A DNA stretch of 64,000 nt. Origin: an uncultured delta proteobacterium. GTDB taxonomy: Bacteria > Desulfobacterota > Desulfobacteria > Desulfobacterales > Desulfosalsimonadaceae. The stretch covers positions 608,001-672,000 of the forward strand of contig CAWGYD010000006.1 in NCBI GenBank assembly GCA_963826785.1, read 5' to 3'. A program made the translations under genes and the position numbers. Positions 1 to 64,000 of this stretch are shown in pieces. The notes beneath the pieces were generated by a model. The model saw only the letters and a program-made list of their open reading frames with translations. It did no database searches and was not told the origin of the DNA. Positions within the stretch are counted from its first letter, which is position 1. Every line of letters begins with the position of its first letter.

Positions 1-126
1 GAACTCCCGCTCCTTGTATCGATGGTAGTGGTCAAATCCCTTGATGACCAGAACTGGCACAAGCACCCAAAAAAGTAATAAATACAATTTGCTGCGGATT
101 GTTCTGAAAGGCTGAAATGCTTTCAT
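1..126 (-). CDS. 5' end of a probable membrane sensor protein (runs off window; apparent 1-nt indel)
   Basis: Manual translation from ATG 126 gives MKAFQPFRTIRSKLYLLL; after a shift in the homopolymer near 70-75 it reads VLVPVLVIKGFDHYHRYKEREF, a basic N-terminus plus TM typical of sensor kinases. Confidence 0.35.
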   Translation of the reverse strand, partial: MKAFQPFRTIRSKLYLLLFWVLVPVLVIKGFDHYHRYKEREF

Positions 127-394
127 GATCGCATGCCTTCTGAATCGGGGTTTATCTGTGTTGCATCGAATTCCTCTCGAGTCGGAGAAAGATTAAGTTA
201 TTCATATTATGAATTCATATTGTATCAATAGATAATATATTTCAATCATTATTAGTGAGATTAAAAAGATGCATAACTGCGGAAGTGGCTTGGGCGCAAC
301 AACTCTGCCAATTTGCTTATATGAACAGTCGCCTGCCAAATTTTCATAAACCAAATCGATGCAAATCAGGCAAACTGGCTATTTGTTGCCAATC

Positions 395-440
395 TGTGCC
401 ATGACACACCTGATTTGAACTCATTATGTGTCATGGCACA
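395..440. promoter_or_regulatory. Tandem palindromic operator pair (likely enhancer-binding-protein UAS)
   Basis: TGTGCCATGACACA (395-408) and its reverse complement TGTGTCATGGCACA (427-440), starts 32 bp apart; same arrangement at 15228-15273. Confidence 0.75.
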
Positions 441-550
441 TCCCCAAATTCCTATTTTCGATCACCTCTACTACCCTTTTTTTTCGTTAACCCATGTAAT
501 CATAAAGCATTTCTGGGTCATCGCGTTTATTTCCGTGAGTTGTGGCGATG

Positions 551-566
551 TGGCATGGTTCTGGAA
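551..566 (+). promoter_or_regulatory. Putative sigma54 (-24/-12) promoter with non-canonical -12
   Basis: TGGCAT-GGTTC-TGGAA, 124 bp after the start of the second palindrome; near-identical element at 15383. Confidence 0.55.
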
Positions 567-663
567 ATACTAAAGGCATGGATGAGAATTGAATGTGAAA
601 TCAGGTTCCTTCTCGCATTAATTTTATAACCAGATCATTTAGGCTTTTTCCAGGAGGTTGATA

Positions 664-2145
664 ATGAAAGTCAATGGTAATTCGGTATACATCAGCATCA
701 TCCTGGGCTTGATTTGCTATACATCCATATCTTTATTTTCAGGCAAATCCTGGGCGATGCCGGCATTTGCAAGGAAATACCAGACCTCCTGCATTACCTG
801 CCACAGCACTTTTCCGACATTGAACCCAACCGGGCTGGTTTACTATTTAAATGGATATCAATTTCCGGACAATGAACTCTATTTAAAACAGGAACCGCTT
901 TACCTCGGCAACGAAGCGTACAAGCGACTCTGGCCCGAAGCCCTGTGGCCGGGTGAAATTCCCCAGTACTTTCCCATCAGCATCATTACCGTGCATGTCC
1001 TGGAGTGGAGTACCGATCCGAGGTACAACCCGCAAACCGGAAAGGATGAATCCGATTTTACGTTCGTGATGCCCCACGAAGTGGAATTGAGTTACGCGAC
1101 CAACCTGGGCGAACAATTTGCCGTATATTCGGATATCCGTTACATCAGCGATGATGACAGCGGTGAGGATTTCTCTTCCTGGGCCATGCTGAAAGCCTGG
1201 CTGATGTACAAGGGCTTATTCGGCCTGGACAATAAACTCCGCCTGACCGTGGGTTCCCTCGGGATGCACACCTTATGCCTTTTTACGGCCCCCGATGAAG
1301 GGGCCCTGACATTTGAAGGATATCTGCTCAACAACTGGGAAATACCGGATTTGAAAAGAGACCGGGATGGCCATGTTCTTCAGGCGGGTATTTCCGAATT
1401 CGAGGGCAATACGTTCAGTCTTCAGCCGCAGTCGGGATTCGAGCTGAGCGGATTTACGAAACGTCTGTTTTATTATGCCGGTGTGGTGAACGGTAACATC
1501 GACCAGGATCCGGGCAACCAGGTTTATTTCGAGGGTACGGGCAAAAATACCGGGACAAAAGATTATTACGGCGGCATGGCCATCAAAATCGGCGGGATCG
1601 GTTTCGACGGATCAGGAACTGAAGACAAGGACCTTACCGCTGCAAAACCCTCTGATTACTGGCGCGATGACAGCCTGACGATATCGCTCTTTGGCTATAG
1701 CGGCACCGGAAGGATAGAATCATCCGTAGACGATTCGGCTCTGGTGTACAGAGATGACGATTTCTGGCGATTCGGGGCGGGTTTCATGCAGCGATACAAG
1801 GATTTGAATCTGGGCGGCGGCATTATGCTGGGAAAAAATGAAGACCCTTATGGCAATTTATCGGATGCGGAGGTGGATTCGACGAGCTGGTTCATTGAAA
1901 GCTACTACTTCATCTATCCCTGGCTGATTCCGTTCGCAAAATATGAGGTGCTGGAATTTGACGACCTTCCGTCCAACTTGATGATCATCGATGCCACAGA
2001 CCGCAGCATCGTCACAGCCGGCGTCAAAGTGCATTTTCGGCCGAACATTACATTGCGGACGGAATATACGTATTACACCGAAGAGGACGGTTTCGACTAC
2101 GGCCGGAACAAGGACGTTTTTTTCGTTCTGAATGCGGCTTTTTAG
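664..2145 (+). CDS. Outer-membrane beta-barrel protein with N-terminal monoheme cytochrome c motif
   Basis: Signal peptide, then MPAFARKYQTSCITCH (CXXCH); amphipathic strands, C-terminal Phe; RBS AGGAGG before ATG 664. Confidence 0.75.
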   Translation: MKVNGNSVYISIILGLICYTSISLFSGKSWAMPAFARKYQTSCITCHSTFPTLNPTGLVYYLNGYQFPDNELYLKQEPLYLGNEAYKRLWPEALWPGEIPQYFPISIITVHVLEWSTDPRYNPQTGKDESDFTFVMPHEVELSYATNLGEQFAVYSDIRYISDDDSGEDFSSWAMLKAWLMYKGLFGLDNKLRLTVGSLGMHTLCLFTAPDEGALTFEGYLLNNWEIPDLKRDRDGHVLQAGISEFEGNTFSLQPQSGFELSGFTKRLFYYAGVVNGNIDQDPGNQVYFEGTGKNTGTKDYYGGMAIKIGGIGFDGSGTEDKDLTAAKPSDYWRDDSLTISLFGYSGTGRIESSVDDSALVYRDDDFWRFGAGFMQRYKDLNLGGGIMLGKNEDPYGNLSDAEVDSTSWFIESYYFIYPWLIPFAKYEVLEFDDLPSNLMIIDATDRSIVTAGVKVHFRPNITLRTEYTYYTEEDGFDYGRNKDVFFVLNAAF

Positions 2146-2212
2146 ACGTTTGATCAAGCGGCGCAAACCGGACGATTTTGATGCCCACCGGTGATCCAGA
2201 AGGATAATCAAC

Positions 2213-2890
2213 ATGCGTTTTGCCTTCATATTGACTCTTTTCCTCTTTTGCTTCACACCCGTCTGTCTGGTTCATGCGGCGGAGCCCTGCAAGGACTGCG
2301 GCGCGGTTTCAGGGAAAATCACGGTATGGAAAACCCGGGTCCGGACACAAGGGGCGAGAAACGATCGGGATGTCATTGTCTTTCTTGAGAGGACCGGTAG
2401 CACGAATTTTCCCGCCGTGACAGGCCAGACAATGCATATGGATCAGAAAAACCTCATTTTCATCCCCCATGTCCTGCCGGTCATTAAAGGGAGCACGGTC
2501 AAGTTTTTAAACAGCGACACCGTTGACCACAATGTGTTTCTGCTTTTTGAAAAAACCGGGGAAAGCCTGGACCTGGGGACCTGGGGACAGGGAAAGACCA
2601 CCGAATACCTGTTCAATGAAGCCGGCGTCACCATTGTGCTCTGTAAGCTTCACCTGGAAATGGCCGCTTATGTGGTGACCATGGAAAACCCGTTCTTTTC
2701 CCAGGCTGGAATTGATGAAAGCGCGCAGTCCGCAGAATATTCCATAGCCAATGTCCCGCCCGGTTCATATGTCCTTCATGCATGGCACAAAAAGCTGAAA
2801 ATGAAGGAAGGTCCCGTGCATGTCACTGTTGAAAAGGATCACGTCACCCAAGTGGATATAACGATAACCAAAGCCAAATATGCGCAATAA
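2213..2890 (+). CDS. Periplasmic cupredoxin (type-1 copper) with C-terminal beta-sandwich
   Basis: Signal peptide; HNVF...CKLHLEM (H...C-x2-H-x2-M); VPPGSYVLHAWH tail. Confidence 0.75.
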   Translation: MRFAFILTLFLFCFTPVCLVHAAEPCKDCGAVSGKITVWKTRVRTQGARNDRDVIVFLERTGSTNFPAVTGQTMHMDQKNLIFIPHVLPVIKGSTVKFLNSDTVDHNVFLLFEKTGESLDLGTWGQGKTTEYLFNEAGVTIVLCKLHLEMAAYVVTMENPFFSQAGIDESAQSAEYSIANVPPGSYVLHAWHKKLKMKEGPVHVTVEKDHVTQVDITITKAKYAQ

Positions 2891-2936
2891 GGGACTTGGG
2901 TGAATCTGATTTCGCGCATGTTTTTGCGGACTCTGC

Positions 2937-4850
2937 ATGATGGACAAGAAAAAAACCGTGGCAGTCAGTATCTTTCTCAGCTGTGTTTTTGCAGCCATAT
3001 GCTTTTCAGCGCCGTTTACCGAACCCCAAAGGGAAAAAAAAGACATAACGATTATTGCCAGAAGATACGCATATGCGCCGAACCGGATCATTGTGAACAA
3101 GGGGGATTTAGTTCGCATAAAACTGGGGTCAGTGGATGTCGTGCACGGTTTTTTCCTGGAAGGCTACGATATCGAAGCGGAGATTCACCCCGGAAAAATT
3201 CCGTTCAAGATCCGCCATCCGTCATTTGAATCTGAATTTTCATATGTGGATGAAATATCATTTACGGCCGATCGATCCGGCAAATTCCGCTATCGGTGCT
3301 CCGTCACATGCGGCACGCTTCATCCGTTTATGATCGGAGAACTGATCGTTCGGCCCAACTATTCCTTCTATGCGTGCATCGGGGGGCTCATCGGCGTCTT
3401 TGCCGCCTTTTTATTCTTCGTCTCCGCCGATCTCCGGAGTACGGCCGCGCCGGTTCTTCCGCGCCGGCCTTTTCGCCTCGATCTTTTCAAGACCATGCCG
3501 CGCCTGAAGCGGCTCATGAGCAACCGCGTCTTTCAGTTCACACTGATCCTGGTCAATCTGGCGGCGCTGGTTCTCTTTATCTTTGCCGGATTTTTCGGGT
3601 CCCCCATCGGCAACCACAACATCATCATCACGGTGGTGTGGATCTTCTGGTGGTTTGTGCTGGTCACCTTCATGATCCCTTTCGGGTCGCGCATATGGTG
3701 CATGGTGTGCCCCTTCCCCTTCTTCGGGGAATGGTTTCAGCGGCGCAAACTGCTCGGGCCATCCAACACGAATAGGAGCAAGTTAAAGGGATTTCAAAAA
3801 ATATGGCCGAAAAAATTATCCAATATGTGGATACAGAATATCCTGTTTCTTAGTCTTTGCACCTTCAGCACGATCCTGGTCACCCGGCCAGTAACCACCG
3901 CCGCAGTCCTGATGGGGCTGACCCTAACGGCCACAATCTTCCACATGGTATTCCGCCGCCGAACATTCTGCCGATACATATGCCCGATCGGCGGCTGGAT
4001 GAGTTTATACAGCAGGGCGGCCGTGGTTGAAATCCGTTCCATCAGCAATGGGGCTTGTAAAGGATGCGGTTCAAAAGCGCTGATTGACAACGGCAGGGCC
4101 TGGGGGTGTCCCTGGCTGATCAACCCGGGAAAAATGGACAGCAACAGCAACTGCGGCATGTGCATGGAATGCATCAGTTCATGCCCGAACAGCAATATGA
4201 CACTGCGGCTGAGACCTTTTTGCTCGGATACGGCGATTGACAGGTGTGACGAAGCCTGGATGGGGTTTATCATGATCACCCTTGTGATTCTCTATACTGC
4301 GATTTTTCTCGGGCCTTGGGGAACGATAAAGGAATGGGCCAATATTACGGAAATGGGCAACGTGAAAGGTTTTTTGATCTATTGCGGAATTATCTGGACC
4401 AGCAGCTTGATGATCCTCCCGGCGGTGTGGTTTGCAGCCGCAGGGTTGTCCAAATCACTTTCCGGTTCCAGTGCAGTCGATGTGAAAACCATCTTTATCA
4501 AATATTCCTACGTACTGGTCCCCCTGGGGCTGCTCGGTTGGATTTCGTTCAGCATCCCGCTTTTCATGATCAATTATACACATATTATCGCAACCCTGTC
4601 CGATCCGATGGGATGGGGATGGGATATTTTCGGGAATGCGCATACCCAGTGGCGGCCGGTGCTGCCGGAGTACATCCTCTACATCCAGGTGCCGCTGGTA
4701 TTGACCGGATTGGGTTACGCCTTGATAAAGAGCTATGAGATTTCAAAAAACCTCTACCCCGACGGTGCTCAGGCAGTCCGCAGCCTGATCCCGTTTGGAT
4801 TCCTTTGTACGCTGATATCCATCGTGCTGATATGCCTTTATGCGGGGTAA
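2937..4850 (+). CDS. CuA cupredoxin fused to NapH/NosH/NosR-like polytopic 4Fe-4S membrane protein
   Basis: DVVHGF...CSVTCGTLHPFM (CuA); WCMVCP and FCRYICP motifs; CGMCMECISSCP ferredoxin motif; many TM helices. Confidence 0.8.
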   Translation: MMDKKKTVAVSIFLSCVFAAICFSAPFTEPQREKKDITIIARRYAYAPNRIIVNKGDLVRIKLGSVDVVHGFFLEGYDIEAEIHPGKIPFKIRHPSFESEFSYVDEISFTADRSGKFRYRCSVTCGTLHPFMIGELIVRPNYSFYACIGGLIGVFAAFLFFVSADLRSTAAPVLPRRPFRLDLFKTMPRLKRLMSNRVFQFTLILVNLAALVLFIFAGFFGSPIGNHNIIITVVWIFWWFVLVTFMIPFGSRIWCMVCPFPFFGEWFQRRKLLGPSNTNRSKLKGFQKIWPKKLSNMWIQNILFLSLCTFSTILVTRPVTTAAVLMGLTLTATIFHMVFRRRTFCRYICPIGGWMSLYSRAAVVEIRSISNGACKGCGSKALIDNGRAWGCPWLINPGKMDSNSNCGMCMECISSCPNSNMTLRLRPFCSDTAIDRCDEAWMGFIMITLVILYTAIFLGPWGTIKEWANITEMGNVKGFLIYCGIIWTSSLMILPAVWFAAAGLSKSLSGSSAVDVKTIFIKYSYVLVPLGLLGWISFSIPLFMINYTHIIATLSDPMGWGWDIFGNAHTQWRPVLPEYILYIQVPLVLTGLGYALIKSYEISKNLYPDGAQAVRSLIPFGFLCTLISIVLICLYAG

Positions 4851-4920
4851 AGAGAGGCCCCGCGCAAAGGAACCGACCAATGGATGATGATAGATAAGCA
4901 GTTTTATCCCTGACGAAATT

Positions 4921-5928
4921 TTGATCATGCCGATAAAGGAAAAAATTGCCGCAATGTGCGTCCTGGCGATCATAACCAGCATCCCGCTCGGGATATTGAT
5001 TTACCAGTATGTGCTTATCCCTTCCGCGTATCACGCCGGAGAAAAGGTGTTCAATATTACAGCGGTCGCTGAACCCAGCGGCGCATATACACTCGAGGCG
5101 ATAAACGGACTGAACTACTGGTGGAAACGCTTTGCCCCCATGACGCTGCAGTTAAACGTCGGGGACCGGGTGGTCTTGAATCTGAAAAGCGCGGATGCGA
5201 CCCATCAGTTTTATATTCCGGAACTCAATCTCGATCCGGTTACCGTGACGCCGGGCAGGGTGGCCCAATTATCGTTTGTCGCCGAAAAAGAAGGTATCTT
5301 TCAATATTTCTGCACCACCATGTGCGGCGACTGTCATACGTTCATGACGGGATGGATTGTCATTTCATCAGGCGAAAAGCAGCTCGATGCCCCCCATCCG
5401 ATTGTCTGCCCGTTATGCGTTCCGGATTTCGGCGCGCCGCCCCAAACCGACCTGGTTGATCTGGGCGAATACCTTTACCAGAAACTGGGGTGCGTGGGAT
5501 GCCATGGATGGCGCGGGAAAGGCGGCGTCCGGAACCCGAATTACGCCAAACAATCTGTTCCGGCGCACAATACCACAGCAGATAAGCTGTTTTTGCGAAC
5601 AAAAGCGGACGCCGATCAATTCGTCCGGTGGCTGTCTGATAATGAAGAAAGCCGACCATCAGAAGAAACGCCGCGTATCGCCATGTTCAGTGTCGTTCTA
5701 TCACGTTACACCGCGTTGAAAAGTATAGGCAGATCCGGGAGCATACCGGAAAAACTGGACAAGAACGGGCCTGAACCTCCCCTCTGGATGCCCGCATGGA
5801 TGCACCGGCTCAGCGATCGCGAACTGGATGCGATCATCGCATATTTTATCAGCCTGAAAACATGGGATGATGACGAAGCGGAGGAAGATTTGTTTTCACA
5901 GGTTGATCGAGGCGCAAATATATCTTGA
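4921..5928 (+). CDS. Membrane-anchored CuA cupredoxin + cytochrome c (oxidase subunit II-like architecture)
   Basis: N-terminal TM; DATHQF...CTTMCGDCHTFM; CVGCH heme motif and distal MPAW. Confidence 0.8.
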   Translation: MIMPIKEKIAAMCVLAIITSIPLGILIYQYVLIPSAYHAGEKVFNITAVAEPSGAYTLEAINGLNYWWKRFAPMTLQLNVGDRVVLNLKSADATHQFYIPELNLDPVTVTPGRVAQLSFVAEKEGIFQYFCTTMCGDCHTFMTGWIVISSGEKQLDAPHPIVCPLCVPDFGAPPQTDLVDLGEYLYQKLGCVGCHGWRGKGGVRNPNYAKQSVPAHNTTADKLFLRTKADADQFVRWLSDNEESRPSEETPRIAMFSVVLSRYTALKSIGRSGSIPEKLDKNGPEPPLWMPAWMHRLSDRELDAIIAYFISLKTWDDDEAEEDLFSQVDRGANIS

Positions 5929-6004
5929 ATTTTCATTTATCTTCATCTTTACAGACCCGCGTAGGTAAAGATGACGAGATCAAATCTTCAAAAAAAAGGA
6001 ACCT

Positions 6005-6292
6005 GTGATGAATCTCACAATCCCGGAAGCAATCATCAGTGAAACGTCAAAATGCGAGCATGATTTTTCCTGTCTCAAATCCGGTCAGCAGGTTAAAAGA
6101 CCGATCTGCCCGGTAGACTATGCCAATGGCCGCAATGTCATTTTTCTTAAAACGGATGAGCCGATCCCTTGTCACTACCAGATCCCGTTTGGATACGGAA
6201 TGGTATGCAGATGCCCCACCCATTTTGAACTTCACAAGAAAGGCAGGGAGCAGAAAACACCGCCGGCGCCGATATCGGAAACAAAGCGTTGA
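6005..6292 (+). CDS. Small Cys-rich hypothetical protein
   Basis: 95 aa with CEHDFSC, ICP, PCHY, CRCP; AAGGA upstream. Confidence 0.5.
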   Translation: MMNLTIPEAIISETSKCEHDFSCLKSGQQVKRPICPVDYANGRNVIFLKTDEPIPCHYQIPFGYGMVCRCPTHFELHKKGREQKTPPAPISETKR

Positions 6293-6326
6293 GCAGATCA
6301 TTACACAATCGGAAAAGGGTTCTGTT

Positions 6327-6626
6327 TTGAAAAATAAACTGTTTATCGGGCTGGTTTTGATTCAGTGCGCAATCCTGGTTTTTTTGCTGATCGACAATGT
6401 GATGACCGCAAAAGCACTTGAACCGAAATTTATCTTAAATGGCCGACTGGTCAAGGATTTGATGATAACCGACCTGGCACTGTGGAGCGAAGCCCGGTAC
6501 ACGCGCCATCCCTCACAGGCCGATATTTTTTCTCCGTTTCAGGATTTTCCGGGAGCGCCGGAACATTTCCCGTCCGGATCGATTATCGGGCCGCCCGGCA
6601 TGCTATCTGCCGGACTGACGGAGTAG
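6327..6626 (+). CDS. Small membrane-anchored hypothetical protein
   Basis: Likely start near LKNKLFIG inside ORF 6120-6626; one TM, then TDLALWSEARYTRHPSQAD...EHFPSGS; abuts next gene. Confidence 0.6.
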   Translation: MKNKLFIGLVLIQCAILVFLLIDNVMTAKALEPKFILNGRLVKDLMITDLALWSEARYTRHPSQADIFSPFQDFPGAPEHFPSGSIIGPPGMLSAGLTE

Positions 6627-6629
6627 CAG

Positions 6630-7814
6630 ATGTATAAGCATCTTATGATCATGGAATTTGCCTTGTCATCGCTGTACAGGCGAAAATACAAGAATCTGCT
6701 GATGCTTGCCGTGTATTCCCTTGTCGTTTTTCTCCTGTCCTCCCTGGTCCTTTTGACCGATTCCCTGAAAACAGAAGCGGTCATGCTGACGCAGGAATCC
6801 CCCCAGTTGATCGTCCAGCGGCTGAAAGGCGGTCGCCATGATCTCATTTTGCGGGAATATGCCGCAAAAATCCACGAAATCAGGGGCGTTGATCGGGTGT
6901 CCCCCCGATTCTGGGGATATTATTTTGATCCGGCAACCCGGTCCAATTACACGTTCTGGGGTGCAGATGAAATGGGCCAGGATTTAAAATGGCTGGAGCA
7001 GGGCGAATTTTCCGGCAATTTCACCGGTCGGCGAAAAGAGGACCAGACGCTTCCGTGCATCATCGGCCAGGGCATTGCCGACCTTCGTTTCATCGGCATC
7101 GATGATTTGATCCCGGTGATGGGGTCCGACGGGAACCTCTATGTCCTAAAGGTATCCGGGGTTTTCAATCCAAATTCGTCCATACTGACCAATGACATGA
7201 TCGTCATGGGGATCGATACGATAAAGACCCTGTTTGAGATTCCGGAAAACATGGCAACGGATATCGCGGTGTATGTCAGAAATCAGCGGGAAACCGATAT
7301 GATCGGGCGAAAAATCCAGCAGCTTTTCCCCTCCGTGAGAATTATCACCAAACAGCAGATCCAGAATACATATAAAGCGCTGTTCAGCTGGCGGAGCGGT
7401 TTGATGGCGGCCCTTCTGCTCAGCTCCATTGCCGCTTTCGCCATTTTAACCTGGGATAAAGCGTTGGGGGCCACCGACTATGAAAAAAAGGAAATCGGAG
7501 TCTTAAAGGCAGTCGGTTGGAATACGGCCGAGGTGCTGGAACTGAAATTCTTTGAAGGGGCAGCCATATCGGCAACCGCTTTTCTGACGGGCCTGATCTT
7601 TGCCTGCGTCCACGTGTTTTATGCCGGGGGCATCCTTTTTGAACCGGTTTTAAGGGGATGGTCGGTCCTGTTCCCGAAGCTGAAGCCGCTTCCGGTCATC
7701 GATATTTATAACCTTTTGGCCATCTGGTTTCTTTCGGTGGTGCCCTATATGGCCTCCACCATTATTCCGTTCTGGAAAACGGCGGTGACCGACCCCGAAA
7801 TGGTGATGAAGTAA
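6630..7814 (+). CDS. ABC transporter permease, FtsX/MacB/LolE type
   Basis: TM, large periplasmic domain, three TMs; KKEIGVLKAVGW motif. Confidence 0.85.
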   Translation: MYKHLMIMEFALSSLYRRKYKNLLMLAVYSLVVFLLSSLVLLTDSLKTEAVMLTQESPQLIVQRLKGGRHDLILREYAAKIHEIRGVDRVSPRFWGYYFDPATRSNYTFWGADEMGQDLKWLEQGEFSGNFTGRRKEDQTLPCIIGQGIADLRFIGIDDLIPVMGSDGNLYVLKVSGVFNPNSSILTNDMIVMGIDTIKTLFEIPENMATDIAVYVRNQRETDMIGRKIQQLFPSVRIITKQQIQNTYKALFSWRSGLMAALLLSSIAAFAILTWDKALGATDYEKKEIGVLKAVGWNTAEVLELKFFEGAAISATAFLTGLIFACVHVFYAGGILFEPVLRGWSVLFPKLKPLPVIDIYNLLAIWFLSVVPYMASTIIPFWKTAVTDPEMVMK

Positions 7815-7823
7815 ACGAGACTG

Positions 7824-8306
7824 ATGATGAAAAACAAAACGCACCCCGGCGGCGCAAATGTAATGTCCATATCGATTTCCGGCCTGCTGATGATCTATTT
7901 GGTGATGGCCCTGACGGGATGCACCCGGAGTGCGCCGGAGTATGAACTGGTGGCGCCTGAAGACGGCCGGATCTGCATCCGGACAGCTGCGGTCAATGAC
8001 CACCACGTTCATTTCTTCACCTATCGAAATAACGACAAAAATATCAATTTTTTCGTTCGGACCGACGGCAAGGGAAAACTGCACACCCACTATGACGCAT
8101 GCTACAGCTGTTACAAGTATAAACGGGGGTTTGTAGTGAATGGCGATCATATCCGGTGCATTGCCTGCAACCTTGAATATAGGCTTTCAGATGAGTTCTG
8201 GGATTATGTCGGCGCCTGTGCGCCCATTCCCCTGAGCAGTGTAATTCAAAACGATTTAATTGAAATCAGGCTCAGTGCGGTTCAAAAAGGGGAGAAGCTG
8301 TTTTAG
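7824..8306 (+). CDS. DUF2318-like Fe-S-containing lipoprotein
   Basis: Lipobox LTGC; DACYSC, CIACN and CAPIPL Cys motifs. Confidence 0.7.
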   Translation: MMKNKTHPGGANVMSISISGLLMIYLVMALTGCTRSAPEYELVAPEDGRICIRTAAVNDHHVHFFTYRNNDKNINFFVRTDGKGKLHTHYDACYSCYKYKRGFVVNGDHIRCIACNLEYRLSDEFWDYVGACAPIPLSSVIQNDLIEIRLSAVQKGEKLF

Positions 8307-8358
8307 GGCAACCTTAAAGACGATTTGTTTTTTAAATGCTTAAAAAGGGAGGCGAAAA

Positions 8359-8850
8359 ATGAAAAAAAGGATAACCGGAATTGCGGCGCTTTTCATCTTG
8401 TGTGTTTTTCCGTTGCACCTATTTGCGGCCGGTCCAGGCGAGGCCAATGATATCGGCGCATTTCCTTTCTGCAACGACTGCGGAATGGACCGGGAAATGT
8501 TTTCCAACTCCCGAATGCTAATCGAGTACGAAGATGGCAGTGCGGCCGGCATGTGCTCCATACACTGTGCGGCTGTCAATATGATCCGCAAGCCCACCGG
8601 TCGAATCATGGTGGGGGATTACCACACGAAAAATCTGATCGATGCGGAGACCGCCACCTGGGTGATCGGCGGAAATCAAGCCGGCGTAATGACGATAAAT
8701 GCCAAGTGGGCCTTTGAAAGCGAACCGGACGCCCGGGCATTTGTCCAGGCGCACGGCGGGACCATCGCCACATTCGACGATGCCTTAAAGGCGACTTTTG
8801 AAGAGATGTATGAAGATGTCAAAATGATCCGGAACAAACGGCGGCACTAA
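8359..8850 (+). CDS. NosL-family metal chaperone
   Basis: Signal peptide; CNDCGM, CSIHC, GVMT..AKWAF..ARAF..HGG. Confidence 0.8.
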   Translation: MKKRITGIAALFILCVFPLHLFAAGPGEANDIGAFPFCNDCGMDREMFSNSRMLIEYEDGSAAGMCSIHCAAVNMIRKPTGRIMVGDYHTKNLIDAETATWVIGGNQAGVMTINAKWAFESEPDARAFVQAHGGTIATFDDALKATFEEMYEDVKMIRNKRRH

Positions 8851-8864
8851 GACAAAAGGGTACT

Positions 8865-9365
8865 ATGGAAATGGCGGGTTTGAAAAACGTTAAAATGGCC
8901 GCATGCACATCCATCCTGCTGTTTTTCTGCGCCTGGCCGATCAACGCCGGCGAATTTGACATGCCGGTAAAACCGGCGCCGGGGGATAAATGCATCGTGT
9001 GCGGGATGTTTGTTGCCCAATATCCCGACTGGACCGGTGAAATCATCTTTAAAGACGGACAGGTGCTGTTTTTTGACGGCTGCAAGGACCTGTTCAGATA
9101 TCTGTTCGACATGAAGAAATACAGCCCGGAGAAAGCGCGCTCCGACATTTCGGCCATTTTTGTGACCCAGTACTATGATGTGTCGTTTATCGATGCCGCC
9201 GGCGCCTGTTATGTCGCGGACAGCGATGTGTACGGCCCCATGGGGCGTGAACTCATTGCGCTTCAGAGCGCATCTGATGCCCGGATTTTTTTAAAAGACC
9301 ACAGGGGAAAACAAATCTACCGGTTTAATGAGATTACCCCCGAACTGGTTGAGGGGCTGGATTAA
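8865..9365 (+). CDS. NosL-family metal chaperone
   Basis: CIVCGMFV, FFDGCKDL, SDVYGPMGRELI, F.KDHRG. Confidence 0.85.
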   Translation: MEMAGLKNVKMAACTSILLFFCAWPINAGEFDMPVKPAPGDKCIVCGMFVAQYPDWTGEIIFKDGQVLFFDGCKDLFRYLFDMKKYSPEKARSDISAIFVTQYYDVSFIDAAGACYVADSDVYGPMGRELIALQSASDARIFLKDHRGKQIYRFNEITPELVEGLD

Positions 9366-9392
9366 AATCGTGCCATCAGAAGGCAGGCAAAA

Positions 9393-10112
9393 ATGATTGA
9401 ACTGAAAAACGTGGTCAAACGCTACCCGACGGTGAAGCACCCGGACCGATTCGAGCAGGGTCACCGGCGCCGCACAAATGCGGTTGAGGGGATCAGCCTG
9501 AACATTGAAAGAAACGGGACCACTCTGATTGTGGGGGCAAACGGTGCCGGCAAAACGACGCTTTTGAGCATCATCGGCGGGATGACCCGGCCCACGAGCG
9601 GACGGGTCATCATTGCTGGCAGGGACATCTCCAGTCTCCCGGAACATTTTTTATCCGATATCCGCAAAACGCATTTCGGGTTTGTCTTTCAGAACAATCA
9701 ACTGATCCATGGGATTTCGGTCATTGAAAACATCATGGTTCCGGCATACACGTCGGGCCGAAAGCCGGCCCACCTGAAACAGCAGGCCATGGCGATCCTT
9801 GAGAAGTTCAACATCGGATTTCTGGCAAACCAGAAGATCGAAAACATTTCCGGCGGAGAGCAGCAGCGGGTGGCCATCGCCCGGGCGCTGATCAATGATC
9901 CGGAAATCATTGTTGCCGATGAGCCCACGGCCCACCTGCATCCGGATTTGACCGCTATGTTTTTGAAAACGGTTGCCGACCTGATCCGTGAAGGAAAAAC
10001 CGTCATTATCAGCAGCCATGATGCCCAGCTGGCAAATTCAGCAATCATCGAGCGGGTCATCGAACTGGCGGAAGGGAAAGTGGCCCGCGATGTGCAAATT
10101 TTGCCGAATTGA
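9393..10112 (+). CDS. ABC transporter ATP-binding protein (LolD/MacB-like)
   Basis: GANGAGKT, ISGGEQQR, IVADEPT, SHD. Confidence 0.95.
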   Translation: MIELKNVVKRYPTVKHPDRFEQGHRRRTNAVEGISLNIERNGTTLIVGANGAGKTTLLSIIGGMTRPTSGRVIIAGRDISSLPEHFLSDIRKTHFGFVFQNNQLIHGISVIENIMVPAYTSGRKPAHLKQQAMAILEKFNIGFLANQKIENISGGEQQRVAIARALINDPEIIVADEPTAHLHPDLTAMFLKTVADLIREGKTVIISSHDAQLANSAIIERVIELAEGKVARDVQILPN

Positions 10113-10122
10113 GGCAGAATGA

Positions 10123-11118
10123 ATGATTACTGATCCGGCCATCATCGGGCTGATGTTTACGGCCATTACCGGCGCCTGTTTTTTGATATACGCATCGGGC
10201 ATCGGCGTTCGGATCATCATCGGCTGGGACATGAAAAACGGGGATGAACGGCAGCTCCTTCTGGAGCGGAAAACCTGCCTCATTTCCGTGATCCTGTATT
10301 ATGTGATGCTCTGCGAATTTCTTTCCCTGTTCCTGTTTGTCTTTATTGCCGAAGACATCCATTCCCTGTTTATCGGCGCCATGTGCGCGGCCGGAACTTT
10401 AAATGTCAATGGGTTCGGATGGCCCGGATTGTTAATCAAGCTGATCAATCTCGTGTTGTGCGGCATCTGGCTGATCACAAATTATGTGGATAACAGAGGC
10501 TATGATTACCCGCTGATTCGGTTCAAATACAAATTTTTGTTGATCATCACCCTGCTGGTGGTCTGTGAAACCGCTTTGCTGTTTAGCTATTTTACCCGGC
10601 TTTCGCCCGAGATTATCACCTCCTGCTGCGGCACGCTGTTCAACGAAGACGCCCGAAGCGTTGCCGGACAGATTGTCTCGCTTCCAATGATTGAAACCAG
10701 CACGATATTTTACCTTTTGGTGGCGCTGACCGCTGGCACGGGCATTTATTTCTGCAGGACCGAAAAACTGGCCGGTGTATTCTCCGGGTTGAGCATCATG
10801 GTGCTGCCCGTCGGCCTGGCATCGATTCTATCGTTTATCTCGGTCTATTTTTATCAGCAGCCCACCCACCACTGCCCGTTTTGCCTTCTGAAAAAAGAAT
10901 ACCATCATGTGGGGTACATTCTTTATCTGGCATTATTTACCGGGGGCGTGGCGGGTGCCGGGACCGGCATCATCGATCGTTTTAAAACCCATGTCTCCAT
11001 TGAAAAAGTCGTGCCGAAGATCCAGAAACAGTTGTGCCGCGTTTCCCTTATCGGGTACGGCCTGTTTGTGGGGATATCCGCCTGCCCCATCCTGTTTTCC
11101 GATTTTATGCTCCGATGA
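10123..11118 (+). CDS. Polytopic membrane protein with Cys/His motifs
   Basis: About 8 TMs; GAMCAAG, ITSCCG, PTHHCPFC. Confidence 0.75.
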   Translation: MITDPAIIGLMFTAITGACFLIYASGIGVRIIIGWDMKNGDERQLLLERKTCLISVILYYVMLCEFLSLFLFVFIAEDIHSLFIGAMCAAGTLNVNGFGWPGLLIKLINLVLCGIWLITNYVDNRGYDYPLIRFKYKFLLIITLLVVCETALLFSYFTRLSPEIITSCCGTLFNEDARSVAGQIVSLPMIETSTIFYLLVALTAGTGIYFCRTEKLAGVFSGLSIMVLPVGLASILSFISVYFYQQPTHHCPFCLLKKEYHHVGYILYLALFTGGVAGAGTGIIDRFKTHVSIEKVVPKIQKQLCRVSLIGYGLFVGISACPILFSDFMLR

Positions 11119-11382
11119 TCGATTGCCCGGATTCAGGGGGGTTTCCGCAAGGGAGACCTTTCGGATGGAACGGGGCCGGCCTGCCGCCGGAACGGCCGGG
11201 CCGTTATCCCGATGATAAAACTTGTTCCACAACCCCGCGCATACGGCCAAGCCGCCTGCGCCGACGCATCCAAAACAGGAGAAGCAGTTTCCGCCGCCGC
11301 ACTGCAGCACCTGAATCGCCCCCATGAACAGGGCGGCGATAAACACCTTCGCCTGAACGCCGCTACATTCTTTCTTTTTCAA
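10933..11382 (-). CDS. Possible small Cys-rich membrane peptide (3' end uncertain)
   Basis: GGAGG RBS then TTG AAA AAG; CGGGNCFSCFGCVGAGG motif; tail overlaps the convergent gene. Confidence 0.35.
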   Translation of the reverse strand: MKKKECSGVQAKVFIAALFMGAIQVLQCGGGNCFSCFGCVGAGGLAVCAGLWNKFYHRDNGPAVPAAGRPRSIRKVSLAETPLNPGNRSSEHKIGKQDGAGGYPHKQAVPDKGNAAQLFLDLRHDFFNGDMGFKTIDDAGPGTRHAPGK

Positions 11383-12241
11383 ATGCATTCCTCCTGTTTT
11401 CGCGTTGTATAAGCACCTTGCGTGAATATGAAACCGCCCTGCCGGGGCATATGGATTCACAAATGCGGCAGGGCATGCAGGACAGCGGGTCAATCCGGGC
11501 GGTGTCCGTCACCTGGATCGACCAGGTCGGACATACGGATACGCATTTTCCGCATCCACTGCACTTGTCCGCGCACACATGAACCCGTTTTCCGAATGTG
11601 ATGCCAAGTCTGTTGGATAGCGCATCCAGGGCGCCGATGGGGCAGATCAGGTTGCAATAGGCCCTTCCGCCCTTTGCCAGAAAGCCCATCAGCAGCACCA
11701 GGCCAAGGTTCAGCAGTCCTGCGGTTCTGAAGAAATAGGCCAGGTCTGCCGGCGAGAACACGGCGCCCAGCATTCGTGGAAGCGTCGCAAAATTGCAATA
11801 GCTGCAGCAGAGACTGCCGATGCCGAGCGCGGATGCCAGAAAATAGACGGACAGGTATCCGTATCTAAATGACGGGGCCGGAATCCTGGAATAATCAATT
11901 TTCAGGCGTTCGGGCGCGATTTTGCTGCCCAACTCCATGCCGGCGCCCACCGGGCAAAGGTGGCTGCACCAGTATCGACCGAAAAAAAACGTGGAAACCA
12001 GGACCCCGGATACCAATGCCACGCCCATATAGCTTCTCAAAAACCCTGAAAAATATGTTTCCGCCGACATGCCGCTTCGCCACACAAAAAACATCCGGGG
12101 GCACCACGTACCGCAAAAATTGCTGTCGCCGGTGAACTGAAACAGAAATGAAAGCGGCGGCATGAACAGCACTATCGCCGCTGCCATAAACCAGTAGCGG
12201 TTCCGGGCAATAAAAGATCGGTTATTCGGGATGCCAGCCAT
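11363..12241 (-). CDS. NapH/MauN-like 4Fe-4S membrane protein
   Basis: FCGTWCP, WCSHLCP, YCNLICP; two CxxCxxCxxxCP motifs. Confidence 0.85.
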   Translation of the reverse strand: MAGIPNNRSFIARNRYWFMAAAIVLFMPPLSFLFQFTGDSNFCGTWCPRMFFVWRSGMSAETYFSGFLRSYMGVALVSGVLVSTFFFGRYWCSHLCPVGAGMELGSKIAPERLKIDYSRIPAPSFRYGYLSVYFLASALGIGSLCCSYCNFATLPRMLGAVFSPADLAYFFRTAGLLNLGLVLLMGFLAKGGRAYCNLICPIGALDALSNRLGITFGKRVHVCADKCSGCGKCVSVCPTWSIQVTDTARIDPLSCMPCRICESICPGRAVSYSRKVLIQRENRRNAFEKERM

Positions 12242-12842
12242 TTTCTTTCTCCGGGTTCGTAAAAATCAAAGGAACAGTCAAAATCGGTTTACCAGTCGCC
12301 GCATCATAGAAAGCCAGATGGTATCTGCCCTGAATAGAGGGTTTCAGAAAACCGGTCTGGCTATCCGAAGCATTTCCATTTATGAACTTCTTCAGGAAGG
12401 GAAAAATTTCAGAAAAACCGCCGGCAAGTTCTGCCGGCCGGGGGATATTTTCGTCAATGGCACTGCTGGAAGCCGGTTTGATCAGCGTCCATAGCGACAG
12501 CCGGTCTCCGGCTCTCAGGTCGTATAAAATATCTTGCCGCAGTTCGGGGGTCCGGCGAAAACCCATATCAATGACGGGCCTGGAAAGATAAATCTCGTAG
12601 TCCAATTGCGGCGACCCCACCAGTGCAACGCGGGCAGCGCCCTGAAAAGACGGGAGCACGGTTACGGTGGTGATCTGCGAATAATGCCCCTTCCCGCCTT
12701 CCATGACGGCCGGGTGACGGACTGCGCCGCCGGTTGCGGAGATGACGCCGATGGCATGGCCGGAGTCTCCCCACCGGTGGACGGCAAGCAGGCCACTGAC
12801 CAGGACCGCCAGTGAAAAATAGACAAGGTTTTTCAGCTTCAT
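12222..12842 (-). CDS. Hypothetical exported protein
   Basis: N-terminal hydrophobic segment; tightly coupled between the TonB receptor and the Fe-S protein. Confidence 0.6.
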   Translation of the reverse strand: MKLKNLVYFSLAVLVSGLLAVHRWGDSGHAIGVISATGGAVRHPAVMEGGKGHYSQITTVTVLPSFQGAARVALVGSPQLDYEIYLSRPVIDMGFRRTPELRQDILYDLRAGDRLSLWTLIKPASSSAIDENIPRPAELAGGFSEIFPFLKKFINGNASDSQTGFLKPSIQGRYHLAFYDAATGKPILTVPLIFTNPEKENGWHPE

Positions 12843-12853
12843 TTTGCCCCCTT

Positions 12854-15022
12854 TCAGAATCGGTACGTCAACCGGATCATGAAATTTCGCGGGGCCGCGG
12901 GACAGTATCGGACCACGCCGCTGGTGTCCTTTTCCACCTCGACCGCGTAGTGCCGGTCAAAAACGTTTTCCACGATGACGGCCGCCTCATAGGTGTTCTT
13001 TTCATATCCAACCATCGCATGGGTGATGAAATCATAGCCCTTGTATTTTTCTGTATTGGCGTTGTCGATGTAATAGGATCCCCAGGACAGCGTCTGCAGC
13101 CGGACCCGGAAACCGCTGGGATGCCGGTAGGCCGAAAACAGGGAATATTGATGTTCCGGGATAAAGGGGAGCGTATTGCCGCTGCGGTCCACATTGAGGG
13201 TGGCGTTTTCCATCCGCACCGGCTCCGAGAATTCGTCAAATGTGTAATCGGTATAGCTGTAGGTCAGGCCGGTCTGAAGCTCCGGGGTCACAAAAAAAGA
13301 CCCGGACCATTCGAATCCGATCTTGTCGGTTCTGCCGGCATTCACGTAGGCTTTGTAGCCATCCTGCTGAACCACCTGGATGACTTCATGTTCAACCGGC
13401 AGGTAGTAAACCGCCGCATCCATCACCCAGCGCAGGCGATCGGCCTTAAGGCCGAGTTCATAATTTCTGACCGTAACCAGGTCCAGGTCCGGATTTTCCG
13501 TCAACTCCCCTTCCGTCGGGGTTTGAAATCCCTGTGAAAAATTGCCGTAAAAATTGATGACTTCATTGAACTTGAACAGTATCCCCAGGCGGGGGCTGAA
13601 CGAATTGAACGTTTTGTCGATGTCTTCCATGTCAGAGGCCGGGACATATTGCCCCCTGGCCCAGTCATAGGTTTCCGTTCGGCTGCCGGAGATATCAAAG
13701 CAGGTTTCATCAAAGCGGAGTCCCGCATCGATGATCCATCGAGGCGATGGCCGAAATGATTCCTGGGCATAAATGCCGTACAACACAACATTTCGATCCT
13801 GGGTTTCAATTTTTTCCCCTTTTTCATCCGACAAAACTTTTGCAATCCGGTTTCCCGGGCCGGTGATAAAATCCCGGTACTTGAAATAATCGGTATCCTG
13901 GTCGTCCATCCGGGAAGTGACCCCGAACGACAGCGTGCCGTCCATCCCGGATATGCTGTGCACCTGATTGACCTGGATATCCGTTCCCCAGGTAATCGTG
14001 TCGGCTACATTTATCCGTCCGGTGATGGGATGATCATGGGACCAGAAGTTGCCGTACAGCAGGGGCGATATCGTAAATTGACCGATATCTGCTGATAATC
14101 TGGAATTGAAAAAAAAGATTTCCGAATACCGTCCGGAAAACTGCCACGGCCCATCGGTTTGCCTGGCGCGCCCGGTCTTTTTGTATTTATCGAACATCTC
14201 CGGGTCGAGTTTTCCGGGCAGCTGAATGCGCGCATCCGTATAACCGAAAAAATTCTCCCAGCGGGTGCCACTCTCCGACCCCGCCGCTGTCTGCACAGAT
14301 CCCTGGTTGATCTCAAATTTATTCCAGCGCCGCCAGGAGTTGCTGGCCTCTCTTCGGCTGCCGCTCAAGGTATAATAAAGAGACTCCCTGGCGTTATCTG
14401 AATAAGACAAGTGATAATTTCGGGTATCATAATCCCCTGCGCCGATTTCGGCGATTCCCCCTTTCATCTCAAAAGGACTCTTGGGGATGATATTGATCAC
14501 CCCGCCGGCCGCGTTTGCTCCCCATAGTGTTGAATTGGGCCCTTTGACCACTTCCACCTGTTTGATCAATTGCGTATCGATAAAATCAAGCCGGGTGAGA
14601 CTGTCGGGATCCGTAATGGGGACGCCGTCGAAAAGGACCATGATGTCCCGGACGCCGTAATTGGCTTTCAAGCCGGCCCCCCGGATGAGAATGCGCGAAT
14701 CATACCCCTGATTTTCGGATTCGATGAGCACCCCCGGCATGCCGGCAAGGATCTCTTTGATGTTAAACATTTTCGAATCCCGTATTTTATCCTCATCTGC
14801 GACTTCCATACTGGCGGGCACCTCGGATTGAGGCCTTTCCATGCGTGTGGCGGTTACAACGATCGGCGAAAGTTTATACACCATCGATCCGGATTCATCT
14901 TCAGAGGCAAAGACTTCCGGTGATTGGAATATGAAGGGGGTTAAGGTGGCAATGAATACGAAAATCAATATAAGGGGATGAAGTTTAAATATTCGAAACC
15001 AATTGATAACGCCCAAGTTCAA
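12854..15022 (-). CDS. TonB-dependent receptor
   Basis: IVVTATR, IRG, VEVVKGPNSTLWGANAAGGVINII plug; C-terminal PRNFMIRLTYRF. Confidence 0.95.
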   Translation of the reverse strand: MNLGVINWFRIFKLHPLILIFVFIATLTPFIFQSPEVFASEDESGSMVYKLSPIVVTATRMERPQSEVPASMEVADEDKIRDSKMFNIKEILAGMPGVLIESENQGYDSRILIRGAGLKANYGVRDIMVLFDGVPITDPDSLTRLDFIDTQLIKQVEVVKGPNSTLWGANAAGGVINIIPKSPFEMKGGIAEIGAGDYDTRNYHLSYSDNARESLYYTLSGSRREASNSWRRWNKFEINQGSVQTAAGSESGTRWENFFGYTDARIQLPGKLDPEMFDKYKKTGRARQTDGPWQFSGRYSEIFFFNSRLSADIGQFTISPLLYGNFWSHDHPITGRINVADTITWGTDIQVNQVHSISGMDGTLSFGVTSRMDDQDTDYFKYRDFITGPGNRIAKVLSDEKGEKIETQDRNVVLYGIYAQESFRPSPRWIIDAGLRFDETCFDISGSRTETYDWARGQYVPASDMEDIDKTFNSFSPRLGILFKFNEVINFYGNFSQGFQTPTEGELTENPDLDLVTVRNYELGLKADRLRWVMDAAVYYLPVEHEVIQVVQQDGYKAYVNAGRTDKIGFEWSGSFFVTPELQTGLTYSYTDYTFDEFSEPVRMENATLNVDRSGNTLPFIPEHQYSLFSAYRHPSGFRVRLQTLSWGSYYIDNANTEKYKGYDFITHAMVGYEKNTYEAAVIVENVFDRHYAVEVEKDTSGVVRYCPAAPRNFMIRLTYRF

Positions 15023-15102
15023 TATTTTCCCTCCAGGTCCTGATCCGTTCGCCCGTCCGCATTTGAAGCTTTTTATCTAAAAGCTATTCTAATTCTGAAT
15101 AG

Positions 15103-15118
15103 TGCAAATTGCGAACCA
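15103..15118 (-). promoter_or_regulatory. Putative sigma54 promoter of the TonB receptor operon
   Basis: Minus strand TGGTTC-GCAAT-TTGCA with correct GG-N10-GC spacing. Confidence 0.65.
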
Positions 15119-15227
15119 AACGTCATCCTCAATGATTTGAATTTGCCGGACCTGCGTCTGGGCCATTTTTAATAAAGATTCGCTACAACGTTCGAATGTT
15201 CATCCTCCCATTGGATCTGAAATCGTT

Positions 15228-15273
15228 TGTGTCATGGCACATTTTCCGCTGGCATATTCTGTGCCATGGCACA
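15228..15273. promoter_or_regulatory. Tandem palindromic operator pair (UAS) in divergent promoter region
   Basis: TGTGTCATGGCACA (15228-15241) and perfect palindrome TGTGCCATGGCACA (15260-15273), starts 32 bp apart. Confidence 0.8.
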
Positions 15274-15382
15274 TATGCGCAGTTGGTTGAATCAAATCCC
15301 TTTTCTGCCTGACTTCAAAAAACAAGTTGTATTTGTTCAGGTTCTTTTTGCCGTGAAGTTCTTCAAAACCGCTTTCCGGTAA

Positions 15383-15398
15383 TGGCATGGATCTTGGA
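15383..15398 (+). promoter_or_regulatory. Putative sigma54 promoter with non-canonical -12
   Basis: TGGCAT-GGATC-TTGGA, 123 bp after the start of the second palindrome. Confidence 0.55.
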
Positions 15399-15418
15399 AT
15401 ATTTGGATCGGGCAAAAC

Positions 15419-15688
15419 TTGAATTCGTTTGTTTCCGAGCTGTCTTCCTTTTTCCCAAAAAGCTGGAAATTACTTCTGATGATAGAAATTAATTACTGGG
15501 GCGCAAATGGGACGAACCGTCCTGATGAAAAACCATTATGCCCGATCCTGAACAGTCCTGCAGCGGATTGCTACTGCAGCAACATGCGCCAGAATATTCT
15601 GCTTATTCTGCGTTTCTGCGTCAGCAATTTCGGAGACTGCAACATATACAAACGGATTCAGTCAAAGGTGGATAAACCTCATCTGTAA
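15419..15688 (+). CDS. Small Cys-rich hypothetical protein (true start probably later)
   Basis: LCPIL..P..DCYC..M...FC...F.DCNIY. Confidence 0.45.
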   Translation: MNSFVSELSSFFPKSWKLLLMIEINYWGANGTNRPDEKPLCPILNSPAADCYCSNMRQNILLILRFCVSNFGDCNIYKRIQSKVDKPHL

Positions 15689-15824
15689 AGGAGGTGGTCA
15701 ATATCCAAAAGATAAAAATTTAGATTAATTGGACGTCTATTTTAGAAAGAGACCCGTCAGATCTGAATATCAAAAAAAGCGGGATCAGGATCGGTCTTCT
15801 ATCCGACCATAAAAAAAGGAGGTA

Positions 15825-18800
15825 ATGATCATGTTTAAACATAAGCGAAAGCTTGGGTGCGTTTTTTTGCTGATGATGCTGTGCCTGGCTGCCGGACCTG
15901 CAGGCGCCGAAGAGGATCTGTTATGGCCGGTCAAGAGCGATCTGGTCTGCAAAAATTGGAGCCTTGATGAGGCTCGGTCATGGGTGAAAGTCGGGGACGT
16001 GAAGATCTGGAATACCGACACAGACTTAAACGTGCAGGTCACAGCGATTGAAAACTTCAAAATTGCGACAATTCAAATCCATGTGGCAATGAACGATACC
16101 GACGAGTTCGTTCCCATTTTAAACAAGAAAAGTAAACCGATCCCTGGAAAATTTATCTATAAAACGGAATACCCGGGATTGACAGATGAACACAGCCTGA
16201 TCCTGCCGATTTCAGATCTCGATGTGTGCTGGGGAATGCCTGAAAAATGCCCCCTCAATCGCTACATTATCATCCACGCCGAGCTGGTGAAGTACGACGA
16301 GACGACCGGGAAATACGAGAATATCGGAGAGGGCGCCTATGGGCTTGGAAACAAAACATTCAGCCGGGTAGTTAAGGGCGATACCAACTTGGAAGGTACG
16401 GATTGGGGGTATTATTACGAGTATCCGCTGGCCAAGGTCGAGCCGGGGCATTTCATCGATGCCAATGTAAACGGTCTGGCATTCCTGACGCCCACCCAAT
16501 CCGGGACGACGGGTGATAATGGGCAATTCCGGTTCATCCCCGGGGAGCGCGTCTATTTTTTTGTGGGCAGTCTGAACCTGGGCGATGCCCTGGCGGACCG
16601 TTCGGTATCGCCGGCCGACCTTTTCGCGGGGGCCGATATGGACGACAACCGGGTCATCAACATGGCCTGGCTGCTGCAAAGTCTGGATGCGGACGGAATG
16701 GCCGGCCAGGGGGCGATTAACATCACCCAGGAGGTGGTCGCCTGTCTGGAGGACGCGCTGGAAGGCCTTCCCCCATTGCCGGATAATCCTGCTGAGTTCT
16801 TTACGGACGAGACCGCAGTCGGCGCCCTGATCCAGGCAACGCAGGCTTCCTGCAGCGCCCTGGTCCCCATTACACGGGAGGAAGCCTGGGAAAATCTCAG
16901 TTCCGGCCAGAAGGCCGCAAATTTGATGAAAAAAAACGTCTCCAAAAACCCCGATATGAAAAGCGACAAGGCCAAGATCGAAATCATGCCGGTCTACGTC
17001 CCCGCCCAGCGTTCGGATAATACCCCCACCACGGTGGTCTACCATGATGCGGACGGCAATGTGATCGAAGAGCGAAACGTCGCCAAGCCGGTCGTGGTCG
17101 CCTATATCGAAGAGGTCGAGGGCACCGGCGCATCGGACGTGTTCGTTGCCGTCTCGCGTGATGACGGTGACACCTGGAAGCGCAGGAATATTTCCAGGAC
17201 TGCGGATAAATCCTCCAAGGCCGGTTGCCCGGGGGACTCCCAGAAACCGATGTTGAACGTCAAAGACAACAAGATTCTCGTGGCGTGGACGGACAAGTTC
17301 TGCAGGGGCGGGCGCCCCCGGTACGCGATTACCGTCTGCCCGGACTTGGATGAGGATGGCTCACCCGATGAGAGCTGCGAGATTTGCCAGCTGACCAGTG
17401 AAGGTGAAATGTGCAGAATCGATTATTCCGACGACGATGCCTTCTACCAGGAAGATCTCTACGGCGCTTCAGGCCCCCAGCGCTCGGTGATTTACGAGGA
17501 ATATCCCGAAAAGGGCGAGGTCGCTTACAGCTGCGTCTGGGCGGCCCGGGGGATTATCGACCCTGATACTGGCGAGATCATGTGGTTCAAACCCGAGCGG
17601 CTCACCTCCGGCCGGCGCGACGCATTTCAGCTCAATTCCGCTGCGGCCGATGATGCCGGCTTCGCGCTGGTCTGGCAGGAGGACCCCAAGGGGCTGGTGC
17701 CGGGGGAAGGCGACGGCCCGGGCGAGGGATGGAGCGGTGCGAATACGCACAGCAAGTCCGATATCTGGTACAGTTTTATCAAATGGGATGATTTCGACCG
17801 GGTCTCGGAAAGCTATGACCCTCTCGACAACAGCGCGAACATCGTGGATCGGGATCCGGATGTCATCGGCAGGCTCAACGCCCTCGTTCCCATGTCGATT
17901 CCGGTAAAAATTACCGACAATGACGTCTGCAGCCTGGAGAACATGGTTCCCGGCGGGGGAAACGGAGAGCATGACTATGATGGGGAAGGCGAAGGCACCC
18001 ACTGCTACTGTGGTGATGTCGAAGCCATCGGCACGGCCGAGTCACCGGGTTCAAATCCGCTGTGCGCATACACCGTTCCTGTCACCAATCCCAAGGGCGA
18101 AGTTCACAACGTCTGTGTGACCACCGACGGCCGTCTGCTGGACGGTGATACCGGCGCATCCCGCCCCAATCTTTTCCTGCAGCCCTACATGAAGCCGGAC
18201 GGCAGCAAGAGTGCCTGGGCCATCCTCGGCTATGAGGAAAGCAAAGGCGTTGGCATACCGCCGGAGGGCGAACACGATGATGACCATGAGACTGCTGATG
18301 GAATCTCCGTTATCGCGCCGGAAGAGGGAGACGATGGCCGGTACAAGCCGGACGTGGGCAAAAACGTCATCTATCACAGCTTCGAATTCTCTCAGCCGGC
18401 CACGGTGGATGGCGGGGGCATCCTCAACCAGCCGGAGACGGACGCGGACGGCAATCCGGTCTACCTGGTGGACGAGTTTGGCCAACTGCTCCTCGACTGG
18501 AAGGGTAATCCGCAGCTGGCCTATGAAAACGCCCGCCGGGTCCGCTTCCTGGTTCAGCCCAAGTCCAAGGCCGGAGCGTCAAAGACCGTTCTGGTGACGC
18601 TCTACCGCCAGGGGGAAGAAGGCAGCGGGAAGCCCGCGGACATCTTTATGCGCCGTTTGAAGGCCCCTTCCAGCGGCAACCCCTATGCTTTTGGAGGCTT
18701 CCTGCCGGGCGCCCAGAACGTCAGCAGCGTGGAGCCTACCGAGTTGTTTCAGGATCCGTTCGACACGGAGGCGCCCGTCAAGATGCTCCGGTGGGCATGG

Positions 18801-19568
18801 TCGCCGGCCAACCTGGCCGATTCCTCCGCCAAAAACCCCTATACCGACGCCCGTGCCCACCGGGGGGCCTTGAATGGGGATGAGCTGATCATCGGCTACA
18901 CGTTGACGCCCAACTGGGGCAGGAAAGCCAATGACAAGTACGATCTTTATGTCCGGCGTTCTTTTAACGGGGGACAATCCTGGACAACTGATCCCGCGGA
19001 TCCAAACCCGATCGAACACAACGTCGTCTTCAGGGTGCCGGTGATCGATGATGTGAACCAGACCGTCACCTGGGACGAGGAGGTCGTCACCACACAATTC
19101 CAGCCGGGTGCATCCGAGCCGCCGCGCAATGTTTCCAACCTGCGCAACAACCGCACCAGCGTGCTGGAGCCGCGGATTGTCAAAACCCCGGGAAGTATTA
19201 CCAAACCGGACGGGACTGCCACCGGTTACCCCGAAGACATCCAGGATACCAGCGTCTACCAGGTGGCATACGGCCTGGAATTCAACCAGAACACCCTTCC
19301 CGAAGACGTCGTATTCCCGCAGCTGCCGCTGGATATTTATTACAGCCGGACAATGGACAAGGGGCAGCGGTATGAAGGCGTGATCATAACCCCCCAGGAC
19401 GGCAGCGGCAAGCCCCAGGAGGGCTGGAATCCTCTTGCCAAGGACAAGCCCGAGCAGGGCGCGGCCCAGGTGAAGCAGACTCCCGACGGTTCACGGATGT
19501 ACGGCATCTGGCTGGAAGAAGGTGAAAGCGGCAGCGATATCATGTTCCGCAGGGTGGATTACCGTTGA
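15825..19568 (+). CDS. Large secreted Asp-box/BNR beta-propeller protein (resembles, from memory, 'choice-of-anchor O' proteins)
   Basis: Sec signal ending AGA; Asp boxes SRDDGDTW, RSFNGGQSW, SRTMDKGQRY; PERLTSGRRDA and WQEDPKGL..GEGDGPGEGWSGA; strong RBS. Confidence 0.75.
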   Translation: MIMFKHKRKLGCVFLLMMLCLAAGPAGAEEDLLWPVKSDLVCKNWSLDEARSWVKVGDVKIWNTDTDLNVQVTAIENFKIATIQIHVAMNDTDEFVPILNKKSKPIPGKFIYKTEYPGLTDEHSLILPISDLDVCWGMPEKCPLNRYIIIHAELVKYDETTGKYENIGEGAYGLGNKTFSRVVKGDTNLEGTDWGYYYEYPLAKVEPGHFIDANVNGLAFLTPTQSGTTGDNGQFRFIPGERVYFFVGSLNLGDALADRSVSPADLFAGADMDDNRVINMAWLLQSLDADGMAGQGAINITQEVVACLEDALEGLPPLPDNPAEFFTDETAVGALIQATQASCSALVPITREEAWENLSSGQKAANLMKKNVSKNPDMKSDKAKIEIMPVYVPAQRSDNTPTTVVYHDADGNVIEERNVAKPVVVAYIEEVEGTGASDVFVAVSRDDGDTWKRRNISRTADKSSKAGCPGDSQKPMLNVKDNKILVAWTDKFCRGGRPRYAITVCPDLDEDGSPDESCEICQLTSEGEMCRIDYSDDDAFYQEDLYGASGPQRSVIYEEYPEKGEVAYSCVWAARGIIDPDTGEIMWFKPERLTSGRRDAFQLNSAAADDAGFALVWQEDPKGLVPGEGDGPGEGWSGANTHSKSDIWYSFIKWDDFDRVSESYDPLDNSANIVDRDPDVIGRLNALVPMSIPVKITDNDVCSLENMVPGGGNGEHDYDGEGEGTHCYCGDVEAIGTAESPGSNPLCAYTVPVTNPKGEVHNVCVTTDGRLLDGDTGASRPNLFLQPYMKPDGSKSAWAILGYEESKGVGIPPEGEHDDDHETADGISVIAPEEGDDGRYKPDVGKNVIYHSFEFSQPATVDGGGILNQPETDADGNPVYLVDEFGQLLLDWKGNPQLAYENARRVRFLVQPKSKAGASKTVLVTLYRQGEEGSGKPADIFMRRLKAPSSGNPYAFGGFLPGAQNVSSVEPTELFQDPFDTEAPVKMLRWAWSPANLADSSAKNPYTDARAHRGALNGDELIIGYTLTPNWGRKANDKYDLYVRRSFNGGQSWTTDPADPNPIEHNVVFRVPVIDDVNQTVTWDEEVVTTQFQPGASEPPRNVSNLRNNRTSVLEPRIVKTPGSITKPDGTATGYPEDIQDTSVYQVAYGLEFNQNTLPEDVVFPQLPLDIYYSRTMDKGQRYEGVIITPQDGSGKPQEGWNPLAKDKPEQGAAQVKQTPDGSRMYGIWLEEGESGSDIMFRRVDYR

Positions 19569-19722
19569 TTGCCGGTGCCGCAATACTGTTGTGCCGGCGT
19601 TTAAAAAGGGGCGGCCCTGCAGTGAGGCCGCTCCCATCCCCTTATCCAGATGGAGTCGATTCAAATAAGCGAGCAGAAAAGAATCTTCAAAAACACTATC
19701 ACTTGGAAAGGAGCGTGCCAAA

Positions 19723-21291
19723 ATGAAGAAAAAGACCATTTTCAAAATGATCGCCGTTATTTTCTTGATAACCGCATGTCTTGCAACCGGCACCCTTGTA
19801 TGGGGAGCCAAAGGGAACCAGGGGGGTAAACCGCCGGAAGACCCGGCGCCTGTGCCAGCCACGCCAATTGATGGGTACTACTTCTGGCGTCTCGGGCACC
19901 TGGACGGGCCCCATGATTCGTCCAAAACCCTGGGCATCTCCCGGGACGGCAAGGTGGCCGTGGGCGCCACCCAGGTGGTGGATTTCATGAAGGCTTGGCG
20001 GCTGGACATCGACTGGGCCATTTCCACCGGCGACGGGGTGGCACCGCTCTACAACGAGCTGCAGGTTCAGGAGAAAATAGGGAACGGGGAGGCTTATGCG
20101 TCCTCGAACATGACTGTCGATTCCTGTTCTTATAGCAAAGTGGACCCTGAGGATGCCAGTTCGGCCGACAACCTCGACTGGTGCGGATCACTGCCGGTCG
20201 GGACCCTCATGACGGGAACCGTCTCCTATGCAGCGGAATGGTTGTGGGCATTAGATCCTGAAGTTGATCCTTCTTTAGCTGAACCCAACTATCTGGGCAT
20301 CCCGGACTTCGGCGGCGGCCTCTCCGACATGAAGGCCAATGACGTTTCGGCCGACGGGACCATCATCGTGGGCACCGGAAACACCAAGACCGGCCAGCAG
20401 GCATTTCGCGCCGATACAACGACAGCCACGGTGGATGCAGAAACCGGCGAGACGGTTCTGGAACCGGTTCAGCTCACCATCCAGGAAGTAATCGATGGGG
20501 TGGTGGGGCAGACGCTGCAGACCAGCTCGGCCCAGGCCGTGTCCGCCGACGGGACCATCATCGCCGGCTACGGCGGGACCAAGACCGGCAACAAGGCCTT
20601 CGTCACGACCTTCCTGGGCACTGATGTGGATGCGGAGGGTAATGTCACCGCGATTTTGACGAGTACGATCCTGCCCGCCATGGCCGGCGGCAAATACGCC
20701 GAGGCCTACGCCCTGACCGTGACCGACGATGGCGTCATCTACATCGCCGGCCGCAGCGACAGCCCCAAGGGCCCCCAGGCCTGCATCTGGTTTGAAGGGG
20801 ATGATCCCACCACCACGGATATCGTCGAAACCTGGTCGGTCAAGGGAATCGGCGGGCTTTCCAAGAAGACGCTCGACAGCGTGGCCACCGGCATCGTCTG
20901 CCGCCCCGGATCGACGGCCGGCGACCTCATGGTCGTGGGACAAAGCCGGAGCATTCTCTACCCTTCGGAAGCCTTTGTCTGGACCGGCAACCCGGTGTTC
21001 GAGCCCGATGGCCCCTACACCTGGCCCGACGGCACGGAGCACGAATACATCGGCTACATGTACGACCTGGAAAAGATCCTGACCAAGACCGGAGCGGCCG
21101 AATCCTCCGGCATGGGATCGTCCTGGATCCTCAACCAGGGCACGGGCGTCGCTCTCAGTGATGTGGTCAATGCCGGGGACAATGGTCCTTCCGCCAGGAT
21201 CGTCGGTTGGGGCACCAACCCGGAAGGCGGAATCGAAGCCTGGCTCGTCACCAACTTCCCGTATGACGACCTGGCGTTTATCAAAGAATGA
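19723..21291 (+). CDS. Secreted HAF-like repeat beta-propeller protein
   Basis: Signal peptide; repeats GISRDGKVAVG, ANDVSADGTIIVG, AQAVSADGTIIAG; IVGWG..P.G..EAW ending. Confidence 0.75.
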   Translation: MKKKTIFKMIAVIFLITACLATGTLVWGAKGNQGGKPPEDPAPVPATPIDGYYFWRLGHLDGPHDSSKTLGISRDGKVAVGATQVVDFMKAWRLDIDWAISTGDGVAPLYNELQVQEKIGNGEAYASSNMTVDSCSYSKVDPEDASSADNLDWCGSLPVGTLMTGTVSYAAEWLWALDPEVDPSLAEPNYLGIPDFGGGLSDMKANDVSADGTIIVGTGNTKTGQQAFRADTTTATVDAETGETVLEPVQLTIQEVIDGVVGQTLQTSSAQAVSADGTIIAGYGGTKTGNKAFVTTFLGTDVDAEGNVTAILTSTILPAMAGGKYAEAYALTVTDDGVIYIAGRSDSPKGPQACIWFEGDDPTTTDIVETWSVKGIGGLSKKTLDSVATGIVCRPGSTAGDLMVVGQSRSILYPSEAFVWTGNPVFEPDGPYTWPDGTEHEYIGYMYDLEKILTKTGAAESSGMGSSWILNQGTGVALSDVVNAGDNGPSARIVGWGTNPEGGIEAWLVTNFPYDDLAFIKE

Positions 21292-21292
21292 T

Positions 21293-21419
21293 TGTTTGGC
21301 AGGGTCTTTGCCGCCGCTGAGAACTTCTCCTGTGAAAAGCTTTCCCAACGGCGGAAGACCCGCCTCCTGCCCTTGCACGCCGCAAACCCCCGACGTGCAA
21401 GGGCAGGTACCTCCAAACA
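21293..21419 (-). ncRNA. Unassigned three-way-junction structured element
   Basis: TGTTTGG/CCAAACA closing stem; GGGTCTT..CCGCCG/CGGCGG.AAGACCC arm; perfect 14-bp CCTGCCCTTGCACG/CGTGCAAGGGCAGG arm. Confidence 0.4.
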
Positions 21420-21470
21420 CATACGCCTGGGTACCCAACGAAATTACATTCTAAAAAAAGGGAGATTGTT

Positions 21471-21968
21471 ATGAAAAGCGCATTTTGGAAACTGATTGTT
21501 GTCGCGGCTGTGGCCATAAGTCTGGGAATTGCACCGGCCGTGAATGCGGATGACGAATTGCCGGTGGTATCGGGCACTGTTGAAGCGGTTTACCGGGATA
21601 TCAGTACAATTGTCATATCTTCGGAGAGTGATGGCTATGTGACCATCGTGGGATTTCCATTCAATAATCTTGAGGCGCAACTGGAGAATGAATTCGACCC
21701 GGAGGGCCTTGATGCGGATGACATCACCATTGCGGTGGGGGATTGCGTGACCATCGAATACAGCGAAAAAATTCTCCCCTCGACCGGTGATGTTGTTAAC
21801 AAATGGGAGTCTTTGACCGCATATTGCGAAAATTGCACCGATTGCTATGAAGGCGAACTGACGCGCAAACCCATCAAACAAAAAGATCGCCCGAAACCGG
21901 ACAAACCAAAACCGGAGGGACCCAAAGCAGGGCCATGGGATGGAAATCCTCCCGGCCATTGCCGCTGA
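21471..21968 (+). CDS. Secreted hypothetical protein, acidic with Pro/Lys-rich tail
   Basis: Signal peptide ending VNA; YCENCTDC; RBS GGGAG. Confidence 0.65.
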   Translation: MKSAFWKLIVVAAVAISLGIAPAVNADDELPVVSGTVEAVYRDISTIVISSESDGYVTIVGFPFNNLEAQLENEFDPEGLDADDITIAVGDCVTIEYSEKILPSTGDVVNKWESLTAYCENCTDCYEGELTRKPIKQKDRPKPDKPKPEGPKAGPWDGNPPGHCR

Positions 21969-22200
21969 TAATTTTAAAAGCGGAATATCACCTGAATTGA
22001 GGTGACGAAACCAGGTTCTTTCCCGGATGCAGGAAAACATTGCCAGAAAGGAGGTGGAAAGGGGAAGCGCATCCTGCCGGAGTTCCAGTGGGAATAAGGG
22101 ATTCCGGGTGCGCGCCTGGTTTGAAAGGGACCCCTGAGCGGCTGAATGGGGCAGCGGGGAAAAAGCCTCTGCCCCAAACCGGGCAACGTCTTACGGGTGG

Positions 22201-23904
22201 TCAGTTGACGATTTTGAACTCATTTATTTTGCGATAAATAGTTCTTCGGCTGATACCCAGCAGGCGGGCGGCATCTGACTTGTTTCCAAACGATTTTTCC
22301 AATGCATTCTGAATATCCATACCGCATAGGGATTCGTTTTTCTTCAGTCCGGATTCATAGAAATCAAGCGCTTCAGATTTGATAAAATCAGCAGGCAATT
22401 CATCCATGCCGATCAGATTTTTGCGGCACAATATAAACGCATGCTCCAGGGTGTTTTTAAGTTCACGGATATTTCCCGGCCAGGCGTAGTTCATGAAATA
22501 ATTCATGACCCTGTGGGATACGCCTTCAATGCGGCGGTTGAACTTTCTGTTGAACAGGAACAAAAAATGTTTGACCAGAAGCGGAATATCATCCCGCCGG
22601 TCCCTCAAAGCCGGCATTCTGATCTGAACGACATTTAGGCGATAATATAAATCCTTCCGGAATGAACCCAGCCTCACTTTTTCCTTCAGATCCTGATTGG
22701 TTGCCGCAATCACACGCACATCCACCGGAAGGGTTTTAGAATCCCCCACCCGTTCAATTTCCATGTGTTCAAGCACCCTGAGAAACCGGAGCTGGACGGT
22801 CTGGGAGATTTCTCCGATCTCATCTAAAAAAATGATCCCGCCGTCTGCCCTTTGAAATCTTCCCATTTTATCTTTTACGGCACCGGTAAACGCGCCGCGG
22901 ACATGCCCGAACAATTCGCTTTCGAGCAGGCTTTCGGTCAAAGCGGCACAATTCACCCTGACCAGCGGTTTCTCATTTCGATCCCCTAACCTGTGGATTG
23001 CATTGGCAACCAATTCTTTTCCGGTTCCGCTTTCTCCTGTTATCAGTACAGAAGTATGCACATTTGCCAAATCTTTTATCAGCGAATAAACTTCCTGTAT
23101 TGGTTTGCTGTTTCCAACAATATTGTCAATTTCCAAATGGTGCTGCAGCGTGCGTTCCAACCGCACCATCCGCGTCTGGTCCCGAATCAGCATGACGGCC
23201 CCGGTAAAATCACTATCCATGGTCAGCATGGGCGTTGCTGAAATGCAGACCGTCTGATCCGGCTGTTTTCGTGCACAGCATTCAAGATTGTCAAACTCCA
23301 TCGGAGTCTTATGCATCAGGGTTTTATTCAGCGCGTCAACGCAGCCGGCATTGCATTTAAATGACAGCTCGGCAAAACTTCTGCCGATTGCATCATTCCT
23401 GTCGATATTGCAGATACCGGAGGCTGCCGTATTCATTTCGAGGACTTTCATATTTTTATCCACCGAAATGATGCCATCTTTTACGCTTCTGAAAATGGCT
23501 TCCATGTTCCGCCGGTATCGATCCCTGGCGTCCGCAAGCGCCTTGTGCCGCATGGCCATGCTTGAGGCGCGCAAAAGCGTATCCTGGCGTATCGGTTTGA
23601 CAATGTAATCAAGGGCACCCAGGCGAATGGCTTCTGCTGCGGTTTCTATCGTCGGAACGCCGGTAATGATAATGACCTGGCAATTGGAGTGCTTATCCTT
23701 GATTATTTTTAACAGATCAATCCCGGTCATGCCATCCAGGATAATATCGATAAAAACGAGATCAAAATCCATTTCGGCAAGAGCCGCTTGGGCGTCATCA
23801 TAATTTTCGGCCGTGCGAACTCCATATCCGGCGCCTTCCAAAAAACTCCGATACGTAAACCGGATGCTCTCTTCATCATCCACAATCAGAATGTTTTCTT
23901 GCAT
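22201..23904 (-). CDS. Sigma54-dependent response regulator (REC-PAS-AAA-Fis HTH)
   Basis: ILIVDD receiver; PAS; GESGTGKE, GAFTGA, FLDEIG, WPGNIREL; AARLLGISRRTIYRK. Confidence 0.95.
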   Translation of the reverse strand: MQENILIVDDEESIRFTYRSFLEGAGYGVRTAENYDDAQAALAEMDFDLVFIDIILDGMTGIDLLKIIKDKHSNCQVIIITGVPTIETAAEAIRLGALDYIVKPIRQDTLLRASSMAMRHKALADARDRYRRNMEAIFRSVKDGIISVDKNMKVLEMNTAASGICNIDRNDAIGRSFAELSFKCNAGCVDALNKTLMHKTPMEFDNLECCARKQPDQTVCISATPMLTMDSDFTGAVMLIRDQTRMVRLERTLQHHLEIDNIVGNSKPIQEVYSLIKDLANVHTSVLITGESGTGKELVANAIHRLGDRNEKPLVRVNCAALTESLLESELFGHVRGAFTGAVKDKMGRFQRADGGIIFLDEIGEISQTVQLRFLRVLEHMEIERVGDSKTLPVDVRVIAATNQDLKEKVRLGSFRKDLYYRLNVVQIRMPALRDRRDDIPLLVKHFLFLFNRKFNRRIEGVSHRVMNYFMNYAWPGNIRELKNTLEHAFILCRKNLIGMDELPADFIKSEALDFYESGLKKNESLCGMDIQNALEKSFGNKSDAARLLGISRRTIYRKINEFKIVN

Positions 23905-23907
23905 ACG

Positions 23908-26013
23908 TTACCCCTTTACGTTTGCTGCAGGTGCGGCCGGTAGATCGATGATTACCTTTGCAAAATCGTATTCCTGCCCGTCAATGGTCATTTTACCGGC
24001 ATGTTCGGCAATGATGCCATGGCTTATGCTGAGCCCCAACCCCGTGCCAACCCCTTTTGGCTTGGTGGAAAAGAACGGGTTCATGACTTTTTCGATGATG
24101 TCGGGAGAAAAACCGATACCGAAATCCAGAAAGGAAATTCTGACACAGGCCTTATCGTCAAAGGTAACCCTTTCGGCTTCTATCTGAATCATCTTGTCTT
24201 TATGTTTTTTGGGATAGCGTTTGTTCAGCGAATATCTTGCGTTGCTTAAGATATTGATAAATACCTGCTGTATTTCCTGGGGAATTGCGAATATGAGCGG
24301 AAGGTCGGGTTGGATATTCGCTTGAATGGATATTGCCTCCCGCCGCATTTGAGTGCCAATCAAAGCGAGGGCATCGTCTAAGATCTCATTGATATGAACG
24401 GGAATCTTGGATTGCCTCTCCCGCCTGGCAAAAGATAAAAGGCACTCCACGATCTGGGCGACGCGATTGCTTTCTTTTCTGATGCGTTTGGTGATGTCGA
24501 GATTTTTTTCATTGAGGTTGTTTTCATTAATCAGGATCTGGGCATAGTTGATGATACCGTTTATCGGATTGTTGATTTCATGGGCGACTCCAGCGGCCAA
24601 CTCTCCCAGGGCTGCCAGCTGCTCTGATCGATAAGTAACGGCTCTGGCAATTTTTATATCCGTTATATCCCTCAGGGTCACCAGCACCTTTTGCCGCCCA
24701 TCGGATTCCTCAAACGGCGTATATGTTTGTTCATATATCCGATCGTTTTCGGCATTAAATTCCGAACATTCGGTTTTTTCGGATAAAAAAGCCTTTAGCA
24801 TCAGACAGTCATCACATGGTTGATCATATCCGCGAAAATAGGAGTAGCATTTCCGGCCGTGGTGATCTCCCATTTGGGACTTTAATGATTCGTTAAGATA
24901 TTCAATCGTATAGTCCGGGGCTAATATGCCAACGCCGTCAGGGCGGTGGAAAAGAATTCTTTTAAATTTGTCGTGTTCGTTGCGCAGGTCTTGCTGAAAT
25001 TTCTTTAAATCGTTGATGTTTTTGAATGATTCGACAATTCCCTTGAGTTCGTTATTCGGCCCCCAAAAGGGCCGGACGGTAAGCAGGCAATGTATCAAGG
25101 TCCCATCCGTGCGGTATTTGGTCACTTCCTGGGTGATTTCAGTTGAGGCTTCTCCCTTGCTTAACTTCTGCAGCGGACAGACATCCCGATGGCAAAGATC
25201 TCCCCTGAACACCGCATGGCATTTTTGCCCGACAGCGGTTTTGGCATCCACCCCCGACAGGGACGCGAAGGCTTCATTGGCTTTCAGTATGTTAAAATCC
25301 AGGTCGATCAGCCGCATCCCCACGGATGCTGTTTGAAAAATCTGATTCAGTTCGCTGTGCGCGAGCAGAATCTCCCGCTCCATCTCCTTCCGGGCGGTGA
25401 TATCTTTTCCGATCGCATAGACACTTCTTTGCCCAAAATCATATGATGCGGGAATCAGGTTTAACAGAAGCGTTTTGACGCTTCCGTTTAAATTGAATTC
25501 AATTTCAATATCATTTGCGGCGGTTAAAAACGTCTTTTTCTCTGCCGTTTCCATTTTCCCCATATTTTGAATGGCATGATTCCAGAGTTGGCGGCCCATC
25601 AGGAATTCCCGGTGACATTCGAAAAAATCCTCCCCGGCATGGTTGAAGTCGATTAAATTCCCGGTATCATCAAAAATGAAGATCGGGACCAGCGCTTCTT
25701 GAAAGAGCAGTTGATATTTATGCTCGGTCTCCTTGATCGTTTTGTCTTTGATAATGCCTTCATTTAATCTCAAATTGGCGTAAAAAGCGGCAATAAAGAT
25801 CAATGCCAAAATCAGGCAGCGCTTCCAGAGTTCATGTAAATCCCGGGTAATCAACTGGGACCCAAAGGTCCCCTCGTGCAAAATAAATACATGGATGGCG
25901 GCTTCGAATATCCAGGAGAAAACACTGATCCCGAAGCCGAACCACAAAATTCGGTGTGTGTTGCTAAGACTCGTACTCACCTTGAAAGCACTCATTGCCA
26001 GGACGCGTCCCAA
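23908..26013 (-). CDS. Multi-PAS sensor histidine kinase
   Basis: Two TMs, PAS domains with Cys clusters, AGVAHEINNP H-box, FSTKPKGVGTGLGL. Confidence 0.95.
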   Translation of the reverse strand: MGRVLAMSAFKVSTSLSNTHRILWFGFGISVFSWIFEAAIHVFILHEGTFGSQLITRDLHELWKRCLILALIFIAAFYANLRLNEGIIKDKTIKETEHKYQLLFQEALVPIFIFDDTGNLIDFNHAGEDFFECHREFLMGRQLWNHAIQNMGKMETAEKKTFLTAANDIEIEFNLNGSVKTLLLNLIPASYDFGQRSVYAIGKDITARKEMEREILLAHSELNQIFQTASVGMRLIDLDFNILKANEAFASLSGVDAKTAVGQKCHAVFRGDLCHRDVCPLQKLSKGEASTEITQEVTKYRTDGTLIHCLLTVRPFWGPNNELKGIVESFKNINDLKKFQQDLRNEHDKFKRILFHRPDGVGILAPDYTIEYLNESLKSQMGDHHGRKCYSYFRGYDQPCDDCLMLKAFLSEKTECSEFNAENDRIYEQTYTPFEESDGRQKVLVTLRDITDIKIARAVTYRSEQLAALGELAAGVAHEINNPINGIINYAQILINENNLNEKNLDITKRIRKESNRVAQIVECLLSFARRERQSKIPVHINEILDDALALIGTQMRREAISIQANIQPDLPLIFAIPQEIQQVFINILSNARYSLNKRYPKKHKDKMIQIEAERVTFDDKACVRISFLDFGIGFSPDIIEKVMNPFFSTKPKGVGTGLGLSISHGIIAEHAGKMTIDGQEYDFAKVIIDLPAAPAANVKG

Positions 26014-26350
26014 AAGGGGGTTGAACGTTATCGCAACTATTGCCGCAATGAAAATGAGCGATTGTATAATTTATCAAGGAAAAAAAGATGTCAGCAAGAA
26101 CCATCGGAGAATTTAGCGAGTTGAAATTAACTATATCTGTAAATATGGAAAATGCAAATTCGTGTTACATATACTATTGGAATTATGGTATATATTAAAC
26201 ATTTATTTTTTGAATGGGGTGGCAAATCATTATGAACAGGTAAGATCGGGTTAGACGGCATAAGCGCCGGGTCAATAGTTCCTGATCTGAAAATCAAGAC
26301 CCGCATTATTTCTGACCATTGCGCCCTGGGTTTTCCGGATAATTTTTTCC

Positions 26351-26992
26351 ATGGATGCAACCTCCATCGCCGGGTTCCAGAACAGCCCGTATCATAAAAC
26401 GGCCGATGTGCGGATGCTCTATTTTTTTTTGCATCCGTCGACTGTGACCCTCGTGGTGCTGGCGGTTCTGGCGATATTTTCCATGATCATCCCCCAGTTC
26501 TGGTGCCGGTATCTATGCCCCTATGGTGCCTTGACCGGATTGGCTGGAGCCATGGGGCCCACCCGGATTCAGCGCAATGAAAACGCCTGCACCGGCTGCG
26601 GCAAATGCAGGAAAGCTTGTCCGAAACAGTTGCCGGTGGATCAAAAAAAGAAACTGGTCACGCCGGAATGCATCGGGTGCATGCAATGTGTATCCGCCTG
26701 CCCGGTAAAAGGGGCGCTGGCATTGCGGACAGTCGGATGCAAACGCGCCTGGTCTGCCAAAAAGATGGGGTTTGCGCTGGTTGCCGCCTGGCTGGTTGTC
26801 ATTTGCGGCGCGATGGGGACCGGGCACTGGAAAAGCGCGGGTTCAGGCAAGACATTTCAGCCGGGTCTGACCCATTTAAGCCGCGTCTCTTCCCTTCAAA
26901 CGGATGCGCACGTGCGCAAACCCGGGGATTTCGAACAACCGTTCGCAGAGGCTGGCGCCCGCATTTTTTTTTCAACCGGGAACAGCGGTTAA
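26351..26992 (+). pseudogene. N-terminally truncated YccM/NapH-like 4Fe-4S membrane protein
   Basis: FWCRYLCPYGAL and two ferredoxin motifs, but starts mid-family at SPYHKTADVRML; upstream DNA is AT-rich and closed. Confidence 0.6.
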
Positions 26993-27465
26993 ATCTGGAT
27001 TTCTTCCGGTGCGGGGGATTGAGGCGCCCGGTGATCGGCCCGGGAAATGGAGACTTTTTGCGGCTCGGGTGAATGGTTTGGTTTCTGGGCGCTCATCACC
27101 ACTGTCATCACGCCGACCAGGATAATGGCAACACCGATCCACCTCAGGGAGGGGACGGTCTCTCCCAGGTAGTAGCGGGCGATGAACACACTGAAAATAT
27201 AATCAAAAGCGGAAACGGGGACCACCAGGCTCAGGTCGCCCACCGAAAAGGCCAAAAGCAGCAGCGAGAAAAAGATGATATGGCAGCAAATGCCGATCAG
27301 GACCCGGGGGTGATGAATGACCGCACCGGCATAGCCCAGTGCCACGGACCAGAACGGGCCCGTAAAATACAGTGCCCGTACTTCATGCAGTCCCTTGGAC
27401 AGCAATCCGTTTCCAACGGCGAGGATCATGGTTGCAAACAACATGATCACGATCGGTTTCCACAT
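26989..27465 (-). CDS. DMT/EamA small transporter (ArnE/F-like)
   Basis: Four TMs; DLSLVVP, YLGETV..RWIG. Confidence 0.8.
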   Translation of the reverse strand: MWKPIVIMLFATMILAVGNGLLSKGLHEVRALYFTGPFWSVALGYAGAVIHHPRVLIGICCHIIFFSLLLLAFSVGDLSLVVPVSAFDYIFSVFIARYYLGETVPSLRWIGVAIILVGVMTVVMSAQKPNHSPEPQKVSISRADHRAPQSPAPEEIQI

Positions 27466-27683
27466 AGGATGAGTAATTCCTTGATTTTTTATCGGTCTGA
27501 AAGCGTAAATCCCGGCAGCCGTTTCAAGTGCCGCCGAAGAAAAGAGGATGAAAATAATTTACCACACTGTAAGCACTGGTTCCGTGCAGACAAGCGTATT
27601 TGTGCGCCTGATGTCGGATTTACAGGCAAAAGACCCGCAGGCTGCCGGAAACTAAGATGTACGGCCAATAACAATTCAGCCGG

Positions 27684-27920
27684 CTACTGGTTGCCGAAGC
27701 CATTGAGCTGACCGCAGTCCGGGCAGTGCCAGGTGATCCCGTTGCACGAAAAATGCTTGAACTGGGCATCCATGCAGGTCTGGCAGATGGCAAAGCCGCA
27801 GCGGCAGGTCCAGCTGAAGGGAGCGGTGCCGCGGCAGCAGTGGCAGGTCCGGTCCCGGGTCCGCCGGCGCCGCCGCCGGAGGTTATCGGATGTCTCAGAT
27901 GGCTGATTCATGGCAAGCAA
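27684..27920 (-). CDS. Small Cys-rich putative zinc-binding protein
   Basis: Poly-Arg then CHCC, CRCG..ICQTC, CNGITWHCPDC. Confidence 0.6.
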   Translation of the reverse strand: MLAMNQPSETSDNLRRRRRRTRDRTCHCCRGTAPFSWTCRCGFAICQTCMDAQFKHFSCNGITWHCPDCGQLNGFGNQ

Positions 27921-27928
27921 TGTACCGT

Positions 27929-27966
27929 AAGCGCCCGCACACCGGCTGAGAGGTGCGGGCGCTTTT
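27929..27966. terminator. Hairpin downstream of RND operon
   Basis: AAGCGCCCGCAC...GTGCGGGCGCTT inverted repeat. Confidence 0.55.
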
Positions 27967-28028
27967 CTATGATAATTGTTATTTACATCCCCGTTTAATC
28001 AACTCGCGGGATGGGTGTCAATTCATTT

Positions 28029-31000
28029 TCATATGCCTTCTTCGGCTTCCATTGCCGCCGGTCCGGGCAAGGCCTCGGCGATGTCCGCAGGCCGCATCCT
28101 GCCCCTGAGGCGTGCAATCCCCCGATGACTGTCATCTAAGATCATGTACCCGCAGGGGACCAGCAGCAGGGTGACAAAGGTGGCGAACATGACCCCGAAG
28201 CCCAGGCTGATGGCCATTGGAATGAGAAACTGGGCCTGGATGCTCCTCTCCATGAGCATGGGGGTCAGCCCTCCGAAAGTGGTGATGGAGGTCAGCAGGA
28301 TGGCCCTGAACCGCAGTTTCCCCGCCTCTATGACGGCGTCGTGGGGGGGCAATCCCCCTTCTCGCCTCAGAGAATTGATCTTGTCGATGAGCACCAGGGA
28401 GTCGTTGACCACCACCCCGGAAAGGCCCACAATGCCGAACAGGCTGATGATGCTGATGTTGAATCCCATCAGCAAATGGCCCAGGATGGCGCCCACAATG
28501 CCGAAAGGAATGGCCGACATGACGATCAGGGGCTGGGAGAACGACCGGAAAGGCACGGCCAGCAACGCATAGATGCAGAACAGGGCGATGAAAAGACCGC
28601 GGGTGATGTCGGACATCAATTCCTTCTGATCCTGGCCTTCCCCTTCGATGGTGGTGCGCAGGCCGGGATAATCGGCCTTCAGCTTCGGCAGAAAGGTGCC
28701 GGTCAGGTACTGCCGCACTTCGTTGGCATTGGTGGTCTTTTCGTCCACGTCGGCGGTGACCTTGATCACCCGGAGGCGCTGGGCCCGCTCGATGCTGGCA
28801 TATCCCCGCTCCATCCGGACTTCGGCCACCTTGGAAAACGGCACCTCGTCGCCCGCCGGGGTGCGGATGCGCATCTGCTCCACATTGGCCAGCGACTGCC
28901 GCTCGTTTTCAGGGTAGCGCACCAGGACCTTGACCTCGTTCTTGTCCCGCTGGAACCGCAGGGCCTCGGCCCCGTAAAAGGCATGCCGGACCTGCTGGGC
29001 CAGGTCATTCAGCTTCAGGCCCAGGCTGTCCGCCTCGGATTTGAGCGCAAGCTGCATCTCCATTTTGCCGGGCATGTAGCTGTCGCTCACATCAAATACC
29101 CCGGAGAATTTTTTAAGATCTGCCTTGAGGGCATCGGAAGCCGCAAGGAGCTGATCCTGATTGTCCAGGGAAAGGTGGACTTCCACCGGGTTGCTGGAAC
29201 TCTGGATTTCGCTTTTGAACACCACGGATTCGGCGTCCGGGATGGGGCCGACGGCCTGGCGCCACAGGCGGGTCAGCGCTTCGGATCCGATTTTCCGTTT
29301 CTCCCCGTCGAGCAGCTGGATCATGACATGGGCCAGGTGTCCGCCGGCATCCCCGCCGGACATGTGCTCCGCCATGTGGGCCCCGATCACCGAAGAGCTG
29401 TATTCCATCAGGGGGGGCGCATCCTTGGGCCGCTTTTTATCCTGATCCGCCAGCATCTGCTGCCCCTGCTGCTCGATGCGCTCCACCACCTGGCGGGTTC
29501 GGGCCTCGGGGGTTCCCGCCGGCATGGTCACCAGGCACTGCATGACATCCCCCTCCACCTTGGGGAGGAAGGTGAATTTGATGATGCCGGCGTTCCATAT
29601 CCCGATGGTCAGCAAAAGGACCACCAGCCCCACGGCCGCCGTGGCATACCGCCAGCGGATGCAGGCGTCCAAAATTTTTTGGTAGGGCTTTTCGATCACC
29701 CATTGAAGCGCCCGGGCCGTCTTCCCGGGCCGGGCGGTTTTCGGTTTTTTCAGGGCTTTGCTGCCGGCCAGGTGAGCCGGCAGGATAAACAGGGATTCGA
29801 TCAGCGAACCCAGCAGCACCACGATCACCACGATGGGGATGTTGCGCATCATTTTTCCCATGTTCCCCCCGGCCAGGAGCAGCGGCCAGAAAGCCACCAT
29901 GGTGGTCAGCACGGAAAAAATCACCGGACGCGCGACTTCGGCGGTGCCCACGGCCGCGGCCTTCAGGGGGGGCAGCCCGGCTTCCTGGTGTCGAAAGACA
30001 TTTTCGGACACGATGATGGCGTCATCCACCACGATGCCGAGCACCATGATGAAGGCAAACAGGGAAATCATGTTCAGGGAAACGTCAAACTGGGGGATCA
30101 TCAGCAGCCCGAAGGCGAAACTGACGGGAATCCCCAGGGTCACCCAGAACGCCAGCCGCAGGTTCAGGAAAAGTCCCAGGAGGAAACTCACCAGCACCAG
30201 CCCCAGAAACAGGTTGGAGGTGAGCAGTTCGATGCGGCTTTTCAATGCGGTGGACATGTCCTGGTAGGTCTTCACGGAAAGCCCGTCGGGAAGTCCCGGC
30301 TGGAGGGCTTCCACATAGTCCCGGACTTTGGCCGCAACTTCCAGTGCGCTCTGGTTGGCCACCCGATACACGTTGATGATGGCCGCGGGTTTTCCCTGGA
30401 AGTGGGCGGACAGATCCACATCGGCAAAGCCTTCGGAGATGTCGGCGATCCGGCCCAGGGTGATCCGGGTGCCGTTGGTCCGGGTGATGACCGGGATTTC
30501 CCGGTATTCCTCGGCCGTGTAGCGCCTTCCCTTGGCCCGGATGAGCACTTCCCCTTCCCGGGCGTCCACGCTGCCGGCCGGCAGGTCGAGGCTGCTTTCC
30601 GCCACGGCATCGGCCACCATCCCCAGGGTCAGCCCATACTTGCGCAGGGTCTGCTCGGAAATCTCGATATGAATTTCATCGGGACGAATGGCGGCGATAT
30701 CCGCCTGGGTGATCCCCTCGATGCTGGTCAGGTCGTCTTTGATATCCTGGGCCACGTTCTTGATGGTGGCCTCGGGCACGTCGCCGTAAACGGCGGTGCT
30801 GATGACCTGAATGCGCCGGGTGGCCTCCCGGACGACGGGTTCTTCCGCTTCCACGGGAAGGGTAGTGATCCGGTCGATTTCCGATTTGACCTCATCCAGC
30901 AGCTTCTTGCTGTCCCAGTCCTTCATCACCTCTATGGTGGTCAGGCCGAGACTTTCCCGGGCCACCGAATCGATCCGCCGGATGCCCTCGATACCGGCGA

Positions 31001-31223
31001 CGTTTTCCTCGATCTGGCGGATGACCCCTTCTTCCACCTCGGCGGGGGAAGCGCCCGGATAGGCGACGCTGATCTCGATGGCATCGAGTGCGGTATCCGG
31101 CAGAATTTCCATTTTGATGCCCAGGGCGGTCGTGATGCCGGCCACCAGGAAGAACAGCATCAGCAGGTTGGCGGCCACATGGTTGCCCGCAAACCAGGAG
31201 ATGATATTTTTCATGACGTCCAC
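28029..31223 (-). CDS. RND efflux transporter permease
   Basis: 1064 aa; LGIVVDDAI, GVVVNDS, RFRAILLTSITT. Confidence 0.95.
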   Translation of the reverse strand: MDVMKNIISWFAGNHVAANLLMLFFLVAGITTALGIKMEILPDTALDAIEISVAYPGASPAEVEEGVIRQIEENVAGIEGIRRIDSVARESLGLTTIEVMKDWDSKKLLDEVKSEIDRITTLPVEAEEPVVREATRRIQVISTAVYGDVPEATIKNVAQDIKDDLTSIEGITQADIAAIRPDEIHIEISEQTLRKYGLTLGMVADAVAESSLDLPAGSVDAREGEVLIRAKGRRYTAEEYREIPVITRTNGTRITLGRIADISEGFADVDLSAHFQGKPAAIINVYRVANQSALEVAAKVRDYVEALQPGLPDGLSVKTYQDMSTALKSRIELLTSNLFLGLVLVSFLLGLFLNLRLAFWVTLGIPVSFAFGLLMIPQFDVSLNMISLFAFIMVLGIVVDDAIIVSENVFRHQEAGLPPLKAAAVGTAEVARPVIFSVLTTMVAFWPLLLAGGNMGKMMRNIPIVVIVVLLGSLIESLFILPAHLAGSKALKKPKTARPGKTARALQWVIEKPYQKILDACIRWRYATAAVGLVVLLLTIGIWNAGIIKFTFLPKVEGDVMQCLVTMPAGTPEARTRQVVERIEQQGQQMLADQDKKRPKDAPPLMEYSSSVIGAHMAEHMSGGDAGGHLAHVMIQLLDGEKRKIGSEALTRLWRQAVGPIPDAESVVFKSEIQSSSNPVEVHLSLDNQDQLLAASDALKADLKKFSGVFDVSDSYMPGKMEMQLALKSEADSLGLKLNDLAQQVRHAFYGAEALRFQRDKNEVKVLVRYPENERQSLANVEQMRIRTPAGDEVPFSKVAEVRMERGYASIERAQRLRVIKVTADVDEKTTNANEVRQYLTGTFLPKLKADYPGLRTTIEGEGQDQKELMSDITRGLFIALFCIYALLAVPFRSFSQPLIVMSAIPFGIVGAILGHLLMGFNISIISLFGIVGLSGVVVNDSLVLIDKINSLRREGGLPPHDAVIEAGKLRFRAILLTSITTFGGLTPMLMERSIQAQFLIPMAISLGFGVMFATFVTLLLVPCGYMILDDSHRGIARLRGRMRPADIAEALPGPAAMEAEEGI

Positions 31224-32389
31224 CCTTCCTCGTCCGCATCCACCGTCCGGACCCGCATGCCGTCCGTGACCGCCTTGAGCGGAGAGACGACCACCTGGTC
31301 GCCGGGTTCAAGCCCGCTGCGGATGACCACGCCGCGCTGATCCATGCGGGCGATATCCACGGTGCGGAAATAGAGCCGGTTGTCTTCAGGGGAAACCGCC
31401 CAGACCGTGTCCTTTCCGTGCATGGCCGCCCTGGGGATAATGGTGGCATCGGGCAGGGTAAATCCTTCGATCCGCACTTCCACAAACTGGCCGATGGCCA
31501 GTGGCGGCCGGGTGGCATAGGGGCTTTCGACCCGCACCACCACGTTGATCATGCGGGTCTTCTCGTCGATCTGGCCCTCGGCACGGGCCACATGGCCCTG
31601 CCAGGTGCATTTTCTGCCGGCCACATCTGCGGACACCGTAACGGGGGTGTCGGCATCGCCGTCGCAGGTAAACCCGGGAACCGCAAACCAGTTGAGAACC
31701 GAATCGTCCATGGGGACGACGATCTCGGCGGCATCGGTACAGTAAAGGGTGGCCAGCGGCTGGCCGGGGACGACGAACTGCCCCGGATCCACGGATTCGG
31801 CGCGGACCCGGCCATCGAAGGGGGCGACGATTTCTGTCCGCTTGAGGTCCAGGCGGGCCCTTTCCAGGGCGCCTTTCTGTGCGTCGAGACTGGCTTTGGC
31901 GGCCTCCAGCTGGGGTTTCTTGGCCACCAGGGACGGCGGTTCGGTCCCGGGATGCAGCTGCCGCCATTCGCCCTTGGCGGCTTCGGCCCCCTGTCGGGCC
32001 AGCTCGTACTGGCTCTGGGCTTCCTTGACCCCGGCTTCAGCCAGGGTGACCGCGATTTCATAATCGGTGGATTCGATTTTAAGCAGCCGCTCCCCGGCCT
32101 TGAACGTCCCGCCGTTGATCAGGCTGGGGGATACGTCCGTGATCCGTCCGCCGACTTCCGGAATCAGCTGGATTTCGGATACCGGATGAACGGTCCCCTG
32201 ACCGGTAAGGGTCATTTTCACATCCCCGGCAAGGGTTCCGATGGTCCGCACCATGGGAAGGGAAACTTCCACCTGCTGGCGGGCCAGGGCCGGGCGGCTG
32301 GAACTGAGGACCTTGAAGCCGGCAATTCCCGAGGCGATGATGACAATCGTAATGACTGAATGAAAAATGATCTTGAATGTATTTTTCAT
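31211..32389 (-). CDS. RND periplasmic adaptor subunit
   Basis: N-terminal TM, lipoyl halves PEVGGRI and IVAPFDG, helical hairpin. Confidence 0.92.
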   Translation of the reverse strand: MKNTFKIIFHSVITIVIIASGIAGFKVLSSSRPALARQQVEVSLPMVRTIGTLAGDVKMTLTGQGTVHPVSEIQLIPEVGGRITDVSPSLINGGTFKAGERLLKIESTDYEIAVTLAEAGVKEAQSQYELARQGAEAAKGEWRQLHPGTEPPSLVAKKPQLEAAKASLDAQKGALERARLDLKRTEIVAPFDGRVRAESVDPGQFVVPGQPLATLYCTDAAEIVVPMDDSVLNWFAVPGFTCDGDADTPVTVSADVAGRKCTWQGHVARAEGQIDEKTRMINVVVRVESPYATRPPLAIGQFVEVRIEGFTLPDATIIPRAAMHGKDTVWAVSPEDNRLYFRTVDIARMDQRGVVIRSGLEPGDQVVVSPLKAVTDGMRVRTVDADEEGWTS

Positions 32390-32447
32390 GGTGTCCTTGA
32401 GCTTATTATAAAGTTTGTGGATTTCATGAGAACGTCTTTGGTTGTTT

Positions 32448-33878
32448 TTAACCCCTGGCTTCTTGAGCTGAAAACAGGTGGTCCCATCCTCCGCCCAGGG
32501 CGCGGTACAGCCCCACCCGGTTGGTGTAGATGGCCCGCTCGGAGTCGATCAGGTCAAGTTCAGCCTGGTACAGAGATTGCTGGGCATCCAGAACGTTCAA
32601 GTAGTCGGTCAGGCCGCGGGTGTAGCGGTCATTGGCGATTTCCACCGTGCTTCTGGCTTCCTCCCGGAACTTGACCAGGAGATCGCGGCGTTCCAACTGC
32701 TGCTGGCGGGTGAGAAGCGCCCCTTCGACTTCGGAAAAGGCATTGAGCACCTCTTTGGCATATGCGGCCTCCTCCTGCTGATACCGGGCTTCTGCGGCAC
32801 GCTGGCCCGCGGACAGCCTTCCGGCGTTGAACACCGGTTGAAGGCCCTGGCTGGCGATGCGCCACAACTGGCTTGCGGGGGTGAACAGGGTATCGAGTGC
32901 CGTGCTGGCGTACCCGAAGGTTCCCGTCAGGGTGATGCTGGGGAAGCGGCTGGCCTTGGCCACACCGATACGCGCACTGGCGGCCTGGAGGCGGGCTTCG
33001 GCCGCCCGGATGTCCGGCCGCCGGTTCAGCAGCTCGGAAGGCAGCCCCACCGGCACCGGGGGGAGCTGTGAAAACGTGTCCAGGTGTGCGGGCCGGGGTC
33101 CATCCGACCGGGGATAGGCCCCCTGGAGAATGGCCAGGGCATGCCGGGTCCGGCCGAGAACCTCCACCAGGGAAGGCAGCCGGGATTCGGCCTGGGCCAG
33201 TATCCGGCTGGCCTGTCTCACGTCCAGAACCGATGCCAGACCTTTTTGATACCGGTTGTCCACCAGTTTCAGGTTCTGCTGATAGGCCTCGACCATCTGG
33301 CGGTTGACGCCGATCTGCTGTTCCAGGGAGCGGATTTCGAGATACCGGGTGACGGCTTCTGCGATCATGGACTGGACGATGGTGCGCCGGTTTTCCTCCG
33401 AGGCCATCAGTTCGGCGGCGGATGCTTCCGAAGCCCGCGCGAGCCGGCCCCACAGGTCGAGTTCAAAGGAAGCCGGCAGTGAAAGGGAAAACGAATTGGC
33501 GGTGTCGCTTTTTTTGCCCCCGGTCACCGGATCGATGGTGGGCTGCTGCTGCCGGGAGGTTTCGGCATCGAGGTTGAACTCCGGATACCGATTGGCCTCG
33601 GTCTGGTTCAAAGAGGCGCGGGCTTCCATGACCCGGGCGGCGGCCTGGTGAATATCCGGATTGTTTATGGCCACACTGGCAACGATGGCGTCGAGTGCGG
33701 GATCATTGAAATCCTTCCACCATTCATCCGGCGGCATATAGGTTTGGGTACTGACCTGGCCGCCCTGATAGGCCAACGGAACTGCAAAATCGGATGCCGG
33801 CCGCGTGTAATCAGGGCCCACTTTCATGCAGCCTGACAGTGTCAACGCTGCAAGCAAAAAGATCATTGGTCGATACAT
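32448..33878 (-). CDS. Efflux outer-membrane factor lipoprotein (NodT/OprM family)
   Basis: LSGCMKVGPDY lipobox; ELDLWGR, PSELLNRRPDI, LYRALGGGW. Confidence 0.95.
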   Translation of the reverse strand: MYRPMIFLLAALTLSGCMKVGPDYTRPASDFAVPLAYQGGQVSTQTYMPPDEWWKDFNDPALDAIVASVAINNPDIHQAAARVMEARASLNQTEANRYPEFNLDAETSRQQQPTIDPVTGGKKSDTANSFSLSLPASFELDLWGRLARASEASAAELMASEENRRTIVQSMIAEAVTRYLEIRSLEQQIGVNRQMVEAYQQNLKLVDNRYQKGLASVLDVRQASRILAQAESRLPSLVEVLGRTRHALAILQGAYPRSDGPRPAHLDTFSQLPPVPVGLPSELLNRRPDIRAAEARLQAASARIGVAKASRFPSITLTGTFGYASTALDTLFTPASQLWRIASQGLQPVFNAGRLSAGQRAAEARYQQEEAAYAKEVLNAFSEVEGALLTRQQQLERRDLLVKFREEARSTVEIANDRYTRGLTDYLNVLDAQQSLYQAELDLIDSERAIYTNRVGLYRALGGGWDHLFSAQEARG

Positions 33879-34179
33879 GTGGTTGGGGTCGCTCCTGTTC
33901 CATAAGCCGAAAGGCCCTGGAGCGCGGGAAGCGGGAGTCACATCGCTGGCGGTCGAATAAGGGGTGAATACGGGATCTTGCCGATATGACAGGAACTGAA
34001 AACGCGGGAAATCTTATCGGGGTGCCGGTGGAATCGGCAGGATCGGTTCACAAACGCCGTATTGATATGGCCGTGTTTTTTCTCCGGCCGCAATCCAGGC
34101 TTTTCGTTGGTGAGGTGGTTGCTAAAAAATCAGTATTTCTGTTTCCTTGAAATTATGTGCGGTTAATTACTGGAGAGAG

Positions 34180-34208
34180 CTTGTAATAAACATGGCTTTT
34201 GATGTCAA
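34180..34208 (-). promoter_or_regulatory. Possible sigma70 promoter for the efflux operon
   Basis: TTGACA-N17-TACAAG on minus strand. Confidence 0.4.
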
Positions 34209-34456
34209 GCCATTTCGTTGCAGCCGCTGAGCACCTCCCTCGGGGCCAAAGAGCGCAGGATGCGTTCCGGTGCGGTCCTGCCGGTCTGCAGGGGGGGCTC
34301 TTACTGTCATTCCCGTGGAGGCCGTCCCAGGGGTGTGGGTCTTCGGCATTCATCCATGGCGATACATATTTATTGAAATCAGTTAATAAATGTCATAGAC
34401 GGGAAGATGAGTGCATCATAATTCTGAGATGCCGTTTTTTTCACAAGGATCCCAGC

Positions 34457-35323
34457 TTGCAATTCCCCATTCGCAAAAAGCTGTTTTACAGCCACTTCCT
34501 GGCCGTGCTGCTGGTATCGGGCAGCATCGGAACCTACTTCTATCATAGTGCCACCAGTACACTGTTTTCCCACTTGCGCAACCGGCTGATGAACAGTGCG
34601 GCCCTGATCAGCCGTACGATCGATGCCCGGAATCTCGTCGACATCCGGGAACCGTCCGATGTAAACCGTCCCTCGTACCACAAGCATCTTCAGATGCTCC
34701 GGGAATTTCAGGCAGCCAATGAGGATATTGCCTTCATCTACGCGATGAAACGGATCGGGGACAAGGTGGTATTTGTCATCGATTCCGACACATCCGAAAA
34801 ACAGGCACTTCCCGGACGCCCATATGAGGCCGACGCCCCCCACCTGCGTAGCGGATTTACCGCCCTGACCGCTGATTCCAGCACCATCCTCGAACAGGAA
34901 ATCCGGCAAATCCGCCGAAGCGGCACCGAATCCTCCCTGATCCTGGTCGACATGGATCATTTCAAACGTATCAATGACCGGTTCGGACACGCGGCGGGTG
35001 ACAGGGTGCTGGCCCATGCCGCCCGAATTCTCAAGGGCATTCTGAGAAACCAGGATGCCGTGTCCCGGTGGGGCGGCGAGGAACTGCTCATCCTGCTTCC
35101 GCGGACAGCGGGAGATGGCGCGGCCCGTGTAGCGGAAAATATCCGCGCCGCTTTTGCCGGTCAGCCCGTAAGAATCGATGATCAGGATATCCGGGTAACG
35201 GCCAGTCTCGGGGTCTGTCCCATGAGCGGCGCGATGAGCATCGACGAATATTTCCGCGAGGCGGATAAGGCCATGTACAGGGCCAAGGCAGAGGGACGAA
35301 ACCGCATCGTAATGGCCGGATAA
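34457..35323 (+). CDS. GGDEF-family (GGEEL) diguanylate cyclase, apparently internally deleted
   Basis: TM + partial sensor domain joined directly to DMDHFKRINDRFGH...RWGGEEL...GRNR. Confidence 0.7.
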   Translation: MQFPIRKKLFYSHFLAVLLVSGSIGTYFYHSATSTLFSHLRNRLMNSAALISRTIDARNLVDIREPSDVNRPSYHKHLQMLREFQAANEDIAFIYAMKRIGDKVVFVIDSDTSEKQALPGRPYEADAPHLRSGFTALTADSSTILEQEIRQIRRSGTESSLILVDMDHFKRINDRFGHAAGDRVLAHAARILKGILRNQDAVSRWGGEELLILLPRTAGDGAARVAENIRAAFAGQPVRIDDQDIRVTASLGVCPMSGAMSIDEYFREADKAMYRAKAEGRNRIVMAG

Positions 35324-35426
35324 TCCGGGTTTGCCCCTTTAACAGAAAACACCGGCGAGGCAACGGCTGTCCGCAGGGCCTCACCGGATCATCACCCCTT
35401 TCGCCTGCCGGGATTGCGGACACAAA

Positions 35427-37346
35427 ATGGCGATGAAGGGTCCCCTGAAATACAGAAAGGAGAAATTCATGTTTTTGGTCAAGAGGCTTACCCTTGGAAT
35501 TGCCGCCATTCTGATTCCATTTTTCATGCTGCTTTCATTCGGAATGCTTTCCGGGTGTGATGACGATGGCGACAACAACATCCGCTCCCTCACCATCCTG
35601 GAGACTTCCGATATGCACAACCACGCCAGCGGATACGGGCCCTATGCTGATTATACGCCCGAAGACACTTCGGACAGTGACTCCGTGACCGGTGGATACG
35701 CCCGGCTTGCCGGAGAAATTAGCGATATCCGCGCCGAACGGGATGCGGAGCAGATTCCCGTGGTGCTGGTCGATGCCGGTGATTTTTTCATGGGCACGAT
35801 CTATGATTTGGCCTCCATGCCGCCGGTGACCCTGGCGTTCCTGAAAGCCGCGGGATACGATGCGGTCACATTGGGCAACCATGAATTCGACTGGGGGCCG
35901 GCGGGGCTGGCGATGATGCTGGGGGCCGGCCTGAATTCCGGTTTTGATGTGCCGATTGTGGCCACCACCATGGTGACCGATCCGGATGATTCGGCCGATG
36001 ACGGCATTGAAGCCCTGGTTGCCGGCCAAACGATCGTCTCCAAAAAGATCCTGGAAACATCGAATGGTTTGAAGATTGGAATTCTCGGCGTTTTCGGTCC
36101 GGATGCCATCCAGGACATGCCGGCGGCGGCACCGGTGACATTTGAAACGGATTATGCATTCATTCAGGGGAAGGTGGATGACCTGAAGCAAAATGACAAG
36201 GTGGACATGGTGGTGGTTCTTTCCCATGGCGGTGTGGAAACCGATGGCACCGGAGACGATGCCGACCTGGCCGAAAATGTCACGGGAATCGATGTCATCG
36301 CGTCCGGCCACTACCATACCGCTGCCGGCGAAGCCCTCACGAAGGGGGAATCCAACACCATTATCATGTCCCCGGGTTACTATGGCCAGTGGTTGAGCCG
36401 CCTGGATCTCGAGTACAACCGCAAGACGGGTAAAGTTATTTCGTCCAAGTACACACTGGTACCCATCGATGATACCGTTGAAGGCGATCCGGCGGTGAAT
36501 CTGCTGGTTGAGAATGCAGAGACGGAAATCAATGCCACCCTGGCTCAGTTTGGTCTTGGCGGTGCGGGTGACCCGGTGGGGAGTACCTCGTTCACCCTCG
36601 GGCTCGAACCCTTCACGGAGAGCGGCCTGGGCAACATGACCGCAGACGCGCTACGATTTGCCGCAAGCCAGACTTCCGCCGTCCCCTATGATGTCGGCGT
36701 CGTGGCCGACGGGGTGATCCGGGATTATCTGTATCCGGGAAAAACCGGCGTGATCACCCTGGCCGATGCCTACAATGTGCTGCCGCTGGGCATATCCCCG
36801 GTGACAGGCACTCCCGGCTACCCGCTGATGTCCGTTTACATCAATGGCCCGGAATTGAGGACCATGTGTGAAATATCCGCAAGCCTTTCCAGGGCGCTGG
36901 GGAATGATTTTTACCTCAATGTTTCCGGCATCCGGTATGAAATCGACCCGCAAGGGACGCCGGGAGCCATGGTGCAGCGGGTTTACCTGGTTCCGGGAAA
37001 TGATTTCGAAACGGTATCCTCGGGCACCCAGATCGATATCACGGATGAGACCACTCTGTACCATGTCGTGGCGGATTATTACATGCTGCGGATGATGGAT
37101 GTGGCCGTCAGTATGGGCATTTCAATCGTTCCCAAGGATTCGGAGGGAAATCCGATTCCAAAAGAAGCCTATCTGGATCATCGCGTGGACATGGATCCGT
37201 CAAGCGACGGCATCCAGGAACTCAAAGGGTGGACAGCCATGCTGGCCTGGTTTCAATATCTCGCCCAGGCACATGGGGGCGTGGTTCCCGAAGCGGCGTA
37301 CGGCCCCGGCGGAACCGCATTTGGGAGAGCCGGTATCCTTCAGTAA
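35427..37346 (+). CDS. Bifunctional metallophosphatase/5'-nucleotidase lipoprotein
   Basis: LSGC lipobox; SDMH, DAGD, GNHEFD, LSH, GHYH. Confidence 0.9.
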   Translation: MAMKGPLKYRKEKFMFLVKRLTLGIAAILIPFFMLLSFGMLSGCDDDGDNNIRSLTILETSDMHNHASGYGPYADYTPEDTSDSDSVTGGYARLAGEISDIRAERDAEQIPVVLVDAGDFFMGTIYDLASMPPVTLAFLKAAGYDAVTLGNHEFDWGPAGLAMMLGAGLNSGFDVPIVATTMVTDPDDSADDGIEALVAGQTIVSKKILETSNGLKIGILGVFGPDAIQDMPAAAPVTFETDYAFIQGKVDDLKQNDKVDMVVVLSHGGVETDGTGDDADLAENVTGIDVIASGHYHTAAGEALTKGESNTIIMSPGYYGQWLSRLDLEYNRKTGKVISSKYTLVPIDDTVEGDPAVNLLVENAETEINATLAQFGLGGAGDPVGSTSFTLGLEPFTESGLGNMTADALRFAASQTSAVPYDVGVVADGVIRDYLYPGKTGVITLADAYNVLPLGISPVTGTPGYPLMSVYINGPELRTMCEISASLSRALGNDFYLNVSGIRYEIDPQGTPGAMVQRVYLVPGNDFETVSSGTQIDITDETTLYHVVADYYMLRMMDVAVSMGISIVPKDSEGNPIPKEAYLDHRVDMDPSSDGIQELKGWTAMLAWFQYLAQAHGGVVPEAAYGPGGTAFGRAGILQ

Positions 37347-37357
37347 GGTATTTCAGT

Positions 37358-37400
37358 GCGTGCGATTCCGCATACCGAAAGCGGAATCGCATGCTTTCTC
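37358..37400. terminator. Hairpin between convergent genes
   Basis: GCGTGCGATTCCGC...GCGGAATCGCATGC followed by TTTC. Confidence 0.6.
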
Positions 37401-37418
37401 TCTCTGATGCGATCTGAA

Positions 37419-38153
37419 TCAGTCGCTACCCTGATGGTGCCCTTCTTCTTCATGATCCTTGTGGCCGCTCCACAGGTAATTCAGGTACTCATACAGGGCT
37501 GCGGCCTGGTCCTGAGAGATGCTCTGCGGTGAAAAAGGGGGCATGGGTTCTTCCGGGGAGCGGATCCAGCCGGTCAGGGTCTGGCTGGACGCCAGTTTAT
37601 CCGAACCCACAATGGTCATTTTGGGTTTGAGGATATTTCCCCCATAGGGGTGGCAGCCGCTGCAGTTGCCCCGGAACACTTTTTCGCCCAGGCTGTATTG
37701 GGCAGGGGCGTGGGGCGCACGGTCCCCGAAGACCAGGTTCGCCCCGAAATAGCCCAGGGCCACCACGGTCACCCCGCTGACCAGATAGATGAGCAGCAGG
37801 GGAATGGTCACCCGCTGACTTTTTTGCCCCACCAGGATGCCCAGAAGCAGAAGAACAAAAAAGAAACAGGCCAGTCCGACCTTCACCCGGATGGGAAACA
37901 GCCACTCCCCGTGGTAGAAGTGCTGCCAATCCATGAAGGCGCCGGCCACAGTGGGAAAAATAAACAGGAAGGCCAGGATGTAGGTGTACCGCGCGGCTTT
38001 GTCCATACCGGCATTTTTGGTCCATAACGCGGCAATGGCCAGCACGATGGTGCCGATCACCAGGCCGATCGGCATGTTGACCTGGGTGGGATGGACCGGA
38101 TGAAAATATCCGATGGCTTCCAATGCGCTGTAAAATCCGTCAAACATATTCAC
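37419..38153 (-). CDS. DUF2231-like 4-TM domain fused to class I cytochrome c
   Basis: HPVHP..V.MPIG, GYFGANLVF; CSGCH and PMPPF; His-rich tail. Confidence 0.75.
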   Translation of the reverse strand: MNMFDGFYSALEAIGYFHPVHPTQVNMPIGLVIGTIVLAIAALWTKNAGMDKAARYTYILAFLFIFPTVAGAFMDWQHFYHGEWLFPIRVKVGLACFFFVLLLLGILVGQKSQRVTIPLLLIYLVSGVTVVALGYFGANLVFGDRAPHAPAQYSLGEKVFRGNCSGCHPYGGNILKPKMTIVGSDKLASSQTLTGWIRSPEEPMPPFSPQSISQDQAAALYEYLNYLWSGHKDHEEEGHHQGSD

Positions 38154-38318
38154 CCCCGGTCAATTGATTTTTTCCAATACTATATAACCATGGTAATGAC
38201 CTTCTTATAGTCCACGCTGAAAAGCCATGGGGATCCTCCCCCATTTTTTAAGGTGAATCGCTGTATTTCATCATGATCGGGAGAGGGTGACCCGGGCGAA
38301 AATGCCGCGCGTCCGCCA

Positions 38319-38441
38319 TCAGCCCGAGATGAACAGAAATGCGAACAAAAAGCGCGCGGCCCGGGCCAGCAGCAGGCAGGCGAGCAGTCCGCCGTACCAC
38401 AGACCGGCAAACCAAATCCACTGGCGTCTCTTTTGATTCAT
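38319..38441 (-). CDS. Small single-TM protein after cydB (DUF2474-like candidate accessory subunit)
   Basis: Manual translation MNQKRRQWIWFAGLWYGGLLACLLLARAARFLFAFLFISG (40 aa). Confidence 0.6.
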   Translation of the reverse strand: MNQKRRQWIWFAGLWYGGLLACLLLARAARFLFAFLFISG

Positions 38442-38510
38442 TTCGTGTTCAATCGGATACCAGGGCGCCGATGACGCAGCCGACAAATATGGCGCCGGGC
38501 GAAATCAGGT

Positions 38511-39530
38511 TCAGTAAGTGCTCTCATGGGATACCTTCCCCCTGAAGATGTAGTAATTATAACCGGTATAAGCGAGGATGACCGGCAGCAGGATGACGGT
38601 GCCGATGAGCATCAGGGACTGGGATTCCGGCGGGGCGGCCGCCTGGCGGAAGGTGATGGCAAAGGGGACCACATAAGGCCACATGCTCACCGCAATCCCG
38701 ATAAACCCGGTAAAAAACAGGCCGAAGCTCAAAAAGAAGGGGCGATACTCCCTGTCCGTGTGCAGGTCTCGCCAGGTGACGACGAGCAGGATCAGGCTGG
38801 CTAAGGGGATGGGAAACAAGAATAAGATGTTGGGCATGGAAAACCACAGCTCCCGGATATTTGCATCCATGGCCGGCATGCTGATACTGACCATCGCCAG
38901 GAACACGGCCTGGTAGATGATGGTGTAGGATGCGCTTTCCCGGGCCCAGGCCTGGGTTTCTCCGTCGGTTTTCATCACCACCCAGGTGCCGCCCAGCAGG
39001 GCGTATCCAAAAATCACGGCAATGCCGGTCATGATGCTGTAGGCATTCACCCAGTCGAATGCGCCTCCGGCAAAGCTGCGGCCGGAAACGGTAAATCCCT
39101 GCACGAAATTTCCCACGATGATGCCCTGCATGAACGCCGCCACCAGCGATCCGAAATGAAACGAATAATCCCAGATGCGGCGGTCCCCGGCTCCTGCCTT
39201 GAACCGGAATTCGAATGCCACCCCTCGGAAAATAAGACCCAGCAGCATGAGAATCACCGGCATGTACAGCGCCGGCATGAGAACGGCGTACCCCAGCGGA
39301 AATGCGGCCAGAAGCCCGCCGCCGCCCAGCACCAGCCAGGTTTCGTTTCCGTCCCAGAAGGGGGCGACGGAATTCATCATGCGATCCCGGCACTGGTCGG
39401 TGGGGGCAAAGGGGAACAGGATACCCACCCCCAGGTCGAACCCGTCGAGCAGGACATACAGAAAAATGGCGATGCCGATCAGCCCGTACCAGATCAGTGC
39501 CACGTCGATATATGCTTCCAGATTAATCAT
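38511..39530 (-). CDS. cydB: Cytochrome bd quinol oxidase subunit II
   Basis: LDGFDLGVG, PFWDGNETWLV, FRGVAFEFR. Confidence 0.97.
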   Translation of the reverse strand: MINLEAYIDVALIWYGLIGIAIFLYVLLDGFDLGVGILFPFAPTDQCRDRMMNSVAPFWDGNETWLVLGGGGLLAAFPLGYAVLMPALYMPVILMLLGLIFRGVAFEFRFKAGAGDRRIWDYSFHFGSLVAAFMQGIIVGNFVQGFTVSGRSFAGGAFDWVNAYSIMTGIAVIFGYALLGGTWVVMKTDGETQAWARESASYTIIYQAVFLAMVSISMPAMDANIRELWFSMPNILFLFPIPLASLILLVVTWRDLHTDREYRPFFLSFGLFFTGFIGIAVSMWPYVVPFAITFRQAAAPPESQSLMLIGTVILLPVILAYTGYNYYIFRGKVSHESTY

Positions 39531-40927
39531 GGCCGGCCTCCTTTTTTATCAGCCATACCCGTAATGAGGGGCGGTTTTTTCACCCCGTGTTCACCATATA
39601 CTCCATTTTGCGTGTCCGGGCCTTTGCCGATCAGCTGCAGGATATAATAACTCCCGGCGCCGAATACACACAGGTAGACGATGATGAAAGCGGCCAGGGA
39701 AAGGGCCACGGAAAGCCCGATGACCGGGGAGGCGGCATCCCGGGTCCTGAGTACGCCGTATATGACCCAGGGCTGCCGGCCGACTTCGGTGACGATCCAT
39801 CCGCTCAGCACGGCCGCAAATCCCGCCGGGGTGACGGCCATGCACCAGAGCTGAAACCACCGGGTGGTAAACAGCCGTCTGGTAAAATAGAGCACCACGG
39901 CGATCAACCCGGTGGCGATCATCAGCAGCCCGATCCCCACCATTACGCGAAACGCCCAGAATACCACCGCCACCGGCGGCCGTTCGTCTTTTGGCCAGTC
40001 TTTCAGCCCCCGGACCTCCCCATTGAAATCATGGGTGAGAATCAGGCTGGAAAGCTTGGGGATTTCCAGCGCATACCGGTTGGTCTCCGCCTTCTCGTCC
40101 GGCCAGCCGAACAGCACCAGGGGGGCGCCCGTTCGGGTTTCCCACAATGCTTCCATGGCCGATACCTTGACGGGCTGATGTTTCAAGGTGTTGAGCCCGT
40201 GCAGGTCGCCGAACAGGAGCTGCAGCGGGGCCACGAAGATCGCCATGATCATGGCCATGCCCAGCATCACCCGGGCATGGGGCACATACCGGTCGCGCCA
40301 GAGATAGTAGGCACCGATGCCGCCCACGGTAAATGCGGTGGTCAGGTAGGCGGCGGTGACCATGTGCACGAACCGGTAGGGAAAAGATGGATTGAAAATG
40401 ATATCCATCCAGTCGGTGGGATAGGGCATTCCCGCGTCGGTGATCCTGAAACCGGCCGGGGTCTGCATCCAGCTGTTGGCCGACAGGATCCAGAAAGCCG
40501 AAATCAGCGTTCCCGCGGCCACGATCAGGGTGGCGGCGAAATGCATTTTCGGGCTGACCCGTTCCCAGCCAAAGAGCATCACGCCCAGGAAGGATGCCTC
40601 CAGGAAGAAGGCGGTGAGCACTTCAAATCCAAGCAGCGGCCCCAGGACATTTCCGCCGTGATCCGAAAACACCGACCAGTTGGTGCCGAACTGAAACGAC
40701 ATGACCACCCCTGAAACCACGCCCATGCCGAAGGCGACCGCGAAAATCTTGACCCACATGCGGTAGACTTCCATGTAGACGGAATTTCCGGTGCTCAGGA
40801 ATCGCCATTCCAGCATCGCCAGCCAGCTGGCCAGTCCGATGGTAAACGCTGGAAATAAAATGTGAAAGGCAATGACAAAGCTGAACTGAATACGGGAGAG
40901 CAGGACGGGATCCAGGTTTTCAAGCAT
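39527..40927 (-). CDS. cydA: Cytochrome bd quinol oxidase subunit I (short Q-loop, CIO-like)
   Basis: FHILFP, FQFGTNW, ANSWMQTP, QPVKVSAME, TEVGRQPW. Confidence 0.97.
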   Translation of the reverse strand: MLENLDPVLLSRIQFSFVIAFHILFPAFTIGLASWLAMLEWRFLSTGNSVYMEVYRMWVKIFAVAFGMGVVSGVVMSFQFGTNWSVFSDHGGNVLGPLLGFEVLTAFFLEASFLGVMLFGWERVSPKMHFAATLIVAAGTLISAFWILSANSWMQTPAGFRITDAGMPYPTDWMDIIFNPSFPYRFVHMVTAAYLTTAFTVGGIGAYYLWRDRYVPHARVMLGMAMIMAIFVAPLQLLFGDLHGLNTLKHQPVKVSAMEALWETRTGAPLVLFGWPDEKAETNRYALEIPKLSSLILTHDFNGEVRGLKDWPKDERPPVAVVFWAFRVMVGIGLLMIATGLIAVVLYFTRRLFTTRWFQLWCMAVTPAGFAAVLSGWIVTEVGRQPWVIYGVLRTRDAASPVIGLSVALSLAAFIIVYLCVFGAGSYYILQLIGKGPDTQNGVYGEHGVKKPPLITGMADKKGGRP

Positions 40928-41176
40928 GGTCGAATCCTTTTTTGTAGTTTATTCATCAGCCGGCGGGCCAATCTGCATGCCGCTTCGTCTGCATAAATCC
41001 GTCGATAACTTTATACTTATATATACTCTTTTGATATATTTCAACTTTGAAGGAAGCGGAAAAGAACAAGGGGTTGCATTTGCCCGTTTTGCAGATTAAG
41101 AAAGAGGGCTTGAGGAAAAATGCACTTTCGCCTCACGTCAGGCAAAAACAGACTTCAACGCGATCGGATATGACCC

Positions 41177-41875
41177 ATGATTCAGAAAATTTCTTCCTGC
41201 GACGATACCCAATGCTATATTGTTTCGGAGCATTTTCTCGAGTACTTCACAGACGACGGCCATGTCAGCAAGTTTGACCGGGTGCTGATGGATATCGCCA
41301 AAATTTACGGCAATGCCATCCTCATCGGGGCGGTGGGCGCATCGAAATACATCCTGCATCCGGTTGAGCCGCGAGTCACCTTTGACATCGACCTGATTGT
41401 CGATGAGCCGGACTTCGAGGATTTTTTAAACGATGAAATCCCCGAAGAAAAGCGTAAACTGCTGGATGCCCTCTTCAAGACCTCAGATTCGGCAATCCAC
41501 AGCCTCAAGCACGCCGCCACCGGAATTTACGTGGATCTGCTGTCTGCGACCAGCCAATCGGTTCGGGGAAAGCTGATCCGCCATATCCTTTCGCACCGGC
41601 AGGAAACCACCAACATTTTGACGTTAAACGGATGCAAGATCGAAATCTTAAAACCCGAACTGCTGATTGCCATGAAGCTCAACCGCTATACCAAAAACCC
41701 CCGGACCGAAAAAGGACTGGCGGATCGCCTGGACACGGTTAAAATCTTGAAGTCGTATTATCACCAGAAAGACCTGTTCGACCCGGAAAAGATCCGCATG
41801 TTCCTCAACCGCAGGGAGATCCCCCACCTGGATGAAATCCTCAAAGACGTGACCTGCGAGATGTGCGAAGCCTAA
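41177..41875 (+). CDS. Nucleotidyltransferase-fold protein
   Basis: IGAVGA...PRVTFDIDL, VDLL, LIAMKL, D..D. Confidence 0.6.
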   Translation: MIQKISSCDDTQCYIVSEHFLEYFTDDGHVSKFDRVLMDIAKIYGNAILIGAVGASKYILHPVEPRVTFDIDLIVDEPDFEDFLNDEIPEEKRKLLDALFKTSDSAIHSLKHAATGIYVDLLSATSQSVRGKLIRHILSHRQETTNILTLNGCKIEILKPELLIAMKLNRYTKNPRTEKGLADRLDTVKILKSYYHQKDLFDPEKIRMFLNRREIPHLDEILKDVTCEMCEA

Positions 41876-41888
41876 AAACTCAGGATTT

Positions 41889-42023
41889 TTACCGGGTATT
41901 CGCCATCCGGGTCAGCGCTGTCCCGCTGCCGGCATCGGCACGGCAATGGCGGTAGGGATGGCATGACATCAGGCTGAGAGTCAGCAGAATCGTGAGAAAC
42001 AAGAAGGCAGATCGTTTTTTCAT
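41889..42023 (-). CDS. Small lipoprotein-like peptide (44 aa)
   Basis: GGAGG RBS; MKKRSAFLFLTILLTLSLMSC-HPYRHCRADAG... Confidence 0.5.
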   Translation of the reverse strand: MKKRSAFLFLTILLTLSLMSCHPYRHCRADAGSGTALTRMANTR

Positions 42024-42371
42024 TTTGACCTCCAATTTCGGGATAAATCGCTTATCCCATCCGTGATCCCCGACCGGCAGGGGCCTGTCAAATGGGGTTT
42101 TAAATCGCTTAACCCCCCCTCAAATCAAATATAACCGGAGATGGCCGGAAGCGCAAAGCGGTCCGGGCCCGCTTTTGGGCAAAGAAATCAAAAGCGGAAA
42201 AAATACATGATTTATATGCCCGAATACAGTCAATCCCCTATTTATCAAGAGATGTTTCATTCCTATCCTATATGTAACATCGCGGGTCGATATACAGGGA
42301 TCAGCTGATCATCGGCCTTGAGGCAAAAAAATTATGCGCTGGTCCAAATCGAACAGAAGGGAGGAATGATT

Positions 42372-42686
42372 ATGTGGAGAGCTTGGGTTAATTTCGTTGT
42401 CGGAATATGGGTTTTTATTTCGGCATTCTGGCTGGCCCTGGTGGCCCCCTGGAACTTTTTCATTTCCGGACTGATCATCGCCGTTTTCGGATTTACGGCC
42501 TACCGGTCTGAGTGGCAGGGATATATTAATGGCGTACTGGGGCTCTGGTTAATGGCATCCGCCTTTTTCGTCGGCTTGGCCGTTCCATGGAATATGCTGA
42601 TTACCGGCGCAATCGTTGCGGCACTGGCTTTCTGGCGGGCAATGGCCCCCGGGCCGATTCACCGGGAAGTGCCACACGCAAGATAA
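42372..42686 (+). CDS. SPW-repeat-like membrane protein
   Basis: Two repeats W.N.V.G.W...SAF; GGAGG RBS. Confidence 0.75.
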   Translation: MWRAWVNFVVGIWVFISAFWLALVAPWNFFISGLIIAVFGFTAYRSEWQGYINGVLGLWLMASAFFVGLAVPWNMLITGAIVAALAFWRAMAPGPIHREVPHAR

Positions 42687-42704
42687 TTTAAATTAAATCG
42701 ATAC

Positions 42705-42744
42705 AAAAACGCAGAGAACCACAGGATGGTCTCTGCGTTTTTTT
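42705..42744 (+). terminator. Rho-independent terminator
   Basis: AAAAACGCAGAGA...TCTCTGCGTTTTTTT. Confidence 0.8.
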
Positions 42745-43132
42745 GTTCCCTGTCACTGTTTTTCCATATTCGCAGAAATCCTCTCGTGTCTTAAATTCCT
42801 CTATGAAATCATCATACTTCAATCGAACAGATTACATTTGCCCTATACCATATAGGCCTTTGGCAGAGTTCATCGGCTCTTGCGCAGGCCCTTCATGTCG
42901 GTTTTCCTTGACAGATAAAAAGGTGAAGGATAGAGATAGTTAAAATGCAGTTTTGATGAAACACCTTTTATCTCTTACGTATATCGAGGGTATCATCGAA
43001 CAGGCAATATCTAAATTACCTCTCGGACGCTTGTGTCCACTTCCCACTCATCATTTTCATTTGCTGTTCCCCGAAATCCCGTTTTATTCTTCCTTTTTAT
43101 TTTTATTACCAATCTCAATATCTTATTTCATT

Positions 43133-43159
43133 ATCATGTGATCATATGATATCATGTGA
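43133..43159. promoter_or_regulatory. Candidate repressor operator
   Basis: ATCATGTG-ATCATATG-AT-ATCATGTG with central palindrome ATCATATGAT. Confidence 0.45.
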
Positions 43160-43270
43160 GTTCAAATGTAAATTTATAAAGAAAGGAGGTGATGGCCACG
43201 TCCTGAAAGGTCTGCGAAATCGAACGGCGGAAATACGGATTCTTTTCAATGAAAAAAAGGAGATATATTG

Positions 43271-44914
43271 ATGAAAGCCAAAATTTTCTGGGTATCGATA
43301 CTGTTATTGGGCTTTATACTGGCCGGGCCCGCGGGTGCGGCCACCGACCGGGGGGTTGAAATCACCAAGGATGTGCTTTCCGGACCGGGAAGCATCGGAA
43401 TTACCACCTACAAAGACATCCAGATGAGTTTCGGTGCCCGCGGCCGGATCATCCCGGTGAGCGAGTCCGACTTTGACTTCGGCATCCGCGAAAATCTGCA
43501 GGCGCCGTTGCTGGGCGGTGCCGTACCGGATAACTTTTTCACCTTTCATGTCAATGAGTCCGGCTGGATCAACAACAACTATATCCGCTCCGAAAACCAG
43601 CTGTATTTCAATGCGCTTCCCGACAACCGCGCCTGGAGTTTCTATGCGGCCCTGGAATTCGACCGGCCGCTGGAAACCACTTCCGTGGACGACCGGGGCG
43701 GAAAAGATTACAAGACCAGCAATTTCGGTATGGAGCGGCTGCACGGCACGTTCGCCCTTCCGCTGAATATGCGGCTGCATGGCGGCTTCGACATCTGGGG
43801 GATCGATATCATCGATGCGGCCGGGCTGGTTTACGGCGACGACAATCCCGGGTTCTGGCTGACCGGCGATTATGATACGGTGAGCTTCAATGTCGGATAT
43901 TTCAAGCTTTCCGAGAGCAATTTCCAGACGACCGAGACGCTGACCCAATTGGGCGGCAAGGACGATGACCGTGACCTCTATGCCGGCTATTTGACGTTCA
44001 AGCCGGCGGAAGGGCAGAAATTTCAGCCCTTCTATGCGTTTGACCGAATCCGGGATGTGAAAGTGGGCAGCTTCTCGAATTATTTTACGGGCCAAATGGG
44101 TGCGGTACCGGATACCAATGTCCACCATGCCGGCGCCTATTACACCGGAAGTTTCGGGGTCCTGGAACTTTTCCTCGAAGGTGTGTACGAATTCGGCCAG
44201 GCAGACGATACCGGTCTGGCACAGGATGATTTCGACATTTCCGCCTATGCCTTTTCCGGCGACATCGGCTTCAAACTCGATGACATGTTCGGCTTCGGGG
44301 TCAAGCCCCATATCGGCGCCATCTATACCTCCGGTGACGACGATCCCACCGATGATACGTTGGGCGGCTATACCGGCGTGGAAAATGCCCAGCGGTTCTC
44401 ACAGTATTTCGGCGGTGAAAACACCATCATCGGCGATACGAACCTGGTGCTGGGCAGCGTCCTGTATGGGTTCCTGCCGGAGCTCTACGGCAACGGCACA
44501 CCGGTTTTCACCGGCGGCCTGGAGAATTTTGCGGGACTGGGCAGCGGCCGCGGGGATAACCCCGGTCTGACCATGGCCAGTGCCGGCATTACCCTGACCC
44601 CGAAAAAGTTTCTCATTTTCCGTTCAAACGTGAATGCCTTCTGGTGGAACGAGGATTTTGCGGTGACCAGTTTTTCCAATCCGGCCGTCACCACCACTGT
44701 TCAAAACGGCTACACCGGGGCGGAATGGGACAATGAAATCACCCTCGCTACCAGCCCCAACAGCTTCATCAAGGGGCAGTTCGCCTTTTTCTTCCCCGGG
44801 GAGGTCATTGAAGACGTGAGCAGCGCCCTTACGGCCCTGGCACCGACCCTTCCGGGCGAAAAGAGCGATGAAACGGCCATGCGCCTGGGACTGGAATTCA
44901 TCTGGATGTTCTAA
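43271..44914 (+). CDS. Outer-membrane porin-like beta-barrel
   Basis: Signal peptide; YTSGDDDP motif; ends LGLEFIWMF. Confidence 0.75.
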   Translation: MKAKIFWVSILLLGFILAGPAGAATDRGVEITKDVLSGPGSIGITTYKDIQMSFGARGRIIPVSESDFDFGIRENLQAPLLGGAVPDNFFTFHVNESGWINNNYIRSENQLYFNALPDNRAWSFYAALEFDRPLETTSVDDRGGKDYKTSNFGMERLHGTFALPLNMRLHGGFDIWGIDIIDAAGLVYGDDNPGFWLTGDYDTVSFNVGYFKLSESNFQTTETLTQLGGKDDDRDLYAGYLTFKPAEGQKFQPFYAFDRIRDVKVGSFSNYFTGQMGAVPDTNVHHAGAYYTGSFGVLELFLEGVYEFGQADDTGLAQDDFDISAYAFSGDIGFKLDDMFGFGVKPHIGAIYTSGDDDPTDDTLGGYTGVENAQRFSQYFGGENTIIGDTNLVLGSVLYGFLPELYGNGTPVFTGGLENFAGLGSGRGDNPGLTMASAGITLTPKKFLIFRSNVNAFWWNEDFAVTSFSNPAVTTTVQNGYTGAEWDNEITLATSPNSFIKGQFAFFFPGEVIEDVSSALTALAPTLPGEKSDETAMRLGLEFIWMF

Positions 44915-44940
44915 GGTCATTACCATAGATCAGCATGCGG

Positions 44941-44978
44941 TATGGCGGTCTCCGATTTTGAGGCCGCCATACTTTTTT
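44941..44978 (+). terminator. Rho-independent terminator
   Basis: TATGGCGGTCTC...GAGGCCGCCATA then CTTTTTT. Confidence 0.75.
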
Positions 44979-45017
44979 CAAGCGGCTTTCATACAATCAT
45001 AAGAAACAGGATCAAAA

Positions 45018-45989
45018 ATGTTTGGTAAAAATTTACGGCGGATAATGGCGATGGCGGCAATCTGCTGCCTGATGTCGGGATGCATGGGGTCCTGGCCGGA
45101 TGTGGTTTCCAAAGACCGGGCGCCGGGGGAAGAATATTCCAATGCCGAGGTCAGGCAGATGATCGTGGATCAGCCGCAAACGCTTTCCGGAGATTACTTC
45201 AGAAAGCGGGGGGCTGAAAATCTTTCTTCGGAAGAAAAAGAGCCGGCGGCACAAGGCCCGGCGCAGAGTGCGGATCAGCCCCATGATGCGTATGGGCTGA
45301 AGATCGGGATCATACCGGAGGAAAACCCCTATGACGCCATGGTCGCCGGGCAGTTCGCCACCGCAGCGCTTGCCGCTGCCGGCCCCGATATCATCCTTGT
45401 CGGACCAGACAGCATACAAGAGATCCTTGCAAATGCGAACTGTGCGGGCCGCGAGGACCTGTTCTGCATTGCCGGGCAGCTGTCCATTTATCCCGGCGTG
45501 CGCATGCTGATCATGTGCGACGCCGTTCATCTGCCCCAATCTTTTCCCGGGGTGGCCGCCCTTCGATGCAGTGTGGTGGACACCGGGCTCATCCATTCCT
45601 ATCCGGTGCAGGAGATGACCCTGACGGTTGAAAGCCGGGCGGATGCCGATGCCTTCCTGCAGCAGTCCCTTCAGCGGCTGTTTTCCTATGCGAAGGAGAA
45701 GGCCGTCATCATGCCCCGGCACTGCCGGGTCTTTTCGGTTAAGGATGAGAGGTGCTACATCGGCGCCGGTGCCGTGACCGGCCTGAAAACCGGCGATGTT
45801 TTCGATGTTTTTGCCGGCGGAGAAATGATCGCGTCGCCCACCGGGATTCCCGTGGGATGGATTCCCCGGGATAAAAGAGGAACGATTCGGGTAGAATCGC
45901 TCCTGGGCGAAGATTCGGCCGCATGCGAACCGGTGGACGGCACCATGCCGGCAGTGGGTGATTTTGTTATTTTGACCACAGGGCAATGA
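45018..45989 (+). CDS. Hypothetical lipoprotein (FlgT-C-like tail)
   Basis: MSGC lipobox; YIGAG...GLKTGDVF.V. Confidence 0.65.
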   Translation: MFGKNLRRIMAMAAICCLMSGCMGSWPDVVSKDRAPGEEYSNAEVRQMIVDQPQTLSGDYFRKRGAENLSSEEKEPAAQGPAQSADQPHDAYGLKIGIIPEENPYDAMVAGQFATAALAAAGPDIILVGPDSIQEILANANCAGREDLFCIAGQLSIYPGVRMLIMCDAVHLPQSFPGVAALRCSVVDTGLIHSYPVQEMTLTVESRADADAFLQQSLQRLFSYAKEKAVIMPRHCRVFSVKDERCYIGAGAVTGLKTGDVFDVFAGGEMIASPTGIPVGWIPRDKRGTIRVESLLGEDSAACEPVDGTMPAVGDFVILTTGQ

Positions 45990-46046
45990 TCGATCCGGAT
46001 CGTCCGTTTTTCCCCATATTCCGAAAAACCCGAAAGGAGAAGACCC

Positions 46047-47558
46047 ATGAAGATGAACATTGGCGGTTTCCTGCACAAGCGCGCCCAGCTGACTCCGAGA
46101 AAAGAGGCGCTGGTCCAGGGAGATGTCCGGCTCACCTGGGATCAAATGAACCGGAAATGCAACCGTTTTGTCCATGCCATAACGGATCTCGGGATCGGAT
46201 ATGGAGACCGGGTGGCCATTCTGGCCTTGAATGAACCCGAATATTTTGACCTGTACTTCGGCCTGGGAAAAATCGGGGCCATCATGGTGCCCATCAACCA
46301 CCGGCTGGCCGGACCGGAGATCGAGTACATCGTCAAAGACTGCGGGGCCAAAGTGCTCGTCTTCGGTGCGGAATTTGCGCCGGTGGTCGATTCCATCCGG
46401 GAGAAAATTTCCTGCGAACACCTGATCGCGCTGATGGAGAATCCCCCCGCATTTGCCACGTCCTATCAGGAACTGACCCGCTCCACATCCGAAGCGGAGC
46501 CTGAAATCGTCTATGGAGACGACGATACACTGACCATCCTGTATACGTCCGGGACCACCGGCCGGCCTAAGGGCGCCGAACTGACTCACAACGGCTATTT
46601 CGGCACCTCGGTGACCCTGCGGTCCACCTTCGGCGACATCGGGGAGGTCCTTTTGATGCCCCTGCCGCTGTTTCATATCGGCGCCCTGGCGCCCGTGCCC
46701 ATGTGCGTGCATTTCGGCATGAAGATGGTGTTTCAGCGGGCATTTGATCCCAAGAATTTCCTGGAGCTTCTGGGACAGGAAAAAATCACCTGGTTCGGGT
46801 CCGTTCCCGCGATCCTCATGGTGCTGCGACAGATACCGGGATTTGAAAAATACGACTGGCGTTCGGTGAAGATGGCCCTGGTCTATGCGGCCCCGGTCCC
46901 GGTGACGCTGATCAAGGCATATGCCGAATCCGGCATCGAGGTGCGGCAGCTCTACGGGATGACCGAGTGCACGGGGCCGGCCACGGTCATCGACGGCGGA
47001 AACGCCATTCACAAAGCCGGCTCATGCGGGCTTCCCTTCTTTCACAACGAGATCCGCCTGGTGGACATGGAAGGAAAGGATGTCACCCGGCCCGATGAAC
47101 TGGGAGAAGTGCTGATCGCGGGCACCAACCTGATGAAAGGATACTGGAACCGCCCCGAAGCCACTGCCGATGCCATGAAGGACGGCTGGCTCTATTCGGG
47201 GGATATCGCAAAGATGGATGCAGACGGATTTCTGTACATCATGGACCGGAAAAAGGATTTGATCATTTCCGGCGGCGAAAACATCTACCCGGCCGAAGTC
47301 GAAGATGTGCTCCTGTCCAACCCCAAAATCGCCGATGTGGGCGTAATCGGGTTTCAGGATGAAAAATGGGGTGAATCCGTCCAGGCGGTGGTGGTTTTAA
47401 AGCAGGGCGAAAGCATGGACCCGGCGGAACTCATTGAATGGAGCCAGGGAAAAATCGGTAAGTTCAAGATTCCCAAGAAGGTGGTGTTTACGGATCAGAT
47501 CCCCCGCACCCCCACCGGCAAGATCCTCAAACGGGTGCTCAGAGACCAGTTCAGCTGA
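46047..47558 (+). CDS. Long-chain acyl-CoA synthetase (AMP-binding)
   Basis: YTSGTTGRPKG, YGMTE, SGD, DRKKDLIISGGENI, PTGK. Confidence 0.95.
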   Translation: MKMNIGGFLHKRAQLTPRKEALVQGDVRLTWDQMNRKCNRFVHAITDLGIGYGDRVAILALNEPEYFDLYFGLGKIGAIMVPINHRLAGPEIEYIVKDCGAKVLVFGAEFAPVVDSIREKISCEHLIALMENPPAFATSYQELTRSTSEAEPEIVYGDDDTLTILYTSGTTGRPKGAELTHNGYFGTSVTLRSTFGDIGEVLLMPLPLFHIGALAPVPMCVHFGMKMVFQRAFDPKNFLELLGQEKITWFGSVPAILMVLRQIPGFEKYDWRSVKMALVYAAPVPVTLIKAYAESGIEVRQLYGMTECTGPATVIDGGNAIHKAGSCGLPFFHNEIRLVDMEGKDVTRPDELGEVLIAGTNLMKGYWNRPEATADAMKDGWLYSGDIAKMDADGFLYIMDRKKDLIISGGENIYPAEVEDVLLSNPKIADVGVIGFQDEKWGESVQAVVVLKQGESMDPAELIEWSQGKIGKFKIPKKVVFTDQIPRTPTGKILKRVLRDQFS

Positions 47559-47591
47559 AAACAAACAGCGCCGCATGACCTTGTCAAATAG

Positions 47592-47631
47592 AAAAGCGAA
47601 GCGTCCTGAAAGTCAGGACGCTGCGCTTTTT
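47592..47631. terminator. Bidirectional terminator
   Basis: AAAAGCGAAGCGTCCTGA-AAG-TCAGGACGCTGCGCTTTTT between convergent genes. Confidence 0.8.
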
Positions 47632-47638
47632 TGCTGGC

Positions 47639-49175
47639 TCAAATATCATTTTCAAAATCAAGGTGCATGAGCAAATCCGATCTTCCCACCAGCTCCCGTA
47701 CGCTTCTCATGCCGAACCGTTTTAAGATGTCCACCAGGTCTTTGCGCCAGGCGCTGTAGAGATTGACCACCCGCTGGGTGGCCCATTCCAGGTGCATCTG
47801 GGTCACCAGTCCCGGATCGGTGGTGGCGATTCCCCGGGGGCAGCCGCGCCCGGCCGAGCAGCGGGAGCAGCGGATGCAGCCCAGCGCCACCATTTCGGCC
47901 GTTCCCACCACCACGCCGTCTGCGCCCAGGGCAATGGCCTTGGCGATATCATAGGCGGTGCGCACGCCGCCGCTGGCAATCAGGGCGACCTTGTCCCGTG
48001 GCCCCTTCGTCCACCAGGAACTTGTGAACCTTGGCCACGGCGTATTCGATGGGCATGGCGATATTTTTCTTGGCGATGTCCGGGGCGGCACCGGTGCCGC
48101 CGTAGCCGCCGTCCAGATGGATGATATGCGTGCCGGCGGAATAGCTGCCCACGGCCACCATGTCCACGTCGGTGGGCGTGGACACCTTGGTGGAGATCAG
48201 GGCGCGCCGGTTGATGTGCTTGATCCAGTCGATATGCTTCATGTGGTCTTCGATGGAATAGACGCTGTGGAACGGAAACGGTGAAAACAGCGAGATGCCC
48301 GACCACGGCCTCCCGGATCTTGGCCACGGCAGGCGTGTTCTTGTCGCCCAGCAGATGTCCGCCCAGCCCGGGTTTGGCGCCCTGGGCATACTTGAATTCC
48401 ACGATGGGCACCCGCTGGATGGTTTCCTCGCGCACGCCGAAAAGGCCGGTGGCGACCTGGGTGATCATGTGGTCGTCATAGGGCCGCATCCGCTCCATGT
48501 ACCCGCCCTCCCCGGAGCAGGAAAAGGTATTCCACGCGGCCGCCGCACGGGCTTTGGCCAGCTGGGTGACATTGCTCACCGACCCGAAGGACATGCCGCC
48601 GCCATACCAGGGCACATCGATTTGAATTTGGGGCCGCCCGTCTTCCCGGTGGTTCAGCAGAATGCAGGTGTCGATCTCGTCATCGTCGAGGTCCACGTGG
48701 CGGTTTTTCCGGAAATTTGAACCGGATGCCGGTCAAATCCGCCTCCGGACTTCCCCACCTGGTAATCGAGTTCGTATTCATTCGGGCGGCGGGTTGCCGG
48801 TTTCGGCCATTTTCCAGGTGGCCAGCAGCATGTCCGCCGGCCAGCGATAATCGCCCAGGGCATTGATCATGGGGTTTTCCACGAGCCTCAGGGCCTGTTG
48901 CGGGCAATTGGAGATGCAGAAATGATCCGTCTTTTCACAAGCCGCGCCGATGCACAGGTAGCTCTTGGGGCGTGGCGAAATATTTATAGCCCGTCTTTTA
49001 GCACATGAACATGGTGGGGGCACAGTTGTGCGCATTTGCCGCACCGGATGCATGCATCGCTTCGAAAGATGATGTATTTGGCGATTTCATTGCGATAGCG
49101 CGGACGGGGCCGGCGTGATCTCCCGGCTGACATCGACCTGCGGGCACACGGGTTTTGAGCGTGTTTTCCGGCAGG
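47639..49175 (-). CDS. Ferredoxin + FMN-binding glutamate-synthase-like subunit (frameshifted as given)
   Basis: Fragments: GGMSFGS, SGEGG, QVATGLFGV, EFKYAQGAKPGLGGHL, DGGYGGTGAA, ASGGVR, CIRCSRC...CPRGIAT; start approximate. Confidence 0.85.
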
Positions 49176-49181
49176 ATCTCC

Positions 49182-50610
49182 TTAAGCTCTTTTTCTTGAA
49201 CCGAAAAGCGTTCCAAAGATTTCCTCCTCAAGGTCTTCAAAAAACATGGCGCGGCCGACATCGCCCCGCAGGCGGCGGGCTTCCCGCATTCCCATGGCGC
49301 CCATCAATTCGATCAGCTGCAGGTGCCAGGCGGCAATCAGGTTCCGTGATGCGCCCGGTCGCCATAATCAAAATCCGATTTCTTCCAGCCGGGCGGGACA
49401 TATCACGCCGGGTGCGCAAGTGCCGCAGAGACGGCATTCCAGGGCGATCATAAAGGGCAGATAAGAAGATACCAGGTCGGCGCCGCAGAGCAGGGCCTTG
49501 GCCATGTGCTCCGGCAGTGCGATGCCGCTGCCGGCAATAAGCGTCACTTCGTCCCGCCTGCCCGCTTTGATCAGGGTCGTATGAATTTCGCGGATCATGT
49601 CCTTGATGAACCGGGGGCGCTTTGCGCCGATCTCATCCCCGTTGCAGTCCCCCGCCACATGGATCACTTCGGCCCCGGCGTCCGCCAGTTCAACGGCGCG
49701 ATCTGACCCCCTGCGCATCGAGTGCGACCCGCACCGAAACGATCATCCCGGGATGGGTCTTTTTCAGTGCCGCCATCTGCTCGAAAGTACATCCGCATGG
49801 TCCGGGTATTTCCACCAGCCGCGTTTTGCTAAGCACTTCTTCGGGCAGGTCCGGCGCATCCGGATTCAGGTGAAAGGCGATGTGGGGCAGATATTGATCC
49901 ATATCCGTCATCTGGAGATCTTTTCCGGCGATCGGCCATTTTCCCGAATCGATGATGGCGATCAGGTCGGTCTGCTTCACCGCTTCGATGATAAACGGCT
50001 CCAGCTGCGGCAGGGTGAATTCGGGCGGATTCATGTCGATGATCAGCGGCATGGGAATGTCGATGATGGCCGGCGGTTCCGCCACGTTTCGCCCCTCATC
50101 GAAATTGAGGTAGGACGGCTTTTTTCCGATATCCACCGAGGTGGAGATATATTCCCGCCCATGAATGCCGTCCCGGGTGGGCCGGACGATTTCGGACATG
50201 TCCGTCCACATGGCGTCAAATCCTTTGCCCGCGAATTTTCCCCGGTACCCCGCGCCGGAAACGGGTACGGATGCCGTTTCGGACTGCTGCCAGGTGCTGT
50301 GGATGATTTCCGGGGTCCAGTAATGGTTTCCCATCTGCTGGTATTCGGTGTTGATGGTCAGGCACAACAGGTTCTTGGTGCAGTTCTGCACACAGGAAAA
50401 ACAGCCCATGCACTCGAAAAACAGAAAATCCGTGAACTTGAGATTGCGGATGTACTCGGATTCCTGGCGGTGGCGGTCGTACACGCAGGCCTTCTTGACG
50501 CAGTTGTGGCACCGGGCGCAGTCTTCACGCCAGTCCACGATGCCGTGCTTTCCCACGCGGGGAAGCCGGGGCGGGACCGGGGTGGTCTTGATATGGTATT
50601 TTTCTGGCAT
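49182..50610 (-). CDS. Ferredoxin + degenerate glutamate-synthase FMN-domain paralog (frameshifted as given)
   Basis: CARCHNCVKKAC, CMGCFSCVQNC; WTDMSEIVRPTRDGIHGRE; KALLCGAD, ECRLC..C; WHLQLIELMGAMG. Confidence 0.8.
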
Positions 50611-50624
50611 TGTTTTCCCTCGAA

Positions 50625-50668
50625 ATCAAATCCCCCCTTGCCCCCCTTTTTACAAGGGGGGTAAAGGC
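50625..50668. repeat. REP-like intergenic repeat
   Basis: ATCAAATCCCCCCTTGCCCCCCTTTTTACAAGGGGGGTAAAGG; related copies at 53161-53256. Confidence 0.7.
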
Positions 50669-50675
50669 AAAAACC

Positions 50676-51587
50676 TTATGATAATCCCGCAGCCGAAAGG
50701 ATCTCCGGGACGCAACTCTCCCTGCCGCCGGAAAGGATATGGATGCCGCGCACCCCGTCCATCCCCTTGATCTTTTTGATCGTCTCGATGCAGATGGCCA
50801 TCCCCTCTCTGTTTTGCGATGCTTCATCGCCTGCGGCCGCCAGCCGTTCGATGACGGCATCGGGAATGGATACATCCGTATACTTTTTGCTCAGGCGCTT
50901 GGCTTCATCCGCGCCGGAAAGCGGCATGACGCCCGCGATGATGGCGGCCTTTTCCGTAATTCCCTGGCTGCGGGCTTCTTTCAGCCAGTCGGAAAAAGTG
51001 TCCGTGTCGAACACGGCCTGGGTCTGGATGAACCGGGCGCCGGCGGCCACTTTTTTGGAAAGGCGCAGGATATTGAGCGCAAGCGGTTTCATGTCCGGGC
51101 CGGCCGCCGCGCCGATGAGCATGGAAAACGGCCCCTTGATGGTGCTCCCGTCCAGGAGAAGCCCTTCTTCGCACATCTTTTTCACCGCGGCAATCAGCTG
51201 GATCGAGTCGATGTCATAGACACTGGCGGACTGGCGGCTTTCCGTGAGCGACGGGTGATGCCCGGAAAGGCACAACAGGTTTTTAATCCCTAAAGCCGCT
51301 GCGCCCAGAAGATCCGACTGGAGCGCAATCCGGTTCCGGTCCCGGGTGACCATCTGGTAGACCGGCGCCACACCGCTTCTGCCCAGGATCACGGCGCCGG
51401 CAAGGCTGGACATGATGGGACCGTGGGGATTGTCCGCGACATTGACGGCCGCCAGGCCGTTTTTAAAAAATCCGGCACACGTTTCGATCGCCTTCTCCTC
51501 TCCGCCTGCGGGCGGGAGCAGTTCAGCCGTCACGATAAACTCGCCGTTGTGGATCTTGTCTGCCAGATTGCCGTTTTCTCGGGTCAT
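50676..51587 (-). CDS. metF: Methylenetetrahydrofolate reductase
   Basis: TAELLPP, NVADNP, TRDRNRIALQSD, FIQTQ, GIHI; intact ORF. Confidence 0.9.
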   Translation of the reverse strand: MTRENGNLADKIHNGEFIVTAELLPPAGGEEKAIETCAGFFKNGLAAVNVADNPHGPIMSSLAGAVILGRSGVAPVYQMVTRDRNRIALQSDLLGAAALGIKNLLCLSGHHPSLTESRQSASVYDIDSIQLIAAVKKMCEEGLLLDGSTIKGPFSMLIGAAAGPDMKPLALNILRLSKKVAAGARFIQTQAVFDTDTFSDWLKEARSQGITEKAAIIAGVMPLSGADEAKRLSKKYTDVSIPDAVIERLAAAGDEASQNREGMAICIETIKKIKGMDGVRGIHILSGGRESCVPEILSAAGLS

Positions 51588-51595
51588 ATGATCTC

Positions 51596-51988
51596 CTATT
51601 GCTGATTCCCTATCGATTCGCGCAATGCGTTTATTTCTTTAATCACCTGTGGGATGCCGTCCTTGCTTGTTTTCCGGACCACCCGGATGCGCCCCCGGTC
51701 CAGGCCCGATTCCGCAAGAAGGGCATCCACGGCGTCGGCGCGTTTTTGCGCGCGGAGGTTGCCTTCGAGAAATTTGCAGTCCCCATCCCCGCAGGTGACC
51801 AGCATCACGGCGTCGGCGCCCTTTTCAAAGGCCTTGAGCAGATACAGCAGGTTCACTTTTCCGGAGCAGGGAAGGCTGACGATGGTTAATTCGCATTTTC
51901 CCGATTCGAAGCTTTGTCTGAGCGCATTTGCATCCAGGCTGTTTGCGCAGTAGAACAGGGATAATTGCAGTGGCTTGTCATTCATCAT
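51596..51988 (-). CDS. MvhD-like iron-sulfur subunit, divergent copy
   Basis: LPCSGKV, AFEKGAD, CGDGDCKFLEGN. Confidence 0.8.
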   Translation of the reverse strand: MMNDKPLQLSLFYCANSLDANALRQSFESGKCELTIVSLPCSGKVNLLYLLKAFEKGADAVMLVTCGDGDCKFLEGNLRAQKRADAVDALLAESGLDRGRIRVVRKTSKDGIPQVIKEINALRESIGNQQ

Positions 51989-52006
51989 GGATATCCCGGG
52001 CAATGG

Positions 52007-52675
52007 CTAAATTTTGTGGTCTTCACGGACAATCTCCGCGGCATCCGCCGGAAAGGCTCGGCTCCCAGTTTTTGGGCGGCTCGATGGCGTTTAGCCGGTC
52101 CAACTGCCCGATATTTTTCAGGCGCTGGTAGATCAGCTGCCAGGCGCAGGGCCGGTCCGGGCGCACTTCGCAGCGGTCTTCGCGTGATCCGCCGCAGGGG
52201 CCGTTGAGCATGTGTTTGGCACACCGGGTGACCGGGCAGATCCCCCCGAACTGGTGCAGGACGCAGTCGCCGCAGGCCGCGCATTTCTCGGTCCACACGC
52301 CCCTTTCTTCCAGGATGCCCAGAAAGGCGGTATTGAGCCCCGCATAAACGGGCTTGTCGGCAAAACGCTCGGCAATGGCCTGGACACCGGCGCCGCATCC
52401 CAGGGAAAGCACGGCCTCGTTTCGCCCGATGGCCTCGGCCGCCGCTTCGATAAAGACATTGTCGCACTGGCGCTCGATGGTGAGCTCTTCCACTGAAAGG
52501 CCCAGGTCTTCACCGTGGAGGCGATCCGCAGGGCCGAGGAGATGATGGACACCTCGCGCTCTCCGCCGGCCAGGCAGACGGTCACGCACGTACCGCACCC
52601 CAGTACCAGTATTTTTTTATACCCCTGAAGGATTTCGACCAGCTCGGGGATGGATTTTCTTTCCGCTACGATCAT
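52007..52675 (-). CDS. metV: MetV (MTHFR small Fe-S/Zn subunit), frameshifted as given
   Basis: [46 protein letters not shown]. Confidence 0.85.
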
Positions 52676-53121
52676 GAATGGGTCTCCTGTTTCATGGATG
52701 TGTGGGCAGGATTGGATCTGACGGGGTTGGGCCCGAGACTGCGGACGGTTTCGATCATGTCGACGACGATCTCGACAAAGCGGCGGGCGTCTGCCGCGCC
52801 GATGTTCACCATCCGCAGGCGTTCTTTTTCGAATCCGGCTTCGGCCAGAATCGCGCGGGCATAATCGACCCGGCGCTTGGCCATGAAGTTGCCTTCGATA
52901 AAATGGCAGCTGCCTTCCTCGCACCCGGCCACGAGAACCCCGTCGGCCCCGTTTTCAAAGGCCCGCATAAAATATTCCACTTCCAGCTTGCCGGTGCAGG
53001 GCGTCCGGATAATCCGGATGTTGGGGGGGTACTGCAGTCGCATGGAACCTGACAGGTCCGCGGAGGAATAGGCTCAGTAATGGCAGCAGAAGGCCACGAT
53101 TTTCGGTTCGAAATTTTCCAT
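52672..53121 (-). CDS. mvhD: MvhD/FlxD-type iron-sulfur subunit, selenoprotein
   Basis: [18 protein letters not shown](53074-53076)[16 protein letters not shown] in frame with [17 protein letters not shown]. Confidence 0.88.
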
Positions 53122-53160
53122 GGGTTTCCTGATATTTGCTTTTTTTAGCAATTGGGTTTC

Positions 53161-53256
53161 GGCCTTTCTCCCCCCCTTTTTTTCAAAGGGGGGCGGGGGG
53201 GATTTTTTGTAGTGCGATCAAATCCCCCTGAATCCCCCTTTGAAAAGGGGGACTTT
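53161..53256. repeat. Two back-to-back REP-like repeats
   Basis: Inverted pair, each AAATCCCCC-N-CCCCCTTT-GAAA-AGGGGG-like. Confidence 0.7.
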
Positions 53257-53280
53257 GGACCCCGGTTCTCCGGGGATTTT

Positions 53281-56200
53281 TTAATTCGCTATCCGTTCAT
53301 TACACGAAAACAGGTCGTCCAACATGATGTTGAAGTGCCGGGCCTCGAAATGGTTCAGCTGGATGGCCCGGGCCGGGCATTCGGATGCGCAGATGCCGCA
53401 CCCCATGCACTTGGCGGCCGCGATTTCCGCCTTATGGTCGCGGTTGACAAACGGCGCCCCATAGGGGCAGGAGTGGACGCAGGTCATGCACGAAATGCAT
53501 TTTGACTGGTCCACCCGGGAAACCTGGGCGCCGACTTCCAGATGCGTCTTTGACAGCACGGTGGCGGCTCTGGCCGCCGCGGCCCGGGCCTGGGAGATGT
53601 TCTCGTCCATGAACTTGGGCGAGTGGGCCAGCCCGCACAGGAAGATCCCTTCACTGGCGAAATCCACCGGCCGCAGCTTCAGGTGGGCCTCCACGAAAAA
53701 GCCGTCCGGCGTTTAACGGCACCTTGAGCATGTTCGACAGGGCGTGATTGGCCGGCGCGGGCGAAATCCCCGTGCTCAGGACCACATGGTCCGCCTCGAT
53801 CTCGATGGGCTCGGGGAAATCCGGGCTGTGAAGCGCCACCAGAAGCCCGTTGTCGTCTGTCACCACCGGCGGTTTTGCCTCATCATAGCGGATGAACACC
53901 ACCCCGGCCCGGCGGGCCGTCTTGTAATATTTCTCCCGGAACCCGTAGGTCCGGATATCCCGGTAGAGGACGAAGATGTTCGCATCCGGGTTTTTCTTTT
54001 TGATGGCCAGCGCATTCTTGACCGCCATGGAGCAGCAGATCCGGCTGCAGTAGGCGCGCTCGTCGTTGCGCGATCCCACGCACTGGATCATGACGATGTT
54101 TTTGCCGGCGCCGTCAAATGTCTGATCATGCAGACCCTTTTCCAGTTCCACCTGGGTGATCACGCTTGGGGATGCATCGATGCGGTACTCGGAAGTTTCT
54201 GCCATGTCCGCCCCGGTGGCCACGATGATGGCGCCGCAGGGGACCTCGACGGGTTCACCGCCGTTTTGAGACAGTTTTGCGGAAAACTTGCCCACATGCC
54301 CGGCAATGCCGGCCACTGCCGTTTCCAGGTGAAGTATCACATGGGGATGTGTTTTGACTTTTTGAACCAGGGAATCGGTGAAATCCGATATCGCCTCGTG
54401 CTCCAGGGTGCCGTGGATGTCGCGCAGATGACCGCCGAGAGATGCGGTCTTCTCCACCAGGTGCACCTTGAAGCCCTGCTCCGCCAGGGACAGGGCCGCG
54501 GTCATGCCGCTCAAGCCGCCCCCGATGACCAGGCCCAGTTGGTTGATGGCAAGCGTTTCCCCCAGCTGGGGGGAAAGATGCCGGGCCCGGGCAATGGACA
54601 TGCGCACCAGTTCGATGGCTTTTTGGGTGGCCGCTTCCGGCTGGGATGCGTGCACCCAGGAGCACTGATCCCGGATATTGGAAAGATCGAACAGGTAGGG
54701 GTTTAGGCCCGCTTCCCGCAGGGTTTCCCGGAACAGGGGCTCATGGGTCCGGGGGGTGCAGGAGGCCACCACGATCCGGTTGAGCCGGTGGGCGGCAATG
54801 GCCTCCTTGACCGACGAGAGGCTGGCATCGGAGCAGGCATACATGGAGTGGGTGGCAAAGATGACGTCGGGATCGTGCTCGATGGCCGCGGTCACCTTTT
54901 CCACATCCACGGTGGAGGCGATATTGATGCCGCAGTGGCAGACAAACACGCCGATTCTGGGCTTCTCATCGGTGATATCGCGTTCCTGCGGATACTCCCG
55001 TTTGGCGACGAGCGTGTTGCGGGCTTTCCCCAGCAGTTCCATGGCCATGGAGGCCGCGCCGCTGGCCTGGGTGACGGTTTCGGGAATATCCTTGGGCTCC
55101 TGGAACACGCCGGCCACAAAGATGCCCGGCCGGGAGGTTTCAAGGGGGGAGAAGCGGTCCGTGGCGGCAAATCCGTATTCGTTGAGCGCGATGCCAAGGC
55201 GTGAAATCGGTTCGGAAACCGTTCTTTTGGGGTCGAGCCCCACAGACAGGACCACCAGGTCGAACTCCCGTTCTTTAATCCCCTCGCCGGTCATAAACCG
55301 CAGCCGAAGGTCCTTGGTGCCGGGAATCTCCAGGACCCGGGAGGGAATGGCTCTTGATATAACGGATGTTGCCCTGGCTTTTGGCGCGTTCGTAATACTG
55401 GTCGAAGTCTTTGCCGAAGGCCCGGATATCCATGTAGAAGATGGCGGCTTCAAGACCGTCGACATGCTCGCCGGCCACCAGGGCCTGCTTGGTGGCGGCC
55501 ATGCAGCAGATGGAGGAGCAGTATTCCTTTTCGCACCGCAAATCCCGGGACCCCACGCACTGGATAAAGGCGATGCGCCGGGCTTCGCGCCGGTCGGAGG
55601 GGCGCAGCACATGGCCGGCAAAGGGCCCGGCGGCTGACAGCATCCGCTCGAACTGGACGCTGGTGAGGACGTTGGCATACCGGCCGAAACCGTATTCGCC
55701 TTTGAGCTCGGCCTCAAATTCCTGAAAACCGGGGGCCAGGATGACCGAGCCGACCTCAAGGGCGATCACTTCTTCTTTCATGGCGTGGTCGATGGCCTCT
55801 TTCTCGCAGGCATCCACGCACGCGCCGCATTCGGAGCAAATGGCGCAGTTTAGACACCGCTCGCTTTCCGCCATGGCCTGATCTTCAGAAAAGGCCGTGC
55901 TCGATTTCCGAAAAATCACGGATGCGCTGGGTTACCGGCAGTTCATCGGCTGCGGCCCGCGGCGTTTTTTCTATGCCTTTGGCCGACGGCAGCAGCTTTT
56001 CCGGCACCGGTTGGAGGGTATCGGCAAACCGCGGCGTTTCCGGGTTGACGCCCCGGACATAGCGGTCGATGGATTCGGCGGCCCGCTTTCCCGCAGCCAC
56101 CGCTTCAATCACCGTGGAAGGCCCGGTGACGATATCCCCCCCGGCAAAGATGCCCGGGATTTCGGTGACGCAGTTGGCATCGGCGATGATGTTTCCCCAG

Positions 56201-57753
56201 GCGTTCACCTTCAGGTCGTGCGCCGCATCGGAAAGCGAGGTATCCGGCTGGCTGCCGATGGCCAGGATCGCCGTGTCCGCGCTCATCTCGAATTCGGACC
56301 CCGGCTCCGGAACCGGCCGTCGGCGCCCGGATGCATCCGGTTCGCCAAGCGTCATCCGGATGCACTTTACCCGGCCCAGCCGGCCGTCGGCGCCGGCGAC
56401 AAATTCCACGGGATTGGTGAGAAACGCAAACCTCACCCCTTCGTCAACGGCATGCCGGATCTCTTCCGGAATGGCGGGGAGTTCGTTTTTGCTCCGGCGA
56501 TAGACGATGGTGACCTTGTCCGCGCCCAGCCGGACGGCGCAGCAGGCGGCATCCATGGCCACGTCCCCGCCGCCGACCACGATCACATGCCCGTTAAGGG
56601 ATGGCTTGTTGTCGGTGGTGCTGGCCCGGTAAAGAAATTCAAGCCCCTGGACCACCCCGGGCAGGTCATCCCCCTTGACCTTTATGGGCGTGCCCTTCTG
56701 GGTGCCGATGCCCACAAATACGGCCTGGTGATCGTTGCGCAGTTGTTCGAAAGAGATGTCTTTGCCCACCCGGCAATTGTAAACAAAGGAGACCCCTTTT
56801 CGCCGGATCAGTTCGACTTCGTAGTCGAGGATGTCCGCCGGGAGGCGGTAGTCCGGGATGCCCCACCGGAGCATGCCGCCCGCAGCCGGCGATGCCTCAT
56901 ACACGCTCACGGCATACCCCCGGTCGGCCAGATCCTGGGCCGCCGTTAAACCCGAGGGGCCGGCGCCGATCACCGCGATTTTTGCAGCATCCGATGCCGG
57001 AATTTTTTCTTCGGGAAGAGCGATCTCCCCCGAGGCTACCAACTCCATTTCTTTGTCTGAGGCAAAGCGCTTCAGCTGCCGGATGGCCACCGCTGAATCG
57101 ACATTTTTCCGGGTGCAGGCACTCTCGCAGGGATGGGTGCAGACCCGGCCGCAGATGGCGGAGAGCGGGTTGCGCTCCCGGATCAGCCGGACCGCCTTGA
57201 CGTATTCCTTTTTTTTGATGAGCTGGATATACCCCTGAACGTTGATGTTTGCCGGGCATGCGGTCTTGCAGGGGGCGTGTCCGAGTTTGAGGATGCCCAC
57301 CTTGTTGGGCACCGCCTGGGGCGAATACTTGGCGATGGCCTTGCGCCTGCCCAGGTTCCGGTTAAACCGGTCATCGAGCTCAACCGGGCAGACCGGGGAG
57401 CAGTCCCCGCAGTCGTTGCAGATCTTCGGGTCGACATAGCTGGGGGATTTTTTGACGGTTGCCGTGAAACGGCCGGGCTCGCCTTCGACGTTGAGCAGCT
57501 CCGAGTAATTCAGGATTTCGATGTTCAGGTTGCGGGCGCACTCCACCAGTTTGGGGGAGACGATGCAGGTGGCGCAGTCGCCCGTGGGAAACGTCTTGTC
57601 CAGGTGGGACATCATGCCCCCGATGGCCCCGCCGCGTTCGACCAGGTAGACCTTGAATCCCGAGTTGGCCAGATCGAGGGATGCCTGGACCCCGGCGATT
57701 CCGCCTCCCTGCACCAGCACCGCGCCGGTGGGTTTTTTTTCATTTTCGACCAT
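53281..57753 (-). CDS. hdrA: Large HdrA-like flavoprotein with inserted GltD-type NAD(P)H module (HdrL-like); 3 frameshifts as given
   Basis: GGGIAG, LDKTFPT.DC, CPANIN..GY, CGRVCTHPCE, GGGDVAMD/YRRS, IQCVGSR twice, YCS.ICC twice, CHCGINI, IRDQCSWVH; shifts near 55920, 55350, 53705. Confidence 0.9.
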
Positions 57754-57757
57754 GATA

Positions 57758-58655
57758 TTAAATGTTCCTTGAAATCGTCTGGGCAGTTGCGTTCACGGCA
57801 TTGATGATTTTCGACGGGGAGACCACCAGCTTGTTCAGGCCGAGCCGGTCCGGTGATATGCCCAGGCACAAACCGATCAGCTGGCGTGATATAGATCACC
57901 GGCATGTCATAGCGCCGCCCGGTGGTTTTTTGAATATCGATCTGCCGGAGGTCCAGGTTCACCTGGCACAAGGGGCAGGCCACGGCGATGCAGTCGGCCC
58001 CCGCGGCCTTGGCCATGCCGATAATCGCATCGGACAAGCTCACCACGAGATCGGATCGGGTGGTCAGGGACAGGCTGTTTCCGCAGCATTCCACCTTGCC
58101 GGGCCAGTCCAGGCTTTGTCCGCCCAGGGCCGTGACCAGGGTGTCTATCGACCGGGGGTTTTCCGGGTCGTCGAAACGGGTGACCTCGTGGGGCCGGACC
58201 AGCAGGCACCCGTAATAAGAGGCCACCTTGAATCCGTTCAAGGGGCGGGTGATTGCTTTTTCAAGAAAATCCATGCCGCAGTCTTCGAAAAGCACTTCCA
58301 TCAGATGCTTTACCTTGACCGAACCGTCGTAATCCCGGCCGATGGCATCGGCGATTTTGGCGCGCATGCCCGGATGGTTTTCGATTTCGTAATTTGCCGT
58401 TTTCAGACGGTTGTAGCAGGCGGCGCAGTTCACCACCACATCGAGGCCCATGTCTTTGGCCAGCACCAGGTTCGCCGCCGAAAGACTCGCCGCCAGATAA
58501 CGGTCGGTCTGGTGTCCCGGCGTGGCGCCGCAGCAGGACCAGCCCTTGATTTCGATCATGTCGATGCCCAGCGCCCGGGCCACGGCGAGGCTGGATGCAT
58601 GCTGGTCGCGGGCGGACGATTCCGAGGAACACCCGGGATAATAGGCATATTTCAT
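57758..58655 (-). CDS. hdrB: Heterodisulfide reductase subunit B (one frameshift near 57885)
   Basis: YYPGCS, SCCG, CAAC, YYGC, ECCG, ACPLC. Confidence 0.92.
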
Positions 58656-59215
58656 TATAAAATTTCCTTGTTTTGCCTGACTTTGGCAAATATCCGCTTC
58701 ACCGTTTTCCGGTTGGGGCTCCAGGAGGGAAGGATGGCGATTTTTTTCTTCCTGAAGATGACGGGGATCTTGTCCGAGTCCCGTCCGTAGGAGGAAGTGC
58801 CGCTTTTATACAGGGCCATCAGCCCCAGATCATAGGTGCGGCCGAAAATCTTGACGGTCTTGAGAAAAGCCCGGTTGAACAGCGGGATGTTGCCTTCCGG
58901 GACGGCGGCGTTTCGCTCGACGGCCAGTTTGCGCAGCACATCCATGACCGACACCAGATCGATCCCCATGGGGCAGCGGGCATGGCAGGTTTCACACGAG
59001 ACGCACGTCCAGATCAGGCTGTTTGAAAGCAGTTCATTGCCGGCGCCCAGCTGCAGGCGGCGGATCAGTTCGGAAGGGGGAGACGGGACATGGCCTGAAA
59101 CGGTGCACCCGCATGAACATTTACGGCATTGATAGCAAAGACCGATATCCACGCCGGACATCTTTGCCACCGTATCGCGTATCCCTGTTTGGCCTTTTTT
59201 GATTCGAATCGTCAT
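58655..59215 (-). CDS. hdrC: Heterodisulfide reductase subunit C
   Basis: CYQCRKCSCGC and WTCVSCETCHARCP. Confidence 0.92.
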   Translation of the reverse strand: MTIRIKKGQTGIRDTVAKMSGVDIGLCYQCRKCSCGCTVSGHVPSPPSELIRRLQLGAGNELLSNSLIWTCVSCETCHARCPMGIDLVSVMDVLRKLAVERNAAVPEGNIPLFNRAFLKTVKIFGRTYDLGLMALYKSGTSSYGRDSDKIPVIFRKKKIAILPSWSPNRKTVKRIFAKVRQNKEIL

Positions 59216-59224
59216 ATGATCATC

Positions 59225-61879
59225 CTAATTGCTCAGGTCCCCCACCGTTTCCATCTCGCGCGGCTTTTCCATCGCCTTTTTCATGGCCGCGCCCACCGCG
59301 GAGGGGACGACTTTGCGGTAGACGCTTTCCGGGGGCATCGATTTACCGTCGATGGTTAGCAGGTCCTCGATGCGGATATTGAAAAGCCGTTCGTTTTCCG
59401 TCAGGTACGGCCGTATCAGCTCCCAGTCCGCATCGGTTAAGGGGAGAAACATGCCGCCGTTTAACTGTCCGTCCACCATGATGCCGTGCGGGTCCCGGAT
59501 ATAGATGGCCCCGCCGGAGGCCAGCGAGAAGAGGTTGCCGCCGGGATAGGGCTGGGGCAGGGGAACGATGGCGCCGTCATCATCGAACCGGATGCCGTTT
59601 ACGATGACAAACCCGCCCCCCTGGTGGGGATCTCCGGCCATGAACGATTCGGCCAGAAAGTCGAGCGCCGTGCCGTTGATCACCACCCGGGGCCGCCCCA
59701 CGGAGTTGATGAGCGGGCCGGCCGGCGGCATTGCCCATCACATAGACCACCCCGCCCTTGGCGCCGTACATGAAGGTCTGGCCGACATCGCCGTAGACCA
59801 CCAGTTTGCCGCGCTTGAAAATCTGCCCCAGCTGATCCTGGGCATTGCCGTGAACCGTAACGGCCATCCCGTCGATCCCGGAGGCGAGGTAATCGCCGCG
59901 AGCTCCCGTACACGTCGATGACCACGTCATCCGTGTCCGGTCCGAGTCCGCACCCGACATATCGCTGGCCCGAACACCGGTAGCAGATAAATTTTCGCCA
60001 TCCTTTAATAAATGCGTCCACCAGAAGCGCCGCGTCGCAGTCATCGCCTTCCGGAGGAAACCCATGCGCGTTGATCACCAGGGTGGTCTTCGCCGGAAAG
60101 CGGCGCCCTCAGACAATGGCGGGTGTCAAAATCGATCAGGCGGTAGGGGCTTTTCTCCGCGTCCCCGGCGTCAATGGGCGGGAGGCTGCCGAAGAGGCGG
60201 TCGAGTTCCCCGTGGACAATATGCAGCAGATGGCTTCTTTTCTTGGCACCGGTCGGATATCGAAGATCGTTGAGCAGCGTCAATGACTGAATCGCCCTGC
60301 GGGTAAACCGGGGATTTTTCCCCTTTTTCCGGATCGCCTGGCAGGCGGCGCCCACATCGTCGAAATTCCAGCCGGGAACCGCGTCACGGACAGCGGCGAA
60401 AATATCGGCGGCATCGCCGGTTTCCATGCAGCCGTTGATCCTGCTCTCAATTTCCGGATGGGGCGCCGGTGATCCTTCGTTTTGTAAAATCGCATGATTC
60501 GGATTGCTCCGGCAGGGGAACTGCCGCGCCGAACTTGTCCGTGCAGCTGATCCGCATATTGCCGGCAAGCATCCGGCGCCAGATTGAAGATAAACGCCCC
60601 GCCGTCCGTGTGGCTGCCGCCCCGGGCGTTCCAGTACCGGTCCGCCACCGGGCAGATCCGCTTGTCGTCTTTGGCCAGGCTGGTGAGCGTGGCGTCGATG
60701 GCCTGCTTCTCGGATGCGATCAGACCGACCTGCACCTCTCCGTCCGCGAAGGCGAACACCTGGGGCCGCAGCATGGAGGTGTCGGTGATGCCCAGAAGCT
60801 GGAATTTATTCTTTTCGGGAATGTTGCGGGCGATGATGAAAAACCAGGGGCCGTCGGGCGAGCCGTGGATGTGCGTTGCCTGGATGGCCCGGTAGATCTT
60901 CTGCTTTTCGGCGGGCAGATGGTCAAAATCGAGTTCCGTGGTGGGCGCCAGCGCTTCGATGATGTACTCCAGCGGGTATTTGTAGGTCCGGTTGAGCAGG
61001 TCGAACATGAGGGCGGACACCTCCGTGTCGGTGATAAACTGCGGGAAGATGTTGCGCTGGAGCAGGTATTCGGTAACGCAGTGGTAATTGGCGAAATCGC
61101 CGTTGTGGACCAGGGCCATGTTGATCCCGGCAAAGGGATGGGCGCCGCCGGGATGCCAGACCCGCCCCTTGGTGGGAAACCGCTGGTGGGCGATCCAGGC
61201 ATGGGCGGCCAGATCTTCGATCTTGTAGTATTTTACGATGGCTTCGGCATAGCCGACCACCTTCAGGATCATGATGTTTCGGCCGTGGGACAGGACAAAT
61301 GCCTGCTGATCCTTAAGCGACGCGTAGTATTCCTGGTTGAGCCGGAAACTGTTCTGGTTGACAAACTCGTCTTCGGCTTCCCGGGGGGCGAATCCCTCAA
61401 ACCCGTTTTCTTCTATAAAGGTGGCAAGGACATCTTCCTTCACCCGGACGAAATACCGCCACACATCCGGCGGCCTGACTTCCAGTCCACTGACGGCTGT
61501 CCAGTCGTCCACTTTGTCCAGCGTCGTTTGAGGCTTTCACATCGAAATGGGGCGTGATGTATTTTTCCTCCAGCGCCGGCCGGACCTCCGGGTCCAGATA
61601 GGCCACATGAATCATGTAGCAGGTGTCCAGGATTTCCCGGCTGACCCCCAGCTGCTCCGGGACCAGGCCGACGGCGGCGATTCCCCCGCCTTTTCCGTTT
61701 CCGCGGTTGTGCATCAGCCGCGACGGCTCATATATGTGGCGTCCGGCCACCGGCTGGGTGCAGCAGAAGCCGACGACCCCGCAGCCCCCTTCTTCCTCGC
61801 CCTTTGCGACGCTGCAGGGAAGTTCAAGATTGCGGACGAGGCGTTTTTTTGATTCCAGAAGCTTTTGTATCCTATCCAA
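59225..61879 (-). CDS. Glutamate-synthase-like subunit: Ntn amidotransferase + GXGXG domain (about 5 frameshifts as given)
   Basis: EEEGGCGVVG, RGNGKGGG, AHQRFPT, AHPF, VHNGD, LRP, ASE; GNAQDQ, GDVGQTFMYGAKGG; likely TTG start 61879 after GGAG. Confidence 0.85.
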
Positions 61880-62060
61880 TTTCCAATGCTCCACGGTAGG
61901 TGTGGTCGAAAATATCATTCAAAGGGTTTATTTACGGGATGGCACGCATAAAAAAACGTCTTTCCCGGAAAAACCGGATAAGACGCCTTTGTCTTGTTCC
62001 TCTATTTTTGCTCGCTAAAACACGCCGTTGTGCTTTGTCGGGCAGCATGAAAGGTGCTGA

Positions 62061-62089
62061 AATATATTTTTTATTGATATGTTTGTCAA
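62061..62089 (-). promoter_or_regulatory. Sigma70 promoter of the glt-hdr-met operon
   Basis: TTGACA-N17-TATATT on minus strand. Confidence 0.65.
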
Positions 62090-62380
62090 GGAATTTAGAA
62101 AAAAATCAATTATTTAGCTAAACTTACGGATAATGGATTTTTTTAACTTTGGCTAACATGGAACAAGTCCATGCGGGAAGGCGTCATTGTGATCCCGTGA
62201 TATCTTAAAAACCAAAATAAAGGCCTTCGAATCGGAAACTACAGGTTTGACCCCATTCATATTCAGGAGACGTTTAAGGTATCCTTATCATCAAATCAGT
62301 TCAAAATTGCGCGCAGGCGGTGTTTTCAAATCAAGAAGAACCGGGCATGCCCTGTCCGTCTTTAAACCGAAAGCGATGAA

Positions 62381-62707
62381 ATGATGCCGATCACATTGAG
62401 CCGATATGCCCTGGTGGGAATGGTAGGGTTGATGGTGCTGGGCCTGGCCCTGATCGGGGCGGCCCTCTTCCGGCCGAAACCGCAGGCGCGGGATGTGCCG
62501 ACGGGTTGGCACCCGTATCTCATCGGGTACCCGGTTTACGCGCTGATATTTATCTCCTTCGACATGGAAATGATTTTCATGTACCCATGGGCGGTGGTTT
62601 TCGTGAAACACGGGGTAAAGGCTTTTATGGATATGCTGGTATTTATCGGGTTGCTGGCGGCCGGGATCAGTTACGCCTGGGGCATGGGGGGGTTCAAGTG
62701 GGAGTAG
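62381..62707 (+). CDS. nuoA: Complex I subunit A-like
   Basis: ALIFISFDMEMIFMYPWAV, YAW..GGFKWE. Confidence 0.85.
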   Translation: MMPITLSRYALVGMVGLMVLGLALIGAALFRPKPQARDVPTGWHPYLIGYPVYALIFISFDMEMIFMYPWAVVFVKHGVKAFMDMLVFIGLLAAGISYAWGMGGFKWE

Positions 62708-63600
62708 TGCTGACGGCATTTTATCTGATGGCGGGTCTTGCCGCCGGGGCCTGGCTCACCCAGCAGATCGAACGGCGGGTCTACGGCACCCGGTATGAAG
62801 CGGGCCCTGCCCGTCCGGTCAATTTCACTACCGTGCCGTCAACCCCCCGCGCGGACCGCTGGATGTATGCGGCCGGACCGGTCAGCGCCCTTTTCGGCGT
62901 TGCCGCGGCCCTGGTGGTCATCCCTTTCAGCCGAACCTGGATCGGGGCGGACCTGGGGATCGGCGTCTTCTATTTCATCGTGGTGGTGGATTTTACGGTA
63001 CTGGGGCTGGCCATGGGCGGATGGGGGGCCAACACGCCCGATGGCGCGGAAGTCTACTACCGCGCCACGGCCCAGCTAATCTCCTATGTGATCCCGCTGG
63101 GCCTGGCCTATATCGGGGCCATCATGATGGCAAAATCCCTTTCCACCGTCAAAATCGTGGAGGCCCAGTCCGGGCTCTGGTTCATTGTCACCCAGCCCGT
63201 CGGATTTGCCCTCTATGTGGTGACCGCCCTCATGCAGAGTTTTCGGCCCCCGTTTGTGGAAGCGTTTTCCAGAAAAATCGATTACGGGGTGCTGACCCTC
63301 TATGGCGGCGGATATGCCGTTATCTGGCGCGTGGCCATGTCCGGGCTGCTGTTCGCGGTATCGGCCATGGGCGCGGTCCTGTTTTTGGGGGGCTGGCAGG
63401 GGCCGCTGCTGCCGGGACCGGTATGGATGCTGCTTAAGACCTTGCTGATGATGCTTTTGCTCACCGTTGCCGGATCGCAAATCCAGCCGCTGACGACGCA
63501 CCAGATGCTTCAGTTTTCCTGGAAGGTGCTCACGCCGGTGGGGCTGGCCAATGTTTTGCTGGTGGGGCTGGAAATCCTGCTGGGGGTGGGAGTGAAATGA
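62698..63600 (+). CDS. nuoH: Complex I subunit H-like (divergent)
   Basis: ERR, VIPF, GW, R.TAQLISY, IVEAQ, LFLGGW, WK.LTP. Confidence 0.8.
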   Translation: MGVVLTAFYLMAGLAAGAWLTQQIERRVYGTRYEAGPARPVNFTTVPSTPRADRWMYAAGPVSALFGVAAALVVIPFSRTWIGADLGIGVFYFIVVVDFTVLGLAMGGWGANTPDGAEVYYRATAQLISYVIPLGLAYIGAIMMAKSLSTVKIVEAQSGLWFIVTQPVGFALYVVTALMQSFRPPFVEAFSRKIDYGVLTLYGGGYAVIWRVAMSGLLFAVSAMGAVLFLGGWQGPLLPGPVWMLLKTLLMMLLLTVAGSQIQPLTTHQMLQFSWKVLTPVGLANVLLVGLEILLGVGVK

Positions 63601-64000
63601 TACTGCATCCGATGGCCCAATGGGCCTCCTTCTTCATCTTTGCCTTTATCTCCGTGGCCGGCGCCGTCGGGATGGCTACCACCATGAGCATGTTCCGGTC
63701 CGGCATTTTCCTGATGGCCTCCTTCATCGGGGTGGCGGGCCTGTTTATCCTGCTGCTGGCCGACCTGCTGGCCCTGCTGCAGGTGATGATGTACATCGGC
63801 GGCATGCTGGTGATGATCCTGTTCATGGTGATGTTTTCACACGATCCCGGCGGCTCCATGATGGCGGGGATGAACATGTCCCCGGTGGAGGATTTCTTCT
63901 CCGCGGGCATCGTCCCCGAAAAGATGGAGCATATGGACATGAAAGGGATGTCCATGACCACCCCGGTAAAAAAACTGGCAGCGGTCATCGGGGTGATCAC
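63597..64000 (+). CDS. nuoJ: Complex I subunit J-like, partial, with Met-rich loop
   Basis: Manual translation: VAGLFILLLAD..ALLQVMMYIGGMLVMILFMVM; ATGA overlap with nuoH. Confidence 0.8.
   Translation, partial: MILHPMAQWASFFIFAFISVAGAVGMATTMSMFRSGIFLMASFIGVAGLFILLLADLLALLQVMMYIGGMLVMILFMVMFSHDPGGSMMAGMNMSPVEDFFSAGIVPEKMEHMDMKGMSMTTPVKKLAAVIGVI

Follow-up and report, generated by a model that had tools for sequence, protein, structure and literature searches.

A probable split glutamate synthase encoded with Hdr, MvhD and MetVF subunits in a conserved ten-gene cassette of anaerobic bacteria

Glutamate synthase, by which nitrogen derived from ammonia enters amino acids, converts glutamine, 2-oxoglutarate and two electrons into two glutamates, and the hydrolysis of glutamine renders the full reaction practically one-way. 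Its amidotransferase, FMN/3Fe-4S and GXGXG parts are known from the NADPH-dependent GltBD of Azospirillum brasilense (1ea0, 2vdc, 6s6s) and from the split clostridial and archaeal GltB1/2/3. Recruitment of a different dehydrogenase module as electron input to such a split enzyme has a precedent in the putative F420-dependent FGltS(I/II) of methanogens, described from gene context with an FrhB/FdhB homologue in that role (excerpts of PMC3448663), while the same three domain types occur as separate genes in the N-methylglutamate synthase MgsABC (GlxBCD), likewise a split enzyme (excerpts of PMC6237917). HdrCBA-MvhD-MetVF of Moorella thermoacetica and Sporomusa ovata is a methylene-THF reductase, for which the excerpted text of PMC9430772 gives Glu356/Lys409 at the HdrA FAD as the criterion for flavin-based bifurcating HdrA complexes. 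Finally, dual-hairpin antiterminators recognized by ANTAR proteins (Ramesh et al. 2012; excerpts of PMC3369931) are reported to precede genes for glutamate synthase in Desulfotomaculum reducens.

The operon described here lies within a 64,000-nt window (the whole stretch analysed) of an uncultured delta proteobacterium (GCA_963826785.1, contig CAWGYD010000006.1, positions 608,001-672,000 of the forward strand). Gene positions were obtained by Pfam search and by tblastn with intact relatives as queries, and both bore out the ten-gene order proposed by an earlier sequence-only reading, i.e., amidotransferase-GXGXG, hdrC, hdrB, hdrA (with a GltD insert), mvhD (with a putative selenocysteine codon), metV, a second, divergent mvhD (mvhD'), metF and two FMN-domain genes (FMN1 and FMN2), all on the minus strand. 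Seven of the nine intergenic gaps are shorter than 20 bp or overlapping, and the remaining two (159 and 65 bp) contain a repeat with ~46 copies in the genome. The single promoter and terminator which that reading had placed around the operon could also be located: a sigma70-type promoter at 62061..62089 (minus strand; -35/-10 with a 17-nt spacer, 11/12 matches, a consensus match only, in a scan whose matches were no more numerous than in shuffles, 6 vs 6.7), and, at 47600..47622, a 10-bp hairpin that has a T-rich tail on either strand and is likely a bidirectional terminator common to the operon and the convergent acyl-CoA ligase gene. By tblastn, frameshifts break six of the ten genes in this assembly, a point absent from the earlier reading; because selA and other genes of the same genome are likewise broken and the relatives are intact, they are probably sequencing read errors.

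By its motifs, the core of the cassette is of the GltB glutamate-synthase type, all the catalytic motifs examined being retained. The class II glutamine amidotransferase (59225..61879, minus strand; interrupted by six frame breaks in this assembly, its relatives having ~885 aa) has an N-terminal Cys after a propeptide and the glutamine-binding motifs; Cys1, HxRG, HQR, HNGD and TDTE are present in 71/71 full-length relatives and in the pieces in the window. Unlike in GltBD or GltB1/2/3, it is fused to the GXGXG domain (PF01493 above cut-off). FMN2 (47639..~49220, minus strand, start approximate, several frame breaks) is a ferredoxin-fused, catalytic-type GltB2, in which four motifs (GEGG, KxxQGAKPG, GGTGA and the 3Fe-4S cysteines) are found in 55/55 sequences and the context pattern of the 2-oxoglutarate Arg in 51/55. 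When FMN2 is aligned to A. brasilense GltB (1ea0/2vdc), the presumed functional residues Glu886, Lys931, Lys937 and Arg957 (GltB numbering) are retained.

Two ferredoxin-FMN GltB-like genes had been noted before, and both are indeed present; they are not equivalent, and one of the pair being inactive is a further departure from GltBD and GltB1/2/3. FMN1 (49182..50610, minus strand, one frame break) is a ferredoxin-fused pseudo-enzyme of the GltB2 kind, in which the catalytic GltB motifs are lost (0/54) and the Cys clusters kept. An xPxxDxxRE-like motif of the GltB central domain occurs in FMN1 (59/59) and not in FMN2 (0/59), and a true PF04898 central domain was not found in the cassette. The likeness of FMN1 to the central domain amounts to this one motif; its predicted fold matches the FMN domain of GltB (Z 21.6, rmsd 3.7, 295 aligned) and not the central domain.

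The other genes, absent from GltBD and GltB1/2/3 operons, comprise all six subunits of the Moorella/Sporomusa complex in the same order, hdrC-hdrB-hdrA-mvhD-metV-(..)-metF. The HdrC-like subunit (58655..59215) has two 4Fe-4S clusters, and the HdrB-like one (~57760..58655) has both CCG motifs of the non-cubane cluster despite a frame break near its 3' end. HdrA (53281..57753; ~1490 aa, three frame breaks) has the HdrL/Moorella architecture, in which the first of two HdrA halves is interrupted by a GltD-like NAD(P)H module; as in GltBD a GltD-like module is thus present, but inside HdrA, with no free GltD. Equivalents of Glu356/Lys409 are present in both halves, as in the Moorella/Sporomusa HdrA: in the first half in 50/50 sequences, and in the second Lys in 47/50 and Glu in 41/50. 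The YRR motif of the GltD module presumably indicates NADPH as the donor here. A simple NAD(P)H-to-FMN wire would not need the intact HdrBC subunits, which speaks against the reading favoured below. There follow mvhD (52672..53121), metV, encoding an Fe-S subunit (52007..52675, frame breaks near 52500 and 52035), mvhD' (51596..51988, four invariant Cys) and metF, encoding a MetF-like flavoprotein (50676..51587), all, like the hdr genes, on the minus strand. Unlike the Moorella/Sporomusa complex, the cassette has this extra MvhD, is surrounded by glutamate-synthase genes, and encodes a MetF without Asp120, a contrast drawn with the genome's own MetVF-type paralogues, which have the Asp.

We surveyed the synteny of the cassette and found the linkage conserved: the ten genes stay linked in anaerobes from six or more bacterial phyla, and hdrC follows the amidotransferase gene in 73/73 informative loci. 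Of 301 genomes sampled from the phylum, 85 have the wider family, for which FMN1 is the marker, and five or more further phyla have it as well. We chose 40 loci out of the 84 hits in the phylum. All contain the FMN1-FMN2 pair (fused into one in 4/40) and the core motifs are maintained (FMN2 40/40, amidotransferase 37-38/40), while the genes for electron input differ: MvhD as the sole one (8 loci), MvhD and MetV (2), an FAD-oxidoreductase (3), MetVF without Hdr (19) or Hdr genes, either HdrA or HdrCBA (8). MvhD adjoins the core in 37/40, and mvhD' is, by this context, the MvhD that travels with it. In this family, various electron donors appear to be attached to a common core via MvhD, the inputs being MvhD-linked Hdr/MetVF or an FAD oxidoreductase where that of FGltS is an FrhB/FdhB homologue. 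Targeted literature searches found no paper describing this cluster.

Several features point to nitrogen control of the cassette. Between promoter and first gene lies an ANTAR-type leader (61944..62050, minus strand), with two hairpins whose six-base loops, beginning at 62029 and 61990, carry A at position 1 and G at position 4. The arrangement is that of the described antiterminators, the second hairpin sharing sequence with an intrinsic terminator. A model built from nine ten-gene leaders (95.6% of cells paired and three pairs with double changes, in an alignment of only nine sequences) matches the same element before mvhD in 49/69 loci of Hdr-less six-gene relatives, and also upstream of glnA. 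The leader is absent from the two closest relatives (L012, L017), and only 7 matches were found across the 40 phylum-wide loci. Its placement upstream of an Hdr-linked cassette is unlike that of known ANTAR leaders; a GAF-ANTAR protein encoded elsewhere on the contig is a candidate cognate regulator. Moreover, glnA, PII, amtB, glnD or NrpR genes lie nearby, within the fetched stretch, in 19/40 phylum-wide loci (27/40 if GAF-ANTAR and the FMN-family gene are counted too), against a background of 2.8% when 20-kb stretches are drawn at random from this genome; among ten-gene loci such neighbours were found in only 17/80.

Taking the linkage across phyla, the GltB-type motifs and the nitrogen-assimilation context together, the earlier suggestion of an Hdr-driven glutamate synthase gained support. 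The reading that we favour, and consider reasonably probable, is a nitrogen-regulated split glutamate synthase fed through an HdrA-type flavoprotein, an MvhD/MetV chain and a MetF-like subunit that probably no longer acts on folate. Under nitrogen limitation, the ANTAR protein would relieve termination in the leader. The amidotransferase would hydrolyse glutamine, and the ammonia would join 2-oxoglutarate at FMN2, with FMN1 serving as a scaffold and Fe-S relay where single-chain GltB has its central domain. NAD(P)H (here NADPH) would enter at the GltD module of HdrA, and electrons would pass from HdrA via MvhD, MetV(F) and MvhD' to the clusters of FMN1/FMN2 and on to FMN, a proposed relay order that follows the model for Moorella/Sporomusa and the pattern of genes surviving in reduced forms. 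HdrA may also split the electron pair, with ferredoxin or a disulfide at HdrBC as the second acceptor, which is the least certain step.

A bolder version, which we put forward only tentatively, is an electron-bifurcating ten-subunit glutamate synthase, in which HdrA would split NAD(P)H electrons, one branch running through a folate-blind MetVF/MvhD wire to glutamate and the other to ferredoxin or the HdrBC disulfide, so that nitrogen assimilation would conserve energy; this enzyme and a form that burns methyl-THF as reductant would then be two states of a widespread glutamate synthase docked through MvhD. If the favoured reading is right, the family would represent a new nitrogen-assimilation route for energy-limited anaerobes and supply a concrete candidate acceptor for the HdrA-MvhD-MetVF module, the identity of its second acceptor being a standing question in acetogens (excerpts of PMC9430772), and metagenomic hdrABC-mvhD-metVF clusters would not always be Wood-Ljungdahl markers.

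The main alternative, which we regard as doubtful, is that MetF is active and couples the synthase to folate, with methyl-THF oxidation driving glutamate synthesis or NAD(P)H feeding both methylene-THF and 2-oxoglutarate. Asp120, a folate-binding residue (PMC11868366; numbering checked on E. coli MetF), is found in 0/59 ten-gene loci vs 70/70 scored six-gene loci (10/80 unscored), and Gln183 in 26/59, including the window, where Asp120 is replaced by His, vs 69/69. Every sequence lacking Asp120 falls to the same side of a single branch (support 62), the ten-gene MetF forming a long branch; because the loss may be a single event, 59 vs 70 is not independent evidence, and 3/8 Hdr-bearing phylum-wide loci (L205, L206, L212) retain the Asp. 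MetF is also missing in 13/40 phylum-wide loci, and acetyl-CoA synthase was not seen in 25/50 ten-gene carrier genomes (incomplete MAGs), another departure from the Moorella/Sporomusa complex, although acsB is present in this genome. A second MTHFR-family match occurs in 46/50 carriers; in this genome, two MetVF sets are encoded besides that of the cassette, both with Asp. In favour of an active MetF, MetV and MetF are present in every ten-gene locus with room to show them, and Glu28 is retained in 59/59 of a well-conserved protein, which could still be catalytic. Driving glutamate synthesis with methyl-THF would be downhill by ~26 kJ/mol, as estimated from commonly used potentials; excerpts of PMC9430772 give methyl-THF as -200 mV. 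Because of the Asp120, metF and acetyl-CoA synthase counts, the C1-folate coupling proposed earlier is doubtful for the ten-gene form, whose MetF probably no longer turns over folate and is probably just part of the wiring. It is plausible for the six-gene relatives, whose MetF has Glu28, Asp120 and Gln183 and is close to this genome's own MetVF-type copies, and whose genomes have acetyl-CoA synthase in 43/50 cases (a sample mostly of one order). The two forms thereby offer a direct two-enzyme comparison.

It is unlikely that the operon merely co-regulates two independent enzymes, namely a split glutamate synthase of the ordinary, ferredoxin-dependent kind and an Hdr-Mvh-Met complex supplying reduced ferredoxin or redox balance. 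FMN2 is closest to clostridial ferredoxin-fused GltB2 (39-40% identity), MvhD as sole input gene in 8/40 loci implies that the core can stand with little, and in Sporomusa HdrCBA-MvhD-MetVF stands as a complex by itself (excerpts of PMC9430772). Against this, the two gene blocks interleave and stay linked through circular permutation of their order, the core has its dedicated second MvhD, and the genome has other, separate hdrA-mvhD-metVF clusters, the MetF copy of the cassette being the degenerate one.

Use of glutamate synthesis, or its partial reverse, for electron disposal or harvest rather than assimilation seems quite improbable, given the nitrogen-gene neighbours, the ANTAR/NrpR context and the one-way overall reaction. 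Retention of HdrBC and the bifurcation signature would fit such a role, and no ANTAR-like leader precedes the mvhD-first gene order among the loci listed. Canonical GltB was not found in this genome or in 45/50 six-gene genomes, in line with the favoured reading. However, 32/50 ten-gene genomes do have canonical GltB, and this genome encodes another split glutamate synthase, equipped with a GltD-like subunit of its own; a purely assimilatory role would thus often make the cassette redundant.

The methyl-amine chemistry proposed earlier, i.e., an anaerobic N-methylglutamate synthase tying methylamine to the folate pool via MetF, is scarcely credible despite a tree joining FMN2 with MgsC not being rejected (p-AU 0.40; the phylogeny places FMN2 and MgsC in separate clades), since in three loci assigned to Mgs from their annotation and gmaS/glxC neighbourhood, MgsC has GDGG, GGTAA and no Lys before xxQGAKPG (3/3) where FMN2 has the GltB forms (55/55), MgsA shows HTR in place of the HQR common to the cassette and GltB, there are no ferredoxin domains and the linkage is to GmaS and sarcosine-oxidase-like genes, while GmaS is above cut-off in 1/50 carrier genomes and absent from this one, and FMN2 scores 86-96 bits with MgsC, less than with GltB2/GltB (155-225).

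Lastly, mvhD contains an in-frame TGA at 53076-53074. Folding gave no support for a SECIS hairpin at this codon (z +0.38); selA is found in the genome, and the TGA aligns with a Cys in 47/54 relatives and a TGA in 7/54, a conserved position at which it likely encodes selenocysteine.

On balance, comparison of the encoded proteins and their neighbourhoods favours reading the cassette as a split glutamate synthase under nitrogen control and fed by Hdr, its MetF being probably blind to folate. The ten genes lie on the minus strand in the order proposed by the sequence-only reading, between a promoter-like site (62089-62061) and a hairpin (47622-47600): GATase-GXGXG, hdrC, hdrB, hdrA with a GltD insert, mvhD, metV, a second mvhD (mvhD'), metF and two ferredoxin-fused GltB-like genes, here FMN1 and FMN2. 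Their linkage is also conserved, far beyond chance. In a synteny survey around the amidotransferase, which covered the nearest 80 among some 1200 stretches, HdrC followed it in all 73 loci that reach past it (the other 7 of the 80 end too soon). The window's gene order recurs in 16/80 loci, as far as each extends, and 44/80 carry all ten genes circularly permuted, with mvhD' first. These best 80 loci span Desulfobacterota, Planctomycetota, Bacteroidota/Ignavibacteria, Verrucomicrobiota, Chloroflexota, Spirochaetota and others, the nearest named relatives being Desulfobacterales MAGs. A protein search for relatives returned at least 7105 matches at E<=1e-30 among 8000 scored, and those listed are named only "ferredoxin" or "glutamate synthase-related protein". 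FMN1 was present in 85/301 sampled genomes of the phylum, and no full-length FMN1 match was found on plasmids.

Intergenic gaps within the cassette are short with two exceptions, both of which contain a genome-wide repeat. This REP-like palindromic repeat (window 53122-53280 and 50611-50675) recurs in related form at about 46 sites across the genome. Frameshifts break six cassette genes in this assembly. Breaks also occur in the genome's selA, its second split glutamate synthase and one further gene, and the relatives are intact, so we infer sequencing errors. Residue counts were taken from relatives, and the motifs were then verified in the window's gene pieces. Folding revealed no SECIS signal in mvhD. 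Divergent NADH dehydrogenase-like genes (NuoA- and NuoH-like by Pfam; window 62381-64000, plus strand) lie immediately upstream of the operon, and in most relatives no such genes are seen there. Elsewhere in the window, at 658-11118, 15825-21291 and 43268-45989, are long ORFs without a Pfam match at 1e-8 (495, 637, 394, 331, 1247, 522, 548 and 323 aa).

In the glutamate-synthase core, Cys1 and the four glutamine-site motifs are kept in 71/71 full-length amidotransferase copies, and FMN2, which aligns with A. brasilense GltB (E 6e-54), retains GEGG, KxAQGAKPG, GGTGA and the cluster cysteines in 55/55. FMN1 has the GltB catalytic motifs in 0/54 copies and keeps its ferredoxin and C-terminal cysteines. 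An invariant FMN1 motif (59/59, vs 0/59 in FMN2) aligns with TNPxIDPxRE, found in the GltB central domain and in a clostridial GltB2. A central-domain fold finds no support in the FMN1 structure model (pLDDT 67, the N-terminal 180 residues mostly of low confidence), since the predicted fold matches the GltB FMN domain (Z 21.6, rmsd 3.7, 295 residues). FMN1 is thus an inactive paralogue, one that may stand in for the central domain. The genome's second split glutamate synthase (contig C6, 803600-808900) comprises amidotransferase, ferredoxin-FMN, GXGXG and GltD-like genes and adjoins carAB.

We next compared what accompanies this core in 40 of the 84 non-self FMN1 hits in the phylum, chosen for family spread and contig room. 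FMN1-FMN2 was constant across all 40 loci, fused into one ~1000-aa protein in four of them (L223-L226), and an MvhD gene adjoined it in 37. The input genes varied: MvhD-MetV-MetF without Hdr in 19/40, MvhD alone in 8/40, MvhD and MetV in 2/40, an FAD-linked oxidoreductase replacing MvhD in 3/40, and Hdr genes in 8/40 (HdrCBA in three, HdrA in two, HdrA plus an HdrC-like gene in two, and downstream hdrC/hdrB in one). Judged by gene content, the core's input modules are interchangeable, with partners encoded elsewhere a possibility. A constant core with varying input genes is the pattern one expects if the Hdr, Mvh and Met genes supply electrons to a fixed enzyme rather than acting as its chemical partners. 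In the three loci with the oxidoreductase (L235-L237; genomes G307, G141 and G215), a 614-630-aa FAD-binding protein with a 4Fe-4S dicluster precedes the core, making it a candidate hydroxy-acid-driven glutamate synthase.

The cassette had also been proposed to couple C1-folate redox to glutamate chemistry, and this fared differently in its two forms. E. coli MetF binds the pterin through Glu28, Asp120 and Gln183, according to PMC11868366. Aligned to the solved structure, ten-gene MetF proteins keep Glu28 in 59/59 and Gln183 in 26/59, but Asp120 in 0/59, position 120 being Tyr in 50, His in 8 (the window included) and Thr in 1. The Hdr-less six-gene form has Asp120 in 70/70 scored proteins and Gln183 in 69/69 (10/80 unscored). 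Folate coupling is thus doubtful for the ten-gene cassette, even with Glu28 kept, and its MetF probably serves as a scaffold or relays electrons by its flavin. Such coupling stays plausible for the six-gene form, whose MetF looks intact. The latter form (mvhD-metV-metF-FMN1-FMN2-GATase, without an NAD(P)H subunit; L105-L184, L094-L096 and L100) is a candidate methyl-THF-driven glutamate synthase. Across the phylum sample Asp120 is kept in 22/27 operon MetF, and all five that lack it have Hdr and two MvhD; these may descend from one event (branch support 62). MetF decay does not always accompany Hdr, as Asp120 is kept in the Hdr-bearing L205, L206 and L212. At least two MTHFR-family matches occur in 46/50 ten-gene genomes, and acetyl-CoA synthase was found in 25/50 ten-gene vs 43/50 six-gene genomes, a comparison confounded by taxonomy and incomplete MAGs. 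The window's genome has two further hdrA-mvhD-metV-metF clusters whose MetF carries Asp120 (C1, 60100-66700; C4, 91100-97200), the C4 cluster with an additional divergent MetF-like gene. Methylamine chemistry, the other proposed coupling, is not supported: three MgsABC loci differ from the cassette at every diagnostic motif and GmaS scored above cut-off in 1/50 carrier genomes and not in the window's, the joint FMN2+MgsC clade not being rejected (p-AU 0.40) in an uninformative tree.

As for the Hdr part, the cassette HdrA shares the layout of Moorella HdrA, two halves with a GltD insert, as given in PMC9430772. Its Glu/Lys signature (Glu356/Lys409 equivalents) is invariant in the first half (50/50) and mostly kept in the second, and HdrB retains both CCG motifs. 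At its end the nucleotide site carries YRR in 11/50, the window among them, and an acidic LE in 39/50, which we take to denote NADPH and NADH, respectively. By calculation from redox potentials, driving glutamate synthesis with NAD(P)H yields about 49 kJ/mol; co-reduction of ferredoxin would still leave a net -14 to -29 kJ/mol, so bifurcation by this HdrA would be feasible. Canonical GltB accompanies the cassette in 32/50 ten-gene vs 5/50 six-gene genomes, ruling out its replacement by the cassette in those ten-gene carriers. Together with the second split enzyme here and the intact HdrBC, this redundancy hints at a further role, for instance in conserving energy. The parts are already known; within the open-access literature searched, their assembly into a putative glutamate synthase is new, as no description of the gene combination was found there, including the accessible portions of PMC5736913, PMC7325909, PMC6085437, PMC2702500 and bioRxiv 2021.09.25.461819.

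Finally, the operon leader points to nitrogen control. The window leader has the design of the ANTAR target defined in PMC3369931, where such leaders are tied to nitrogen genes: it carries a pair of A1/G4 hexaloop hairpins, the second of which is overlapped by a terminator. The element is conserved across 9 aligned ten-gene leaders. Of the 57 matches that a covariance model trained only on these gave across 69 six-gene loci, 51 (in 49 loci) precede mvhD, 3 precede an FMN-family gene, 2 precede glnA and 1 is unassigned. Rfam gave no match above gathering score, the leader is absent upstream of the cassettes in L012 and L017, and it is rare phylum-wide (7 matches in 40 loci). Nitrogen genes flank 19/40 (strict) or 27/40 phylum-wide loci vs a 2.8% chance rate, and just 17/80 ten-gene loci. 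The NrpR operator, presumably GGAA-N6-TTCC, did not occur among the cassette upstream sequences listed. In the window's genome the model matched twice, the sole other match lying upstream of an FMN-family gene that adjoins a GAF-ANTAR gene. A stand-alone FMN-barrel gene (~530 aa, "glutamate synthase family") that lacks the GltB catalytic motifs (C6, 822600-826400; L093 and L188) recurs in L194-L197, L062, L084, L150, L157 and L178. It lies under the same ANTAR-type leader or beside NrpR, often adjoins a GAF-ANTAR gene or the cassette, and may be a further member of the cassette's nitrogen regulon.
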